Shown: positions 1-64,000, counted from the stretch's first letter. The stretch: 64,000 nt of DNA from Candidatus Hydrothermarchaeum profundi (GCA_002011125.2 MTMF02000009.1:396006-460005); one strand, 5' to 3'. Notes: generated by a model not told the origin, from the sequence alone. Program-made: numbers and translations.

Positions 1-381
1 GAAGGTGCTCTCAAGTTAAAGGAGATAACTTATTTTCATGCTGAAGGAATGAGTGGAGGAATGCTTAAACATGGTACGATTTCTCTCATTGACGATGAAT
101 TTTTAACTGTCGCTATTGCTCCACTGAGGAGCGACAACCGTGCTAAAATTAAGAGCAATATTCAAGAAGTAAAGGCTAGAGGAGGAAAAGTCGTTTGCAT
201 AGCTGTTGGAAGACCCATTACCATCTGTGATGCCAATATCACTACTTCGGCTTGTAGCGAGGCTTTATCTCCTATATTAGTAGCCCCGGTATACCAGCTC
301 CTCGCCTTCTATACAGCTGTTAAATTTGGGAGAAATGTCGATAAACCTCGAGCTTTAGCTAAATCAGTTACGGTGGAATAA
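1..381 (+). CDS. glmS: Glucosamine--fructose-6-phosphate aminotransferase, C-terminal part (5' truncated by window)
   Basis: Frame open from base 1 (EGALKLKEITYFHAEG); canonical C-terminus NVDKPRALAKSVTVE. Confidence 0.93.
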   Translation, partial: EGALKLKEITYFHAEGMSGGMLKHGTISLIDDEFLTVAIAPLRSDNRAKIKSNIQEVKARGGKVVCIAVGRPITICDANITTSACSEALSPILVAPVYQLLAFYTAVKFGRNVDKPRALAKSVTVE

Positions 382-516
382 GATATTTTATTCATTAAAA
401 ACTAAGACAGTTTTAATAAAAGATTTTCTCTATCGCTAAAGAAATTATAGAAATATCTTTTTTGTAAAAGTATTTATAGTAGGTAGGAGAATATTTTTTT
501 ATGTGGGGGTTTTCCA

Positions 517-909
517 ATGGAGGCGCAAAGGGCATCTACAGACAAAGAGTTTGGTTTATATAAGATTTCAATAGAAGACTTACCAGAAGGCTGGAATCCT
601 TCAGCTAATGCGATTTTAAACGGTACTAAAGAGAATCAGCTTAAAAGTTACTCTAAAATATTTAGGCTACTTCCTCCTCTCTCTCCTAAATTTCTATCCA
701 AAGACGGCGATAAGAATTACTATTCTATATACGCCAGCGTCGAAATAGAAAAGCAGGAAGACGTTTATTCAATCAAATGTAAACTAGAAAAGCTCGGAGT
801 ACAGGGGGATATTCTCGGACCTCTTTTCGAGGTAGCTACTCAAGCCGAAACTCTTGAAAGTGCGAACTATATTGCCCTCAGATTTATGAAGGCTGTCAAT
901 CAAATATAA
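517..909 (+). CDS. Hypothetical protein
   Basis: 130-aa ORF with upstream TTTATA box (~473); no recognised motif. Confidence 0.55.
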   Translation: MEAQRASTDKEFGLYKISIEDLPEGWNPSANAILNGTKENQLKSYSKIFRLLPPLSPKFLSKDGDKNYYSIYASVEIEKQEDVYSIKCKLEKLGVQGDILGPLFEVATQAETLESANYIALRFMKAVNQI

Positions 910-919
910 GCTTCTCACA

Positions 920-1228
920 ATGCCTAAATTCATAGGTAAAAGAAACTTAATAAGGGCACAAATAATAGGATTAGAAGAATTCCCTATAGACGTAGAAAAA
1001 GCTCTGTTAAGATCATTTATCAAAAAAATAGAAGAACATCTTGAAAAAAATTATATCACGGAGAAGACATACATAGAACTTAGAAGTGACTGCGAGATTA
1101 AACTTGCTCTTCTTGAAATGGGAATCAGAACTAAGAAAATAAACTGTCCAGAATGCGGGAAAAAAACTATTGCGATAATTAATCCTACTGGAATTGCTTT
1201 GTTCTCATGTAATAATAAAGCATTTTAA
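920..1228 (+). CDS. Hypothetical protein with C-terminal Zn-ribbon-like motif
   Basis: CPECG...FSC motif; starts 10 bp after the previous ORF. Confidence 0.5.
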   Translation: MPKFIGKRNLIRAQIIGLEEFPIDVEKALLRSFIKKIEEHLEKNYITEKTYIELRSDCEIKLALLEMGIRTKKINCPECGKKTIAIINPTGIALFSCNNKAF

Positions 1229-1271
1229 CTTCTTCTGGAAAGCCCGTATACGAAAGCATAGGGTAGTTTCT

Positions 1272-1898
1272 TTAGAGAATTCTGACTTCTATATCTGGAT
1301 CTTTAATTAAACTTTTAAACTCTTCAGGATTAGCCGTTGTTTCTTTAAGGTAGTTATAATGCATCGGTATAACTATCCTAGGCTTTATGGCCATAGCAGC
1401 TTCGGCAGCTTCTTTAATGTTCATTGTATACGTCCCACCTATGGGGAGGAGTGCGACATCGGCCTCAATGTCCTTCATCTCAGGGATAAAATCCGTATCT
1501 CCTGCATGATAAATTCTTAAATTATTGACCTTAAAGACATATCCTACACCAGAGTTTTTGCTATGAAATGGCTTTGAAATATTGTAAGAATCTACAGCCT
1601 TAATTTCAACTCCTTTAATAGATACCGAATCACCCGGCATTACCGTAGTGAGATTCCCCTTAACCTTTCCTTTACAGGCCGGTGGAGAAACAATTACTGT
1701 ATCATCTTTTTTCAACTTCTCAATATTTCCAACATCACAATGATCGTAGTGCTCATGCGTAACTAGGATTATATCCGCTTTTTCGCTATCATCGTTTAGA
1801 ACATATGGATCCACAAATATAACGGAATTCCCTTTTATCTTAAAACTCGCATGACCTAACCAACTTATCGTTACATTATCAACCTCTGTAACGCCCAA
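1272..1898 (-). CDS. MBL-fold metallo-hydrolase (UPF0173/UlaG-like)
   Basis: WLGHASF, THEHYDH, YHAGDT, PIGG, IPMHY motifs; GGAGGTG RBS upstream. Confidence 0.92.
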   Translation of the reverse strand: MGVTEVDNVTISWLGHASFKIKGNSVIFVDPYVLNDDSEKADIILVTHEHYDHCDVGNIEKLKKDDTVIVSPPACKGKVKGNLTTVMPGDSVSIKGVEIKAVDSYNISKPFHSKNSGVGYVFKVNNLRIYHAGDTDFIPEMKDIEADVALLPIGGTYTMNIKEAAEAAMAIKPRIVIPMHYNYLKETTANPEEFKSLIKDPDIEVRIL

Positions 1899-2037
1899 TT
1901 TACCACCTCCTAACCAATATTGTCAAGTCTCTTACTTTACTTAGATAATTATGATGCATAGCTTGAGAAACATAAGCGAATTATAAAACCCATACACTCC
2001 TTGTTAAATCTATAGTTTCAAAAGTTAAAAAAACTTT

Positions 2038-3024
2038 CTAACCAAATACTACTCTCTCATGTAACTCTGCAGATCTCCTCGCACCAAGAGCTACTTCTAA
2101 AGCGATTTTACCATCTCTAGCAGTACACATATGTGGTGTATTATGAACTATAGCCTCCAAAAAGTGTTCAACCTCATCACTTATCCACATACCCGGAGCA
2201 CGTAAAAGATCAGGTATTACTGCTTTCTCCTCCGTATATATCTGGAGGGGTAAACTAGTGGTAGTATCTACCGTCAAAATACCTTTAGTGCCAAATATCC
2301 TAAGCCCTACATCCAAAGGGCTTGGAAATGATTTTGGCAGAAATCTCGAAATATCTATTGAAGCAAAACTATTGTTCTTGAACTTAAGTAACATAATTGC
2401 GGAATCCTCGCTCTTAGCATTCAAATATACGAAGTTACCTGATCTACATTCTACCATCCTCACTTCAGACTCCATAAGCCACCTCAGAAGATCTATCATA
2501 AATATCCCTAAGTCAACGATAAGGCCGCCACTTTTATCTACCTCCCATATCCAGCCTTTCTTTGATGAGGCTCTATGCATCCACCTACCATGCGCCATAT
2601 AAGGCCGGCCTATCTGAGCTATTCTTTCCTTAGCGGCTTTGAATCCAACATGAAATCTCTCTGAAAAACCGACCATAAGCCTAGCATTACCTTCTTCAGA
2701 CAATCGAACTAGTTCTTCAGCCTCATTTAAATCCAGCGTTATTGGCTTTTCCACAAGGACATGGATTTCTTTTTCTAATGCCTCTTTAGCCATTTCGTAG
2801 TGAAGATAGGGTGGAGTTGCTATACTAACTATTTGAACACCTGTATCTAAAAGCTCGTGATAGTCCGTGGTATGGGAGACTTCAAATTTCTCTCCAAGCC
2901 TTCGTGCATTGTCCTCTGCGATATCAGCGACTCCAACTAATTCTGCGTGTGTTGCTCCAGTGTAAGCTTGAGCATGCATTAATCCAACCCAGCCTGCACC
3001 TATTACCCCTGCCTTTAGCTTCAT
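2038..3024 (-). CDS. Gfo/Idh/MocA family oxidoreductase
   Basis: GVIGAGWVG Rossmann motif, VEKP, GG..D.G..MID; start set at MKLKAG. Confidence 0.9.
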   Translation of the reverse strand: MKLKAGVIGAGWVGLMHAQAYTGATHAELVGVADIAEDNARRLGEKFEVSHTTDYHELLDTGVQIVSIATPPYLHYEMAKEALEKEIHVLVEKPITLDLNEAEELVRLSEEGNARLMVGFSERFHVGFKAAKERIAQIGRPYMAHGRWMHRASSKKGWIWEVDKSGGLIVDLGIFMIDLLRWLMESEVRMVECRSGNFVYLNAKSEDSAIMLLKFKNNSFASIDISRFLPKSFPSPLDVGLRIFGTKGILTVDTTTSLPLQIYTEEKAVIPDLLRAPGMWISDEVEHFLEAIVHNTPHMCTARDGKIALEVALGARRSAELHERVVFG

Positions 3025-3281
3025 AATGATAGAGTCTATAGGCAAGTATTTCTAATTTTCCTCCTATCACATATAAATTAGAATTTAATAGTAGAGAAGG
3101 CTTCCTTAGATGGTAAAAATCAGGGCTATTATAAAATAAACACGTTTTAATAATCCTACTACCTTCTCAATATAAACATTTTTAAGGTCTCCATTAAATG
3201 AATCATTTTAATAAAAACAGGCTGTCTATTAGATAGTTTTTTAAATGAAATCATAATTTTTATACATCTGGAGTTGTATTT

Positions 3282-4193
3282 ATGGTAGATATTTCCACTA
3301 AAATTAGCGGAATAAAGCTTAAGACTCCATTAATGCTCGCATCAGGTATTTTAGGCACCGCCGGCACATCGCTCAAAAGGATAGCGGTTTTCGGAGGAGC
3401 TTCAGCCATAGTAACCAAATCCCTGGGAGTTGAACCTAGAAGCGGCCATAAAGGTCCAACCATTGTAAAGAGCATAGCAGGAGGCCTTATAAGTGCCATT
3501 GGCTTGGCTAATCCGGGATATGAAGCATTCAAAGAGGAGCTAGATATCGCTAAAGAAGGAGGAGTGCCCGTTATTGGAAGTGCATATGGATTTAGTTTCC
3601 GAGAGTATATAGAAGTAGCCCAAGCCCTTGAAAGCTATGGGGCCTCCGCAGTAGAACTCAATCTCTCCTATCCAAATGTAGGAAAAACTGGAGCATTCTA
3701 CGGTAAGCATACAGAACTTAGTTATGAGGTAGTAAAAGCTGTCAAGGAGAGCGTGAATATTCCTGTTTTTGCAAAATTAACAGCTAATGTATCAGATATC
3801 GTTAAGGTGGCTAAAGCATGCGAGGAAGCAGGAGTAGATGCAATCACTGCAATAACTTCTCTAGAGGCCATGAAAATAGATGTAAACACTGGAAGACCTG
3901 TGTTAGGCAACAAGGTAGGCGGCTTAAGTGGTCCGTGTATAAAACCTATAGCTCTACGATGCGTTTATGCAATCACCAAAGAAGTGGATGTACCTGTAAT
4001 AGGATGCGGAGGGATAACCACAGGCGAGGATGCCCTAGAGTTTATTATGGCAGGCGCCCAAGCATGTCAAATAGGAACCGGGATACTTACGAGAGGTATA
4101 ACTATATTTAAGAAAATTGCAAGAGAAATGGAAGAGATAATGGAAAAACAGGGCTACCGAAATCTAGATGAAATAAGAGGAATAGCTCACTAG
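3282..4193 (+). CDS. pyrD: Dihydroorotate dehydrogenase class 1B-like flavoprotein with altered active site
   Basis: LASG, TKS, AKL, GGLSG, GCGGI, QIGT FMN motifs intact; ELNLSYPN replaces ELNLSCPN. Confidence 0.8.
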   Translation: MVDISTKISGIKLKTPLMLASGILGTAGTSLKRIAVFGGASAIVTKSLGVEPRSGHKGPTIVKSIAGGLISAIGLANPGYEAFKEELDIAKEGGVPVIGSAYGFSFREYIEVAQALESYGASAVELNLSYPNVGKTGAFYGKHTELSYEVVKAVKESVNIPVFAKLTANVSDIVKVAKACEEAGVDAITAITSLEAMKIDVNTGRPVLGNKVGGLSGPCIKPIALRCVYAITKEVDVPVIGCGGITTGEDALEFIMAGAQACQIGTGILTRGITIFKKIAREMEEIMEKQGYRNLDEIRGIAH

Positions 4194-4230
4194 TCGACTC
4201 CCCCTCTGTGATCAAGAAAGGTGAAGTAAC

Positions 4231-5016
4231 ATGAGAGTTACAAAAATAAAGGAGATAATTAGAGAAACAGAGCGAATAAGGACCTTTGTTTTCGAAGAAA
4301 AAGTTGACGCTTTACCCGGTCAATTTGTGATGGTATGGATACCTGATGTAGATGAAAAACCGTTAAGCCTATCCAAACATAAAGGAGATTTGACTATAAC
4401 AGTACTTGCCCAAGGACCTTTCACTAATAAAATGGCAGAACTCAAAGTAGGAGATAAAGTAGGTATTAGGGGCCCCTTCGGCAGAGGCTTCAAAATAATA
4501 GGAGACAACCTCTTGCTAGTTGGGGGAGGAGTAGGTGTACCGCCTCTTGCTGCTCTTGCTGACAAAGCGGTTGAAGAAGGTAAAAATGTAACCGCCATCG
4601 TTGGAGCAATAACGGCAAGCGAACTTTTATTCGTAGATCGATTAGAGAATATAGGTGCTAGAGTTTTAACGTGCACAGACGATGGTACTGCTGGAAAGAA
4701 AGGATTTACAACCGACTTACTTAGGGATTTACTCCAGAAAGAAACTTTTGACTCATGTTATACCTGCGGTCCAGAGATAATGATGGTTAAGGTATTAGAA
4801 CAGACGAAAGCGAAGGGTATACCCACACAAGTATCTATGGAAAGATATGTCAAATGTGGTATTGGGATATGTGGGCATTGTATAGTAGATGGAACAGGAC
4901 AAAGGGTCTGCAAAGAAGGACCTGTTTTTAGGGACATAGAGGTTGAAAAAATTACTGAATTTGGGAAATATCGGAGAGATGCTTCTGGAACAAAGGTATA
5001 CTTTAGAAATAGATAG
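4231..5016 (+). CDS. pyrK: Dihydroorotate dehydrogenase electron-transfer subunit (FAD/[2Fe-2S])
   Basis: PGQF, RGPFGRGF, GGGVG, TDDG, CGP, CGIGICGHC..VCKEGPVF. Confidence 0.92.
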   Translation: MRVTKIKEIIRETERIRTFVFEEKVDALPGQFVMVWIPDVDEKPLSLSKHKGDLTITVLAQGPFTNKMAELKVGDKVGIRGPFGRGFKIIGDNLLLVGGGVGVPPLAALADKAVEEGKNVTAIVGAITASELLFVDRLENIGARVLTCTDDGTAGKKGFTTDLLRDLLQKETFDSCYTCGPEIMMVKVLEQTKAKGIPTQVSMERYVKCGIGICGHCIVDGTGQRVCKEGPVFRDIEVEKITEFGKYRRDASGTKVYFRNR

Positions 5017-5032
5017 TAGTATTTATTACAAC

Positions 5033-5386
5033 CTATTTTGTCCGAAAATTTCCATTTTCTAAATCTTTGAAAGATTTCTCAGCTATCGTAGTTACATTAG
5101 AAACCGCTTTAGCTATATACTCCTTAGATTTTTTCATATTAACGGTGTTGAACTCTTTAATTGCTTTATGGAGATTATGATATGCAGAGTCTGCTTCCTT
5201 CTCATGGGTTTTATCTCTCAACGCAACAAATAATGTTCTCATCTCCCCGTCCAATGAGTCAAACATTGCATGAATAATGTCTTCTTTCTTATCGTAGTTT
5301 TCATAAGCCTCTAGAAGATTATTCGCCATCAAAAGTAGCGTCTTCATTTTATCAGAATAATGATACGCCATAAGAGAACTTTTCAT
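5033..5386 (-). CDS. Hypothetical helical protein coupled to nreA
   Basis: ATGA overlap with the nre stop codon; 117 aa. Confidence 0.65.
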   Translation of the reverse strand: MKSSLMAYHYSDKMKTLLLMANNLLEAYENYDKKEDIIHAMFDSLDGEMRTLFVALRDKTHEKEADSAYHNLHKAIKEFNTVNMKKSKEYIAKAVSNVTTIAEKSFKDLENGNFRTK

Positions 5387-6648
5387 ATAAACTCCTCCAA
5401 TCTTTTCTGCTTAAGCATTTTACTTTTTTTCAAATATTCCTTCATTGGAATCTTCAGCCTCTTAGAGATATCCCTCAAAGCTTCGCTTAAAGTATCAAAC
5501 TTTCTAGGCGGGTTTTTCATCGCTTGACGAACATTTTCCCTTACCTCCCAAACTCCTACGGGGATAATATAGCCTTCATAGATTTCTCTAAATACGATAA
5601 CTCCTGCCTGTCTTCTCATCCTATAAAGAGCCTCTTGCACAGCAAGTCTCGCTGCATAATAGCCTCCTCCTTCTGAATAAGCATACTCACTTCTACCCCA
5701 ATAGCCCTCATTTTCCTGATTAATCGCAGGTTCTTTATAGGACAAGGTCCACAGAGTATCTGGAGCCCACGCCTCAAACTGCTCATATTCCCATCTCCGA
5801 GGCATGAGCAACACTTCAAAATGATTATCCAGATATGTATTATGGTATACCAGAAATTCATTAACGGTTGGATAAGACCTTATATTTTCTAAAAGTCTTT
5901 TCCCAACTATATCATCAACCGCAGTTATGCTCCATCTTGTTGGAACCATCTTCTTACCCAAATCCAATCCTAAAACGCCGGAGGATAAAATCCTACTCAA
6001 ATAATATACATCATATCCATAGTGGTAGAGCTTAGAGATAGCCTCACCTGCCTTAAATTCGTCAGATACTACAGAATCCACCTTTTTGGGTATTGCGGGA
6101 TTTTCAGCTATATCAAAATTTCTCAGCATACCGCTAGGGCCTAACGGCTGAGATAACGGAGAGAAAGACAAGCTATATTTTGGTTTAGATTTAAATTCTA
6201 CCTCAGTATCCACAGGCTTAATAGAAAGCACTACTTCCTGGACCTTTTCTACTATCTTCGATCTCTCCTTCACGCCGCATCGGGTTTTCGATCTGACAAG
6301 CAGTGAACGCATTTTTATTATCTGGTTAAAATCTAGCCCATACCACTTGCTAGGATCATCTAAAAGGCTTGCATTCTCATACTCTATAGAAGTTAGCGGA
6401 CCAACAAAAACATTAGGATACCCCTTCCATCCTACAAAAATACTAGGAGAGGGTCCAAACATGTTTTCTTTGAGCATGCCCTCAATAGGGCTTTGAATAT
6501 AAATTTTAGCTAGTAAAGGACAAGAAGGTCTCCCACAAAGTAATCTTCCCCCTTTGCACTCCAAGCATAAAGTTCTGCTCATGGGTCTAAGCTTTCTAAT
6601 GGCCCTTACGATTTCACATTTTGGATCCTGCCAGTCTTCCATATTCAC
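5383..6648 (-). CDS. nreA: Nre family PCNA-interacting DNA repair protein
   Basis: N-terminal CLECKG..LCG..SCP, SIFVG..GYP, VPTRWSITAVD, GVWEVRENVR; C-terminal PIP box QKRLEEFI. Confidence 0.93.
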   Translation of the reverse strand: MNMEDWQDPKCEIVRAIRKLRPMSRTLCLECKGGRLLCGRPSCPLLAKIYIQSPIEGMLKENMFGPSPSIFVGWKGYPNVFVGPLTSIEYENASLLDDPSKWYGLDFNQIIKMRSLLVRSKTRCGVKERSKIVEKVQEVVLSIKPVDTEVEFKSKPKYSLSFSPLSQPLGPSGMLRNFDIAENPAIPKKVDSVVSDEFKAGEAISKLYHYGYDVYYLSRILSSGVLGLDLGKKMVPTRWSITAVDDIVGKRLLENIRSYPTVNEFLVYHNTYLDNHFEVLLMPRRWEYEQFEAWAPDTLWTLSYKEPAINQENEGYWGRSEYAYSEGGGYYAARLAVQEALYRMRRQAGVIVFREIYEGYIIPVGVWEVRENVRQAMKNPPRKFDTLSEALRDISKRLKIPMKEYLKKSKMLKQKRLEEFI

Positions 6649-6748
6649 TCTACTTTAAAATGAGAAAACTGCCATAAACAAGGTTAGCAGATCAAAGAAA
6701 ATAGATGCTAAAATTAAAACTTTATATCAAAAAAACAATTTTTTATAT

Positions 6749-7882
6749 ATGGCTACTCCGGAAGATCGTATCCTCCTACTACTTGCTATTAAAGAAAAAG
6801 GTAAAAGAATAAACTTTGAACACATCGCTGAAAAAGTTATCAGAGACGAGCAAGGGAAGATATCTGAAAAAGAAGTTAAAGAAACCCTAGAAGAACTCTT
6901 AAAAAAACAAATGGTCTCTGAGAAAAATAGAATGTATGCAATTACGGAGAAAGGCAGAGCTACAATTTTAGAAAAGCTTAAAGACATTGAAAATGAGCTA
7001 AATTTATCATATCGCCGGGTACTAGTGGCAAAAGACTACTATCCCTCAGTTGCAGAGGCTATGGTTCCATATTTAAAAGAGAGAGCTACGAGTACTGTAA
7101 AAGTTTTCAGCGACGAAAAAGACCCTTTTAATAATCTAAAACCCCTTTTCGTAAGATATTCCAGATATAAGCCTAAAAAAACCCCTATAATAATCGAAAC
7201 TGTAGACGAACTACTTAGATATGTAAACGCTCATGCGATTGATTTCATACCCTATGTGCATAAGCTTAACTCCTCTGAGCCAGATTGGCTTATACTAGAC
7301 CTAGATGCTGGTTTAGAATTCAGACGGCATGAGAAAGGTTTTGATCTGGTGAAATTAGCTGCAAAGAAAGTTATAGAAGTCCTAGAATACCACGAGATAA
7401 CACCGTGTATAAAATTTTCAGGATCTAGAGGTATACAGATATGGGCCGCACTAGATAACGGCAAATTACCGCCAGGAGACAAATTTGCTCAATATAGGAA
7501 TCTTGCTATAGTTATACAAAGAATGACCGAACAAGCAATACAGGACTCAGATGTCGCAGACGAATTTTATCAAATTACAAAGAAAAATAAGCCTATAACA
7601 ACCTCCACAGTCGCCAAGAAAGAAGAGAGGGCAGATCAAATCCTAATAGACTGGAGTAGCATGAAACCAAATGGGGATGTAAGAGCCCCTTTCAGCATTC
7701 ACTATAAAACAGGACTTGTATCCTGTCCAATCAGCAAACATCATCTCATAGACTTTAAAATAAGCGAGGCAGAACCTAAAACTGTGGCTGAAAATATAAA
7801 TAAACTAAGAAAAGACTTCGAGATTGTAAAATCAGATCCAAGTCTATTATGTAGAGCTAGCCGGTTTGCTACCTTGGAATAA
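6749..7882 (+). CDS. LigD PolDom-like archaeo-eukaryotic primase-polymerase with N-terminal winged-helix
   Basis: AEP motifs PDWLILDLD, KFSGSRGIQI, ILID..RAPFS; N-terminal wHTH ending YAITEKGR. Confidence 0.78.
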   Translation: MATPEDRILLLLAIKEKGKRINFEHIAEKVIRDEQGKISEKEVKETLEELLKKQMVSEKNRMYAITEKGRATILEKLKDIENELNLSYRRVLVAKDYYPSVAEAMVPYLKERATSTVKVFSDEKDPFNNLKPLFVRYSRYKPKKTPIIIETVDELLRYVNAHAIDFIPYVHKLNSSEPDWLILDLDAGLEFRRHEKGFDLVKLAAKKVIEVLEYHEITPCIKFSGSRGIQIWAALDNGKLPPGDKFAQYRNLAIVIQRMTEQAIQDSDVADEFYQITKKNKPITTSTVAKKEERADQILIDWSSMKPNGDVRAPFSIHYKTGLVSCPISKHHLIDFKISEAEPKTVAENINKLRKDFEIVKSDPSLLCRASRFATLE

Positions 7883-7911
7883 AAGAAAGATTACGTAACT
7901 ATCTTAGAACA

Positions 7912-9102
7912 TTATTCGTATCTCAAAGCCTCAACCGGATCTAGCTTGGCCGCTTTCCATGCAGGGTATGCTCCAGAGGCACTTCCTACAATAATAGAAA
8001 AAATAAGAGCTCCTATAAGCACTGTAACAGAAACATATGTTTCAAATAATGTACCAATGTAAAACTGACCGATTTCCTCTATCATCTTCGAAGTAACGAG
8101 ACCAAAAATTATCCCAACAGCCCCTCCAACAAGCCCTACAAGAGAAGATTCCGCAAGAAATACGCCTAGAATGCGGTAGTTAGTCGCACCCGTTGCCTTC
8201 ATTATACCTATCTCTCGAGTCCTCTCAATTACGCTCATTAACATAGTATTCATTATTATTACCCCCCCTACCAAAAGAGAAACCGAGGCAATTCCTCCGA
8301 GAACGAAAGTTAATATATCTAAAACCTGATTTATTTGCCCAGCTTGGTCTTCTGTAGTTAAGACCTCAAAATCTTTTCCTCCTCTAAGTTTTTTAAGGCG
8401 CTCTTCAATTTTTTTCGAAACTTCCCCTACTACGCCTTTACTGTCTGCTTGAACCATTATAAAATTAATATCATCCCCAACGTCAAAAAGTGACTGCGCA
8501 GCCTTTATCGACATATAAATCTGAGAATCATCTGGCTTTGACCCTATCTCCTCGATGATTCCAGTTACTCTAAACTTTTTACCGCTTATCTCTAGGTAAT
8601 CTCCTACCCTAATTTCTTTTTCAAACATCCCTTTTGAAACATAATAACCTATAAACACCGCCTCTGTCTCGGTTTCATCAATATATCGGCCTTCTTTCAA
8701 TGTAAGAAACTCACGATAAAGTTCTATTCCTTCTTCTGTCCCCCCTATTATGTTCGCAGTTACCTCTTCAGTACCCACTTTAACCTTTGCTGATGCGAAA
8801 TACATAGGAGCTACTTTTTTAACCCCTGGAATAGTATTTATCTCTCTCAGCTCAGCATTGCCGAAGGGTACGAATTCTTTTGGAGGCCCAAAGCCTCCTC
8901 CAAAAAATCCCGCTGGTGAAACATATATCTTATCGGCTCCAACCTTGTCAAGCTGTTCATTTACTGTCCTCCTCATACCCTCACCAATAGAAATCATAGC
9001 CACAATTACCGCAATACCTATAACAATGCCTGATAGAGTAAGAAAAGTTCTAGACTTCCTTTGAACCATATTCCTAAACGAATACTTTATGTACTCGATC
9101 AT
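7912..9102 (-). CDS. MacB/FtsX-type ABC permease
   Basis: RTFLTLSGIVIG, SVIERTREIGIMKATGA, AAKLDPVEALRYE. Confidence 0.93.
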   Translation of the reverse strand: MIEYIKYSFRNMVQRKSRTFLTLSGIVIGIAVIVAMISIGEGMRRTVNEQLDKVGADKIYVSPAGFFGGGFGPPKEFVPFGNAELREINTIPGVKKVAPMYFASAKVKVGTEEVTANIIGGTEEGIELYREFLTLKEGRYIDETETEAVFIGYYVSKGMFEKEIRVGDYLEISGKKFRVTGIIEEIGSKPDDSQIYMSIKAAQSLFDVGDDINFIMVQADSKGVVGEVSKKIEERLKKLRGGKDFEVLTTEDQAGQINQVLDILTFVLGGIASVSLLVGGVIIMNTMLMSVIERTREIGIMKATGATNYRILGVFLAESSLVGLVGGAVGIIFGLVTSKMIEEIGQFYIGTLFETYVSVTVLIGALIFSIIVGSASGAYPAWKAAKLDPVEALRYE

Positions 9103-10280
9103 GCTCTGAGAGCCTCCACTGGATCCAATTTTACGGCCTTATACGCGGGATATAAACCAGAGATAACGCCAGCTAATATAGCAAAGCTAATAGCATAGAA
9201 TGCCAAGCTAGGGGTTACCGCGGTAGTCAAAACACCTGGGCCCAAATAGTTTTCAGCTAGCTCATTTATAATTGTAGAGATAATGTAACCTATCAAAACT
9301 CCTATCATACCTCCAAAAAATCCAAAAACCCCTGATTCGAAGAGAAATATTCTCATTACTTGAGAATTAGTAGCCCCAGTTGCTTTCATTATACCTATTT
9401 CCTGGGTCCTTTCAACTACGTTCATAATCATTGTATTGGCTATGCCTATACCCCCAACAATCAAAGATACTCCAGCTATACCTCCAAATACGACCTGGAT
9501 TACTTTTAGCGAAGACGATATGGCATTAATCAGTTGCTGGGAGGTAAATACATCGAACTCCACCCCTTCATGGCGTCTTTCAAGACTGTCTTCTATTTTT
9601 TGACGGACTTCGTCCACATCATAACCTGGTTTTACCCTTACGACTATTGCTGTTACACTTTTTTCTCTCCCCATGAGTTCCCTTAACTTATCTATGTTAA
9701 CCATTACAGCTTCATCATGTTCTGGATCTCCAGTTTCTTTAAAAATACCTACAACACGGAATTTTTCTCCTTGGATTTTTATGCTGTTTCCGAGCTCTAC
9801 TTTACTTTTAAAAAAATCGTCATGAACTCTATAACCCAAGACAACTACATTTCGGTCTCCTGGCTCGAGCCATCTACCTTTAAGGAGGCGGTATCCCCCG
9901 ACATCAGAAAAAGTTCGTTCTGCTTTACCGGGATCTAAACCCCATACAGTTATGACCTTTTCTTCACCCTTAAATTCGCCTCCTGCAGCAACACTATACA
10001 TAGGGGAAACAAACTCCACACCCACTATATCCTCAATATTCGAAACATCGCCATCAGTTAAGCCTTTTCCTCTTACCCCATATTCCATCGTAGAAGTAAC
10101 GAGTATTTTATTGGTGCCAAACGCCTCAAACTGTTCCCTTACAGCCTTTGTCATGCCTTCCCCAATAGACACCATCGAAACTACAGCTGTTATACCGATA
10201 ATTACACCAAGTGTTGTAAGAATAGCCCTAGCTTTTCTATAAGATAAATTTTTTAAGGAAAGCTCTATATATTGCAACAT
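9099..10280 (-). CDS. MacB/FtsX-type ABC permease (paralog)
   Basis: ERTQEIGIMKATGA, YPAYKAVKLDPVEALR. Confidence 0.93.
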   Translation of the reverse strand: MLQYIELSLKNLSYRKARAILTTLGVIIGITAVVSMVSIGEGMTKAVREQFEAFGTNKILVTSTMEYGVRGKGLTDGDVSNIEDIVGVEFVSPMYSVAAGGEFKGEEKVITVWGLDPGKAERTFSDVGGYRLLKGRWLEPGDRNVVVLGYRVHDDFFKSKVELGNSIKIQGEKFRVVGIFKETGDPEHDEAVMVNIDKLRELMGREKSVTAIVVRVKPGYDVDEVRQKIEDSLERRHEGVEFDVFTSQQLINAISSSLKVIQVVFGGIAGVSLIVGGIGIANTMIMNVVERTQEIGIMKATGATNSQVMRIFLFESGVFGFFGGMIGVLIGYIISTIINELAENYLGPGVLTTAVTPSLAFYAISFAILAGVISGLYPAYKAVKLDPVEALRA

Positions 10281-10286
10281 CTCACT

Positions 10287-10964
10287 TCAGCCTACGATCC
10301 TCCCATCCCTGATTTTTATTATAGTGTTTGCTCGCTTACCAAATTCCCTCTCATGCGTTACCAACACGATCGTCTTACCTCTCTCATTGAGTTCTTCTAA
10401 AATTCTCATAATACCTTCACCAGACTTAGTATCCAGATTACCAGTTGGCTCGTCAGCCAAAATTATTTCCGGATCATTCCCAAGAGCTCTAGCGATGCAA
10501 ACCCTCTGCCTTTCTCCACCTGAAAGTTCTGTTGGCCGATGCTTCATTCGGTCGCCTAAACCCACGAGTTTTAGAAGTTCCGCAGCTCTTTTCACTCTTT
10601 GGACTTTAGGCACTCCTGCAAACCACATGGGGAGCTCTACGTTTTCGATAGCTGTAAGACGAGGTATTAAATTGAATTGTTGAAATACGAAGCCTATTTT
10701 CTCTCTGCGAATTCTCGCTAGAGAATTATCTGACAGTTTCGAAATATCTCTTCCCTCAATGAAAACCCTTCCTTTCGTTGGCCTATCCAAAGCTCCAATC
10801 AAATTCATCAAAGTGCTTTTCCCGCTCCCAGAGGGCCCCATAATCGAAACATAATCACCCTTTTCAATAGAAAGGTTTATACCTCGTAAAGCCGGCACTT
10901 TGACACGATCCATGAGATAAGTCTTTTCAACTCCTTCGAGTCTCACTATATCCAAACCTTTCAC
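10287..10964 (-). CDS. ABC ATP-binding protein (LolD/MacB family)
   Basis: GPSGSGKST, LSGGERQRV, ILADEPTGNLD, VTH. Confidence 0.95.
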   Translation of the reverse strand: MKGLDIVRLEGVEKTYLMDRVKVPALRGINLSIEKGDYVSIMGPSGSGKSTLMNLIGALDRPTKGRVFIEGRDISKLSDNSLARIRREKIGFVFQQFNLIPRLTAIENVELPMWFAGVPKVQRVKRAAELLKLVGLGDRMKHRPTELSGGERQRVCIARALGNDPEIILADEPTGNLDTKSGEGIMRILEELNERGKTIVLVTHEREFGKRANTIIKIRDGRIVG

Positions 10965-12175
10965 CCTTCAATAACTTGCGATGCTGCCTTCTTATATCTC
11001 CAGACTACAACTAAAATAAGCGCAAGAATTATCAGAGGCACAGCTATGTAGTAAACTTTTTTCCGTGGAGGCTCGTCCACATAAATGCTAAATGTCTTCG
11101 TATCGTAGAATTCGTCTCCTTTTTCATCGGTATAAACAATCTTCATTTTAAAAGTGTGGTCTCCGGGCGCTACTGATTTAGTAGCTCTAAGGTCAAATAT
11201 ACCTGAAGACACATCGTCCACTTCAATCTTGCCTATAAAGGACGAAAATTCTCCGACAAACCCTTCAGTATTCGAAATCGTCGCCATAACTGATTTAGCA
11301 TCTTGGGTGCCAATATTTTCCAATTGCACAGAGAGAGTAAAATCAGTTCCAGGATAAATCTTAGATGGAGAGGTACTTATCCCCGCTATCTCTAAATCAA
11401 CATCACCATACGAGCTAACAAAAATCTGAAAGGGTCTTTCAACCTTTTTTAGAACTCCTTCTTCATTATAATAAATCAATATAAGAGTGAAATCATAAGC
11501 CCTACTTTCCGCTTTCTTTGATGCTTTGAGGTCAAAAGAGAGAGAAACTTTTTTGTCTTTCTCCAATGTGCCTATATACCCCGATCCTTCCCCAGAAAAC
11601 TCCTCAGGCATAACAAGTCTGGCTTCAACAGCTTTTGCATCCTCATCTCCTATATTCTCAACACCTAAAACTAGAGAGAACTCCTGATCAGGATATACTC
11701 GTTCCGGGGAAGTATTGACCCCTGCTATAACCAGATTTGGCTCCCCTTCTACTATAACACCTACGTAGATTATTTGACTCTTTTCTTCCTTCCTAGCGTC
11801 TTCCCAATTTAATACTATCGGAATTTGATATGCCCCTATTGCAGCATTATCTTTTACCTTGACTTGATATTGTAGTATTAACTCATCACTTTGCCTTACA
11901 ACTCCGAAATACTCCATTGATTCTACAGCGCCAGCTGCTTTCCCTAAAAACTTCTTAGGCGACGATAGCGCTGTGAACGGAGATGTTCCGTCAGGGTCAA
12001 ATGAAGCCCGAAGATATGCGGCATAATCTGTTCCCAGATTCTTTATCGTTATATTCACCGTCACAATTTCTCCAGGATAAACCTTATCCGGAGAAACGTT
12101 CATAACATAAAAGTCAGCAGTCGAGGCAGATACTATGGGAACCATAAGAAGTACAATGAAAAACCATTCTTTCAT
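10961..12175 (-). CDS. COG1361 S-layer/CARDB-domain protein, partner of the ABC exporter
   Basis: Signal peptide, three Ig-like repeats (SP..YPG...N.G...AK.V), C-terminal TM; ATGA overlap with padR. Confidence 0.85.
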   Translation of the reverse strand: MKEWFFIVLLMVPIVSASTADFYVMNVSPDKVYPGEIVTVNITIKNLGTDYAAYLRASFDPDGTSPFTALSSPKKFLGKAAGAVESMEYFGVVRQSDELILQYQVKVKDNAAIGAYQIPIVLNWEDARKEEKSQIIYVGVIVEGEPNLVIAGVNTSPERVYPDQEFSLVLGVENIGDEDAKAVEARLVMPEEFSGEGSGYIGTLEKDKKVSLSFDLKASKKAESRAYDFTLILIYYNEEGVLKKVERPFQIFVSSYGDVDLEIAGISTSPSKIYPGTDFTLSVQLENIGTQDAKSVMATISNTEGFVGEFSSFIGKIEVDDVSSGIFDLRATKSVAPGDHTFKMKIVYTDEKGDEFYDTKTFSIYVDEPPRKKVYYIAVPLIILALILVVVWRYKKAASQVIEG

Positions 12176-12687
12176 TTCCATTCCTCCAAAATTTTATTTA
12201 ACCATTTTATTTCGGTCTCTGCATGCATTATCCCCCTCTCTAACGCAGCCAGTTTAAACCTCGGCAAACTCTCCTTACATTCCGTTCTCGTCTTCAAAAG
12301 TTCATCGAGCAAATCTACGTTACCTTTAAGTTTTTCTTCGAAAAGACTTTTCTCCACACCGTCATCCAAATAGTCCAGCAAGAAAAGATGTAGAGTAAAT
12401 TCATCTCTCACGTGGGGTTCTTTTTTTATCCTTGATTTTAAAATTCTGACAAACTCGTTTCTACCCTCCTCTGTAATCTCGTATATTATCTTCCCAACCG
12501 TTTTTGATAGCTCTTTTCTACTTTTAACTAAGCCAGCTTCTTCTAGTTTTTTAAGGGTAGGGTAGATAGATCCAAAATTTATCATCCAAAATACACCTTT
12601 GCTTAGCTCAAAAAAACGCTTCATTTCATAGCCGTGCATTGGCTTTTCCATCAATGCTCCAAGAATACAGAGTTTTGCAAGAGACAT
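12172..12687 (-). CDS. PadR family transcriptional regulator
   Basis: ILGAL..PMHGYE, GSIYPTLKKLE, YEITEEGR. Confidence 0.93.
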   Translation of the reverse strand: MSLAKLCILGALMEKPMHGYEMKRFFELSKGVFWMINFGSIYPTLKKLEEAGLVKSRKELSKTVGKIIYEITEEGRNEFVRILKSRIKKEPHVRDEFTLHLFLLDYLDDGVEKSLFEEKLKGNVDLLDELLKTRTECKESLPRFKLAALERGIMHAETEIKWLNKILEEWK

Positions 12688-12717
12688 TATATCAACTTAA
12701 TATATATCAATTTAATA
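12688..12717. promoter_or_regulatory. Tandem 15-bp repeat, putative PadR operator between TATA box and start codon
   Basis: TATATCAACTTAATA followed by TATATCAATTTAATA; each unit is pseudo-palindromic and the pair abuts the padR ATG. Confidence 0.6.
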
Positions 12718-12834
12718 TAAAAACTTTAGCTTATCTAAAAAATACATAAACTCAATTCAACATAAGATTTAAAGTTCCGCAATAAAAAAACCTATAGAAG
12801 AAATAATAAAATCCTAAAATGAAGGTTTCAAAGC

Positions 12835-14046
12835 ATGATTCAACTTAGATGCATAAAATGCAATAAAAAATATCCTCCAGAAAAAAGAATTTATACCTGC
12901 CAGTGTAGTGGGGTACTAGAAGTAGAAATAGATCTCGGGGAGGTATCAATAGACAAAGATAGGCTGAGAAGGAGAAAGTTCGGAGTATGGCGTTACAGAG
13001 AACTGCTGCCGATAAACAAGGAATCGAAAATAATTACCTTAGGCGAAGGTGGAACTCCTCTTTATAAAGCCGAAACCCTTGGAAGAAAAATAGGAGTTAA
13101 AAACCTATATATAAAGAATGAGGGCGCAAATCCAACGGGCTCTTTTAAAGACAGGGGCATGACAATAGGAGTTACAAAGGCACTAGAATTCGGAGCAACT
13201 ATAGTAGGATGTGCCTCGACAGGAAACACTTCTGCTTCACTAGCTGCATATGCGGCTAAAGCTCAAATCAAATGTCTAGTTTTATTACCATCTGGAAAGA
13301 TTGCATTAGGAAAACTAGCACAAGCCATACTACACGGAGCTAAAGTTATAGGAATTAAAGGAAACTTTGATACCGCATTAAAACTTGTAAGAGAAGCCTC
13401 CGAAGAGCTAAATATATACCTACTGAATTCTATAAATCCTTGGAGATTAGAAGGGCAGAAAACAGAGGCTTTTGAGATAGCAGACCAACTAGACTTTCAA
13501 CCACCTGATAGAGTTGTATTACCAGTAGGAAATTGCGGTAACATTTCAGCCATCTGGAAGGGATTTAAAGAACTCAAAATAGTAGGCTTAATAGACTCCT
13601 TACCTATAATGACCGGTATACAGGCTAAGGGAGCATCACCAGTTGTAAAAGCTTTCAAGCAAGGCAGAGAAGATATTACGCCAGTTGAAAAGCCAGAAAC
13701 CATAGCTAGCGCCATAAGAATAGGCGCCCCCGTGAACGCATTGAAAGCTCTCAGAGCCCTTAAAGAGTCGGGCGGAATAGCTGAAAGCGTTTCTGATGAC
13801 GAAATTCTCAACGCCCAGAAGATGATCGCCTGCCTCGAGGGAATAGGAGTTGAACCCGCCTCTGCTTCTTCAATAGCAGGATTAATTAAATTATTAGAAG
13901 CGGGAGAGATAGACAGAGACGAAAGGATAGTATGTATTACAACAGGCCATGCACTGAAAGATCCAGAAATCATTTTTAAAGAATATGAAAGGCCGATAGA
14001 GATAGAACCCAGGCTAGATAAATTAAAGGAGGTAATAAAATGGTAG
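12835..14046 (+). CDS. thrC: Threonine synthase
   Basis: TLGEGGTPL, NPTGSFKDRG, CASTGNTSAS, EPASA, TGHALKD. Confidence 0.95.
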   Translation: MIQLRCIKCNKKYPPEKRIYTCQCSGVLEVEIDLGEVSIDKDRLRRRKFGVWRYRELLPINKESKIITLGEGGTPLYKAETLGRKIGVKNLYIKNEGANPTGSFKDRGMTIGVTKALEFGATIVGCASTGNTSASLAAYAAKAQIKCLVLLPSGKIALGKLAQAILHGAKVIGIKGNFDTALKLVREASEELNIYLLNSINPWRLEGQKTEAFEIADQLDFQPPDRVVLPVGNCGNISAIWKGFKELKIVGLIDSLPIMTGIQAKGASPVVKAFKQGREDITPVEKPETIASAIRIGAPVNALKALRALKESGGIAESVSDDEILNAQKMIACLEGIGVEPASASSIAGLIKLLEAGEIDRDERIVCITTGHALKDPEIIFKEYERPIEIEPRLDKLKEVIKW

Positions 14047-14270
14047 TTGGCGTATGCCTTATAAATGTAGAACTTGGATCCGAGAGTAATGTACGAGATG
14101 AACTATCAAAGATTAGAGGGATAAGAGAACTTTTTCACCTCTTCGGAGAATATGATTTCATAGCTATTATTGAAACAGAAGGCCTAAAACCCTTAAACGA
14201 TATCGTAGATAATATAAGAAATATCCCTGGAGTAGCCTCTACAAGAACTATTATTGGAGCAGAATTCTAA
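14040..14270 (+). CDS. Stand-alone Lrp/AsnC ligand-binding domain (demi-FFRP)
   Basis: LFGEYDFIA, IRNIPGVASTRT; overlaps the thrC stop; GGAGGT RBS. Confidence 0.85.
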   Translation: MVVGVCLINVELGSESNVRDELSKIRGIRELFHLFGEYDFIAIIETEGLKPLNDIVDNIRNIPGVASTRTIIGAEF

Positions 14271-14274
14271 CCTT

Positions 14275-14640
14275 TTATGGCGACAACTCTTCTATCCACT
14301 TGGTCACAGCTTGACACCACTTTGCAATACTAGCCTTCATTGTTTCCTTGACCTCGCTGAAGGGAGCGGCGTGATACACATAGTAATACCCGCCGTTTTT
14401 AATGTTTTTCTGCTCCCGGTATATGAGCCCCGCTATAGCCAGATTCTGAAGAGCTCGTTGAATAGTGCTCCTATCCTTGTCGTAGCTTTTTACAAGGTCG
14501 TTAACTGTAACCGAACCTTTATTCACTACCTCAAAATAGGTTTCTGTTTCGAAGCTTTTTAAACCGAACATACAGTCCATTATATCTGCCACAGTCATTT
14601 CCCTAAAGGGAGTTTTCAGATTTGGTAGTTTCTTCAGCAA
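14275..14640 (-). CDS. HTH transcriptional regulator (COG3355/TrmB-like)
   Basis: CMFGL, DRSTIQRALQNL..GL, GGYYYVY; TTG start after GGAGGTGA. Confidence 0.85.
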   Translation of the reverse strand: MLKKLPNLKTPFREMTVADIMDCMFGLKSFETETYFEVVNKGSVTVNDLVKSYDKDRSTIQRALQNLAIAGLIYREQKNIKNGGYYYVYHAAPFSEVKETMKASIAKWCQAVTKWIEELSP

Positions 14641-14746
14641 GGTCACCTCCTCTAAAATTTTTTGCCCCCTCAATTGGATTATAAAATTCATAGAATTTTA
14701 AAAAAATATAAGAAAGAATACCCATAGTAAAGAGTAAAAAAGACAT

Positions 14747-15670
14747 TTAACCTCTCCCGTTCAAATAAGCATAAGCTTGTAGAGCTGCAACCGTGCCTTG
14801 CGCTACTGCAACGCCTAACTGCTTAACGCTTGCACTAGTAACATCTCCGGCCGCAAAGATTCCAGGAATATTAGTTTCCTGACGATCATTTGTAATAACA
14901 TACCCTGCAGAATCCATTTTTATAGGCAGATTTTTTAAGAAATCTGTATTCGGAGTTTTTCCGATTTCTACGAAAACACCATCCGTCTCAATTTCTCCTA
15001 GTTCGCCGTTTTTTAAATTTCTAATTTTTATACCTCTTACAAGCTCATCCCCATAAATTTCTATGACCTCGGTTAAAGGTATTGTTTCAATTCCACTATT
15101 TTTCATCCTAGAGTACTGTATCTTTTCTCTAGGCGCATAATTTTTAGCTTTCATAATCATTTTAACATTCTTGGCTAATTTACCTAGATATAAAGCCGCT
15201 TCTACCGCACTTGTACCACTTCCAACGACAACTACATTTTTATCTCGGAAAAAAGGACCATCACAAGTGAAACAATAGCTTACTCCCCTGCCAGTAAATT
15301 CCTTCTCACCTTGGACCCCAAGCTTACGATGCCTCAAGCCGGTTGCTATAATCACAGCTCTCGCAAAGTAGCTATTTGAATTACTCCTAACAAGGAATCT
15401 ATTCCTCTCAATCTCAACAGATTCCACTTCCTGCATAGGTAATATCTGCGCGCCTGCTTTTTCCGCTTGCAGTCTGAAATTCTCAGCTAATTTAATCCCC
15501 ATTATTCCCTCTGGAAACCCCGGGTAATTCTCAACTATTCCTGCTGTCGCTATTTGGCCCCCTGGCTGGCGTGATTCTAATACGAGAGTTTCTAATTCAG
15601 CCCTCACCCCGTATAGGCCTGCAGAAAGCCCGGCTGGCCCTCCTCCAACTACTATTAGATCCCAGTCCAT
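14747..15670 (-). CDS. trxB: Thioredoxin reductase family flavoprotein
   Basis: GGGPAGLSA, VENYPG, GVSYCFTCDG, TNIPGIFAAGDV. Confidence 0.88.
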   Translation of the reverse strand: MDWDLIVVGGGPAGLSAGLYGVRAELETLVLESRQPGGQIATAGIVENYPGFPEGIMGIKLAENFRLQAEKAGAQILPMQEVESVEIERNRFLVRSNSNSYFARAVIIATGLRHRKLGVQGEKEFTGRGVSYCFTCDGPFFRDKNVVVVGSGTSAVEAALYLGKLAKNVKMIMKAKNYAPREKIQYSRMKNSGIETIPLTEVIEIYGDELVRGIKIRNLKNGELGEIETDGVFVEIGKTPNTDFLKNLPIKMDSAGYVITNDRQETNIPGIFAAGDVTSASVKQLGVAVAQGTVAALQAYAYLNGRG

Positions 15671-15748
15671 AGTAATCCCGTTAGTGTGCAGTATATGCAC
15701 AATTGTCATATGCTGTATTTATAGTTTTTGCTGTCTGCAACACAACCA

Positions 15749-17020
15749 TTAAAGACCAAAAAGTTCAGATAACGTCTTTCCTTTCTTTATAGCCTCCTTG
15801 TACCTCTTTTCTTTTTTGGCAATCTCTTTTGATTTTTGTAATATCTCATAGGCTTTCTCTTTTGGCACAACGACGACGCCAACCTCATCAGCTACTATTA
15901 TATCTCCTCTTTTTACTGGTACACCGCAACAACTTATTTCACACCCAATCTCGCCATGACCATGCGGCTCGCCAGCATTTGGAACAAAATATTTTGCCCA
16001 TAGCGGGAATCCTAACTCCCTAATGTCATCTATATCCCTAGCTGCTCCATCTACTATTACTCCCCTTACTCCCTTCCTTTTTGCACTAAGAGTCGCAAGC
16101 TCCCCCCAAACAGCTATCTCAGCTCCTTGAGCATCTACCACTATAATATCTCCCTCCTCCGCTAAGTCGACTGCCTTAACCACCTTACCCCAGTCCCCAC
16201 CTAATGTTCTAACAGTTAAAGCTTTTCCAGCAACTCTTACCTCCTTTAATAAAGGCTTCAATCCTCGCATAGCACCAAATCTTTTCATGGCATCTGAGAT
16301 GAATGGTGTCGGAATCCCTTCAAAATCTTTAAGAATATCCTCGAATGAAGGCTCTTTCTCCTCTACCTTTTCAGTCCTTACTCCTATAGCTTTGCAGAGT
16401 TTTCTTACAGTTAATGTAACATCCTTTGCCTTGGTAACAGCTCTGCCCACCACAAAGATCTCAACACCCGCTTCTTTTAAAAATGGCGCTGTCTCTACGC
16501 TAATTCCGCCAGCCGCCGCAATAGGTATTCTAACCACTTTTTTAAGTTTTATAATCTCATCTAAAGACGAATTTATTTTCTGTGCTTTCACTTTCTGGAT
16601 ATCGACCGGAGAATGGATAAGAATATAGTCAACGCCAAGGGTCTCTACTTCTTTTGCACGTTTAATCTTGTTTTTAACGCCTATTAGATCGGCCATTATT
16701 TTTATACCATGTGCCCTAGCTGAATTTACTGCTCTTTTTATCGTAAAATCATCAGCAAGCGCTAAGATGGAAACGATATCAGCTCCGTTTTTAGCAGCTA
16801 TTTCAACTTCAAGGTCCCCTGTGTCCATAGTTTTCATATCTGCGACTATAACCTCATTTGGGAAATTATATCTCAGAGTTTTTACAGCCGCCATCCCATG
16901 ATTCTTTATAAGTGGAGTGCCCACTTCAAGCCATTGTGCTCCTCCTTTTACTGCTTCCTCGGATATAGTTATAGCGTCCTCAATCGAAAGTAGGTCCAAA
17001 GCTATTTGAAGGACCGGCAT
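15749..17020 (-). CDS. Hexulose-6-phosphate synthase fused to an RraA/HMG-aldolase-like domain
   Basis: LQIALD, EVGTPLIK, ADMKTMDTG; C-terminal ISDAM, AVWGEL, DGAARD, GDIIVADE. Confidence 0.9.
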   Translation of the reverse strand: MPVLQIALDLLSIEDAITISEEAVKGGAQWLEVGTPLIKNHGMAAVKTLRYNFPNEVIVADMKTMDTGDLEVEIAAKNGADIVSILALADDFTIKRAVNSARAHGIKIMADLIGVKNKIKRAKEVETLGVDYILIHSPVDIQKVKAQKINSSLDEIIKLKKVVRIPIAAAGGISVETAPFLKEAGVEIFVVGRAVTKAKDVTLTVRKLCKAIGVRTEKVEEKEPSFEDILKDFEGIPTPFISDAMKRFGAMRGLKPLLKEVRVAGKALTVRTLGGDWGKVVKAVDLAEEGDIIVVDAQGAEIAVWGELATLSAKRKGVRGVIVDGAARDIDDIRELGFPLWAKYFVPNAGEPHGHGEIGCEISCCGVPVKRGDIIVADEVGVVVVPKEKAYEILQKSKEIAKKEKRYKEAIKKGKTLSELFGL

Positions 17021-17117
17021 AAATGAGTATCGGTGCACGCTTCTGATAAATTTTTGGGTAGAGAAAACTACTTCCAACTTCTAAAGAAGACCCTATCCGT
17101 AAAGTCTTACGTAGTTT

Positions 17118-18314
17118 TTAGTAGTCAGTCATTATCCTAAACTGATCCACTTCTTCAACTCCCATCTCATGGAGGAAAGCCCTTGCCGCTCCAGTTACGT
17201 CTTTAGCAGCAGTAATCGCCCTTCCAACCACCAGTATATCTGCTCCAGATTTTAAAGCTTCTTTGACTTTATCGACTCTTATACCTCCTGCTACTGCCAC
17301 CAATACTTTGTTATTGCATATTCTTTTAATCTCCTGAATGTTACCCCACTGAGCCTCTTCGCTCTCTTCTACATCTATAGCTCTGTGAAGTTCTACTATA
17401 TCGGGCTTTACTTTTAGGCTCTTTAAAACTTCTATCGGGTCGGCAACATTGAGGGTGTCCATCAAGGAGAGGGCCCCAACCTTCTTACACTCCTCTATGA
17501 ACTTTTCCATAGTCTTTAGTGGAGCGAGTCCTGAAAAACCTATCACGTCAGCAGTTGCATCACCAGCCATTCTAGCCTCAAGATTGCCTGTATCCAAAGT
17601 TTTGAGATCAGCTAAAACAATAGTTTCTGGTCTAAGCTGATGGATTTTCTGCACAACCTCAACACCATACCTCTTTATAAGAGGCGTCCCCGCTTCTATT
17701 ATTATTGCATCTGATCTCGGCAGGGCTCTAATTACTCCTTCAACCCTCCTCCAATCCGGAATATCGAAGGCGACCTCCAGATAGGGTGGTTTTTTCAAAT
17801 TATTTATTCTAAATCCGATCATCGCATGTGCTGCCTTATCTTTTTCCTCTAAAACTGTATCTATACCGGGGAACCTTTCCATAGCTCTTCTTATTGCAAG
17901 CTTTGTGGCTCCATAATTATATCTATAAATCCTTTGGTAGTCTTTACCTCGGGGATGAATAAAAACCGACACTATAATAGCGATTTCTTCTACTTTTTCT
18001 TTTGGTATAATATCTTCCTCAACCGCATCAGCTACTGCTTTAGCGATGGCGCTTTGCGCAGGCCCAAATAGTCTTTCAGCACCTTCCAAATTCCTAATTG
18101 TTACCTTGGGCACAATCAAAGTGGCAGGCTTAACTGGAACATTAGGTCTAACCACAGCTAGGATAGGGGTGTGGCCTTGTCTAGGTTGAGCTAGGGAATT
18201 TGCAAATGCTTGTCCCATTACACCTCTTTTTTCTCCGATTATGAGGTCAATATGCGCTACCTCTGGCTCTTCACCTACTAGAGCTTCTCCTACAAGAAAT
18301 CCTTCCTCAATCAT
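17118..18314 (-). CDS. fae-hps: Bifunctional formaldehyde-activating enzyme / 3-hexulose-6-phosphate synthase
   Basis: [30 protein letters not shown]; [23 protein letters not shown]; C-terminus DQFRIMTDY. Confidence 0.95.
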
Positions 18315-18615
18315 AGTGGTCAATTCTATATTCGTAGCCTTTATCCTTTGCAAACTCAACAAGCTCGCTATCTTGGTGCCATATCCTAATATGGATGAAT
18401 CCAGATCTATCGTCTAGCCCCATTATTTCTCTAACAAAAGTTGGAAAATCCGGAGGGACAACCTTATTTTTCCTTATAAGATAATCAAGATAATCTTTTA
18501 GAAATTCTATCCTTCCTTCATTCCCAGGTTTTTTTAATTTTACCTTTAGTTTCTTATGAAATACACTTTCTTGACCTTCTCTATCAATGCCAGACAAATT
18601 AATCACCGAATTCAA
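18307..18615 (-). CDS. Hypothetical protein coupled to fae-hps
   Basis: Stop overlaps the fae-hps start; start codon uncertain. Confidence 0.55.
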   Translation of the reverse strand: MNSVINLSGIDREGQESVFHKKLKVKLKKPGNEGRIEFLKDYLDYLIRKNKVVPPDFPTFVREIMGLDDRSGFIHIRIWHQDSELVEFAKDKGYEYRIDHYD

Positions 18616-18700
18616 CCATTTACAAATCTATATTTAACATTTTTCTTTTATACAGGAGATTGAACTTCTCAGAAAAACACCCTATTATACTTTTCTATTC

Positions 18701-20050
18701 TCACATCCTCCTCCAGCCAGCGAAGAGAATAAGTACCGGAATAATCTCTAGTCTTCCAATCCACATGTGAAATATCATCAAAATTTTTTCTACAGAAGTA
18801 TAAGTTGTCAACGTAACCAAGCCATTGTTACCCATAGCAGAGGAAACCATAAAAACCGCATCCATAAAAGACCTGCCAGTATACATAAATATAAGGATGC
18901 TCGGTACTTGAAGTACTATATAAAGAAGGCAAAACAGTAGAGTCGCTAAAACTTCTTCTTCGGAAAATACTCTCCCTTGCAACTTAAAAGGAATTATGGC
19001 TCTGCTAGGGGAAGTTATTTTCCTTATAAACCATTCCACAGATTTTAACGCTACAACAAATCGCATTAATTTTATACCGCTAGCAGTTGCCCCATAGCTT
19101 CCTCCAACATTCATAAGAATTATTATATATGCCTTTGATAGCTCGCTCAAGCCAGATATATTTACGCTCGCAAAACCCGTCGTAGTTATAGCTGAAATAG
19201 ACTGAAAGAAAGAATCCACAAGGGGCATCCCATCAAAGTAAAGAAGAAAAGCAAATATCACAACAATGGCGATCAGCGCTTTTACTTCTAAACTTGTATA
19301 TAATGATTTATAATCACCACGAATCCATTTCATATGTACAGCGAAACTTATTCCTCCTACCACCATGAAAATCATAGTGATTATCTTCACGATAGGACTC
19401 ATCGTAAAATAGCTATCATCATGAGGTGAAAAGCCGCCTGTAGGAAGTGCGGTGAGTGAGTGATTGATTGCATCAAATACGGGTGCGCCTGCGAGAAAGA
19501 GGAGAATAGCGCATATTACTGTAAATCCTATATATATGTAGAAAGTTTTTTTTGCAGTATTGACGATATTAGGCTCTATCCTATCCGTTCTCGCTTCTGC
19601 GAAATAAAACCTAGAAGCTATAGGAGAAGGTGCAAAAATAGCTAAAAATGCCATTACAATACCAACACCTCCAAGCCACTCTGTAAAACTTCTCCAAAGA
19701 ATAAGAGACTTAGGAAGCTGACTTGGAGTAAATACTGTTATCCCTGAGGTTGTCCATCCAGACATCGTCTCAAAATAAGCATCCAAAAGAGAAGCCTTAA
19801 AAATCAGAACATATGGTATGCAACCTACAAATGTAGCAATAAGCCAGCCGAGAGCACATATAATATAGGCACTTTTAAGATCTATTCTTTCAATTTTCTT
19901 ACCTCTTTGAGGAACATAGCCTATGAGTATAGATAAAACTCCGGGGATGATAAAATATTTTACTAAATCTATTTCCCCCAAAAATACGGCTGCCAATGCC
20001 GGCACAAAGAGGAGTACTCCGGTAGTAGCGGTTATTAATCCCAAATACAT
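18701..20050 (-). CDS. trkH: TrkH potassium uptake membrane protein
   Basis: FETMSGWTTSG, WLGGVGI, TGGFS, TTTGF, GGIK-like SGIK, MWIGRLEI. Confidence 0.93.
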   Translation of the reverse strand: MYLGLITATTGVLLFVPALAAVFLGEIDLVKYFIIPGVLSILIGYVPQRGKKIERIDLKSAYIICALGWLIATFVGCIPYVLIFKASLLDAYFETMSGWTTSGITVFTPSQLPKSLILWRSFTEWLGGVGIVMAFLAIFAPSPIASRFYFAEARTDRIEPNIVNTAKKTFYIYIGFTVICAILLFLAGAPVFDAINHSLTALPTGGFSPHDDSYFTMSPIVKIITMIFMVVGGISFAVHMKWIRGDYKSLYTSLEVKALIAIVVIFAFLLYFDGMPLVDSFFQSISAITTTGFASVNISGLSELSKAYIIILMNVGGSYGATASGIKLMRFVVALKSVEWFIRKITSPSRAIIPFKLQGRVFSEEEVLATLLFCLLYIVLQVPSILIFMYTGRSFMDAVFMVSSAMGNNGLVTLTTYTSVEKILMIFHMWIGRLEIIPVLILFAGWRRM

Positions 20051-20238
20051 TAAAATAGCCGTTATTCACTCCTCCTAATACGTATTATAGAAGTAATAAA
20101 CTCTTTAGTATTTTTGACACTCTACCACGAACCTCTCATTTACATATAATAATGTTAGGGTAGTATGGAAATTAACAACACGAACGCTCAAATCTCCTAT
20201 TGAGCCAATCCACTGTATTTTGTCGCTATTCTAGGGTT

Positions 20239-20721
20239 TTATTTATTAAAATTTTTTCCTGTAACCTTATATGCGAGTTCAACCGCCTCTATAGGATTTT
20301 TCGCAATTAAGATATCCTTAAAAATACTGGTCACATTTGGAATCGTGTTCTCTAAAACAATTACCGGCTTTCCGACTTTTAATCCAAGAGCTATCTCTGA
20401 GATTGTACCTAGGCTTCCATCAATTGCTATAAGCACATCCGCGCTTCTGGCTATAATAGCGTTTCTAGCGTGGCTCATAGCGGTAGGAATTTTTATATCT
20501 ATATAAGGATTTGCCTCATGGCTATTAAATCCCGGAAGAATCCCTACCGTGATGCCACCAGCCTCCTTCGCTCCTTTAGCACATGCTTCCATTACGCCTC
20601 CTAAGCCCCCACAAATTAAGATAGCCCCAGACTTTGCTATTTCTCTGCCCACTTCTTTGGCAATTGCATAAATCTGGCCTTTAGCTTCTCCTCCCCCTAT
20701 TACCCCTATTTGCATATGCAC
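20239..20721 (-). CDS. TIGR00725/LOG-like (SLOG) nucleotide-binding protein
   Basis: CGGLGGVMEA, TVGILPG, ARN, GTISEI. Confidence 0.9.
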   Translation of the reverse strand: MHMQIGVIGGGEAKGQIYAIAKEVGREIAKSGAILICGGLGGVMEACAKGAKEAGGITVGILPGFNSHEANPYIDIKIPTAMSHARNAIIARSADVLIAIDGSLGTISEIALGLKVGKPVIVLENTIPNVTSIFKDILIAKNPIEAVELAYKVTGKNFNK

Positions 20722-22484
20722 TACCTATAGTAATATTCTCCTTTATCTTTCTGTTCTCTATCTTTCTTACTTCCCTCTTTATTTATTCTCGGTCTACCAG
20801 TATCCTTATCTCTTCGGAAAGTAACTCCAATGTCCTTTAAAAACGCATTCATTCCCTCCCTCATATTTAAAGGCTTAGTGGAATAACCTTTTACCCCCGG
20901 TTTCCCATAGAATGCCATAATCCTGTCAGATATATAATCGATAAAAAGGATATCATGGTCAACTACTATCCCTGTAGCTTCCCTTTTTTCCATAACCCTC
21001 CTTATCATCTTAGCAACTTTTAGTCTTTGCTCTACATCAAGATACGCCGAAGGCTCGTCTAATAAGTAAATATCCGCCTCCCTACCTAGACAGATTGCAA
21101 TAGCTACTCTCTGAAGCTCACCTCCACTAAGGTCCCCCATCTGCCTTTCATATAGAAACTCCAGGTCGAGATAATTTGAGATTTCAGTCTGAAAAATCCC
21201 CGAAGAAATATCAACCGCTTTATTCAAAGCTTCTAAAACAGTTATGTTTTCATCGGGCTTAATATATTGTGGTTTATAAGAGACTTTTATTTTCAAATCA
21301 ACGATTCCAACATCCGGCTTGATAATATTTGCAAGCATCTTAACAAAAGTTGTTTTTCCTGTAGCATTTGGACCCACTGCGCCAATTACTTCTCCTCTTC
21401 TTATTTCTCCTCCCTCTACCTCTAATGAGAAGCCATTATAATTTTTTTTCAAGTCTGAGTAAGTGAGCAAAATCTCTCCTCCCCATCCTTCCGACGGAGG
21501 CCTAACTTCAAATTTGACGGGCTCATCCCGGAATCTAATATTTTCCTCTTTTAAATACCCCTGTAAATACACATTAATTCCCTGTCTAACTAATCTAGGA
21601 TGCGAAACTATACCATATGCACCGACAGAACCATACATCATATTCACATAATCTGCAAGATAATCGAGAACTACTAAATCATGCTCAACTACTAAAACAC
21701 GCCTATCTTTTGCTATCTCTCTAATTAATCTCGCCACATTCAGCCGTTGCTTCACATCCAAGTAGCTCGAGGGTTCATCTAAGATATAAAAATCTGCGTC
21801 TTTAAGAAGGCATGCAGCGATAGCGACTCTCTGAAGCTCACCACCAGATATCTTATCAATGTCCCTCTCAATAGCCTCTTCTAATTCCAGCTTTTCAACT
21901 ATTGAATGAAAATCTCCTTTTTCATCTACTTTTTTCAATAAATCACCAACATTTCCTTTAACCGCCTTAGGCAACAAATCTACATATTGAGGCTTATGAA
22001 CAACATTAATCTCATTCTCATATAGGGCGTAAAAAAAATCATAAAGAGCTAGACCGGAATAATATTCTAATACCTTTTCTTTATTGCCCTCTTCTTTAAA
22101 ATTTCCAAAATTTGGAATGAGTTCACCAGAAAATATCTTTACTATTGTAGTCTTCCCCATTCCATTTTGACCTATTATACCTGTAACTGAATTTTCACGC
22201 GGATACGGCAGCCTGAATAACCTAAAAGCATTTTCCCCATATTGATGAATGATGTCTTTTTTTAGCTCCTCAGGTAATCCTATAATTGATATGGCTTTAA
22301 AGGGACATTTCTTGGGACAGATACCACAACCTGTGCAAAGCTCCTCAGAAATAAGAGGTTTATTATCTTCTCCTATTATTATACACTCTTTTCCTGTCCT
22401 GTTAATAGGACAAACTCTGCCGCATATAAAGTTACAGTTAATACCGTTTTTACATTGGTCTCGTTTGAGTACTGCTATTCTCAT
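20721..22484 (-). CDS. rli1: Ribosome recycling ATPase ABCE1/Rli1
   Basis: N-terminal 2x[4Fe-4S] Cys pattern, two NBDs with SGGELQR, RPRINK..S.KDREQK. Confidence 0.96.
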   Translation of the reverse strand: MRIAVLKRDQCKNGINCNFICGRVCPINRTGKECIIIGEDNKPLISEELCTGCGICPKKCPFKAISIIGLPEELKKDIIHQYGENAFRLFRLPYPRENSVTGIIGQNGMGKTTIVKIFSGELIPNFGNFKEEGNKEKVLEYYSGLALYDFFYALYENEINVVHKPQYVDLLPKAVKGNVGDLLKKVDEKGDFHSIVEKLELEEAIERDIDKISGGELQRVAIAACLLKDADFYILDEPSSYLDVKQRLNVARLIREIAKDRRVLVVEHDLVVLDYLADYVNMMYGSVGAYGIVSHPRLVRQGINVYLQGYLKEENIRFRDEPVKFEVRPPSEGWGGEILLTYSDLKKNYNGFSLEVEGGEIRRGEVIGAVGPNATGKTTFVKMLANIIKPDVGIVDLKIKVSYKPQYIKPDENITVLEALNKAVDISSGIFQTEISNYLDLEFLYERQMGDLSGGELQRVAIAICLGREADIYLLDEPSAYLDVEQRLKVAKMIRRVMEKREATGIVVDHDILFIDYISDRIMAFYGKPGVKGYSTKPLNMREGMNAFLKDIGVTFRRDKDTGRPRINKEGSKKDREQKDKGEYYYR

Positions 22485-22506
22485 AAGTCAACCAATCCAA
22501 ATTAGT

Positions 22507-23007
22507 TTACATTATATACTCTATGTTGGAGCGGTCAAAATCTTTTACCACTTCTATTTGGAATTCTCTATCAACTTTCCAATCCAACGAAGGATATATT
22601 ACCTTTGGTAGATATTTCTCTATGTTCCTTGCAATCTTGGTTACGATGTGATCTTCTCCAAAGAGTTCTCTGCTAATTTGATAAACTAACTCCCTCGTTG
22701 AGATCTCATCCAAGAATCCTAAGGAATGAAGATATTCGTGAAGCAAAACATGGAAAGCATAGGGCTTGAATAGTTCAGGCTTATCCCTAAAAATGCTTCT
22801 TAATGGCGTTTTGTTTACAATAATTATGTTAGAACCTACCGGATAAAATGCTCCAATCCAGAAGTTTTTATCCCCGCCCAACTCAGCTAACCCCAGAGTT
22901 AGACCTGCTCTACCAATATTAAATACTTTCCTTACACCTTCTTTTACAACTTCAAATATGTCCGCAAAACTTTCCGCTTCACCTAAACGTTCAGAAAATG
23001 TTTTCAT
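22507..23007 (-). CDS. Conserved archaeal protein with zincin-like HExxH motif
   Basis: HVLLHEYLHSLG..DE. Confidence 0.75.
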   Translation of the reverse strand: MKTFSERLGEAESFADIFEVVKEGVRKVFNIGRAGLTLGLAELGGDKNFWIGAFYPVGSNIIIVNKTPLRSIFRDKPELFKPYAFHVLLHEYLHSLGFLDEISTRELVYQISRELFGEDHIVTKIARNIEKYLPKVIYPSLDWKVDREFQIEVVKDFDRSNIEYIM

Positions 23008-23056
23008 ATAACGTCACTTTAAGTAACTTTTTGTAAGAATAACATCTAAAATTTTA

Positions 23057-23722
23057 TCAAAACCCATAAAAAAGTCTTTGGGCTAATCGCTCCGGTAGAC
23101 CGACTTCTCCAATACGCTGTGCAACCTCATTAATGTTATAGGATACCCTCCTTATCTCTACTTTTCTCGTATCGGTATTAAACACAGCATAACTGGCACG
23201 GGGATCACCATCCCTAGGTTGGCCCACAGATCCAGGATTAATTACCATCTTTCCATTAATTTTTTTTACAAAGGGAATATGAGTATGCCCAATGATTACC
23301 ACATCGCTTTTAACGTAATTGAAAAAATCGAGGAAAACATAATCGGGGGAATCAGGAAAAATATACTCTTCAAGTGGATCTTTTGGGCTTCCATGAGTCA
23401 TATATAAATCATCGTTATAGGTTAGAGGAAGCCTTTGTAAAAACTCCTTGTTCTTATCCTCTAAAACGTTAATCGTCCAATCTATCGCAGCTGCAGCAAT
23501 TGGATTAAACCAAGAAGTGTCACCAGTAATTACAGCGCGGTCATGATTGCCTAATACTGAAATAATTTTTTTCTCTTTAAATATCTCTATAACTTCATTT
23601 GGGTAAGGATTATAACCCACTAGATCACCAGAGCAATATATTGGCAAACCGCCAATATCTTCTAAGACCTCTAGAAAGGCAGGTAAATTGGAATGAATAT
23701 CAGCGATTATTGCAACCTCCAT
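23057..23722 (-). CDS. Calcineurin-like metallophosphoesterase (YfcE/MJ0912-like)
   Basis: DIHSN, GDLVGY, GNHD, HGSP, GHTH, NPGSVGQPRDG. Confidence 0.93.
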   Translation of the reverse strand: MEVAIIADIHSNLPAFLEVLEDIGGLPIYCSGDLVGYNPYPNEVIEIFKEKKIISVLGNHDRAVITGDTSWFNPIAAAAIDWTINVLEDKNKEFLQRLPLTYNDDLYMTHGSPKDPLEEYIFPDSPDYVFLDFFNYVKSDVVIIGHTHIPFVKKINGKMVINPGSVGQPRDGDPRASYAVFNTDTRKVEIRRVSYNINEVAQRIGEVGLPERLAQRLFYGF

Positions 23723-23781
23723 GAATTTAAATCTACGTATAAAGAATTTTTAAAATGTTGCTATGGTGAGGAGGTATCTAG

Positions 23782-25443
23782 TTGGAAATACGCCGATTGG
23801 AAATTTCGTTTTTAATAGTTATATATTTAATAGGATTATACTTTCGTTTGGCACCTAGGCTTGATATCAATCCTCATCTATTAACTTTTCAAGGGGATAT
23901 ATGGTACCGCATATGTATGGCACAGTTCATCTACGACCATAAAGCACTTCCCCACCCAGACATTAGATATTTAGCTTATGGATATGTCCCGATGTGGTAT
24001 CCTCCCCTCTCCCCAATTTTATTCGCACTGGCAAGCTATATATTAAAAATTGATATCCCAACCCTAAGCTCTAGAGTCATTCCTTTTATAGAATCCCTGA
24101 CGCCATTAAGCATTTATTTTCTGGCCAAGTATTTATATAACGAAAAAGTCGCCTTTATTTCTACTTTAGCCCTCGCGCTTACACCTTCTTTTATTTTTTG
24201 GTCAGGCATTTCAGACCCCCAATCCTTCACCCTTTTTATGATCCCTATACTCGTTCTATTATGGGTTGACTACTCTAGAAAGCAAGATATCTTCAAACAG
24301 AAGCGAGATCTTCGCAGGCTAATAGTAATAGGCGTGTTACTAGCATTTAATTTTCTGACGCATTTGTCCTATTTTCTCGAGCTTCTAATACTTTTCATGG
24401 TCACTTTAGCATTGATTGGTATTAGAGAAGCCAAAAAAAGCCTCGTTCTGGATTACTTTTTAGTGCTTGGAATTTCTCAAATTCTTACCGCCCCTTGGTG
24501 GGCTCTAATGGACTCAAAAACACTTTATTGGTGGTGGATTAAAGCCCTTGTAACATCGAGTGGACTATATTCAGCTACAAAACAGCTGAATGAATACGGA
24601 GTTATAGCGGCTATTCTAGGAATTCTTGGATTCATTTATATTACCCACCAATACATATTTCGCCGCAGGCTAAGAAATCTCATAATAATACTTTGGACTA
24701 TTCCTCTCTTTTTAGAGACCCAAAATGAGATAATAATCTCGGGTCTATCGATTGTTACTCCCTCTCTCGCTCATTCTTTAGAATGGTCAACGCTAGGTAA
24801 ACCATTGGAAGGATTTAGATTTTATCCATTCCTAGCGCAACCTATTTCATTAGCAATAGGAGTAGTGGTAACTGATATCGCGGCTAGAATGAATATATCA
24901 CTAAAAAAATCCGGCTACATATTTATTTTTTTGATCATTTCTTTTCTTGCGTGGGGGGTATACTATTATAATCTTGATGTCCGGTTCCAAACCTCAGGGC
25001 TTGTTATAGACGAGTATAATGCGGCTTTGTGGTTTAGGGAGAACTCTGGGCCAAATGATAGAATTATCGCGGACTATTATAGAGCACAGATGTTCGCAGG
25101 GGTCAATGGCGGAAAAGCTCTCTTGGGAGGCATGTTTCCACTTAGAAACTTAGAGTATCCCTATATTAAGGCACCAGGTCAGGTACAAAATGACTTGTAC
25201 GTCCTATACAAAACCTCGGATCCTAAAATAGCTTGGGAGATCGCTAAGAGGTATGGGGCTACTCATATTTTTTACTCTGATAATATGATCAGATACGGTA
25301 ATCTACTATCCTACTACAAACCCGCCAGCCAATACGGAGTAGATATAAGCAAGTCAAAATTTAATGATAACAGATATTTCGAAATTATATACAACTCCCG
25401 CTCGATCTACGGAGAAACTGTTATCGTCAAAGTAAAGGATTAA
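23782..25443 (+). CDS. Multi-TM GT-C-fold (PMT/STT3-like) glycosyltransferase
   Basis: First loop GDIWY, YPPL motif, many TM helices, C-terminal soluble domain with YGATHIF. Confidence 0.7.
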   Translation: MEIRRLEISFLIVIYLIGLYFRLAPRLDINPHLLTFQGDIWYRICMAQFIYDHKALPHPDIRYLAYGYVPMWYPPLSPILFALASYILKIDIPTLSSRVIPFIESLTPLSIYFLAKYLYNEKVAFISTLALALTPSFIFWSGISDPQSFTLFMIPILVLLWVDYSRKQDIFKQKRDLRRLIVIGVLLAFNFLTHLSYFLELLILFMVTLALIGIREAKKSLVLDYFLVLGISQILTAPWWALMDSKTLYWWWIKALVTSSGLYSATKQLNEYGVIAAILGILGFIYITHQYIFRRRLRNLIIILWTIPLFLETQNEIIISGLSIVTPSLAHSLEWSTLGKPLEGFRFYPFLAQPISLAIGVVVTDIAARMNISLKKSGYIFIFLIISFLAWGVYYYNLDVRFQTSGLVIDEYNAALWFRENSGPNDRIIADYYRAQMFAGVNGGKALLGGMFPLRNLEYPYIKAPGQVQNDLYVLYKTSDPKIAWEIAKRYGATHIFYSDNMIRYGNLLSYYKPASQYGVDISKSKFNDNRYFEIIYNSRSIYGETVIVKVKD

Positions 25444-25516
25444 ATTATTTACATGCAAGCTTGAGATAAAACTTAAATAACTACGAGACGAAAAACAAGG
25501 GCAAGGTGAAATTTTA

Positions 25517-28246
25517 ATGGGAGTTTGCCCGAAGTGTGGAGAGCCTATCTCTCCAGATGCAGAGTTTTGCTTGAGTTGTGGATGGAGGATCGTAGAAAAG
25601 GAGAAACCCCAAATAAAAGATTCTGAAGAGGATATAAAATTAATAGAAAAGGGAAAAGAATATATTGAATCCAAAAAGTATGAGAAAGCTTTAGAAAAAT
25701 TTAATGAAGCTTTAAAGCTTAAAAAGAGCCCTGAAGCATTGTTTTATAAGGCATTGACCTTGAAAGAGTGGGGTCTTTCTTTAGGCGATAATAAGAAGCT
25801 TAAATCTTCTCTTGAGATCTTTGCAGAATATGAAGAACTATATCCGCCGGACGCTAAACTGTGGTATAACAGGGGAGTAATTCTCGCTACCCTTGGAAAT
25901 TATAAAAAAGCGGCTGATTGCTATGAAAAGGCGTTAAGACTTGACCCCGGGAATCCTCTATATCGGAGATCATTAGAAACTATTGAAAAGCCTAAGGTGA
26001 GCCACGTAACTGAAAATGAAGGAGCGATTCTTAAAAAGGTGAACCTCTCTGAAAAGTTGGACCTTCCTTTTCCAAAAAATTATGTATGTTTGGTTTCTGG
26101 GCCCCCCGGAGTAGGAAAACATGAATACTGTCTTCAACTCGTAAAAAAATATCTGGAAAAAGGAGAAAACATAGTATACATTACCACAGAGAGATCTCCG
26201 ACAGAAATTAAAAAGATGATGCGCAGGTTAGGAGTCGATATTACCCTCTATGAAGGCAAACGATTTATATTCATTGATATATATTCCCATACAACCGGAG
26301 AGAGATATGAAAAAGCTCTCCGAGTGGATAACCCTGCCAATTTGAATGCTATTAGCGTACAGCTTTCAAAAGCTATTGACATCGTTGGAAAACCGGCGAG
26401 AATATTTTTCGATTCAATTTCTAATCTTTTCCTTTACGCGGCAGAACCAGAGATTAAAAAATTTTTCGGCACCCTTTCATCTAGGATTAAAAGCGAATAC
26501 GGTTTTATCCTTTACACCTTGCAGGAAGATATGCATGATGAAAAAACAGTGATTGCTCTCAAGGCGATGGTAGACGCTGTATTAGAGATGAGATTTGAAG
26601 AAGGTCCTCCACTCAAAAGATATTTCAGAGTACACCATGCCAAAGGGTTAAAAATATCTCCTCAGTGGTATGAGTTCACGATAGAGGAAGACGGAATTAG
26701 GATAGTAACAGAAAAAGTTGTTGAGAAGAAAAAAGTCAAACCTAAAAAAGTATCTACCACCATTATAAAAGCAGGAGTAGTGCTGATAATTTTAATTATT
26801 GGAACTATAGCTTTTCAACTAATTTCACCGGGAACTGAGAAAGAAGCAAGTGAAATTAGATTTGAACCGCCGTCACAACAACAAATCTCTCAACTACAGA
26901 AATGGATAGAGGATAATCCCGGTAAATGGGAAGAATTAAAGGCAAAATATAAAGTGGAAAAGCTTGAGGAACTATCTAAGGAAGAGGCTTCGCAAATAAT
27001 AGAAGAATTCGTTTCTGTATCTATTAACGAGATATACTCATTTTATCCAAATAAAATGGTAAGAATCAATGGAAAAGAGGTACCTGCCTTCATTGAGGTT
27101 AAAAACCGTATTGACCCCAAAGCCCCAAATAAGGGATGGCTCCTTATGGAAACTCCATTCTATAGGATAGAACTTAATCTAGACCATCCCTACTATCTAC
27201 TTAGAGATAAACTAAACAATCGAGATGTTCTCGTATATAACGATACGGTAGAAAACCCTATCGACATGATAACAGGCAGTGACATGGGATTTGCAGACCA
27301 TTCTGGGGAGAATAAGATACAGTGGTCCACGACGGCCTTACACGACTCTGACGGTATTACAAGATATAAGGTTGTTTTCGAAGATAAGAAAAATGGATTC
27401 GTGCTTATTGACACAGAGGGTTGGGATGTGCTCTCCCAAGAGCCTTTCTCTGGTTACGACATAGAAGGAGAAGTAATGTTTGGCTTATTCACTGATAGAC
27501 CATACTTTATCGATGCAACTGAGCTAAACAATTTGCAGGAAATGGGGCTAGCATTACCTAAGAAATTCCGAAACCCGGATGAGATTGTAAAGTCTTGGGT
27601 TCTCAACCCAGAGTACAGCTCAGCTGTGATAAAGGGGGGAGATCCAAATCACCTAAATAGGCGACTTTATGAAGAACTGTATGAGGTAAGGGATGTAGCC
27701 AATGTTGGGAGAAAACCTTACCACTTTGGGTCTACAGCCATATCCAAGATGTTCCCTACACATTACCTTTTCGGAGATAAAAGAAGTTTTGCAATAATTT
27801 TTTCATTGCCTGAAGGAAAATTCAGATGGGACGATTCATTAGGAGTATATGGCGAACAGATAACAGGTGAATTCATATTATATGTGGATAAGCCTCAACC
27901 AGCTGTATCTTTCTCTGTTGAACCTGTCAACGAGCTCGAGTTCCTTTACGATATAAAAGACTTTTCTACCATAGAAGGCTACCAAGAGTCTATGAAAGAA
28001 ATACTCCAGAAATACGGACTAGAGTATCCTGGGGAACCGATTGAATACGATAAGTGGGTTACAAAAAGATTCGCATATGTAATCACATTAACAAAAAACT
28101 GGTATAATCCTGCAACTAATAAGCCGATAGACGAAGCCTGGAACATCGCAGACAAAGGGCTTGAAGACTTTAAAAACTATGAAGACATAATATATAAGCA
28201 GATGGAGGCAACTTTACCACTAGCTTTGATGCTAGCCGGTAGATAA
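25517..28246 (+). CDS. Zn-ribbon/TPR/KaiC(RAD55)-like ATPase/TM/extracellular-domain fusion protein
   Basis: CPKCG..CLSCG; TPRs (WYNRG..L..LGNY..A..CYEKAL.LDP); GPPGVGKH, FFDSIS; Lys-rich stretch then TM at ~26771-26824; ~470-aa C-terminal domain. Confidence 0.85.
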   Translation: MGVCPKCGEPISPDAEFCLSCGWRIVEKEKPQIKDSEEDIKLIEKGKEYIESKKYEKALEKFNEALKLKKSPEALFYKALTLKEWGLSLGDNKKLKSSLEIFAEYEELYPPDAKLWYNRGVILATLGNYKKAADCYEKALRLDPGNPLYRRSLETIEKPKVSHVTENEGAILKKVNLSEKLDLPFPKNYVCLVSGPPGVGKHEYCLQLVKKYLEKGENIVYITTERSPTEIKKMMRRLGVDITLYEGKRFIFIDIYSHTTGERYEKALRVDNPANLNAISVQLSKAIDIVGKPARIFFDSISNLFLYAAEPEIKKFFGTLSSRIKSEYGFILYTLQEDMHDEKTVIALKAMVDAVLEMRFEEGPPLKRYFRVHHAKGLKISPQWYEFTIEEDGIRIVTEKVVEKKKVKPKKVSTTIIKAGVVLIILIIGTIAFQLISPGTEKEASEIRFEPPSQQQISQLQKWIEDNPGKWEELKAKYKVEKLEELSKEEASQIIEEFVSVSINEIYSFYPNKMVRINGKEVPAFIEVKNRIDPKAPNKGWLLMETPFYRIELNLDHPYYLLRDKLNNRDVLVYNDTVENPIDMITGSDMGFADHSGENKIQWSTTALHDSDGITRYKVVFEDKKNGFVLIDTEGWDVLSQEPFSGYDIEGEVMFGLFTDRPYFIDATELNNLQEMGLALPKKFRNPDEIVKSWVLNPEYSSAVIKGGDPNHLNRRLYEELYEVRDVANVGRKPYHFGSTAISKMFPTHYLFGDKRSFAIIFSLPEGKFRWDDSLGVYGEQITGEFILYVDKPQPAVSFSVEPVNELEFLYDIKDFSTIEGYQESMKEILQKYGLEYPGEPIEYDKWVTKRFAYVITLTKNWYNPATNKPIDEAWNIADKGLEDFKNYEDIIYKQMEATLPLALMLAGR

Positions 28247-28269
28247 AAAAATATGAAGTGAGAGAAAGC

Positions 28270-29040
28270 ATGATTGAGAGAACCCCAACCGGTATACCCG
28301 GACTTGATGAAATGTTAAATGGAGGTATCCCCAAAGGGTATACTGTACTAATCGCCGGAGGTCCGGGATCTGGTAAAAGTACCTTCGCAATGCAGGTCTT
28401 AGCTAATGGGGTATCCAAATATGGTGAGAACGGCGTCTATATTTCACTAGAAGAAAGAGCTACTGATATTATTAAAAACTTCTCTCCATTCGGATGGGAT
28501 TTGAGTAAAATAAAAATTATAAGCATGATCCCTCAGAAAGCGAGTCTCGCTAAAGATGTGAAGTATCTAAGCCCTGAGGAAGTGTCTGGTAAAGCTGAAG
28601 AAAAAAATTACCTAGAACTTAATCCTAAAAGATTCTCAGTCGACACAGCTAAAGATGTCATAATTAAAGAAGTAGCAAAAACTAATGCCAAAAGACTTGT
28701 TATAGATTCATTAGCAGGATTTTCAATGCAAATAAATGATCCCTTTGAAATTAGGCAAGAAATTCTAGGTCTTAGCAATCTACTCAATAACTTAGGGTGC
28801 ACCTCATTCCTTCTCACCGAGATGCCAGAAGGCCAAAAAGGCGTAAGTAGATACGGGATGGAAGAATTCATATGCCAGGGAGTCATAGCTTTATATAATA
28901 TAAGGAAAGGCAGTGAACGTGTACGTGGTCTGGAGATACTGAAGATGAGAGGTACTAAGCACAGTCAGAAGATAGTAATGTTAGAGATAGGTCCAAAAGG
29001 AGTTGTCGTCTACCCTGACGAAGAACTATATCGAGAGTAA
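28270..29040 (+). CDS. KaiC/RAD55-like RecA-superfamily ATPase
   Basis: TGIPGLDEML.GG, GGPGSGKST, SLEE, LVIDSL, RGLEILKMRGT. Confidence 0.93.
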   Translation: MIERTPTGIPGLDEMLNGGIPKGYTVLIAGGPGSGKSTFAMQVLANGVSKYGENGVYISLEERATDIIKNFSPFGWDLSKIKIISMIPQKASLAKDVKYLSPEEVSGKAEEKNYLELNPKRFSVDTAKDVIIKEVAKTNAKRLVIDSLAGFSMQINDPFEIRQEILGLSNLLNNLGCTSFLLTEMPEGQKGVSRYGMEEFICQGVIALYNIRKGSERVRGLEILKMRGTKHSQKIVMLEIGPKGVVVYPDEELYRE

Positions 29041-30540
29041 TTAGGTTTTTATAGATTCCTGAATTTTATCTAAAACCATATCCGGCTTCTTGTAATAATC
29101 CTGAATCCATTTAGTGACTTCTTCCTGTTTTGTTATTCCTTTCCTCATTAGAAACTCAAGTATTATTTGCCTCTTCTGCATTTCTACGTTAACCTCATCT
29201 AACGATATCCCTGCTCTTTTAGCGATTTCCTGCATTAATCTACTGGGAGTACCTGTAGACTTTATTTTGTCTAACCTTGGATCGTACTCATAAATTCGGT
29301 TAAGCAATACTTTATCGCCCTCGGTTCCTGCAACTTCAGCTATTTCAGTTATCCTTCTCTTTATTTTACCCATAGCAACTATCCTATTTTGCATAATGAT
29401 AAGGTCCAAAGCAGGTATCATTATTAGAGGTACACTCATAGGCGGGTTTAATAATCTAGTGATGGTTTCGTTTGCCGTATTAGCATGACATGTGCCCATA
29501 TTACCATCATGCCCTGTATTCATAGCAACGAATAGCGTTGAAGCCTCTTCACCTCTTATCTCACCAAGTATTATTCTATCTGGACGCATTCTCAGAGTAT
29601 TTATAAGAAGCTGGTTAAAAGTTAGCCCACCCTTACCCTCAATATTTGGCGGTTTTGTTTCTAGTCTTATAAGATGTTTTAGCGGGAGCTGAAGTTCAGC
29701 TGTATCCTCAATTGTTATAACTCTATCATTTTTTGGAATAAAAGAACCAAGACAATTCAACGTCGTAGTTTTCCCAGAGCCTGTTCCACCAGATATTAAA
29801 ATATTAGAGGGTTTTACTCTTAAACCTTCTACTGCGATCCATAGAAAAGCACCCACTTCAGGCGTAAGAGTTCCAAAATTTAAAATATCTATAATGCTCA
29901 GAGCCTCTGCTCTAAATTTCCTTATTGTTATCGTAGAACCATCCAAAGAAGCCGGTCTTAAAGTAGCATTTACCCTATCGCCATTGGGTAGTCTGGCATC
30001 TAGTAGGGGATTGGCTGCATCTATCTTTCTTCCAGTGAACCTAGCGATTTTTTCAATTATTCTCTGAATGCTTTCATCATTTGTGAAAATGACGTTAGTA
30101 GGTATTGTACCGTATTTCCTATGCGCAACATAAACTGGAGCGTTTACACCTATAACCATTACTTCTTCCAAGTTATCATCTTGTAATAAAGGATCAATCG
30201 CACCATATCCTACCATGTTGTCAAGTACTATCGCCTTCATAGCCATTAGCTTTTCATTATCCGGGATCTCAAAATTTTCCATCTTTTTTAATCCGTCTTT
30301 TATGGCCTCAAGTTCCCCAAGCATTATTTTTAAAACATCCTCCTCTAATGCTTTCTTCTTTAAAGCGATATCAGTTACCGTTTCAACGTTTACGGTTACC
30401 TCTTTTATTGCCCGATCTTCTACGTCCTTCAAAAATTTTTTTTCAGCTAAAGTAAGGCGAGGAAGTTTGAGATGATAAGTAATATCATCCTCCTCTTCGA
30501 TAATCTCATAATTAGGCCCTGAGTCTAAAATTCGCATCAC
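29041..30540 (-). CDS. Type II/IV secretion-pilus ATPase (CpaF/TadA/FlaI family)
   Basis: DARLPNGDRVNA, TIRKF, GGTGSGKTT, IEDTAEL, LRMRPDRIILGEIRG, MNTGHDG. Confidence 0.93.
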   Translation of the reverse strand: MMRILDSGPNYEIIEEEDDITYHLKLPRLTLAEKKFLKDVEDRAIKEVTVNVETVTDIALKKKALEEDVLKIMLGELEAIKDGLKKMENFEIPDNEKLMAMKAIVLDNMVGYGAIDPLLQDDNLEEVMVIGVNAPVYVAHRKYGTIPTNVIFTNDESIQRIIEKIARFTGRKIDAANPLLDARLPNGDRVNATLRPASLDGSTITIRKFRAEALSIIDILNFGTLTPEVGAFLWIAVEGLRVKPSNILISGGTGSGKTTTLNCLGSFIPKNDRVITIEDTAELQLPLKHLIRLETKPPNIEGKGGLTFNQLLINTLRMRPDRIILGEIRGEEASTLFVAMNTGHDGNMGTCHANTANETITRLLNPPMSVPLIMIPALDLIIMQNRIVAMGKIKRRITEIAEVAGTEGDKVLLNRIYEYDPRLDKIKSTGTPSRLMQEIAKRAGISLDEVNVEMQKRQIILEFLMRKGITKQEEVTKWIQDYYKKPDMVLDKIQESIKT

Positions 30541-30618
30541 ATTATCTTTATAGTGTTCATACTAAAAATTTTTCCGCTATAGATAAACTTAATAAATGGG
30601 CTTGGCTTACATATCAAT

Positions 30619-30948
30619 ATGGAAAGACAGCGAAGACTTCCGGCTGTAGAAAGAAAAATATCAGATTTATCTCCAGAGGACTACCGTGTAAAAATTCTAG
30701 GAACCATTGTGGATAGGAATGAAGTTGATAATTCTGTAATGATAGACGACGGAACTGGAAGACTTGTCGCCTATTTTGCTAATGAAGAAGGTTTTTTAAA
30801 AGCGGAGGAAGGTAAAATAGTTAGATTAATAGGTAGAATAAGAAAAGAAGATAATTATGAAATGGACGTTGAGATAATTCAAAATATGGAGAAGTTAGAT
30901 ATAGGGTTATACGACCAGTTAAAGTATATAGAAGAAAAGTTGAGGTGA
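30619..30948 (+). CDS. Replication protein A small subunit (RPA14/Rpa3-like OB fold)
   Basis: RRLPAVERKISDL..RV...G, IDDGTG, VRLIGR; resembles Thermococcales RPA14. Confidence 0.8.
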   Translation: MERQRRLPAVERKISDLSPEDYRVKILGTIVDRNEVDNSVMIDDGTGRLVAYFANEEGFLKAEEGKIVRLIGRIRKEDNYEMDVEIIQNMEKLDIGLYDQLKYIEEKLR

Positions 30949-30952
30949 TTAA

Positions 30953-31693
30953 ATGTTTAAAGCGCGCTTGGCTGACCCTAAAATATTGAAATACTCTATT
31001 GATGCAGTCTCCAATATGATAGATGAGGCAGGAGTGAGTGTTACAAAGGATGGACTCCGGCTTAAAGCAATGGATCCTGCTCATGTGGCATTAGTGGATC
31101 TTGAGCTTAAGAAAGAAGCTTTTGACGAATTCGAAGTAGAAGAGCCCCTTGTATTGGGTATTGACTTAGAAAGATTAAACACTATACTCAAGAGGGCTGG
31201 TACTGATCAAATACTCATACAGCTTGATAGTGAAAATAATGTCCTTAAAATAAGATTTAAAAATTCATCAACAAGGACTTTTGACTTACCACTCATTGAA
31301 GTTTCTGAAGAGGAGCTTAAAGTACCAAATCTGGATTTTCCAAGCCAAATAGAAATTCCACCAAAAATACTTAGCGAGAGCATAAAAGACGCAGAGATAG
31401 TAAGTGACCATGTAACCCTGATGGTTGATGAAGAAAACTTATTCATCTCAGCAAAGGGCGATTTAGGCAATGTTGAAGTTAAGGTCCCGAAAGATGAAGC
31501 AAAGTCCTTTGAGGTCTCCAAAAGTTGCCGTAGTATGTTCTCATTGGAATATTTAAAGGACATGATCAAAGCTAGTGATATAGCTGACTCGGTTAAAATA
31601 TATTTAGGGGACAATATTCCTGTGAGGATGGACTTTACAACAGAAAATGCTAGGCTAAGCTTTCTTTTAGCTCCCAGAATCGAAAGCGAATAA
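30953..31693 (+). CDS. pcn: DNA polymerase sliding clamp PCNA
   Basis: AMDPAHVALVDL, FSLEYL, LSFLLAPRIE. Confidence 0.97.
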   Translation: MFKARLADPKILKYSIDAVSNMIDEAGVSVTKDGLRLKAMDPAHVALVDLELKKEAFDEFEVEEPLVLGIDLERLNTILKRAGTDQILIQLDSENNVLKIRFKNSSTRTFDLPLIEVSEEELKVPNLDFPSQIEIPPKILSESIKDAEIVSDHVTLMVDEENLFISAKGDLGNVEVKVPKDEAKSFEVSKSCRSMFSLEYLKDMIKASDIADSVKIYLGDNIPVRMDFTTENARLSFLLAPRIESE

Positions 31694-31749
31694 TTTTTCC
31701 TACGGACTTGGATAAAATTAAATACATTTTATTTTAAATAGTCTGTATA

Positions 31750-33333
31750 ATGGGTATATTAGTTGATCCCTTAGCACCTGAAGCAAAGGAGCTGGTTAAG
31801 AAATCTGAAGCTATTATAGACCTTCCAGAAGAAGTATTTATATTGGCTGAAAAGAAAATCCGGTGGAAAAAAACCACTAAGAGGCCTCCGAGGGATTTAA
31901 TAGAATTAGAACCAGAGAAAGATGTTTTATCATATTATATTCTTTTTTTGATAGCTGGAATCAATTATAGTCCATATTCTAATGAAGTAAAACTTGTTAA
32001 AGAGGTAGTATACCAGATTACGAAGGCAAGATTAATAGAGCTCGCCAAGCAGGGAGATGAAAAACTAATAACGCAACTCAAAAAGAGATTTGAAATTATA
32101 AGAGGAGAAGTTACAAGAGATTTTCTGAAGCTTGACAACACACTGATAGAAAAGAAAGAAATCTACGCTTTCTATAAAAATAAGATTGAAGGCCCATTGG
32201 ATAATAAAAGAGTAAAAAAATATGGTGTACCGTGGAGAACTCTTCTACCATTACTAAAGAATAAGGAAATTAAACTTTCAGACTGGTACATAAAAAATAG
32301 TAACGCCATCTTAAGTCTTTTAGATATGATCGAGATTTATTCTAGATTAGTAGCACTTGAAGCTTTAGAAGAAATATCAAAAATTAGAAAACCGGGGAGA
32401 AAAATAGAGATAGATAAATTAGAAAGGTTATCAAATCTTCTTTCTAGTATATCAAAGACTTCCTATAAGGTTCCCTTATCTATAGCTAAACCAGGAAAAT
32501 TTGTACCAGAGAATTTTCCTCCATGTATTAAAAGTGTTTTAAACGGTGTTTCTACCGGATCTAGGAATTATGCTATAAGTGTTCTCCTCACTTCATTCTT
32601 ATCTTATGCGAGAGCGGCTCCTAGTAATGTTCAAAATCCTAAAATTTCAGACTTTATAAAAGACCCCGCTATTCTTACAGAAGAAATAATGCCGCTGATA
32701 TATGAGGCAGCTGAGAGATGTGAACCCCCCCTATTCGAGGACCAGCCTATAGAGAAACTGAACATTGCATACCACTTAGGTTTAGGTCTGACGGAAGAGG
32801 TTAAATTGGAAAATGCTGGCGCATCTAAGTGGTACTTTCCACCAAACTGTGAGAAGATACAAAGGGATGCACCAGCACTATGTATGCCAGATGAGTTTTG
32901 CGGGAAGATAAAGAATCCCTTGAATTATTATTTTTTGAAGAATAAAATATCAACCCAAAAAGAAGAAGGTGCACGCAGAGAAGTGATAGTGGGCAAGATA
33001 ATTAAAATTCATCCTATGAGTGGCCTAATAGAGCGCTGTCCTCAGTGCAGACAGCGAGTAATTAACAATAGATGTATCATTCATGGGAATATCCATGGTC
33101 AACCAGACCTAAGAATAAAGGCAACCCTTGTACAAGATAATACTCTTTTTACTCTTATATTCAATAAAGAAGTTACTGAAAATATTCTTGGTATTGATCT
33201 CGAAAAAGCTATTAAAATAGGGAGAAAAACTCTGCTAAATATCATTAAAGAGAGATTATTAGAAAATAACTTTGAGGTTAGTGGGAGGAAAGTAGGTAAA
33301 AACTTCTTGGTCCAAAGCATTAATAGCAAATAA
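31750..33333 (+). CDS. priL: DNA primase large subunit with extra C-terminal RPA-like Zn-finger OB domain
   Basis: FPPCI..GSRNYAI.VLLTSFLSYAR, FPPNC, LC...C..IKNPL (Fe-S domain); C-terminal SGLIERCPQC..CIIHG..DLRIKATL. Confidence 0.87.
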   Translation: MGILVDPLAPEAKELVKKSEAIIDLPEEVFILAEKKIRWKKTTKRPPRDLIELEPEKDVLSYYILFLIAGINYSPYSNEVKLVKEVVYQITKARLIELAKQGDEKLITQLKKRFEIIRGEVTRDFLKLDNTLIEKKEIYAFYKNKIEGPLDNKRVKKYGVPWRTLLPLLKNKEIKLSDWYIKNSNAILSLLDMIEIYSRLVALEALEEISKIRKPGRKIEIDKLERLSNLLSSISKTSYKVPLSIAKPGKFVPENFPPCIKSVLNGVSTGSRNYAISVLLTSFLSYARAAPSNVQNPKISDFIKDPAILTEEIMPLIYEAAERCEPPLFEDQPIEKLNIAYHLGLGLTEEVKLENAGASKWYFPPNCEKIQRDAPALCMPDEFCGKIKNPLNYYFLKNKISTQKEEGARREVIVGKIIKIHPMSGLIERCPQCRQRVINNRCIIHGNIHGQPDLRIKATLVQDNTLFTLIFNKEVTENILGIDLEKAIKIGRKTLLNIIKERLLENNFEVSGRKVGKNFLVQSINSK

Positions 33334-33446
33334 GATTAAGCCATATCGAACTACAGAAAATAGTACATCAAGTAATCTTAGGCCCGCTTAATAATTAGTT
33401 GCGTTTTAGCAAAATGGAACACAAGGAATAATTGGAGGTATAGAAA

Positions 33447-33941
33447 ACGGAAATTAAGAAAGACATAAGAATAGTCAAAAGTGCTAAAATATTCAGAAAC
33501 TGCACAGTTATTTATTTGCCGGAGGGACTAAGTGGGAGTAAAGAGAAAAAATGGATCTCGAAAATAATTGAACGGTTTGAGAAGCATCAGAGAAAGCTTA
33601 AGTTGAACGACAAATATTTAGAGAAAAGAGCTAAGGAGATTAATAAAAAGTATTTCGGAGGGAAACTGAAGATCAAATCCGTAACTTTTTCTATGAATCA
33701 AAACACGATATTTGGTAGTTGTACCCCAGATAAAGGCACGATACGTCTATCACATAAAGCTCGGAATATGCCTAAATGGGTTCTTGACTATCTTATTATA
33801 CATGAACTTGCTCATCTTATATACCATAATCACTCAAAAGCTTTCTGGAAACTTGTGAATAAATACCCCTACGCTGAGAGAGCAAAAGGATTTCTGATAG
33901 CTAAGGGAATGGAAGAGGATGCTAAGAAGAGCAACGCCTGA
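33447..33941 (+). CDS. M48/YgjP (DUF45)-like metal-dependent hydrolase, 5' end atypical
   Basis: FGSCT, IRLS, P.WVLDYLIIHELAHL..NHSKAFW; frame open from ACG at 33447 after GGAGGT; ORF-track start is TTG 33516. Confidence 0.8.
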   Translation, partial: TEIKKDIRIVKSAKIFRNCTVIYLPEGLSGSKEKKWISKIIERFEKHQRKLKLNDKYLEKRAKEINKKYFGGKLKIKSVTFSMNQNTIFGSCTPDKGTIRLSHKARNMPKWVLDYLIIHELAHLIYHNHSKAFWKLVNKYPYAERAKGFLIAKGMEEDAKKSNA

Positions 33942-34869
33942 AGAAAGAAAAATATATTACTTGGAGGAATGGAAGCCAGAAGACCTACCTACTTTTATAA
34001 CCGATTCACTAGAAATGAGGGAATTTGGCTTTGACTATGATGGCTCTGGTCCTAGAGATAGATACAATCGTTTTACTTCGGTGGCAGATTTAGAAGTTTT
34101 TTTACGAGAAAGGGCTCCATTTTCAGTTTACAACAGCATTTCCTACTATAATGAGCCAGAAAAAAGGAAAGGGTGGATAAAAGCTGAACTTGTCTTTGAT
34201 ATAGACGCTAAGGAAATGGCAATAAAAACTTGTTGTCTAGAAGGCCAGGTTTGTGAAGAGTGTTTAGAAAACGCAAAAAAGATTTCTATGGAAATTACCG
34301 GAATATTGAGAAAAAATTTAGGGCTAAAGAATATTTTCCATGTTTATTCTGGGCGTGGATATCATATCAGGGTATTTGACGATGACCTTATGGAGCAAGG
34401 GTCTGAGGTTCGTGCAGAGATTTTTGAATACGTCAGAGATAGGGTTTATACTCCTCCTGAGCTAATAATTAACCCTCCATCTATTATTTCCAACATGATG
34501 AGAGAAACTATAGAAAAACTAATTTCAAGCGGAACCAGAAATCTTGAAAATATCCCTGGTATTGGTTTTAAAAAAAGTAGAGAATTGTATGAGAGAAAGG
34601 ATGAAATTTTAGATGACTTGGATAGCAATAAAATAACTATTTTAAAAGAGGTTCTTGGAGAAAAATTAACTGAGAGTTTTTTGAACTATTTGTATAAGGC
34701 TCAAATAGCTATATTAGACGCTAAAGTAACAGTGGACATAAAAAGAATATTACGCCTTCCTAGCTCCCTTCATTCTACCGTTAGCATGAAGTGCATGCTG
34801 ATTAAGGACTTGAAAAGCTTTTCACCTTTCAGAGATGCCGTTCCTAGGTTTATGAAGGAGAAATCATGA
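33919..34869 (+). CDS. priS: DNA primase small (catalytic) subunit
   Basis: REFGFD, ELVFDIDAK, YSGRGYHI, D.KVTVDIKRILRLPSSLH. Confidence 0.95.
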   Translation: MLRRATPEERKIYYLEEWKPEDLPTFITDSLEMREFGFDYDGSGPRDRYNRFTSVADLEVFLRERAPFSVYNSISYYNEPEKRKGWIKAELVFDIDAKEMAIKTCCLEGQVCEECLENAKKISMEITGILRKNLGLKNIFHVYSGRGYHIRVFDDDLMEQGSEVRAEIFEYVRDRVYTPPELIINPPSIISNMMRETIEKLISSGTRNLENIPGIGFKKSRELYERKDEILDDLDSNKITILKEVLGEKLTESFLNYLYKAQIAILDAKVTVDIKRILRLPSSLHSTVSMKCMLIKDLKSFSPFRDAVPRFMKEKS

Positions 34870-35807
34870 ACGAAAAAATATTTAAGAGAGATAGCAAAAC
34901 CATCTTATCATTTCTTTTTGCCTTCGCCATCCTTTATCTCCTTATTACTAGAGCAAACTTGAGAGAAACCGTTAGAATAATCTCTAACGCTGACTTAATA
35001 CTTTATCTACTAGCGATCCTATATTTATTTCCCTCTTTTTTAATTCGTAGTTACCGCTGGAAAATCCTATTAGAGAATGTTAGATATACCGGAAAATTAA
35101 GGGACCTGAATGAAGTAGTTGTACTTTCATTTTTCGTTAACTGCATAGTACCCGCCAAAGTAGGGGATATCTACCGTTGCTATTTAATGAAGAAAAACTT
35201 TCAACAATCTATCTCAAAGGTTCTTGGTACTGTATTCGTTGAACGAAGTCTTGACACCATCGGAATAAGTGTTATCTTTCTGTTATCTGCCTTTATGAGC
35301 TTTAGAGTAATACCGGGCAATGTATTGAGGTTAATGGAATTTGGAGTAATTATAACAGTACTATTTATATTGCTGCTTATCTTGCTGAAATACCAAAACA
35401 CCAAAATTGCAAAGTTTATGCCTGGCAAGTCTAGCGAACTTATGCTTAGGTTTGGAGAAGGTGCTTCTGGATCCTTAAAAAGCTCTTCTCTGCCTATGAT
35501 ATCTATAACAACTATCTTCCTCTGGTTACTAGAAGGAGGCAGGTTATTTCTAGTTATGAAATCAATAGGTCTAATTTTACCTTTCGCTATGATACTATTT
35601 GTAGCATTGGCCTCCGCACTAGCTACGGCCTTCCCTCTCACACCTGCCGGACTCGGAGCTGTAGAGCTAGTAATGGCCGGTTTACTTATATTAGTCGGGA
35701 TTAACAAAGATATGGCTGTTTCTGTTGCAATTATGGACCGATTTATAAGCTATTGGTGTATCCTTATTTTAGGAGGGATTATCTATGCCCTCAGTTCTAA
35801 GACATGA
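34866..35807 (+). CDS. UPF0104/LPG-synthase TM (flippase-like, AglD2-like) protein
   Basis: RSYRWKILL, PAKVGD, VFVERSLD, PLTPAGLGAVE, DRFISYW. Confidence 0.88.
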   Translation: MNEKIFKRDSKTILSFLFAFAILYLLITRANLRETVRIISNADLILYLLAILYLFPSFLIRSYRWKILLENVRYTGKLRDLNEVVVLSFFVNCIVPAKVGDIYRCYLMKKNFQQSISKVLGTVFVERSLDTIGISVIFLLSAFMSFRVIPGNVLRLMEFGVIITVLFILLLILLKYQNTKIAKFMPGKSSELMLRFGEGASGSLKSSSLPMISITTIFLWLLEGGRLFLVMKSIGLILPFAMILFVALASALATAFPLTPAGLGAVELVMAGLLILVGINKDMAVSVAIMDRFISYWCILILGGIIYALSSKT

Positions 35808-37392
35808 TATAGCTATTATATCTGCTTTATCCATTATCGGAATAACGCCGCTATTAAAACCTGGATTTTTCGCCTCACATGATATGGCCGCTCCATTATA
35901 TCGCTTATTGGAACTGGATATTTGCCTTAAGTCAGGTGATATCTTTCCTAGGTGGTTTCCAGACCTCTATGGAGGACGAGGAGGTATGTTCTTTAATTTT
36001 TATGCACCTTTATCATATTACGTTGCAGAACTCTTTCATATACTTGGTATAGGCTATATTAACTCGATAAAAGCGGTATATCTTCTTTCTTTCGTTTTCT
36101 CTGGAGTTTTTATGTATCTCTTCGCCCTGGAAAAGACTTCTAGACACGGCGCATTGATTGCGGCAACATTATACATGTATGCTCCATATAGATTTACAGA
36201 TGTTTTTATTAGAGGGGACCTAGCCGAAGCATTTTCTTTTGTTTTCCTACCAATGATTTTGCTATCTATCGAGAGGCTCTCAAAAAATAGCAAAATAGAG
36301 AATATACTTCTATTCGGGTTTTCATATGCAGGATTAATATTAACCCACAATATCACTGCACTTATATTTTCATATTTTATGGTGCCGTATATTATATACG
36401 TCGCTTATAGGAATGTCTTGCTTTATAGAGACATTTTCATTTCTATTATCCTTGCGTTTTCACTTTCAGCCTTTTTTTGGCTCCCTGCAATTGTAGAGAA
36501 AAAGTATGTGAATATCGAAAATGCTATTTTCACTTTTAGTTTTATAGAGTTAAAGAAACTCCTTCCAACGCTCACAAGTTATACCAGTAATCAAGGAGAG
36601 ATGGCTTTTCAGCTGGGCGTATTCCATCTTGCATTTATTTTGATTGCTTTAACCTATTTAAATGAGAAATACGTGAAGTTTATTTTTGCTAATTTAATAG
36701 CTGCTATTTTTATGCTTACCCCTTATTCAACGCCACTTTGGAAAGTCTTACCTCTCACTCAGTATACTCAATTCTCTTGGAGGCTCTTAACTATTACAAC
36801 TCTGCTTGTATCACTCTTAGGAGGGTTATCTACTAAGAGATTTAATCTTTCAGATGCTAGGGTAGCAATTTTATGCCTCGCTATAACGCTTTCATCAATA
36901 AATTTCATCGGGTATTCTGAAAGTCTATCCTTATCAGACGAAGAAATTAATAGGGTAGAGCTACGGAATTTAAACACGGGCTTAACTTATGGGCACGAGT
37001 ATCTTCCTCTAGATGCGGAAATAATCGAGAAACCTATGAGCGAAAAAATTGCACTGCTTGAAGGAAATATCTCGATAAAGGAACTCAAAGAGGATTGTGA
37101 AAAAATATCTTTTAATACGATAGCAAAAGAAGACTCCTTATTACTCATAAACACTTATTGGTTCCCTGGTTGGAGCGTTAAACTTAATGGAGAAAAAATT
37201 AATATTCAAAGCAAAGATGGCTTAATGTTAATCAGAATACCAAAAGGGGAATCCGACGTACTTGTAAAATTTGAGGAAACACGAGTTAGAAAAGTATCTA
37301 ACATAATTTCTATTCTATCTTTTATGACTGCAATAGTGGTTATCTTACGAAAGGGGATAAAGAGTCTAAAGGCATCCAGACTTCCCCATTAA
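35785..37392 (+). CDS. PTPS-related/YfhO-like GT-C membrane protein
   Basis: HD, PRWFPDL..G.G..FNFYAPL, YAPY...D...RGDLAE, THN, AFFWLP, QFSWR, WFPGW. Confidence 0.82.
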   Translation: MPSVLRHDIAIISALSIIGITPLLKPGFFASHDMAAPLYRLLELDICLKSGDIFPRWFPDLYGGRGGMFFNFYAPLSYYVAELFHILGIGYINSIKAVYLLSFVFSGVFMYLFALEKTSRHGALIAATLYMYAPYRFTDVFIRGDLAEAFSFVFLPMILLSIERLSKNSKIENILLFGFSYAGLILTHNITALIFSYFMVPYIIYVAYRNVLLYRDIFISIILAFSLSAFFWLPAIVEKKYVNIENAIFTFSFIELKKLLPTLTSYTSNQGEMAFQLGVFHLAFILIALTYLNEKYVKFIFANLIAAIFMLTPYSTPLWKVLPLTQYTQFSWRLLTITTLLVSLLGGLSTKRFNLSDARVAILCLAITLSSINFIGYSESLSLSDEEINRVELRNLNTGLTYGHEYLPLDAEIIEKPMSEKIALLEGNISIKELKEDCEKISFNTIAKEDSLLLINTYWFPGWSVKLNGEKINIQSKDGLMLIRIPKGESDVLVKFEETRVRKVSNIISILSFMTAIVVILRKGIKSLKASRLPH

Positions 37393-38443
37393 TAATGAGA
37401 GCTTGATAGAAGTAATATTGAGACAAAACCGCATATAAGAAGACGCATACCAAAATTAAGCCTTTCCCACGATATCCGAATAAATCCGAAATCATTAACC
37501 CGCTCAAAATAGCGAGAGGTTGAGCTACATATTCAATAAACCTATCAGGAAAGAAAATCAACATAGGAATCAATCCTATCCCCCAGAAAACGGTGAGTTT
37601 ACCTAATCTATCAGGCTTCTTAAATCCCATATGAATAATCAAGATTATTGTAAGAATGAAAAGAGGATATCCTAGATATTTTATCGCAAAGAGAGGTTCT
37701 GTGATAACTCCTAACTCCTGGGGTTCATTAATCCCGCCAGTCTCCGGTATGAAGACTTCAGCTTTTATCAATGCTGGAGTATAGTATAACATGAGAAGTA
37801 TTAGGGGCAAACATGCTAATAAAATTGAGTAAAAGATCTTTAGGCGTTCTTTCTCGTAGAGATAGGTATAGGCTAATAAGGATATCACGAACAATCCCGA
37901 ATACAACCAATGAGAATATAAGAGATAGGAACTAATAGCAATAAAAATAGAGTTCTTTTTTTCTGTATAAAATAAAATCGCCATCGGAAACAGCAAAAGA
38001 TCAACTGCTTGAGGAATAACTTGGGCTCCTCTATCCCAGAAAGCAGGACTCGTAGCTAAGATTAGTACGCTTATAACAGCCGTAAGAGTGTCTTTTTTTT
38101 TATAAACTAGATAAAATGTGGTTAATAAAATCGATGGAAACAAAATTACTTGAAGTATATTTGCTACATCAATTAAGCCTACTAGAGGGGCTAAGGATAA
38201 GGCTGCTAATGTAAGATGGAAGGCTGGTGGATAAGGGAATAACCCTTTACTAAAATATCGGTCATCAAAAAGAGGTACATCTAAATTTAACCAGCCTTGT
38301 GAAAGCCGTAAGTGAAGCGATATATCACTCCCGCTAGGATATTTATATTTTACAACATATGCAACCCCTCCTGCTAATATTAGGCTAATTGTTAATATAA
38401 AAAATACGAGAGCAATTTTATCCAAATCCCTATTTATTTTCAT
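37340..38443 (-). CDS. Multi-TM membrane protein, GT-C-like
   Basis: GSDISLH first loop, YPPAFH, PQA, DRFIEY; convergent 53-bp overlap with the previous gene. Confidence 0.65.
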   Translation of the reverse strand: MKINRDLDKIALVFFILTISLILAGGVAYVVKYKYPSGSDISLHLRLSQGWLNLDVPLFDDRYFSKGLFPYPPAFHLTLAALSLAPLVGLIDVANILQVILFPSILLTTFYLVYKKKDTLTAVISVLILATSPAFWDRGAQVIPQAVDLLLFPMAILFYTEKKNSIFIAISSYLLYSHWLYSGLFVISLLAYTYLYEKERLKIFYSILLACLPLILLMLYYTPALIKAEVFIPETGGINEPQELGVITEPLFAIKYLGYPLFILTIILIIHMGFKKPDRLGKLTVFWGIGLIPMLIFFPDRFIEYVAQPLAILSGLMISDLFGYRGKGLILVCVFLYAVLSQYYFYQALIINGEVWMPLDSLSPFVR

Positions 38444-38451
38444 TTATGTCC

Positions 38452-39249
38452 TCAAAAATTATCTTTAACGTATTTTACCATGTTCTCAAATATCACATAA
38501 CCGTCTCCATAACCTTTTAAGCCCTTTCTCGTCCAATCAGGATAAGTAATCCAATGAAACGCCCTTTCAGGATGAGGCATCATTCCAAGTATCAAACCAG
38601 AAGGATCACATATCCCAGCGATATCGAATATCGAACCATTAGGATTATGAGGATACTTTCCTAACGCTGGAGTTCCATCTTCATATGAATACCTAAAAAC
38701 AATTTGATCGTTTCTCTTTAGTCTGTCTAAATATTCTTCTTCAAGTCCCAAGGGTAGAATAAGCTTTCCTTCCCCATGCGCAACAGGCATCCTTAAAACT
38801 TTTTTGAGATTCCTAGTAAAAATACAATTTCCACGGTTTTCATTAACTAAATATACCCATCGATCTTCAAATCTTGAGGAAGAATTAGTTCCTAATGCAA
38901 CCTCTTGCTCTTCCTTGAACCCTGGAAGCATACCTGCTTCAACAAGTACTTGAAATCCATTACATATACCGAGGATCGGTTTCTCTTCCTCAACGAATTT
39001 TTTTATTTCATTCCCAATCTTCTTCATAAGTGTTTTACCCATTATAGCCCCAGATCTCACTCGGTCACCATAAGAAAATCCTCCAGGAATTACTAAACCA
39101 TGATAATCAAGCAGACTCCTTTCTCCTTTTATAAGCTTGTTAATATGTAGAATCTCGGCGGTACATCTAAAGTGCTCTAAGGAAACTTTAGTTTCTATAT
39201 CGCAGTTAGTACCAGGTCCTCTTAAAACGCAAAATTTTATATCCCTCAT
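38452..39249 (-). CDS. purQ: FGAM synthase glutaminase subunit
   Basis: PGTNCD, PGGFSYGD, GICNGFQ, AHGEG, NPNGS, MMPHPER. Confidence 0.96.
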   Translation of the reverse strand: MRDIKFCVLRGPGTNCDIETKVSLEHFRCTAEILHINKLIKGERSLLDYHGLVIPGGFSYGDRVRSGAIMGKTLMKKIGNEIKKFVEEEKPILGICNGFQVLVEAGMLPGFKEEQEVALGTNSSSRFEDRWVYLVNENRGNCIFTRNLKKVLRMPVAHGEGKLILPLGLEEEYLDRLKRNDQIVFRYSYEDGTPALGKYPHNPNGSIFDIAGICDPSGLILGMMPHPERAFHWITYPDWTRKGLKGYGDGYVIFENMVKYVKDNF

Positions 39250-41579
39250 AACCCTCCCTGCCATGCTTTTCTTAAATCATCAATAGTAGACGAAATAAGT
39301 TTTCTACTACTAGCATAAACTATTAGCTCGTCTGATTCGGTTGTGACTCCGATCTCACTGTAGGGACATCCATTAAACAATTCTTCGAATGCGTCTTTAT
39401 TCTTTTCAGCGACTTCTACTAAAAATCTACTATTAGACTCCGAGAATAGTATATGATCACTTCGGAGTTTCCCTCTGACAAGCACTCTCTCTAAATCTAT
39501 CTCTAAACCTATATTTCCTCCAATAGCCATTTCTGCAGCTGCTACCGCCAAACCCCCCTCTGATAAATCATGACATGACAAAATTAGCCCCTTGTCCATC
39601 GCCCTAATTAAGGTATCGATCTGTATCTTTGCTCTAAGAGCATCCACTTTTGGTACAGAATTCCCCAAATAACCATGGACCTTATAGTAATGAGAACCCC
39701 CAAGTTCATCAAATGTCAAACCAATTATATATACCAAACTATTTTTTTCTTTTAAATCCATACTTACAGCTTTCCTCACATCCGGTAATATCCCAATAGC
39801 CGAAATAAGAAGAGTTGGAGTTACAGGTCCTGCCGATGACTCATTATACAAGCTGTCCTTCCCAGATATGAAAGGAGTCTCGAACGCCTTTGCAATATCA
39901 TAACAAGCTTGAGCTGCTCTAACTAGTCCACCCATATTCTCAGGCTTCTCTGGATTCCCCCAGCAAAAATTGTCCAATAATGCTATTCTTCTACCACCCA
40001 CCGCTACATTATTCCGTATAGCTTCATCTATAGCTGACGCCGCCATCCAATATGGGTCTATTTTCCCGTACTCTGGATTTATCCCATTTGAGATAACTAT
40101 ACCTTTCCAAGAATTGTATAAAGGCTTTAGAACTGCCGCATCGCTAGGAGCATCATTATATACCCCTTGTAAAGGTTTTAAGACAGTCATTGCTTTAACT
40201 TCGTGGTCATACGTCCTTATCACAGATTCTTTGCTCACAACATTAGGAGAAGATAAAATTTTCAAGAGATCAAGAGTTAGATCATCTGGCATAGAGAACT
40301 TTGCTTCTGGATGCCTCCTCTCCTTCCACACCGCCTTTCTAACAGCTTTTATTTCATTAAAAAGGAAAGACACATCTATCTGGCCCACTAGCTCCCCTTT
40401 ATAGTAGATGTTAAGCTTATTTTCTCTAATGAATTCTCCGATAGGAGTAGCTTCCACGTTTTCATCACTAAAAATCTCCAAAACTTCTTCTAAATTTTCC
40501 TTTGGTACGCAAAGAAGCATTCTTTCCTGCGATTCTGAGACCCATATCTCCCAAGGACTCATTTTAGGATACTTGAGAGGTACTTTATCTAGCTCGACTA
40601 TCGCTCCACAGTTAAATAGGCGAGCTAGTTCTCCCACAGCAGAAGAAAGCCCTCCTCCCCCTAAGTCGGTTATAGCACTGCCTAATTGTCTATTCCTTAC
40701 CTCTATTATTCCTCTCTTTATCTTTTCTTCTTCGATTGGATCACCTATCTGAACTGCTGTCCCAAATGTCTCCTCGGCTTCTTCATGCAGTTCTGTAGAA
40801 GCAAAAGTAACACCATGGATTCCGTCTCTACCGGTTTTACCACCAACTAATACTAAAATGTCTCCAGGCTTTCCTTTCCTTACATATTTACTTTTTGGGA
40901 CAAGGCCTACAGTCCCGCAAAAGACCAAAGGATTAGTAACATAACTCTCATCAAATAATATTGCTCCATTAACAGTTGGTATCCCCATGTTATTTCCATA
41001 TGCTCCAATACCCAGTATAACGTACTTTGATATAAATCTTGGATGTTTTGTACCTTTTGGTAGTTTATGATAAGGGAAATCCTGAGGTCCAAAACATAGG
41101 ACATCTGTGTTAGCAATAGGCTCTCCCCACACTCCTAATATGTCTCTTATAACACCTCCAACTCCCGTTGCCGCACCTCCAAAAGGCTCAATAGCTGATG
41201 GATGATTATGAGTTTCTACTTTAAATGCTACCCCTATATCCCCTTCAAAATCCACAATGCCTGCGTTGTCCTCGAAAACTGAAAAACACCACTCACAGTT
41301 GAGTTCTTTAGTGACTCTAGCGATTGTACTTTTTAGAAGATTGTTAATTTTACCCTCCTTCGTCAAAATTTCTCCCTTAAAAGTCTTGTGTACGCAGTGC
41401 TCACTCCAAGTTTGAGCGAATGTTTCTAATTCCACATCAGTTGGGTCTCTGCCTAGCGATGAAAAATAGGACTGTATTGCCTTCATCTCTTCTAAATTCA
41501 AGGAAAGTTGCCTTTTTTCACTGATTTCCAAAAGCTGATTTGCATCTATACCAATTAGTTTTACTCTCATTTTTTCCAC
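39246..41579 (-). CDS. purL: FGAM synthase synthetase subunit
   Basis: QTWSEHC.HK, ETHNHPSA, GGKTGRDG, SESQERM, SGKDSLYN. Confidence 0.97.
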   Translation of the reverse strand: MEKMRVKLIGIDANQLLEISEKRQLSLNLEEMKAIQSYFSSLGRDPTDVELETFAQTWSEHCVHKTFKGEILTKEGKINNLLKSTIARVTKELNCEWCFSVFEDNAGIVDFEGDIGVAFKVETHNHPSAIEPFGGAATGVGGVIRDILGVWGEPIANTDVLCFGPQDFPYHKLPKGTKHPRFISKYVILGIGAYGNNMGIPTVNGAILFDESYVTNPLVFCGTVGLVPKSKYVRKGKPGDILVLVGGKTGRDGIHGVTFASTELHEEAEETFGTAVQIGDPIEEEKIKRGIIEVRNRQLGSAITDLGGGGLSSAVGELARLFNCGAIVELDKVPLKYPKMSPWEIWVSESQERMLLCVPKENLEEVLEIFSDENVEATPIGEFIRENKLNIYYKGELVGQIDVSFLFNEIKAVRKAVWKERRHPEAKFSMPDDLTLDLLKILSSPNVVSKESVIRTYDHEVKAMTVLKPLQGVYNDAPSDAAVLKPLYNSWKGIVISNGINPEYGKIDPYWMAASAIDEAIRNNVAVGGRRIALLDNFCWGNPEKPENMGGLVRAAQACYDIAKAFETPFISGKDSLYNESSAGPVTPTLLISAIGILPDVRKAVSMDLKEKNSLVYIIGLTFDELGGSHYYKVHGYLGNSVPKVDALRAKIQIDTLIRAMDKGLILSCHDLSEGGLAVAAAEMAIGGNIGLEIDLERVLVRGKLRSDHILFSESNSRFLVEVAEKNKDAFEELFNGCPYSEIGVTTESDELIVYASSRKLISSTIDDLRKAWQGGL

Positions 41580-41664
41580 TTTTAAGTAATTTTAAAGAAA
41601 ATCGCATTACCTTAAGGAAGTTTTTACCGGTAAAGGATACTGATTGTTTTTTAAAAACACTGGT

Positions 41665-41907
41665 TCACCTCGAACTATGCTGTTTAACTTCCCTGATTTC
41701 ATAGTCCTGACTAATCGGGTTTGCTAAAAGACGTTTACACATTTCCTCTATTTGCTGGAGATCATAGTCGCTTTTAATCACATATAGCTTAGCACTGCGG
41801 ACTTCTTCAACTTTTTCAAATCCCAATGCCCTCAGTCCTTCAAGTGTCGACTCCCCTTCCGGATCTTGTACTCCCGGTTTATAAGAAATCCTAACTTCAT
41901 ATATCAT
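41665..41907 (-). CDS. purS: FGAM synthase PurS subunit
   Basis: KPGVQDPEG, LLANPI. Confidence 0.93.
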   Translation of the reverse strand: MIYEVRISYKPGVQDPEGESTLEGLRALGFEKVEEVRSAKLYVIKSDYDLQQIEEMCKRLLANPISQDYEIREVKQHSSR

Positions 41908-42035
41908 GTTAATACACATATGGTCCTTAAAAAATTACAATATATTTAATTTTTGATTATCTGATATTTATAAAATCCTGAAATGATGTTTAAAATATAA
42001 AACAGATGATAGTGTTAAAAAAGTAAAATAGTAGC

Positions 42036-42836
42036 ATGATTACCAAAAGGATAATACCATGTTTGGACGTAAAAGACGGCAGAGTTGTTAAAGGAATTAA
42101 TTTTAAAAATTTAAAAGATGCCGGCCATCCCGTTAAGCTCGCTAAAATGTACGATGAACAAGGAGCTGACGAACTGGTTTACCTTGATATAAGTGCCTCA
42201 CCAGAAGGAAGAAAAACTATGTTAGACTTAGTGGAAAAAACAGCAGATCAAGTCTTCATCCCTCTAACTGTAGGCGGAGGAATAAGTAGTGTTGAAGACA
42301 TTAGAAGAATTTTAAAGGCAGGAGCAGATAAAGTTGCGATCAACACCGCTGCTGTTAAAAATCCTGAAATCATTAAAAAAGGAGCCACTAAATTTGGTTC
42401 CCAATGCATCGTTTCAGCAATTGATGCTAAAAGAGTCTATGAAAACAATAAAACAAAAAATGTTATAGAGACTCTAGAGGGAAAATGCTGGCTTGAAGTC
42501 TACATCTATGGTGGAAGAAAACCTACGGGAATAGATGCAATTACTTGGGCAAAAAAAGTTGAAGAACTTGGGGCAGGCGAAATATTACTTACAAGCATGG
42601 ACGCGGATGGTACTAAAATGGGTTTTGACATCCCTCTAACAAGAACCATTTCTGAAGAAACGAATATACCAATTATAGCAAGCGGTGGTGCCGGAACTCT
42701 AGAGCACATTTATGAGGCTCTAACTATCGGAAAAGCAGATGCCGCGTTGGCTGCCTCAATATTTCATTATAAGGAGTATACGGTTGGGGATATTAAAAAT
42801 TATCTTAAAGAGCGGAACGTACCGGTGAGAATTTAA
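42036..42836 (+). CDS. hisF: Imidazole glycerol phosphate synthase cyclase subunit
   Basis: [33 protein letters not shown]. Confidence 0.97.
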
Positions 42837-43717
42837 TGGCCCACAACCATGAATTTAAAACTGAAGTTGAACTAAAAAAAGTAATACTATTTATTTCTCT
42901 GATCTTCATTGCTGAAATTATAGGCGGAGTTCTTTCCAACAGCCTTGCTCTCCTCAGTGATGCCGCGCATGTTTTCTCTGACCTATTTGCTTTAACTTTA
43001 AGCTGGACTGCTCTTAAAATATCTGAAAAACCGGCAAGTACTTCTAGAACCTTTGGATTTCATAGAATGGAAATATTTGCGGCACTTATTAACGGAGTTC
43101 TTTTATTGTTAATCTCTTTATTCATTTTCCGTGAGGCTTATTATAGAATTCTTTCCCCACCCCACGTAAAAACTTCTCAAATGTTAATTGTTGCTACTTT
43201 AGGTTTACTTGTAAATATATGGGTAGTTATCAGACTTAAACGCCATACTTCCGATCTTAATGTGAAAAGTGCCTTTTTACATGCACTAGGGGACGCAATC
43301 GCTTCAGTAGGTGTTATAACGGGAGGTGTAATAATACTTTTTACTGGATATTTCATAGCAGATCCCCTTATTAGCGTATTTATTGGAATTATAATCCTAG
43401 TAGGATCTCTTAGGCTTATCAAAGAAGCGTCTCATATTCTATTAGAAGGCACTCCACGGCATATTGATATTGAACAAGTAACAGTTGCTATCTCCTCAAT
43501 AGAGGGGGTAAAAAATATACATGACCTACATGTCTGGAGTATATGTTCTCATATAAATGCCGCAAGCGCACATGTCATCGTGGAAGACAAAAAGGTAAGT
43601 GAAATCGAAGAAATGTCAAAAAAAATAAAAGATAAAATGGAAGATTTCAACATCAAACATACAACGATCGAATTCGAATGCGGAGAAGATGGCGAGCCTT
43701 GCCAATTAACCCATTAA
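42836..43717 (+). CDS. Cation diffusion facilitator (CzcD/ZitB-like)
   Basis: SLALLSDAAH..D, TFGFHR.E, LHALGD, HDLHVW. Confidence 0.94.
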   Translation: MAHNHEFKTEVELKKVILFISLIFIAEIIGGVLSNSLALLSDAAHVFSDLFALTLSWTALKISEKPASTSRTFGFHRMEIFAALINGVLLLLISLFIFREAYYRILSPPHVKTSQMLIVATLGLLVNIWVVIRLKRHTSDLNVKSAFLHALGDAIASVGVITGGVIILFTGYFIADPLISVFIGIIILVGSLRLIKEASHILLEGTPRHIDIEQVTVAISSIEGVKNIHDLHVWSICSHINAASAHVIVEDKKVSEIEEMSKKIKDKMEDFNIKHTTIEFECGEDGEPCQLTH

Positions 43718-43727
43718 AAGTGTTATT

Positions 43728-44327
43728 ATGAAAGTTGCAATAATCGACTACGGCATGGGAAACCTACGAAGCGTGTACCGAGGTTTAGAATATGGAGGGG
43801 CTAAACCAGTTATTACAATCGATAGAGAGGAAATAGAAGATAGTGATGCAATAGTTCTTCCAGGCGTAGGAGCTTTTTGTGATGCCATTAATGGCTTAAA
43901 AGGGATAGAAGACATCATTAAAGAAAGCTCTAAAGAAAAACCGATTCTGGGTATCTGCTTAGGGCTTCAACTCTACTTTAGCGAGAGCGAGGAGGATGGA
44001 CTCCATAAGGGTTTAGATCTAATGGTGGGTAAAGTAGTAAAACTTCCACCTACAGTTAAAGTACCTCAAATGGGGTGGAATTCCATAAAAATAAAGAAGG
44101 AAAGCAGATTACTAGACGGCATTAGAGATGGAGAGTTTTTTTACTTCGTTCACTCATTTTACGCCAAGCCTAAAGAAGATGTGACCGTTGCAACAACAGA
44201 ATATGGTGTTGAGATTCCCGCGATATTAGAAAAAGGCAAACTATATGCTACGCAGTTCCATCCAGAAAAGAGCGGGAAAATTGGGTTAAACCTCCTTAAA
44301 AATTTCATAGCTATAGCTAAAGAATAA
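43728..44327 (+). CDS. hisH: Imidazole glycerol phosphate synthase glutaminase subunit
   Basis: DYGMGNL, LPGVGAF, GICLG, YFVHS, QFHPEKS. Confidence 0.96.
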   Translation: MKVAIIDYGMGNLRSVYRGLEYGGAKPVITIDREEIEDSDAIVLPGVGAFCDAINGLKGIEDIIKESSKEKPILGICLGLQLYFSESEEDGLHKGLDLMVGKVVKLPPTVKVPQMGWNSIKIKKESRLLDGIRDGEFFYFVHSFYAKPKEDVTVATTEYGVEIPAILEKGKLYATQFHPEKSGKIGLNLLKNFIAIAKE

Positions 44328-44371
44328 AAAGTAAAAAATACGCTTTTTTTAATCTACAAGCATGATTTAGT

Positions 44372-45163
44372 TCATATCGCTAGATTAAAGGCCCTCCCTT
44401 TCCATAGTGCCAAGAATTTCTCACGACTAATTCTTAGATAATCCCTATCATGAGCATGGATCTCCAAGGTAATAGTACCATCATACACTCTCTTTAATTC
44501 TCTTACCATTTTTTTCCAGTCGATATTCCCTGTACCTAGAGGGAGATGAAGATCTTCATATCCTAAATTATCGTGAACATGAACATGAGCTAATCTTTCA
44601 TAAAAATTTTTTAAGAATACGAAAAGTTCCTCTTCCTCTCTAAGACCCAAATTAGCATGCCCAATATCGAATAAAAACTTAGCGTTTGGAACTTCGCTAA
44701 AGATTCTAGAGAAATCTTCAACATTGAACGTGGAGATATCCATATTTTCAACGCAGAGCGTTATTCCTCTGTCGCTTGCTTCCTCAACTATTTCTTTAAT
44801 TCCCGCTATATTGCGTCCAAGTTTATCCTCAAATAGTCCCTTTGGCTTTAAAATATGAATTCCAACTTTTTCTATCTCGAATTTTGAAGCTATTTTTATA
44901 ACCTTTTTAGCCTCTTTGAGATATGCTTTTTGAACGGTCTTGTACGGATTTCCTATGTCAAAGAACCAAGGTATATGGGCAATAGCAAACATTTCGTACC
45001 TAGTAAGTTGCTCTTTGATTTCATTTAAATTCTCTTTAAGTGTCTCTGGATCTGCTTTTGGTCCTTCAACTGCCAATTCTACAAAGTCAAACCTCATTTC
45101 TCCAAAAAGATTGATCTCCTTTATCACATTTCTTTCGGGATTATTCATAGCGCCAAGCTTCAT
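44372..45163 (-). CDS. Sugar-phosphate isomerase/epimerase (AP endonuclease 2 TIM barrel)
   Basis: VENM, FDIGHA, HVHDN..DLHLPLG.G.ID, TLE. Confidence 0.88.
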   Translation of the reverse strand: MKLGAMNNPERNVIKEINLFGEMRFDFVELAVEGPKADPETLKENLNEIKEQLTRYEMFAIAHIPWFFDIGNPYKTVQKAYLKEAKKVIKIASKFEIEKVGIHILKPKGLFEDKLGRNIAGIKEIVEEASDRGITLCVENMDISTFNVEDFSRIFSEVPNAKFLFDIGHANLGLREEEELFVFLKNFYERLAHVHVHDNLGYEDLHLPLGTGNIDWKKMVRELKRVYDGTITLEIHAHDRDYLRISREKFLALWKGRAFNLAI

Positions 45164-45237
45164 GTCATAAGTTTGCTTATTTAACCTTATTTAACAATTA
45201 AAAAAAAAGGAAAATATGAAGAAACCGGATTTGCTTG

Positions 45238-45296
45238 TTAAAGGAATATGCGCCCATAGGATTTGAATAGTTTCTTAAGGCGCATATATCCTTTAA
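45238..45296. repeat. Long inverted repeat/hairpin downstream of the rubrerythrin gene
   Basis: TTAAAGGAATATGCGCC ... GGCGCATATATCCTTTAA: 17-bp stem with 1-nt bulge, 24-nt loop. Confidence 0.7.
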
Positions 45297-45310
45297 AAGT
45301 TTTGGAAATT

Positions 45311-45733
45311 TTATTTAAAATACCTGTCTAATAGTCCTTGAAGTGCTTTTGCATGCCTTGCCTCATCTCTCGAAGATTCATCAAAAAAATCATGCGCCTC
45401 ATCGATGCCTCCTTCCTTAGCTTTTACTGCAGCTTCTCTTTTTCCTTTATTCGCCATTTTTTCTCCTGCCAACATCTTTTCTAGATTCTCTTTAGTACTC
45501 GTTGATATCAAGCCATTGAGTTCAGCAAACCTAGCCGCATGCCATGCTTCATCCATCGCTATTTTCTCAAGGGCCACTGCTATCTCAGGATATCCTTCAC
45601 GCAATGCCTGCTTTGACATTGCGAGATAAAGACCAACTTCACTCGTTTCTCCCATAAAATTTTTCTTTACATGTTCTTCCACAGGGCTTCCCTTAGCAAT
45701 GCCCACCTTGCTTTCAAATTCTAATTCTTGCAT
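45311..45733 (-). CDS. Rubrerythrin-like ferritin-fold di-iron protein lacking a rubredoxin domain
   Basis: [32 protein letters not shown]. Confidence 0.9.
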
Positions 45734-45801
45734 TTTTTACCACCTCCATAATTTTTATATAGGTATATCGCATATATTTATACTAAATATATAAATTTTT
45801 G

Positions 45802-45816
45802 GTACGAAATTCGTAC
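45802..45816. promoter_or_regulatory. Palindromic Lrp/Ptr2-type operator
   Basis: GTACGAA-A-TTCGTAC perfect palindrome between divergent rubrerythrin and lrp genes, next to the TATA-like TATATAAA at ~45788-45795. Confidence 0.72.
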
Positions 45817-45837
45817 TTAAAAAAAGGAGAAAGTAGT

Positions 45838-46260
45838 ATGGTAGATTGGAAAGATTTGAAAATAATAGAAATGCTTCGCAATAATGCTCGCACCCCTTTT
45901 ACAAAAATAGCAGAAGAACTAGGAGTAACTGAGTCTACTATTAGAAAACGTGTTAAAGCGCTAGAAAAAAGCGGTGCAATAATAGGGTATACTATAAATG
46001 TAGACCCCGTTAAATTGGGTTATAAAAATATTGCCCTTATTGGAATAGATACAGCTCCAGAAAATTATTTTGAAGTAGTAGAAAAACTGATAAGCGAAGA
46101 AGAAGTTCGCTCTGTATCTACCTCTTCTGGAGATCATATGATAATGATAGAATATTGGGCGAAAAATAACAAAGAACTCATGGAATTCACCAATAAATTA
46201 AATTCTTTAAAAGGCGTAACAAAAGTTTGTCCCGCCATCATATTAGAGAAGCTAAAATAG
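45838..46260 (+). CDS. lrpA: Lrp/AsnC regulator, LrpA/Ptr2-like
   Basis: NARTPFTKIA..LGVTESTIRKRVKALE, SSGDHMIM, GVTKVCPAIILEKLK. Confidence 0.9.
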   Translation: MVDWKDLKIIEMLRNNARTPFTKIAEELGVTESTIRKRVKALEKSGAIIGYTINVDPVKLGYKNIALIGIDTAPENYFEVVEKLISEEEVRSVSTSSGDHMIMIEYWAKNNKELMEFTNKLNSLKGVTKVCPAIILEKLK

Positions 46261-46301
46261 AAGCGGATATCTTTATTATTTAATAGAGGATATACTCAAA
46301 T

Positions 46302-47651
46302 ATGGATCTAGAAGGTTTCGCGAGAAGAAAAATACTAGAAGGATACGATCACCAGGAAATAATCAAAGAATTAAAACAAGCAATAAAAGAATTCAAAGAC
46401 TGGAGTGAGGAAAGGAACGAAGAGTTTTCTAAAGCGGTATTAGACGAAGTTATAACCTCAGAATCATACAAAAAAATTAAGGATACTTTCTTAAGAAGGC
46501 TTTTAGGATATCCTACAGCAGAAGTCAAGATGGGAGAATTTGGCGTAGGTTCTAGGGGCGAGGGAGATTTTTTTGTTCATAGAAAAATCGCTGATATTCT
46601 TGGGAGTATGGGCGAGGTTATTGGACCTCAACAGCAGGATGATGCAGGAGTAGTTAAGGGTTCAGGTAGATACTTAACTGTCTCAATAGATGGAATGCAC
46701 TCCAGACTTAGTGAGTTTCCTTTTTTAGCAGGCTTTCATGTTGCCAGAGCTGCTTTGAGGGACGTTTACGTTATGGGATCTAAACCTGTAGCATTGATAA
46801 GCGACCTTCACTTAGGAGACGATGGAGATATAGGGAAGCTTCTTGATTTTACAGCCGGCGTTTCTACTATTTCAGAACTAACAGGAGTTCCAACCGTAGC
46901 TGGGAGTACTCTACGTATAGGAGGAGACATGGTATTTGGCGACCGCTTGGTCGCAGCAGTCGGAGCTGTAGGAACCTCTTCAGAAAGACCTAAAGCTAGA
47001 AAAAATGCTGAAGAAAGTGATGTAATCCTTATAACCGAAGGTAAAGGAGGCGGAACAATCACTACTATAGCGATTTATAATGGATATTTTGATACAATTA
47101 AGGTTACATTGAATGTTGAGTTTATGAAAGCATGTGAAACAATTATGCAGAAGGGTCATATGCAAAGTATTCATGCTATGACTGATGTAACTAATGGTGG
47201 ATTAAGGGGAGATGCTATAGAGATCTCTAGGACTTCTAAAAAGAAACTGATATTTTATGAGGAAATGCTTAATAAATTTGTAAACCCAGAAGTTATGAAA
47301 ATGCTTAAAGACCTGAATATAGATCCCTTAGGTATATCTACCGACTCTTTATTACTAATTTTACCCGAGAAGGAAGTTGAAGATGTTAAGAAATGTTTAA
47401 ATGAAGTAACGAAAACCTACGAAATAGGTAGAGTAGAATCCGGAAAGGGAGTTAAAATTCTTGGTGAGGGAGAAACTGAACTCAAGCCTCTATTCCGTGA
47501 GGCGCCCTACACTAAGATAAAAAAAATTATTGGTGAAAAAACACCGCAGAATGTGGAAAAAATGAAAGAAAATATAGAAAAAGCTAAAAAAGAAGCGGTA
47601 GAAAAAAAGAAAGAGATAATAAAATTTATTGGAGGTGGCAGCTTTGACTGA
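46302..47651 (+). CDS. AIR synthase-related (PurM/HypE/ThiL fold) archaeal protein of unknown function
   Basis: [29 protein letters not shown]. Confidence 0.85.
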
Positions 47652-48528
47652 AACAGGCACTGAAAAAGTGAAGAGAGGCTTGGCTCAAATGCTTAAGGGA
47701 GGAGTAATAATGGATGTTACAAACGCAGAGCAGGCGGTAATCGCGGAAGAAGCTGGAGCAGTAGCAGTAATGGCTTTGGAAAGAGTGCCCGCGGATATAA
47801 GAGCTGCTGGCGGAGTAGCTAGGATGGCAGATCCAAAAAAAATCGAGGAAATAATGGACGCTGTCACCATACCTGTGATGGCTAAAGTTAGAATTGGACA
47901 TTTCGCTGAAGCCCAGATACTTGAAGCTATGGGAGTTGACTTTATAGATGAAAGTGAAGTTCTCACTCCAGCTGATGAAAGGAATCATATTGACAAAACT
48001 AAATTTAAAGTGCCTTTTGTATGCGGCGCAAGAAGTCTTGGAGAGGCTTTACGTAGGATTGGAGAGGGTGCTGCGATGATAAGGACTAAAGGAGAAGCAG
48101 GTAGCGGTAATGTAGTAGAAGCTGTAAGGCATATGCGAGAGGTGATGGGGCATATTAGAAAACTTCAAAACATGTCAGAAGACGAACTTATGACTGAAGC
48201 TAAAGAGATGGGTGCACCATATGACCTAGTAAAAGAAACCGCTAAGCTTGGAAGACTACCTGTAGTTAATTTCGCTGCTGGCGGAATTGCTACTCCTGCT
48301 GATGCTTCATTAATGATGCAGTTAGGCGCTGATGGTATTTTTGTAGGCTCTGGTATTTTCAAGTCTGAAAATCCTGCTGCAAGAGCTAAAGCAATAGTGA
48401 TGGCTACTACTCACTATGATGATCCAAAGGTATTAATTGAAGCTTCAAAAGGAATCGGAGAGGCTATGAAAGGATTGGATATTAGAAGCCTTAAGCCTGA
48501 AGAACTCCTTCAAACTAGGGGGGTTTGA
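47644..48528 (+). CDS. pdxS: PLP synthase lyase subunit
   Basis: [36 protein letters not shown]; TTG after GGAGGTG. Confidence 0.97.
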
Positions 48529-49760
48529 TGCTAAAGTTTTTTAATACCCTCTCCAGAAAGAAGGAGCTTTTTTTTCCTTTGGAGGAGGGAAGAGTAAAAC
48601 TTTACACATGTGGTCCTTCTGTTTATGACACTCCTCACCTTGGTAATTATCGAACTTATGCTTTTGAAGATACATTAAAAAGATACTTAGAATTCAAAGG
48701 TTTTGAAGTATTCCATGTAATGAATGTTACCGATGTTGAAGATAAAGCTATAAGAGCTGCGAAAAAAGATAAAATATCTCTTAAAGAACTTACCAATAGG
48801 TATTTAGATATTTTTTTAAAAGATATGGATTTACTGAAGATAAAGCTTCCTAATATCTGTGCTATAGCTTCTGAACATATAAAAGATGCCGAAAAACTTG
48901 TTAAAATCTTATTAAACAAAGGTTTAGCTTATAAGGATGAAAAAGGCAATGTTTTCTACGATATATCAAAATTTAAGGGATATGGAATGCTTTCAAAAAT
49001 TAAACTCACCGATAAAATGTTAAACCGCAGAGTTACAAAAGATGATTACCAGAATTGGGAGGCAGGAGACTATGTTCTTTGGAAAGCATGGAAGAAGAGT
49101 GATGGAGAAGTATATTGGGAGAGTTATTTAGGGAAAGGACGTCCAGGATGGCATCTAGAGGATACTGCTATCGCCCTTCGATATTTAGGTGATAGATATG
49201 ATATCCACTGCGGTGGTGCGGATAATGTTTTCCCACACCATGAAAATCTAATCGCGCAAAATGATGGAGTAACCGGCCATAAAACTGTTAATTACTGGCT
49301 CCATTGCCGACATTTAATAATAGAAGGAAGAAAGATGTCAAAACGTACCGGAAATGTAGTGTATCCCCAAGACCTTATCTCTAAAGGTTTTACTCCAGAA
49401 GGCATAAGGTATCTATTCTACTCTACCCACTATCGTAGAAGATTGAACTTCACTATGGATGAAATGCGGAAGGCGGAAGAAGAAGTCAAACGCCTAAATG
49501 GATTTATAAAATCCCTAAAAATAGGAGGAAATGAATATATCCCTGAGATAAAGGAGGAAGTTGATAAATTAATTAAAGATTTTGAGAAATCGATGGATGA
49601 CGATCTTAATACTGTGTTAGCTCTCAAGGCAATTTCAAATATGATTGAAAATCTGGGGAAATATAGGAATGTTAAGCTGTCAAAAGATAATTACACGGAG
49701 ATTATGGAAACTATCAAAAGAGTTAATAGCGTGCTCCCTATCTTTCAATATTATCTGTAA
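48528..49760 (+). CDS. Cysteinyl-tRNA synthetase-like class I ligase (atypical, truncated paralog)
   Basis: YTCGPSVY, HLGN, GRPGWH, FPHHEN, KMSK, MDDDLNT; ends after the DALR domain. Confidence 0.85.
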   Translation: MLKFFNTLSRKKELFFPLEEGRVKLYTCGPSVYDTPHLGNYRTYAFEDTLKRYLEFKGFEVFHVMNVTDVEDKAIRAAKKDKISLKELTNRYLDIFLKDMDLLKIKLPNICAIASEHIKDAEKLVKILLNKGLAYKDEKGNVFYDISKFKGYGMLSKIKLTDKMLNRRVTKDDYQNWEAGDYVLWKAWKKSDGEVYWESYLGKGRPGWHLEDTAIALRYLGDRYDIHCGGADNVFPHHENLIAQNDGVTGHKTVNYWLHCRHLIIEGRKMSKRTGNVVYPQDLISKGFTPEGIRYLFYSTHYRRRLNFTMDEMRKAEEEVKRLNGFIKSLKIGGNEYIPEIKEEVDKLIKDFEKSMDDDLNTVLALKAISNMIENLGKYRNVKLSKDNYTEIMETIKRVNSVLPIFQYYL

Positions 49761-49793
49761 GGATGTTACACGTTAAAGTATAAAAAAAAAGAT

Positions 49794-50369
49794 ATGCTTA
49801 TAGGTGTTTTAGCATTACAAGGTGATGTCTCAGAACATTTTAATATCTTGCGAAATTTATTGGCAGCCGAAGAAGTAACTTTGGTTAAAACTAAGGAAAG
49901 GATATCAGAACTTGACGGGCTAATTATACCTGGCGGGGAGAGCACGACCGTTGGAAAACTGATGGTTAAATATGGGATAGATAAAAAGATTAAGAGTAGT
50001 GAAAATTTAGCGATTTTTGGAACCTGCACAGGAGCTATTCTACTTGCTAAAAAAATATTAGGAATGAAACAGTTTACCCTTAATCTTATGGATTTTGAGG
50101 TCGAGAGAAATGCATATGGACGCCAAAGAGAGAGCTTCGAGGCTGACCTAGCGATTCCGGTATTAGATGGGAAGCCGTTTAGAGGTATATTTATCAGGGC
50201 CCCAGTAATTAAAAATGTTGGGAAGAAAGTTAAAGTTCTAGCGAGATATAAGAATGACCCAGTGCTAATAGAAGAGGACAGATTTTTGGCTGCAACTTTT
50301 CACCCAGAACTAACAGATGACATAAGGATACATAAATACTTCATAAAAATCGTTAGGAAGTATCTCTAA
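49794..50369 (+). CDS. pdxT: PLP synthase glutaminase subunit
   Basis: GVLALQG, PGGEST, GTCTG, RNAYGRQ, FIRAP, FHPEL. Confidence 0.96.
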   Translation: MLIGVLALQGDVSEHFNILRNLLAAEEVTLVKTKERISELDGLIIPGGESTTVGKLMVKYGIDKKIKSSENLAIFGTCTGAILLAKKILGMKQFTLNLMDFEVERNAYGRQRESFEADLAIPVLDGKPFRGIFIRAPVIKNVGKKVKVLARYKNDPVLIEEDRFLAATFHPELTDDIRIHKYFIKIVRKYL

Positions 50370-50412
50370 TTACGTTAACGTTTTTATAATATGAAAACTT
50401 AGGGGTAGAGAC

Positions 50413-51582
50413 ATGTTTGTTAGCCTTTATAACTTCAAAGACGAAGTAAGAAATGGATTTAACTTCAAAGAAATAAAGATAAATGACACTACTTTACGAG
50501 ATGGAGAACAAACTCCTGGAGTAGTCTTCTCTATCGAAGAGAAGGTTAATATAGCTAAGATGCTTGACGAGATAGGGGTACAGCAAATTGAAGCTGGAAC
50601 TCCTGCTATGTCTCCTGAAGAGATTAAAGCCGTAAAATCAATTGTCCAAGAAAATCTTAATGCAAGTATTATGGGTTGGGCACGGGCAGTTAAAAGTGAC
50701 ATCGACGCTGTGTTGAAAACTGATGCCGACGCTATTGCTATATCTATTGCTACCTCAGATATACACCTCAAGTACAAGCTGAGAAAAACCAGAGAAGAAG
50801 TTTTAGAGATGGCTACCAATATGGTAGAATATGCAAAATCCCATGGACTATATGTTTCTCTTAATTCAGAAGACGCTACAAGGACGGATTTCCCATTCCT
50901 AAAAGAATTCGCTAAAAGCGGACTTGAAGCCGGAGCTAATAGGCTTAGGATATGTGATACTCTTGGAGTTCTTATACCTGCTTCAAGCAAATACCTAACA
51001 AAGAAAATTATCGAAGAAGTTGGAATAACTGTAGAAATACACACCCACAATGATTATGGACTGGCGGTTGCAAATGCTCTTGCGGCTTTTGAAGCAGGAG
51101 CCGAGTGGGCTTCAACAACTGTTAATGGGTTAGGAGAGAGAGCAGGAAACTCCTCCCTCGAAGGGGTGATAATGAGCCTCATCAAACTATATAACTTAGA
51201 TCTTCCATTTAAAATAAGTAAAATCTACCAGCTTTCTAAATACGTTGAAAAGGCAAGCGGTATACCTATCCCACCCAATAGATCAATCGTTGGCCAACAT
51301 ATGTTCACACATGAATCTGGTATTCATGTAGATGGTGTATTAAAGTACCCCTATACATACGAGTCCTTCTTACCTGACGAAATCGGTGCAAGCAGACGGA
51401 TAGTTATAGGAAAACACTCGGGAAAACATGCAGTGTGGGATAAGCTAAAGTCACTTGGATTCGAGGTGAATAAAGAGGACCTGATGAAAATAGTTGAAAT
51501 AGTAAAAAAGAGAGCCGAAGAGAGAAAGAGTGCTTTAACAGATGACGAATTAAAACAGATAGCTCTGGAAGTACTTAAATGA
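50413..51582 (+). CDS. Homocitrate/2-isopropylmalate synthase family enzyme (AksA/NifV-like, no regulatory domain)
   Basis: DTTLRDGEQ, HTHNDYGLA, GLGERAGN, HESGIH, GKHSG; 389 aa. Confidence 0.9.
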   Translation: MFVSLYNFKDEVRNGFNFKEIKINDTTLRDGEQTPGVVFSIEEKVNIAKMLDEIGVQQIEAGTPAMSPEEIKAVKSIVQENLNASIMGWARAVKSDIDAVLKTDADAIAISIATSDIHLKYKLRKTREEVLEMATNMVEYAKSHGLYVSLNSEDATRTDFPFLKEFAKSGLEAGANRLRICDTLGVLIPASSKYLTKKIIEEVGITVEIHTHNDYGLAVANALAAFEAGAEWASTTVNGLGERAGNSSLEGVIMSLIKLYNLDLPFKISKIYQLSKYVEKASGIPIPPNRSIVGQHMFTHESGIHVDGVLKYPYTYESFLPDEIGASRRIVIGKHSGKHAVWDKLKSLGFEVNKEDLMKIVEIVKKRAEERKSALTDDELKQIALEVLK

Positions 51583-51591
51583 GGCTTTTAC

Positions 51592-52845
51592 ATGGGGAAA
51601 ACCATCTCAGAAAAAATATTAAGTTCCCATTCTAAGAAAGATGTTTACGCTGGAGATATCATTGTAGCAAATATTGACCTAGCAATTGCCCAAGATGGTA
51701 CCGGACCTTTAACTGTCCAAAAAATTCGAGAATTAAATAGAGCAGTAAAAAATCCTTCAAAAACTATATTCTTCATAGACCATGCCTCACCAAGCCCTAG
51801 AAAAGAGCTTTCTGATGCTCATACTATTTTAAGGGAGTTTACAATTGAAAGCGGATGTAAACTCTACGACATTGGATGTGGAATATCACATCAAATAATA
51901 GCTGAAGAATACGTTAATCCCGGAGAAATAGTAATCGGGGCAGATTCCCATACGTGTACAGCTGGAGCTCTTGGTGCCTTCGCTACTGGTATGGGGTCCA
52001 CGGATATTGCTGTAGGGATGGTACTCGGCAAGACTTGGTTCAGAGTACCAGAAACGTATAAAATCTTAGTGACTGGAAAATTGCCTGTAGGAACTTATCC
52101 TAAAGATCTGATTCTTTATATAATAGGTAAGTTAGGCGCTAATGGTGCAACATATAAAGCTTTAGAATTCTCTGGCGAAACTATAGAAAGAATGGAAATG
52201 GCGGGCAGACTTACGCTTACTAATATGGCAGTTGAAGCCGGAGCTAAAACCGGCTTAATAGCAACCGATAAAACTACGGAAGAGTATCTTATCAGACAGG
52301 GAAGAGGAGAGAAATATGTTGAAATCAAGCCAGATAAAGATGCCAATTACAAGAGGGAAATTTATATCGATGCCTCTGATTTAGTGCCGTTGGTTTCAGT
52401 ACCTCATAGAGTGGATAACGTTAAACCAGCCTCGGAGTTATCAGACATAAAATTGGATCAGGTATATATTGGAACTTGCACTAACGGGAGAATAGAAGAT
52501 TTTAGGATTGCCGCTAAAATACTTAGAGGAAAAAAGAGGAACCCTGAAACTCGGCTAATAATCGCTCCTGCTTCTAAAGATGTATATGAGAAGGCCTTAG
52601 AAGAAGGTCTTATAAAGATTTTTTTGAATGCTGGTGCAACCATACTACCCCCTGGCTGTGGACCCTGCGTGGGCGTTCATGGAGGTATCCTTGGAAATGG
52701 AGAAATTTGTTTATCTACGCAAAATAGAAATTTTAAAGGGCGGATGGGAAATCCTGATGCCGAAATATACCTAGCCTCTCCTGCAACCGCTGCTTATTCA
52801 GCATTATCTGGAGTGATCTCAGATCCCCAGGAGGCAATGCTATGA
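51592..52845 (+). CDS. Homoaconitase/isopropylmalate isomerase large subunit
   Basis: DH, GADSHTCT, GTCTNGR, PGCGPC.G, NRNFKGRMG. Confidence 0.93.
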   Translation: MGKTISEKILSSHSKKDVYAGDIIVANIDLAIAQDGTGPLTVQKIRELNRAVKNPSKTIFFIDHASPSPRKELSDAHTILREFTIESGCKLYDIGCGISHQIIAEEYVNPGEIVIGADSHTCTAGALGAFATGMGSTDIAVGMVLGKTWFRVPETYKILVTGKLPVGTYPKDLILYIIGKLGANGATYKALEFSGETIERMEMAGRLTLTNMAVEAGAKTGLIATDKTTEEYLIRQGRGEKYVEIKPDKDANYKREIYIDASDLVPLVSVPHRVDNVKPASELSDIKLDQVYIGTCTNGRIEDFRIAAKILRGKKRNPETRLIIAPASKDVYEKALEEGLIKIFLNAGATILPPGCGPCVGVHGGILGNGEICLSTQNRNFKGRMGNPDAEIYLASPATAAYSALSGVISDPQEAML

Positions 52846-53339
52846 TTCTTAAAGGGAGAGCTTGGAAATTCGGAGATAATATTAGTACCGATCTAATAGC
52901 ACCTGGGAGATACTTCCATTTAAGAACAAATTTGCCTGAACTTGCCAAACACACATTAGAAGACGCTGATCCAGAGTTTTCAAAAAAGGTAAGAAAAGGC
53001 GACTTTATAGTTGCTGGTGAAAATTTTGGTCTAGGGTCTAGCAGAGAGCACGCTCCACAAATAATTAAGCTCTCAGGAGTCAGTGCAGTTCTCGCAAAAT
53101 CCTTTGCGAGAATCTTTTATCGTAACGCTGTTAATATAGGACTTCCTGTTTTAGAAGCTGACACAGATAAAATAGATAATGGAGACAAAATAGAAGTCGA
53201 TATAGAAAAGGGATTAATCATAAATAATTCTAAAGATATTAAGATTAGATCACAACCCCTACCAGAATTTATGATTAAACTATTAGAAAACGGGGGACTT
53301 ATAGCTTATATTCAAAAATATAAAGACTTAGAAATTTAA
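52842..53339 (+). CDS. Homoaconitase/isopropylmalate isomerase small subunit
   Basis: GDNISTD.IAP, NFGLGSSREHA, SFARIFYRN. Confidence 0.93.
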   Translation: MILKGRAWKFGDNISTDLIAPGRYFHLRTNLPELAKHTLEDADPEFSKKVRKGDFIVAGENFGLGSSREHAPQIIKLSGVSAVLAKSFARIFYRNAVNIGLPVLEADTDKIDNGDKIEVDIEKGLIINNSKDIKIRSQPLPEFMIKLLENGGLIAYIQKYKDLEI

Positions 53340-53369
53340 AAAGAAGGGATGGAGTCTCTAGAAATTTAT

Positions 53370-53465
53370 TTATCCAAATGGGTGGAAAAGCATCCCTATT
53401 ACCATAATCCCCAAGAAATAGGCTATTAAACCTCCAAAAACTATATATCCTAGCGCACTGGGCAT
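53370..53465 (-). CDS. 31-aa single-TM small protein (absent from the ORF track)
   Basis: GGAGGTGA RBS 5 nt before ATG; MPSALGYIVFGGLIAYFLGIMVIGMLFHPFG*. Confidence 0.65.
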   Translation of the reverse strand: MPSALGYIVFGGLIAYFLGIMVIGMLFHPFG

Positions 53466-53740
53466 TTTATTTCACCTCCTTGAGCCTCTTTCTGTTGTTA
53501 TGTTCTTTTTACGTGAATATACTAATAGCGAAAAAAAAGAGTAAAATATATGTTAAATGTGATAAAAATAACTAAAAATCTCCGGATGTAATTTACAATT
53601 TTATTGATTTTTCCATAGAATTAAGTAATTAAAACGTAAAAAAGAGTTAACAACATATGTAAATTCGTAGTTTTAATTTAGTTAAACTTGTCCCTAAAAG
53701 ATACGGTTTTTATATTAGTATCTTTAACTATAAGTTCCAA

Positions 53741-54466
53741 ATGTTTACAGAAAAAATTAAACACAAGGATTTAAGCCAAAATTTAGCTGTTTTAACTTCG
53801 GGGGGTAAGGATTCATTATATTCGGCCTATGTAATGTACAAAAGAGGTTTCGACATCTCACATTTTCTAACAATCTTCCCAGAAACTGAGGAGAGTTACA
53901 TGTTTCATTATCCTAATGTCAAACTTACAAAACTTCAAGCAGAAGCTGTGAGTGTCCAGCATTTTGTATCCTATAGTAAAGGTGAAAAGGAGAAGGAACT
54001 CGAAGATCTAAAGTTTCTAATTTCGAAAGTTAAAGGCAAGGTTTCCGGACTAGTTTCTGGAGCCATAGCCTCTGAATATCAGAAAAAAAGGGTAGACGCA
54101 ATATGCCGTCTGATAGGTATAAGGTCATACGCTCCGCTTTGGAATTTAAACCCCAAAAACCTTCTTCATAGCATGCTAAAAGAAAAATTTGAGATAATTA
54201 TAACCTCTGTGGCAGCTAGTGGGCTTGACGAAAGTTGGCTTGGAAGAAAAATTGATTCAAAATGTATTAAAGATCTAATAAAACTGAACGAAAAGTTTGG
54301 GATACATCTAACAGGCGAAGGAGGAGAATATGAAACTCTAGTTATTGATATGCCCTTGTTTAGGAAAAAATTAGAAATTATAGATGCAGAGAAAATATGG
54401 GAAGAAAATTCCGGAAGTTATATTATAAGAAGGGCAAGACTTGTTGAAAAAATTAATATCGAGTGA
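53741..54466 (+). CDS. dph6: Diphthine--ammonia ligase / MJ0570-type PP-loop ATPase
   Basis: SGGKDS, SYMFH, GAIASEYQ, PLW, GEGGEYET. Confidence 0.88.
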   Translation: MFTEKIKHKDLSQNLAVLTSGGKDSLYSAYVMYKRGFDISHFLTIFPETEESYMFHYPNVKLTKLQAEAVSVQHFVSYSKGEKEKELEDLKFLISKVKGKVSGLVSGAIASEYQKKRVDAICRLIGIRSYAPLWNLNPKNLLHSMLKEKFEIIITSVAASGLDESWLGRKIDSKCIKDLIKLNEKFGIHLTGEGGEYETLVIDMPLFRKKLEIIDAEKIWEENSGSYIIRRARLVEKINIE

Positions 54467-56073
54467 GGATGGAAATAATGATAAAAATCGCTATAGCTCA
54501 AATTAATCCGACAGTTGGAGACTTGGAGGGAAATACAGAAAAAATCATTGAGTATATCAGCCTAGCCAAAAGCAAAGGAGCAAATTTAGTTGTATTTCCT
54601 GAACTCGCTATCACAGGCTATCCCCCAAAAGACCTCCTACTTAAACCCTCATTTATTGAAGACAACCAAAAAAAACTTGATGAAATAATAGAAAACACTC
54701 ATGGAATAGCTGCTGTTGTTGGTTTTGTAGACGGCCTTCGTGAGATATATAATGCCGCGGCCCTTATAAAAGATGGAGAGCTTATTGGAGTCCAACACAA
54801 GACACACCTTCCTAATTACGATGTCTTTGACGAAAAAAGATATTTTACGCCTGCTAAAACTTGCCGTATTTTCGATGTAGAAGGAGTAAAAATAGGTATA
54901 AACATCTGCGAAGATATCTGGGTAGAGGATGGCCCTCCCAAGATTCAATCTAGACTAGGAGCGGAGTTGCTGGTTACTATCAATGCATCTCCATTTCATG
55001 CTGGAAAACTTAAAGAAAGAGAGAAACTCATAGCAAAAAGAGCCAAAGAAAATTGGGTTCCAATAATCTACTGCAATATGGTTGGAGGGCAGGATGACCT
55101 TGTTTTCGATGGCGGAAGTTATATTTTTGATAGAGAAGGCCGGCTCATAGCACGATGTAAACGCTTTGAGGAGGATCTTCTCCTCTGGGAGCCTGAGAGC
55201 AAACCTGAAGTGATTCCTGAAGAGGACCCAATGGAAGAGATTTTTAATGCACTAGTATTAGGGATACGCGATTATGCTAGAAAAAATGGATTCGATAAAG
55301 CAATTATTGGATTGAGCGGTGGTATAGACTCTTCATTAACAGCTGCCTTAGCAACAAAAGCCTTAGGTAGTGAAAATGTTATAGGACTGTCTATGCCCAG
55401 CAGGATAACATCAAATGAAAGTATGGAAGATGCAATGGAAGTTGCAAAAAATCTTGGAATAGCCTATAAAGTTGTACCAATTAGCGAGATAATGGACGCA
55501 TATACTAAAGCCCTCGCAGAGGAATTCAAGGGACTGCCTGAGGATGTAACAGAAGAAAATCTCCAAGCAAGAATCAGAGGAAATTTGCTTTTGGCGTTTT
55601 CTAATAAATTCGGTTATTTAGTGATTTCAACTGGAAATAAATCAGAATTAGCTGTAGGTTATACCACTCTCTATGGCGATATGGCAGGAGGCTTGGCAGC
55701 AATAAGCGATGTCCCTAAGACAATGGTTTATGAACTTGCTAAATTCATTAATATGAAAGAAGGAAAAGAGCTAATACCCAAGAGAGTAATTGAGAAAGAA
55801 CCCTCCGCTGAACTTAGAGTCGGCCAAAAAGACGCAGATGAGATTCCACCATACGAAGTCCTAGATCCTATACTTCACGCCTATATCGAAGAGAATAAAA
55901 GTAAGAGAGAGATTATAGCGATGGGATACGATAGAAAAATCGTTGAAGATATAATTTGGAGAGTTGATCACAATGAATATAAAAGAAAACAAGCCCCAAT
56001 TGGGATAAAAGTGACAACAAAAGCTTTCGGGTTTGGAAGGAGAATGCCAATTACAAACAAATATGGAGGATGA
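54463..56073 (+). CDS. nadE: Glutamine-dependent NAD+ synthetase
   Basis: Nitrilase domain (FPEL, K..LPNY..FDE, ICED) plus SGGIDS, ENLQARIRG, TGNKSE, PSAEL. Confidence 0.96.
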   Translation: MRMEIMIKIAIAQINPTVGDLEGNTEKIIEYISLAKSKGANLVVFPELAITGYPPKDLLLKPSFIEDNQKKLDEIIENTHGIAAVVGFVDGLREIYNAAALIKDGELIGVQHKTHLPNYDVFDEKRYFTPAKTCRIFDVEGVKIGINICEDIWVEDGPPKIQSRLGAELLVTINASPFHAGKLKEREKLIAKRAKENWVPIIYCNMVGGQDDLVFDGGSYIFDREGRLIARCKRFEEDLLLWEPESKPEVIPEEDPMEEIFNALVLGIRDYARKNGFDKAIIGLSGGIDSSLTAALATKALGSENVIGLSMPSRITSNESMEDAMEVAKNLGIAYKVVPISEIMDAYTKALAEEFKGLPEDVTEENLQARIRGNLLLAFSNKFGYLVISTGNKSELAVGYTTLYGDMAGGLAAISDVPKTMVYELAKFINMKEGKELIPKRVIEKEPSAELRVGQKDADEIPPYEVLDPILHAYIEENKSKREIIAMGYDRKIVEDIIWRVDHNEYKRKQAPIGIKVTTKAFGFGRRMPITNKYGG

Positions 56074-56076
56074 GGA

Positions 56077-56940
56077 ATGAAGATAAGTATCATTGGAGCA
56101 GGAAGAGTAGGATCACAAATAGCATTTGTGTTGATGGAACGTGGCCTATGTGATGAAATTGTTATAATCGATATCATAAAGGATCGAGCGCAAGGGGAAG
56201 CTCTCGACCTTTTACATTGCTCATCAGAAATTGATAAAAAAATAAAAATCTCTGGTGGAGATGATTATTCATTGGTCAACGGCTCTGAGATTATTATAAT
56301 TACAGCAGGCGTAGCACGTAAACCTGGAGATACTCGGTTGGACCTAGCTAAAAAGAATTCTCAGATAATGCAAGATATCGTAAGAAGACTTCCAAAAGAG
56401 GGGCTGATCTTAGTAGTCTCTAATCCTGTGGACGTGATGACCTATCAAGTACTTAAGAGTACCAATAAAGATAAAACTGAGGTATTTGGACTTGGAACGA
56501 TGCTTGATACCATGAGATTACGGTCATTACTCTTAGAGAAATATGGAAAATGTGATGAAGTATATATAATTGGAGAACACGGTGACAGCATGATTCCAGT
56601 ATTCGGAAAACTTGCAGAAAGAGGTAATATGAATGAATTGAAATCAGTCTTTGAGAATGTAAGAAAAGGAGCAGCAGAAGTAATTAAGCTTAAAGGTGCT
56701 ACCGTGTTCGCCCCTGCCGTTGCTGTCGCCAAAGTAGTGCAGAGCGTGGTTAGAGATGAAAGAAAGATATTACCTATCTCAGCTCTGCGAGAGGAGTATG
56801 GGGTATGTATAAGTCTGCCTACCATAATAGGTAAGAAGGGTGCTAACTTTATAGATTTCGAGCTAAATGAAGAAGAAAAAGACGGATTATTAAAGTCAGT
56901 AGAAGTTCTAAAAAAAGCAAAAGAACAACTACATCTTTAG
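56077..56940 (+). CDS. mdh: LDH-like malate dehydrogenase
   Basis: GAGRVG, TAGVARKPGDTRLDL, SNPVD, LDTMR, GEHGDS. Confidence 0.88.
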   Translation: MKISIIGAGRVGSQIAFVLMERGLCDEIVIIDIIKDRAQGEALDLLHCSSEIDKKIKISGGDDYSLVNGSEIIIITAGVARKPGDTRLDLAKKNSQIMQDIVRRLPKEGLILVVSNPVDVMTYQVLKSTNKDKTEVFGLGTMLDTMRLRSLLLEKYGKCDEVYIIGEHGDSMIPVFGKLAERGNMNELKSVFENVRKGAAEVIKLKGATVFAPAVAVAKVVQSVVRDERKILPISALREEYGVCISLPTIIGKKGANFIDFELNEEEKDGLLKSVEVLKKAKEQLHL

Positions 56941-57657
56941 TACTCTAGCAATATTTTTCCAGAGTATAAGCTCTTTAACATCCTTATTTAACTCTATTTC
57001 CTCAAATTTTTCTATGAGTTCTTTTCTCATATTAGAGTAAGGAGAATCAGATCCCGCAATTATTCTCCTTGGTCCAAGCCTCACTAAGGCCTCTTTTATC
57101 TTGTTAAGGTTCCACGCTTTCACCGTACCTAAGTATAGGTTTTTATGCTCTTCACACACCTCTATGAAATTCTCTCCACGCATATGAGCTAGGATAATAA
57201 TGGCGTCAGGGACTTCCCCAGCAAGTTTACCTATACCTTCATTAGGAGATTCCTTTTTCCCATTATCGAAAACTACAGGTACACCGTGCTCAGCAGCTTT
57301 TTTTATTACTTCTAAAACATAGGGATGATCTAGAGTAAATGCCTGAGCCGTAGGATGTAACTTAACTCCTTTTAACCCTAATTCATTAATGCTTCTTTCT
57401 AGTTCTTCTAAGGTCTTTTCTTCAAAATTAGGATCCAATCTACAAAAGCCTATAAGATGCTCAGGATATTTTTCAACTGCGGAGGAAACTGCGTTATTAG
57501 CTTTAGAAAAAGAAATACCAGGATCTATATCATTAAAAGGGAATACAATGGCTTTATCTACACCAATATCCTCCATAGAATTAACTAATTCCTCAGGAGT
57601 CAAAGTAGCCCCGTCTTTGTCGGGCCCTCCCATATGAACATGAGAATCAATTATCAT
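56929..57657 (-). CDS. Amidohydrolase-2 family metal-dependent hydrolase
   Basis: IIDSHVH, GVKLHP, AHM, GSDSP. Confidence 0.88.
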   Translation of the reverse strand: MIIDSHVHMGGPDKDGATLTPEELVNSMEDIGVDKAIVFPFNDIDPGISFSKANNAVSSAVEKYPEHLIGFCRLDPNFEEKTLEELERSINELGLKGVKLHPTAQAFTLDHPYVLEVIKKAAEHGVPVVFDNGKKESPNEGIGKLAGEVPDAIIILAHMRGENFIEVCEEHKNLYLGTVKAWNLNKIKEALVRLGPRRIIAGSDSPYSNMRKELIEKFEEIELNKDVKELILWKNIARVLKM

Positions 57658-57700
57658 AGAATAAAAAGGAATATGACAATAAGGTTATATATTTTTCTAG

Positions 57701-59077
57701 TCACAATTGCCTAATTTCATTTAATAGCCGGGTACATACTTCACGAGCATCCCCAAAAAGCATCATTGTATTCTTTTTATAAAATAACTCATTATCTATT
57801 CCTGCGTATCCCGGGTTGAGGCTACGCTTTATTACAATAATATTATGAGCTTTGTCTACATCTAAGATAGGCATACCATACAGAGGGCTATTAACATCGT
57901 GACGAGCTACAGGATTTACAATATCATTTGCACCAACAACTAAAACAACATCAGTTCTACTAAACTCAGGGTTAATTTCCTCCATGCTATACATTTTATC
58001 ATAGGGGACCTCTGCTTCAGCAAGCAAAACATTCATATGCCCCGGCATTCTCCCAGCAACTGGATGAATTGCAAACTTAACTTCTACTCCTCGTTTCTCA
58101 AGCTGTTCAGCGATCTCGCTTACCACATGCTGTGCTCTCGCTGCAGCCATACCATACCCTGGAACTATAACTAGAGAACGAGCATACACTAACATAGTTG
58201 CTGCTTCCTCAATTCCAATTGAGTTAACGTTCTTTTCTTCAGATTTAAAAGATACTCCTCTATCTTCAAAAACACCAAACAATATATTTTTTAATGAACG
58301 ATTCATCGCTTTACTCATAATCCTTGTGAGTATAATACCTGAAGCTCCAACAAGTGCGCCTGAGATAATTAAAATATTATTCATAATTACAAACCCGGTC
58401 GCAGAAGCTGCGATCCCTGAAAAAGAATTCAGGAGAGCTATCGCTACTGGCATATCAGCTCCTCCTATCGGAATTACGAATAATATACCTAAAACTAATG
58501 AAAGCCCGATGAGAAAAAGAAATATTAATGGTTCTCTGCGAAGCATGATAAGATATCCTGACCCAATGAGAAAAGATAAGAATAATGATACGCTAAAATA
58601 CTGGTGAAGAGGGATTTTTATTGGTTTCAATGAAATTATTTTTTGTAATTTTCCAAATGCGATCATACTACCTGAAAAGGTAATCCCGCCTATAAATAGC
58701 CCGAGTACTATAGTGACTAACATATAAGGAGGTATAAAATCCTCCTTGGACATCCAAAACTCTCCAACTGAGATAATTGCAGACGCTCCTCCCCCAAAAC
58801 CATTAAAAAGTCCTACCATTTGAGGCATTGCAGTCATTTTCACTTTCTTAGCTGCAATTGCCCCCAGAATAGATCCTATAATTAGTCCAAGTAAAATAAT
58901 TTGATAATCTATTATAGACTTATTTAAAAGTGTTACTACTATAGCAATAAACATTCCGGTAGAGGCACGTAAGTTGCCTCTGCGAGCAGTTATTGGAGAA
59001 CCTAAGTCATGTAAACCGATAATGAATAGCGAGGCAGAAACAAGGTATGCTATCTCTACTAATGCTTGAACGTTCAT
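57701..59077 (-). CDS. pntB: NAD(P) transhydrogenase beta subunit
   Basis: MTAMPQMV, IGGADMPV, VPGYGMA, HPVAGRMPGHMNVLLAEA, GANDIVNP. Confidence 0.97.
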   Translation of the reverse strand: MNVQALVEIAYLVSASLFIIGLHDLGSPITARRGNLRASTGMFIAIVVTLLNKSIIDYQIILLGLIIGSILGAIAAKKVKMTAMPQMVGLFNGFGGGASAIISVGEFWMSKEDFIPPYMLVTIVLGLFIGGITFSGSMIAFGKLQKIISLKPIKIPLHQYFSVSLFLSFLIGSGYLIMLRREPLIFLFLIGLSLVLGILFVIPIGGADMPVAIALLNSFSGIAASATGFVIMNNILIISGALVGASGIILTRIMSKAMNRSLKNILFGVFEDRGVSFKSEEKNVNSIGIEEAATMLVYARSLVIVPGYGMAAARAQHVVSEIAEQLEKRGVEVKFAIHPVAGRMPGHMNVLLAEAEVPYDKMYSMEEINPEFSRTDVVLVVGANDIVNPVARHDVNSPLYGMPILDVDKAHNIIVIKRSLNPGYAGIDNELFYKKNTMMLFGDAREVCTRLLNEIRQL

Positions 59078-59361
59078 TCCCTTCCCCTTTTGAACATTTT
59101 AAGCATACGGTCTGTAACCAAGAATCCTCCTACTACATTTATAGTTGCAAGTATTATAGCTAATAGCCCTAATATCTTCAAAGCTCCTTTTTCCTGAGAA
59201 CCCGCCGTTACTAGAGCTCCTATTAATACTATCCCAGAGATAGCATTTGCACCTGACATAAGGGGAGTATGGAGCGTAGGAGGAACCTTTCTAATAACTT
59301 CAAATCCAACAAATATTGCCAAAATAAAAATATACAAGCCTGTTATTATTGCATCAACCAT
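59074..59361 (-). CDS. pntAB: NAD(P) transhydrogenase alpha-2 membrane subunit
   Basis: VPPTLHTPLMSGANAISG, NVVGGFLVTDRML. Confidence 0.95.
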   Translation of the reverse strand: MVDAIITGLYIFILAIFVGFEVIRKVPPTLHTPLMSGANAISGIVLIGALVTAGSQEKGALKILGLLAIILATINVVGGFLVTDRMLKMFKRGRE

Positions 59362-59374
59362 TTAGTCGCTTCAC

Positions 59375-60511
59375 CTACTGAACTTCGCCTAACTTTCTTA
59401 GAACTTCCTCATTCCTAATCACGCCGTTGTATACAATGCAAGACCTATTTATTATTTCATCAGCAAAGTCTATTCTTAATTTGCCATCCCTTACTATATA
59501 TTGTAAAAAGGAAGATATGTTATTTGAGTACATTTCACTAGCATGAACTTGCATTGAGGAAGGTAAATTAATAGCTCCTATGATTTTGACTCCATTATAA
59601 ACTACCTCTTTTCCAGCTATAGTTAACTCGCAATTACCGCCTCGTTCTGCAGCCAAATCTACTATCACCGATCCGGGCTTCATCTTTTTAACCATGTCTT
59701 TTGTTATAAGCACTGGCGCTTTTTTCCCATAAACCGAAGCAGTCGTTATTATGACATCGTACATTTCTATATATTGAGCTAATATCTCTTGTTCACGAAT
59801 TTTAGTCTCTTCAGAGACCTCCTTTATATAACCCTCTTCATCAGAATTTTCTTTAACTATAGTTATTTCTAAGAACTTTGCTCCAACGCTTTCGACTTCC
59901 TCTTTTACTTCAGGCCTTACATCAAAAGCCTCTACAACAGCCCCTAAACGCTTAGCTGTTGCTATCGCCTGTAGGCCTGCAACACCTGCTCCTATGACCA
60001 AAACTTTAATAGGCACAGTAGTTCCTGCCGCTGTTATCATCATGGGAAAAAGCTTTCCAATCGAATCTGCTGCAATTATAACGGACTTGTATCCTGCTAG
60101 ATTAGCTTGCGATGTTAAAGCATCCATATTTTGGGCTCTACTTATTCTTGGTATCATATCCATGCTAAAAGTGTTAATATTCCTAGATGCCAAAAGCTTG
60201 ACCAATTTTAGATTTACAAAGGGATCAATAAAACCTATAATAGTAGAACCGGACCGAAGCGTTTCTATTTCCTTCTGCCTAGGGGGTCTAATCTTTAGTA
60301 TAATATCAGATTCCCCCCAGATTTTTTTTACATCAGAAATGATTTGAGCGCCCATCTCAACATACTGATAGTCATAAAAAAATGATTTTTCTCCAGCCCC
60401 TGATTCTACCCATACCTTGAATCTTTTTTTTAAAAGTTTGCTTACCGCTGATGGAACCAAAGCAACTCTATTTTCTCCGGGATCTACTTCTTTTGGAACC
60501 GCTATAATCAT
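59375..60511 (-). CDS. pntAA: NAD(P) transhydrogenase alpha-1 (NAD-binding) subunit
   Basis: VPKE..ENRVAL, PRISRAQ.MD, GAGVAGLQAIATA, VDLAAERGGNC. Confidence 0.95.
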   Translation of the reverse strand: MIIAVPKEVDPGENRVALVPSAVSKLLKKRFKVWVESGAGEKSFFYDYQYVEMGAQIISDVKKIWGESDIILKIRPPRQKEIETLRSGSTIIGFIDPFVNLKLVKLLASRNINTFSMDMIPRISRAQNMDALTSQANLAGYKSVIIAADSIGKLFPMMITAAGTTVPIKVLVIGAGVAGLQAIATAKRLGAVVEAFDVRPEVKEEVESVGAKFLEITIVKENSDEEGYIKEVSEETKIREQEILAQYIEMYDVIITTASVYGKKAPVLITKDMVKKMKPGSVIVDLAAERGGNCELTIAGKEVVYNGVKIIGAINLPSSMQVHASEMYSNNISSFLQYIVRDGKLRIDFADEIINRSCIVYNGVIRNEEVLRKLGEVQ

Positions 60512-60592
60512 TTTATTTCACCTTATATTCAAAATATTCTTAGGATGTATAAAAAAATTCATAAAAAATTTGAAATACCCTCGCGATAAAAT

Positions 60593-61863
60593 ATGGCTAT
60601 GAAATTTGAAAAATTAGAACCTCCAAGCGATGGTAAAAGAATAAGAGTTAAGAAAGGTAAACTCATCGTCCCTGATAACCCAATAATACCAGTAATTTAT
60701 GGTGACGGCATAGGTCCTGAAGTAGTAGAAGTTGCTATTAATGTTCTTTCAGCGGCCGTAGATCACGCTTATCAAGGAAATAAAAAGATAAAATGGCTTG
60801 AAGTATTTGCAGGGAATAGGGCTAAAGAACTTTATGGAGAACTATTACCAGAAGAAACATTAAAGGCCATAAAGCACTATTGTGTAGCTTTGAAGGGTCC
60901 TTTAACAACCCCTATAGGAGGAGGTTTTAGAAGTCTAAATGTTACATTACGTCAGACGTTAGATCTTTATGCCTGTGTGAGACCTGTCTATTATCTAGAA
61001 GGGGTTCCTAGCCCAGTAAAACATCCTGAAAAAATGAATATAGTTATTTTTAGGGAAAATACTGAGGATGTTTACGCTGGTATTGAGTGGAAGAAAGATA
61101 GTGAAGATGCAAAAAAAATTATAGAGTTCTTATACCAAGAATTTGGAATAAGAATTAGGGAAGACTCTGGTATAGGAGTGAAACCGATCAGCGAGTTTGG
61201 AACAAAGAGGCTGGTAAGAAAAGCTATTCAATATGCTATAGATATGAGGAGGAAAAGTGTGACCCTTGTTCACAAAGGGAATATCATGAAATATACAGAA
61301 GGTGCTTTTAGGGACTGGGGATATGAAGTTGCGAAAGATGAATTTGACGACAGGATTATTACCGAACAAGAACTGTGGGAGAAATACGATGGAAAACAGC
61401 CTGAAGAAAAGATTGTAATAAAAGATAGACTTGCTGATAACATGTTCCAACAAATTCTTACTAGGACTGAGGAATATGATGTATTAGCGATGCCAAATTT
61501 GAATGGAGATTACTTTAGTGATGCCGCTGCAGCTCAGGTGGGAGGCCTTGGAGTAGCCCCTGGGGGAAATATTGGGGACTACATTGGTATATTCGAAGCT
61601 ACACATGGCACTGCCCCAAAATATGCTGGACTTAATAAAGTAAATCCAATATCAATTATACTATCTGGAGTAATGATGCTTGAATATATAGGATGGAACG
61701 AAGCAGCCAAACTAATAGTTAAAGGAATTAAAAAAACGGTTAAACAGAAATTAGTAACCTACGACCTCGCAAGACAGATGAAAGATGCAACCGAAGTTAA
61801 AACTGCAGAATTCGGTAATTATGTAATAAAAAATATAAAAGAGACAAAACTTTTTAAGAGAAT

Positions 61864-61867
<4 letters not shown>
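60593..61867 (+). CDS. icd: Isocitrate dehydrogenase (E. coli-type, NADP-dependent family)
   Basis: [50 protein letters not shown]. Confidence 0.95.

Positions 61868-64000
<2,133 letters not shown>

Follow-up and report, generated by a model that had tools for sequence, protein, structure and literature searches.

Organization of the locus

Three genes lie side by side in the window, the whole 64,000-nucleotide stretch of DNA from an uncultured hydrothermal archaeon analysed here, and encode a single-pass membrane protein (P0001), a stand-alone KaiC-like ATPase (P0002) and a hexameric ATPase of the secretion type (P0004) (Table 1). The first-pass annotation of this DNA had described the reading frames of P0001 and P0002, both of which exist as claimed; P0004, the third conserved member, was absent from it. 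The P0001 gene is preceded by an SD-like element (aaggtga) and a TATA-like element (ttaaata). P0002 starts 11-23 nt past the P0001 stop, its true start likely being the ATG at 28270, and P0004 is convergent with P0002 and abuts it.

Table 1. Genes and protein features of the locus, with positions in the window (aa, residues of P0001)
Feature	Position	Strand	Basis
P0003, candidate polytopic GT-C-like (PMT_2-like) membrane glycosyltransferase, peripheral neighbour	23782..25443	+	PF13231
P0001, single-pass membrane protein, 909 aa	25517..28246	+	ORF and translation, Pfam
Zn-ribbon, aa 4-22 (CPKC...CLSC)	25526..25582	+	PF13240/Zn_Ribbon_1, 26.5 bits vs cut-off 25
TPR region, aa 37-155, seven helices	25625..25981	+	TPR_1/TPR_2 E about 1e-15; pLDDT >90
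Degenerate KaiC/RecA-like domain (iKaiC), aa 185-400	26069..26716	+	PF06745, DUF7504
TM helix, aa 415-437, after Lys-rich stretch	26759..26827	+	Hydropathy 2.52, flank charges
Three-helix insert, predicted extracellular, aa 454-499	26876..27013	+	Alignment A1 columns 640-700; pLDDT about 88-92
Galactose-mutarotase-like supersandwich domain (CTD), predicted extracellular, aa 500-909	27014..28243	+	AF2, Foldseek, VIA
P0002, stand-alone KaiC-like ATPase, intact motifs, 260 aa	28258..29040	+	PF06745 E 9.5e-67
P0004, Tad/FlaI/GspE-type hexameric secretion ATPase	29041..30540	-	PF00437 E 6.8e-50 and PilB3_C

Pfam, hydropathy and the AF2 model agree on the order of domains proposed earlier for P0001 (Zn-ribbon, TPR, KaiC-like domain, Lys-rich stretch and one TM helix), and the AF2 models extend it by a helical bundle and a supersandwich ectodomain. 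The full-length model (pLDDT 84.6, pTM 0.52) is confident within the domains and low in the linkers. The Zn-ribbon is kept in the long forms of the protein in the alignment, and the Pfam TPR match covers aa 85-151. There is a single hydrophobic segment (aa 415-433/437, Kyte-Doolittle 2.52; model helix 415-435), flanked by seven Lys or Arg residues on the N-terminal side and by a net negative charge on the C-terminal side, and one such segment separates the head from the C-terminal domain in 28/28 aligned relatives. A P-loop head without signal peptide followed by one TM helix points to an N-in/C-out topology, in agreement with the outside location already assigned to the C-terminal domain. The three-helix insert that follows the membrane helix is limited to P0001 and its closest relative, P0005 (alignment A1). 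At E up to 0.01, Pfam matched P0001 to none of HisKA/HATPase_c, MCPsignal and Pkinase; by Pfam, the protein thus lacks the domains of the classical TM receptors (histidine kinases, MCPs and Ser/Thr kinases).

An assembly chimera had been named as a possible source of this reading frame. The same architecture, however, recurs in many independent assemblies, and the frame is not chimeric. Contigs from another study span the KaiC-TM-ectodomain junction without difference (X2 record 3, 25709-27283), as does, in a third study, a strain at 97-98% (X3 record 7, 26608-27179).

Motifs of the KaiC-like domains

Membership of P0001 aa 185-400 in the KaiC family is indicated by PF06745 (E 6.3e-27, 94.9 bits, cut-off 26.6) and also by DUF7504 (PF24336; 43.1 bits, cut-off 27), a family also found in two stand-alone iKaiC paralogs (53.3 and 34.6 bits). 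In the AF2 model, strands and helices alternate in a RecA-like manner, and the best sequence relatives in PDB are PH0284 (2dr3, 2.6e-12) and SSO2452. MEDS gave no match, DUF835 remained below its cut-off of 33 bits (20 bits, in a paralog only), and the ArlH equivalog NF052589 scored 37.2 bits against 215 for the fused domain.

The translated motifs of this domain are GPPGVGKH, ITTER, FFDS and HHAKG. The Mg-coordinating Ser/Thr of Walker A (GxxxxGK[ST]) is present in 0/22 iKaiC-bearing relatives, where H, Y, F, L, K or R is found instead, so that the degeneracy is a property of the family and not peculiar to P0001. The Walker A Lys (20/22), the Walker B Asp (22/22) and the first catalytic Glu (Glu225, 22/22) are kept. 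The loss of motifs described by the first-pass annotation therefore holds for Walker A but in part only for TTER, whose Glu aligns to the first Glu of LEE (comparison with P0002, PH0284 and SSO2452), the second Glu alone being replaced, by Arg, Lys or Gln in the relatives. Likewise, KMRG is indeed changed to HHAKG, but the arginine finger is substituted rather than deleted, the position being occupied by Lys in 19 relatives and by Arg in 3. From this pattern of residues, the domain is probably nucleotide-binding and non-hydrolysing, and the earlier term 'pseudo-ATPase', apt as to degeneracy but not as to the Lys, Asp and Glu retained, is better replaced by 'probable nucleotide-binding switch'.

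Stand-alone paralogs of the iKaiC clade share the same degenerate motifs in the alignment, and across 41 genomes they adjoin one or two REC genes in 17/18 loci. This neighbourhood of response-regulator genes favours a role in signalling. With both the motif loss and the REC-linked paralogs, the P0001 domain corresponds to the definition of iKaiC, namely disrupted catalytic motifs in signalling architectures or neighbourhoods (PMC5847659).

P0002 carries all motifs in intact form, as noted before (GGPGSGKST, SLEE, IDS and KMRG in the translation), and every motif is invariant among orthologues of 63-69% identity. It is not recognised as ArlH (NF052589, 38.9 bits against a cut-off of 215), and no arl genes are present in the window.

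The ectodomain as a carbohydrate-type fold

The first-pass annotation could not assign the C-terminal region of about 470 residues. At the level of sequence families this stands, since neither Pfam nor NCBIfam gave a match to aa 440-909; at the level of structure it does not, since a search with the model of aa 500-909 (pLDDT 92.2, pTM 0.93) identified a galactose-mutarotase-like fold, with 3mwx at E 2.6e-7 in Foldseek. In VIA, 5cd6 gave the best score among the matches listed (Z 19.3, 282 residues aligned, rmsd 3.9), together with GH174 8jd7 (Z 19.1), 3ty1 (Z 18.2) and 3mwx (Z 18.0); by enzyme, the scores were 18.4-19.1 for GH174, 18 for aldose 1-epimerases and 17.5 for PL4. All but three of the 50 VIA matches listed (two subunits of NDH and a capsid protein) are carbohydrate-related proteins or domains of such proteins. 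As modelled, the ectodomain has the fold of carbohydrate-binding or carbohydrate-active proteins. The best hit in ESM Atlas (0.88; GH123_N and PcRGLX sandwich clusters) is below the 0.9 mark and serves as a lead only.

By sequence the family stands apart. Among PDB sequences, the family profile had 0 matches up to E 10, and an exhaustive phmmer search of 1.84 billion proteins with the ectodomain recovered its own family only, 18 representatives, all of at least 45% identity. The family is tiny, and with its predicted fold it would form a new group of supersandwich carbohydrate domains. The known supersandwich proteins (aldose 1-epimerases, GH174 endo-1,3-fucanases, PL4/PL26 lyase domains, GH38 and LacZ accessory domains, and BDI_1685 5cd6) share the fold over 220-300 residues (Z 16-19, rmsd 2.9-5.2 A), but their identity to the ectodomain is 5-13%, and by sequence it has no hit in Pfam, NCBIfam or PDB. 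The P0001 domain also differs in being archaeal, membrane-anchored and predicted to be extracellular.

The ectodomain is the best-conserved part of P0001. In 21 sequences that include fused and anchor-only forms, 55 of its columns are invariant, many of them Asp, Glu, His or Arg (L011, with a stop inside its ectodomain reading frame, was left out of alignment A5). These invariant residues, along with the nearest folds (GH174 fucanases, aldose epimerases and PL4/PL26 lyases), are as compatible with an enzyme as with a binder. For GH174, the available text of one report describes the activity and gives D119, E120 and E218 as the catalytic residues of Fun174A (PMC11943901).

In a Pfam scan of neighbouring genes that excluded the nine ORFs beside L023, the ectodomain is also met without any ATPase context, as an anchor-only form with a TM helix and a short tail (P0035 and P0036; L005, L012-L014, L018 and L019). 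Because this form occurs, and because its genes adjoin those of giant beta-helix surface proteins, an autonomous function at the surface is favoured; of the receptor claimed earlier, the outside location of the domain is upheld, but the reading as a pure receptor is not secure.

Conservation of the three-gene linkage

Among the 11 genomes with an iKaiC-fused ectodomain, a P0002-like KaiC gene and a P0004-like ATPase gene are directly adjacent in 8 (the window, L001, L002, L003, L009, L015, L016 and L047), a count inflated by shared ancestry since all fused-form loci are from one class and mostly from one order. Of the other three, L022 has an adjacent KaiC gene, after which its contig stops, L006/L084 carries the pair on a separate contig, at its end, and L021/L089 has it elsewhere in the genome. 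The strand of the KaiC gene varies between loci, while its place between the other two genes is constant. The pairing with KaiC, the recurrence of which had been suggested as a check, is thus kept across families and orders.

The pair was detected in the fetched flanks of 0/14 loci in which the ectodomain gene lacks both iKaiC and TPR, and P0004-like single ATPases of genomes without ectodomain have no KaiC neighbour (6/6). At L045, where Zn-ribbon, TPR, TM, PKD and ectodomain are combined without iKaiC, the KaiC gene and then the ATPase gene still follow downstream. It is the cytoplasmic head, rather than the ectodomain, that the KaiC-ATPase pair accompanies.

The flanking genes vary by locus (rhodanese, DsrE/TusA, HisF and PCNA/primase), whereas the trio is retained, with protein identities of 45-70% and despite inversions of the KaiC gene. 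Glycan-related genes occur near several loci: a GT-C gene upstream in the window, L001 and L002, a polysaccharide deacetylase in L001, and GT2, GT4 and a cytidylyltransferase in L021. The assignment of P0003 itself is below the cut-off (PF13231, E 1.3e-4), whereas its L001 orthologue is above it (27.7 bits). As a GT-C gene lies upstream of the fused gene in just these three loci, we do not count it as a fixed part of the module.

P0004 belongs to the type II/IV secretion ATPases (PF00437, 170.2 bits, cut-off 24.9), with A. fulgidus GspE (2oap, 9.4e-83), CpaF (4.7e-76) and FlaI (5.9e-53) as relatives in PDB. It is not assigned to FlaI/ArlI (NF058587, 302 bits against a cut-off of 550), and ArlJ is not adjacent. 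Genes for a platform protein (TadC/ArlJ), pilin or prepilin peptidase were found in none of the loci scanned, and the only TadC-like (T2SSF) genes of the genome are distant (C9:832719-833911 and about 1277093). Prompted by the neighbouring PCNA and primase genes, we also considered a PINA-like DNA ATPase and rejected it; the PINA model matched the ATPase core only (E 1.5e-6), and the replication genes are not neighbours of the trio in other loci.

Comparison with known systems

RsgI anti-sigma factors of cellulolytic clostridia are single-pass polysaccharide sensors with enzyme-like ectodomains. P0001 has the same layout of a cytoplasmic head that would bind a regulator, one TM helix and a putative extracellular sensor resembling carbohydrate-binding or glycosidase domains, but the partner of RsgI is a sigma factor rather than a KaiC-like and a secretion-type ATPase, and the proteins are non-homologous.

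KaiC-like ATPases with iKaiC domains were reportedly proposed as archaeal signalling hubs by Makarova, Galperin and Koonin in mBio in 2017. As far as the available text of the sources goes, archaeal signalling proteins include some with inactivated KaiC domains (PMC5847659), and a link exists between KaiC-family ATPases and the T4P loci of archaea (PMC4858521). The present module agrees with these accounts, so far as their text was available, in having a disrupted-motif KaiC domain beside an intact KaiC-like ATPase (PMC5847659, PMC4858521), a type IV pilus-type ATPase, and a link to REC via stand-alone paralogs. It differs in that the P0001 domain fits DUF7504 and not the named iKaiC families (MEDS, DUF835). 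A fusion of iKaiC, TM helix and galactose-mutarotase-like ectodomain was found in none of the literature searched, though the mBio article of 2017 or its supplements may describe one.

The archaellum motor is similar in composition: ArlH is a single-domain KaiC-like protein, ArlI a hexameric ATPase of the FlaI type, and ArlX a single-pass membrane protein. According to the accessible portion of one source (PMC8978795), ArlH binds but does not hydrolyse ATP, and controls or gates ArlI. The module differs from this motor in lacking ArlJ, archaellins and ArlF/G, in scores of P0002 and P0004 far below the ArlH and FlaI cut-offs, in the retention of all hydrolysis motifs by P0002, and in a membrane partner that itself includes a KaiC-like domain besides a large ectodomain.

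Proposed role of the module

The architecture, topology logic, fold, conserved degenerate motifs, three-gene linkage and signalling context of the iKaiC clade are established for this module. We infer which class of ligand is bound, which proteins make contact, in which direction information flows and what P0004 does in the end, as follows. Our leading reading, tentative and with a little less than an even chance of being right, is that P0001 is a type-II-oriented adaptor coupling a surface carbohydrate polymer to the KaiC- and Tad-type ATPases. The ectodomain would bind, and possibly cleave or isomerise, the polymer, and the single TM helix would relay its occupancy or clustering to iKaiC in the cytoplasm, a domain that would bind nucleotide with poor or no hydrolysis. 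Together with TPR and Zn-ribbon, iKaiC would dock the active P0002, and P0002, by analogy with ArlH and ArlI, may set the activity of P0004. A signal through one TM helix per chain requires oligomerisation, an assumption here that weighs against the reading. A complex prediction for iKaiC (aa 175-405, A1) and P0002 (A4) gave a score of 0.00 and, run without controls, counts neither way. In the anchor-only forms a pure sensor without output would be hard to explain, so that an extracellular function of the ectodomain itself speaks against the adaptor reading. So do the enzyme-like folds and invariant residues of the ectodomain, and the lack of platform and pilin genes near the trio.

Flow from inside to outside appears rather unlikely, although several observations would suit it. 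The ectodomain would then be a surface glycan enzyme (hydrolase, lyase or epimerase), and the iKaiC/TPR head a handle that lets the KaiC- and Tad-type ATPases switch it, cluster it or drive it mechanically, a logic likened to that of FtsEX, which controls extracellular hydrolases. The anchor-only forms indicate that the domain acts alone, its invariant acidic, His and Arg columns are common to both forms, the nearest folds include enzymes with a supersandwich catalytic domain (GH174, aldose 1-epimerases and PL4), glycan genes are near several loci, and P0004 has no platform protein to act on. The REC-tied paralogs, however, argue for signal handling over force transmission, the ectodomain lacks any sequence match to PDB chains (E up to 10), and we can cite no precedent for mechanical coupling via one TM helix.

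Still less probable is a structural scaffold, in which P0001 would unite the roles of the ArlX/ArlH ring and of ArlF/ArlG anchoring and hold the P0002-P0004 stack at the membrane, fastened to the glycosylated envelope. The stack would serve a pilus-like or secretion machine with its remaining parts encoded elsewhere. ArlX, a single-TM protein, forms a cytoplasmic ring around ArlH and ArlI, and ArlF/ArlG anchor the motor to the S-layer, so far as described in the available part of PMC8978795. The conserved trio fits such a scheme, as do the MinD/ParA-type ATPases divergently upstream in L009, L015 and L021, given that such ATPases accompany T4P loci in the available text of PMC4858521. Against it stand the lack of TadC/ArlJ, pilin and prepilin peptidase genes in the scanned loci, the low ArlH and FlaI scores, and the occurrence of the ectodomain family outside any ATPase context. 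That the three genes are neighbours merely by descent within one order, with the fused protein working independently of the two ATPases, is very improbable: ancestry does inflate the counts and the L021/L089 pair is unlinked from the fused gene, but the trio persists while its flanks differ, and the pair follows the head rather than the ectodomain.

The adaptor reading, like its reverse, bears on how a membrane may be crossed without a kinase. An iKaiC ring, tethered by single TM helices to carbohydrate-binding supersandwich domains, might turn the state of surface or environmental glycans into assembly of a KaiC/Tad-type ATPase stack, or the stack might power an extracellular glycan enzyme without a polytopic platform, a general scheme that we regard as doubtful at present. 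In either direction, if true, a secretion-type hexameric ATPase would act on a single-pass partner and not on PilC/TadC/ArlJ.

Few predicted regulators in archaea are as abundant as KaiC-like ATPases, and to our knowledge almost nothing is known of the signal input to them. The module is a compact test case of three proteins, with a carbohydrate-type ectodomain, an iKaiC domain that retains its residues for nucleotide binding, and an intact KaiC plus a motor ATPase without the usual membrane platform. If the contacts exist, it would indicate how an inactivated KaiC couples the envelope to an ATPase machine, and would place a new supersandwich carbohydrate family in archaea that live in hydrothermal and methane-oxidising communities.

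A membrane-spanning protein with a degenerate KaiC domain

The window is archaeal (ABCE1, PCNA and both primase subunits are present; G+C about 38%). The domain order that the first-pass annotation had read for P0001, a 909-aa protein, namely Zn-ribbon, TPR repeats, KaiC-like domain, one transmembrane (TM) helix and an unassigned C-terminal domain, was confirmed by Pfam and hydropathy, and no Pfam match was obtained for residues 440-909. The single TM segment, common to all 28 aligned relatives, is preceded by a Lys-rich stretch (7 K/R in 18 residues). Since an N-terminal P-loop domain without signal peptide is followed by one TM helix, the C-terminal 470 residues are placed outside the cell, in agreement with the location proposed earlier. 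In the full-length AF2 model (pLDDT 84.6, pTM 0.52), the domains are confident and the linkers between them disordered; an extra three-helix insert is predicted only in P0001 and its closest relative.

Features of the fused gene, its partners, related operons and other genes of the window
Feature	Coordinates	Strand	Remark
P0001, fused membrane protein	window 25517-28246	+	909 aa
Zn-ribbon	P0001 aa 4-22		Pfam
TPR repeats	P0001 aa 85-151		Pfam
KaiC/RecA-like domain (iKaiC)	P0001 aa 185-400		Pfam E 6.3e-27; DUF7504 also matched
TM segment	P0001 aa 415-437		hydropathy
Three-helix insert	P0001 aa 454-499		predicted from the model
P0002, KaiC-like ATPase	window 28258-29040		260 aa; likely start 28270; motifs all intact
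P0004, Tad/FlaI/GspE-type ATPase	window 29041-30540	-	499 aa; directly after P0002 on the opposite strand; PF00437 E 6.8e-50
REC-iKaiC operon	L024:4956-5995		own genome, C9 ~1.553 Mb
REC-iKaiC operon	L025:4754-6133		own genome, C9 ~1.289 Mb
Archaeal Nre gene divergent from LigD-type primase-polymerase gene	window 5386-7879		likely a DNA-repair pair
PadR regulator, CARDB-domain protein, ABC ATPase, two MacB/FtsX-type permeases	window 7915-12687	-	one string
Fae + OMPdecase/HPS-like and OMPdecase/HPS-like + RraA-like	window 15752-18362	-	adjacent fusion proteins; resemble genes of the formaldehyde and ribulose-monophosphate pathways
GT-C-like gene	window 23782-25443
LPG_synthase_TM-family, then PTPS_related polytopic membrane protein	window 34866-37389	+

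A search of 5.8 billion proteins with P0001 gave 56 matches, including 33 family members and 23 proteins matching the TPR part only, and 23 genomic loci of the family were located in species-representative genomes. The possibility that the open reading frame is an assembly chimera was ruled against by this recurrence and by contigs of other studies: those of a different study show zero differences where they span the KaiC-TM-ectodomain junction and also the stretch from ectodomain through KaiC to ATPase, and in a third study a strain 97-98% identical likewise spans the former junction. In a related strain (run X3), the A-run at the P0001 stop codon (window 28244) is longer by one A, and substitutions amount to about 2-3% across the locus.

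Motif conservation in the degenerate KaiC domain

The family alignment holds 28 of the 33 members, the architectural near-duplicates P0012, P0014, P0017, P0022 and P0025 being left out, and 22 of the 28 carry the degenerate KaiC domain (iKaiC). The degeneracy claimed from the single sequence was borne out in part. Loss of the Ser/Thr after the Walker A Lys is family-wide (0/22, with H, Y, F, L, K or R instead), and KMRG is replaced by HHAKG, the Arg position being Lys in 19 domains and Arg in 3. The claimed loss of LEE stood for the second Glu only: the Glu of ITTE, retained in 22/22, aligns in P0002, PH0284 and SSO2452 with the leading Glu of the catalytic pair. The Walker A Lys is retained in 20/22 and the Walker B Asp in all 22. 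This pattern suggests that selection keeps nucleotide binding and not the Mg-coordinating hydroxyl, and the domain would then act as a switch that binds nucleotide, not as a dead scaffold. ArlH, described as binding ATP without hydrolysing it (PMC8978795), would be comparable.

Two stand-alone paralogs of 207-208 aa in the same genome show the same motif changes (GPPGVGKF/R, ITTER/ITSER, HHMKG/HHLKG), both directly downstream of one or two single-domain REC (response regulator) genes; the L024 locus also holds two histidine kinases, a MinD/ParA ATPase gene and a 1187-aa surface protein. Among 30 loci fetched in a survey of 41 related genomes, REC genes adjoin 17 of the 18 stand-alone loci; the remaining 12, fused or of another form, have no adjacent REC gene. 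In L077 (G011:C41), G019:C15 and G003:C57, members of the clade lie in open frames 503-716 aa long, none of them an ectodomain fusion. The concept that signalling proteins of archaea can contain inactivated KaiC domains is already published (PMC5847659).

A conserved gene trio

The pairing of P0001 with an intact KaiC-like ATPase, proposed in the first-pass annotation, holds for P0002 and recurs in other archaea together with the gene for P0004, whose PDB relatives include 2oap (9.4e-83), CpaF and FlaI. Both genes adjoin the fused gene in 8 of the 11 genomes with an iKaiC-fused ectodomain gene; in the remaining three, KaiC is followed by the contig end, the pair lies at the end of another contig, or the pair lies elsewhere (one each). 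The strand of the KaiC gene varies: in five loci it is that of the fused gene, in three that of the ATPase gene. Even at L045, an ectodomain gene without iKaiC, KaiC and then the ATPase follow downstream. The pair was absent from all 14 loci with an ectodomain gene lacking iKaiC and TPR (flanks short in several). None of the six related single ATPases from genomes that lack the ectodomain has KaiC as a neighbour.

No TadC/PilC-like gene was found near the trio; the T2SSF matches of the genome, at distances of about 400 kb and 850 kb, adjoin other ATPase paralogs. Outside the window, G000:C9:829109-833911, the main pilus-type locus of the genome, encodes two tandem Tad/FlaI-type ATPase modules in one 1059-aa frame, followed by two TadC-like genes; the tandem pair is also present in most relatives. 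KaiC-family genes adjoining archaeal T4P ATPases are described in PMC4858521.

A small family of predicted supersandwich ectodomains

The ectodomain has no sequence match in Pfam, NCBIfam or PDB, and only 18 representatives, all with at least 45% identity, were found at E <= 1e-3 by a single-sequence search of 1.84 billion proteins. Of 41 related genomes, own genome counted, 18 hold the ectodomain, each in one copy. The model from a 32-sequence alignment (pLDDT 92.2, pTM 0.93) has a predicted galactose-mutarotase-like supersandwich fold by Foldseek and VIA-align. Structural matches were 5cd6 (Z 19.3, 282 residues aligned, rmsd 3.9 A), the GH174 fucanases 8jd7 (Z 19.1) and 9k1g (Z 18.4-18.5), the aldose epimerases 3ty1 (Z 18.2) and 3mwx (Z 18.0), a PL4 lyase (Z 17.5), and accessory domains of GH38 and LacZ (Z ~15-18). 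Fused and anchor-only forms (21 sequences) share 55 invariant columns, many of them Asp, Glu, His, Arg, Tyr or Trp. The ectodomain may bind or act on carbohydrate, a common fold alone not showing function. Counting the GT-C-like gene with the LPG_synthase_TM and PTPS_related genes, 14 kb of the window hold three membrane enzymes that modify the envelope.

The cytoplasmic head that precedes the ectodomain is of five kinds: Zn-ribbon, TPR and iKaiC (11/28), iKaiC as the sole domain (11, and a further fragment), Zn-ribbon with TPR but no iKaiC (P0032, L045), double Zn-ribbon (P0033, P0034) and a TM anchor only (P0035, P0036). All six anchor-only loci scanned (L005, L012, L013, L014, L018, L019), from MAGs labelled Methanophagales, Methanospirareceae, Bathyarchaeia and others, adjoin giant Beta_helix/NosD surface proteins (745-1567 aa, right-handed beta-helix, with or without PKD and TSP3), and the two may form a separate surface glycan module. 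A CWB2-domain protein adjoins the ectodomain gene in L007 and L010. The gene has an in-frame stop in L011:1114-2292, is split into two frames in L023:7694-8469 (possibly a pseudogene or assembly error), and carries an Ig-like insertion of ~85 aa in L020:6731-8194 (P0033).

Possible roles of the module

Published work already predicts that iKaiC lies next to KaiC, and KaiC next to T4P ATPases; a search of the accessible literature gave no earlier account of the TM fusion, of the new ectodomain family or of an ATPase trio that lacks a platform protein. An inside-out or enzymatic role is kept alive by the anchor-only forms and by the enzyme-like conservation of the ectodomain, and we consider it unlikely. 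A scaffold role resembling ArlX plus ArlF/G appears improbable. The findings are consistent with a module of three proteins in which an ectodomain of carbohydrate type would be coupled to the pair of KaiC and secretion ATPase. We tentatively favour outside-in control by this module, since iKaiC proteins of this clade are elsewhere linked to response regulators.
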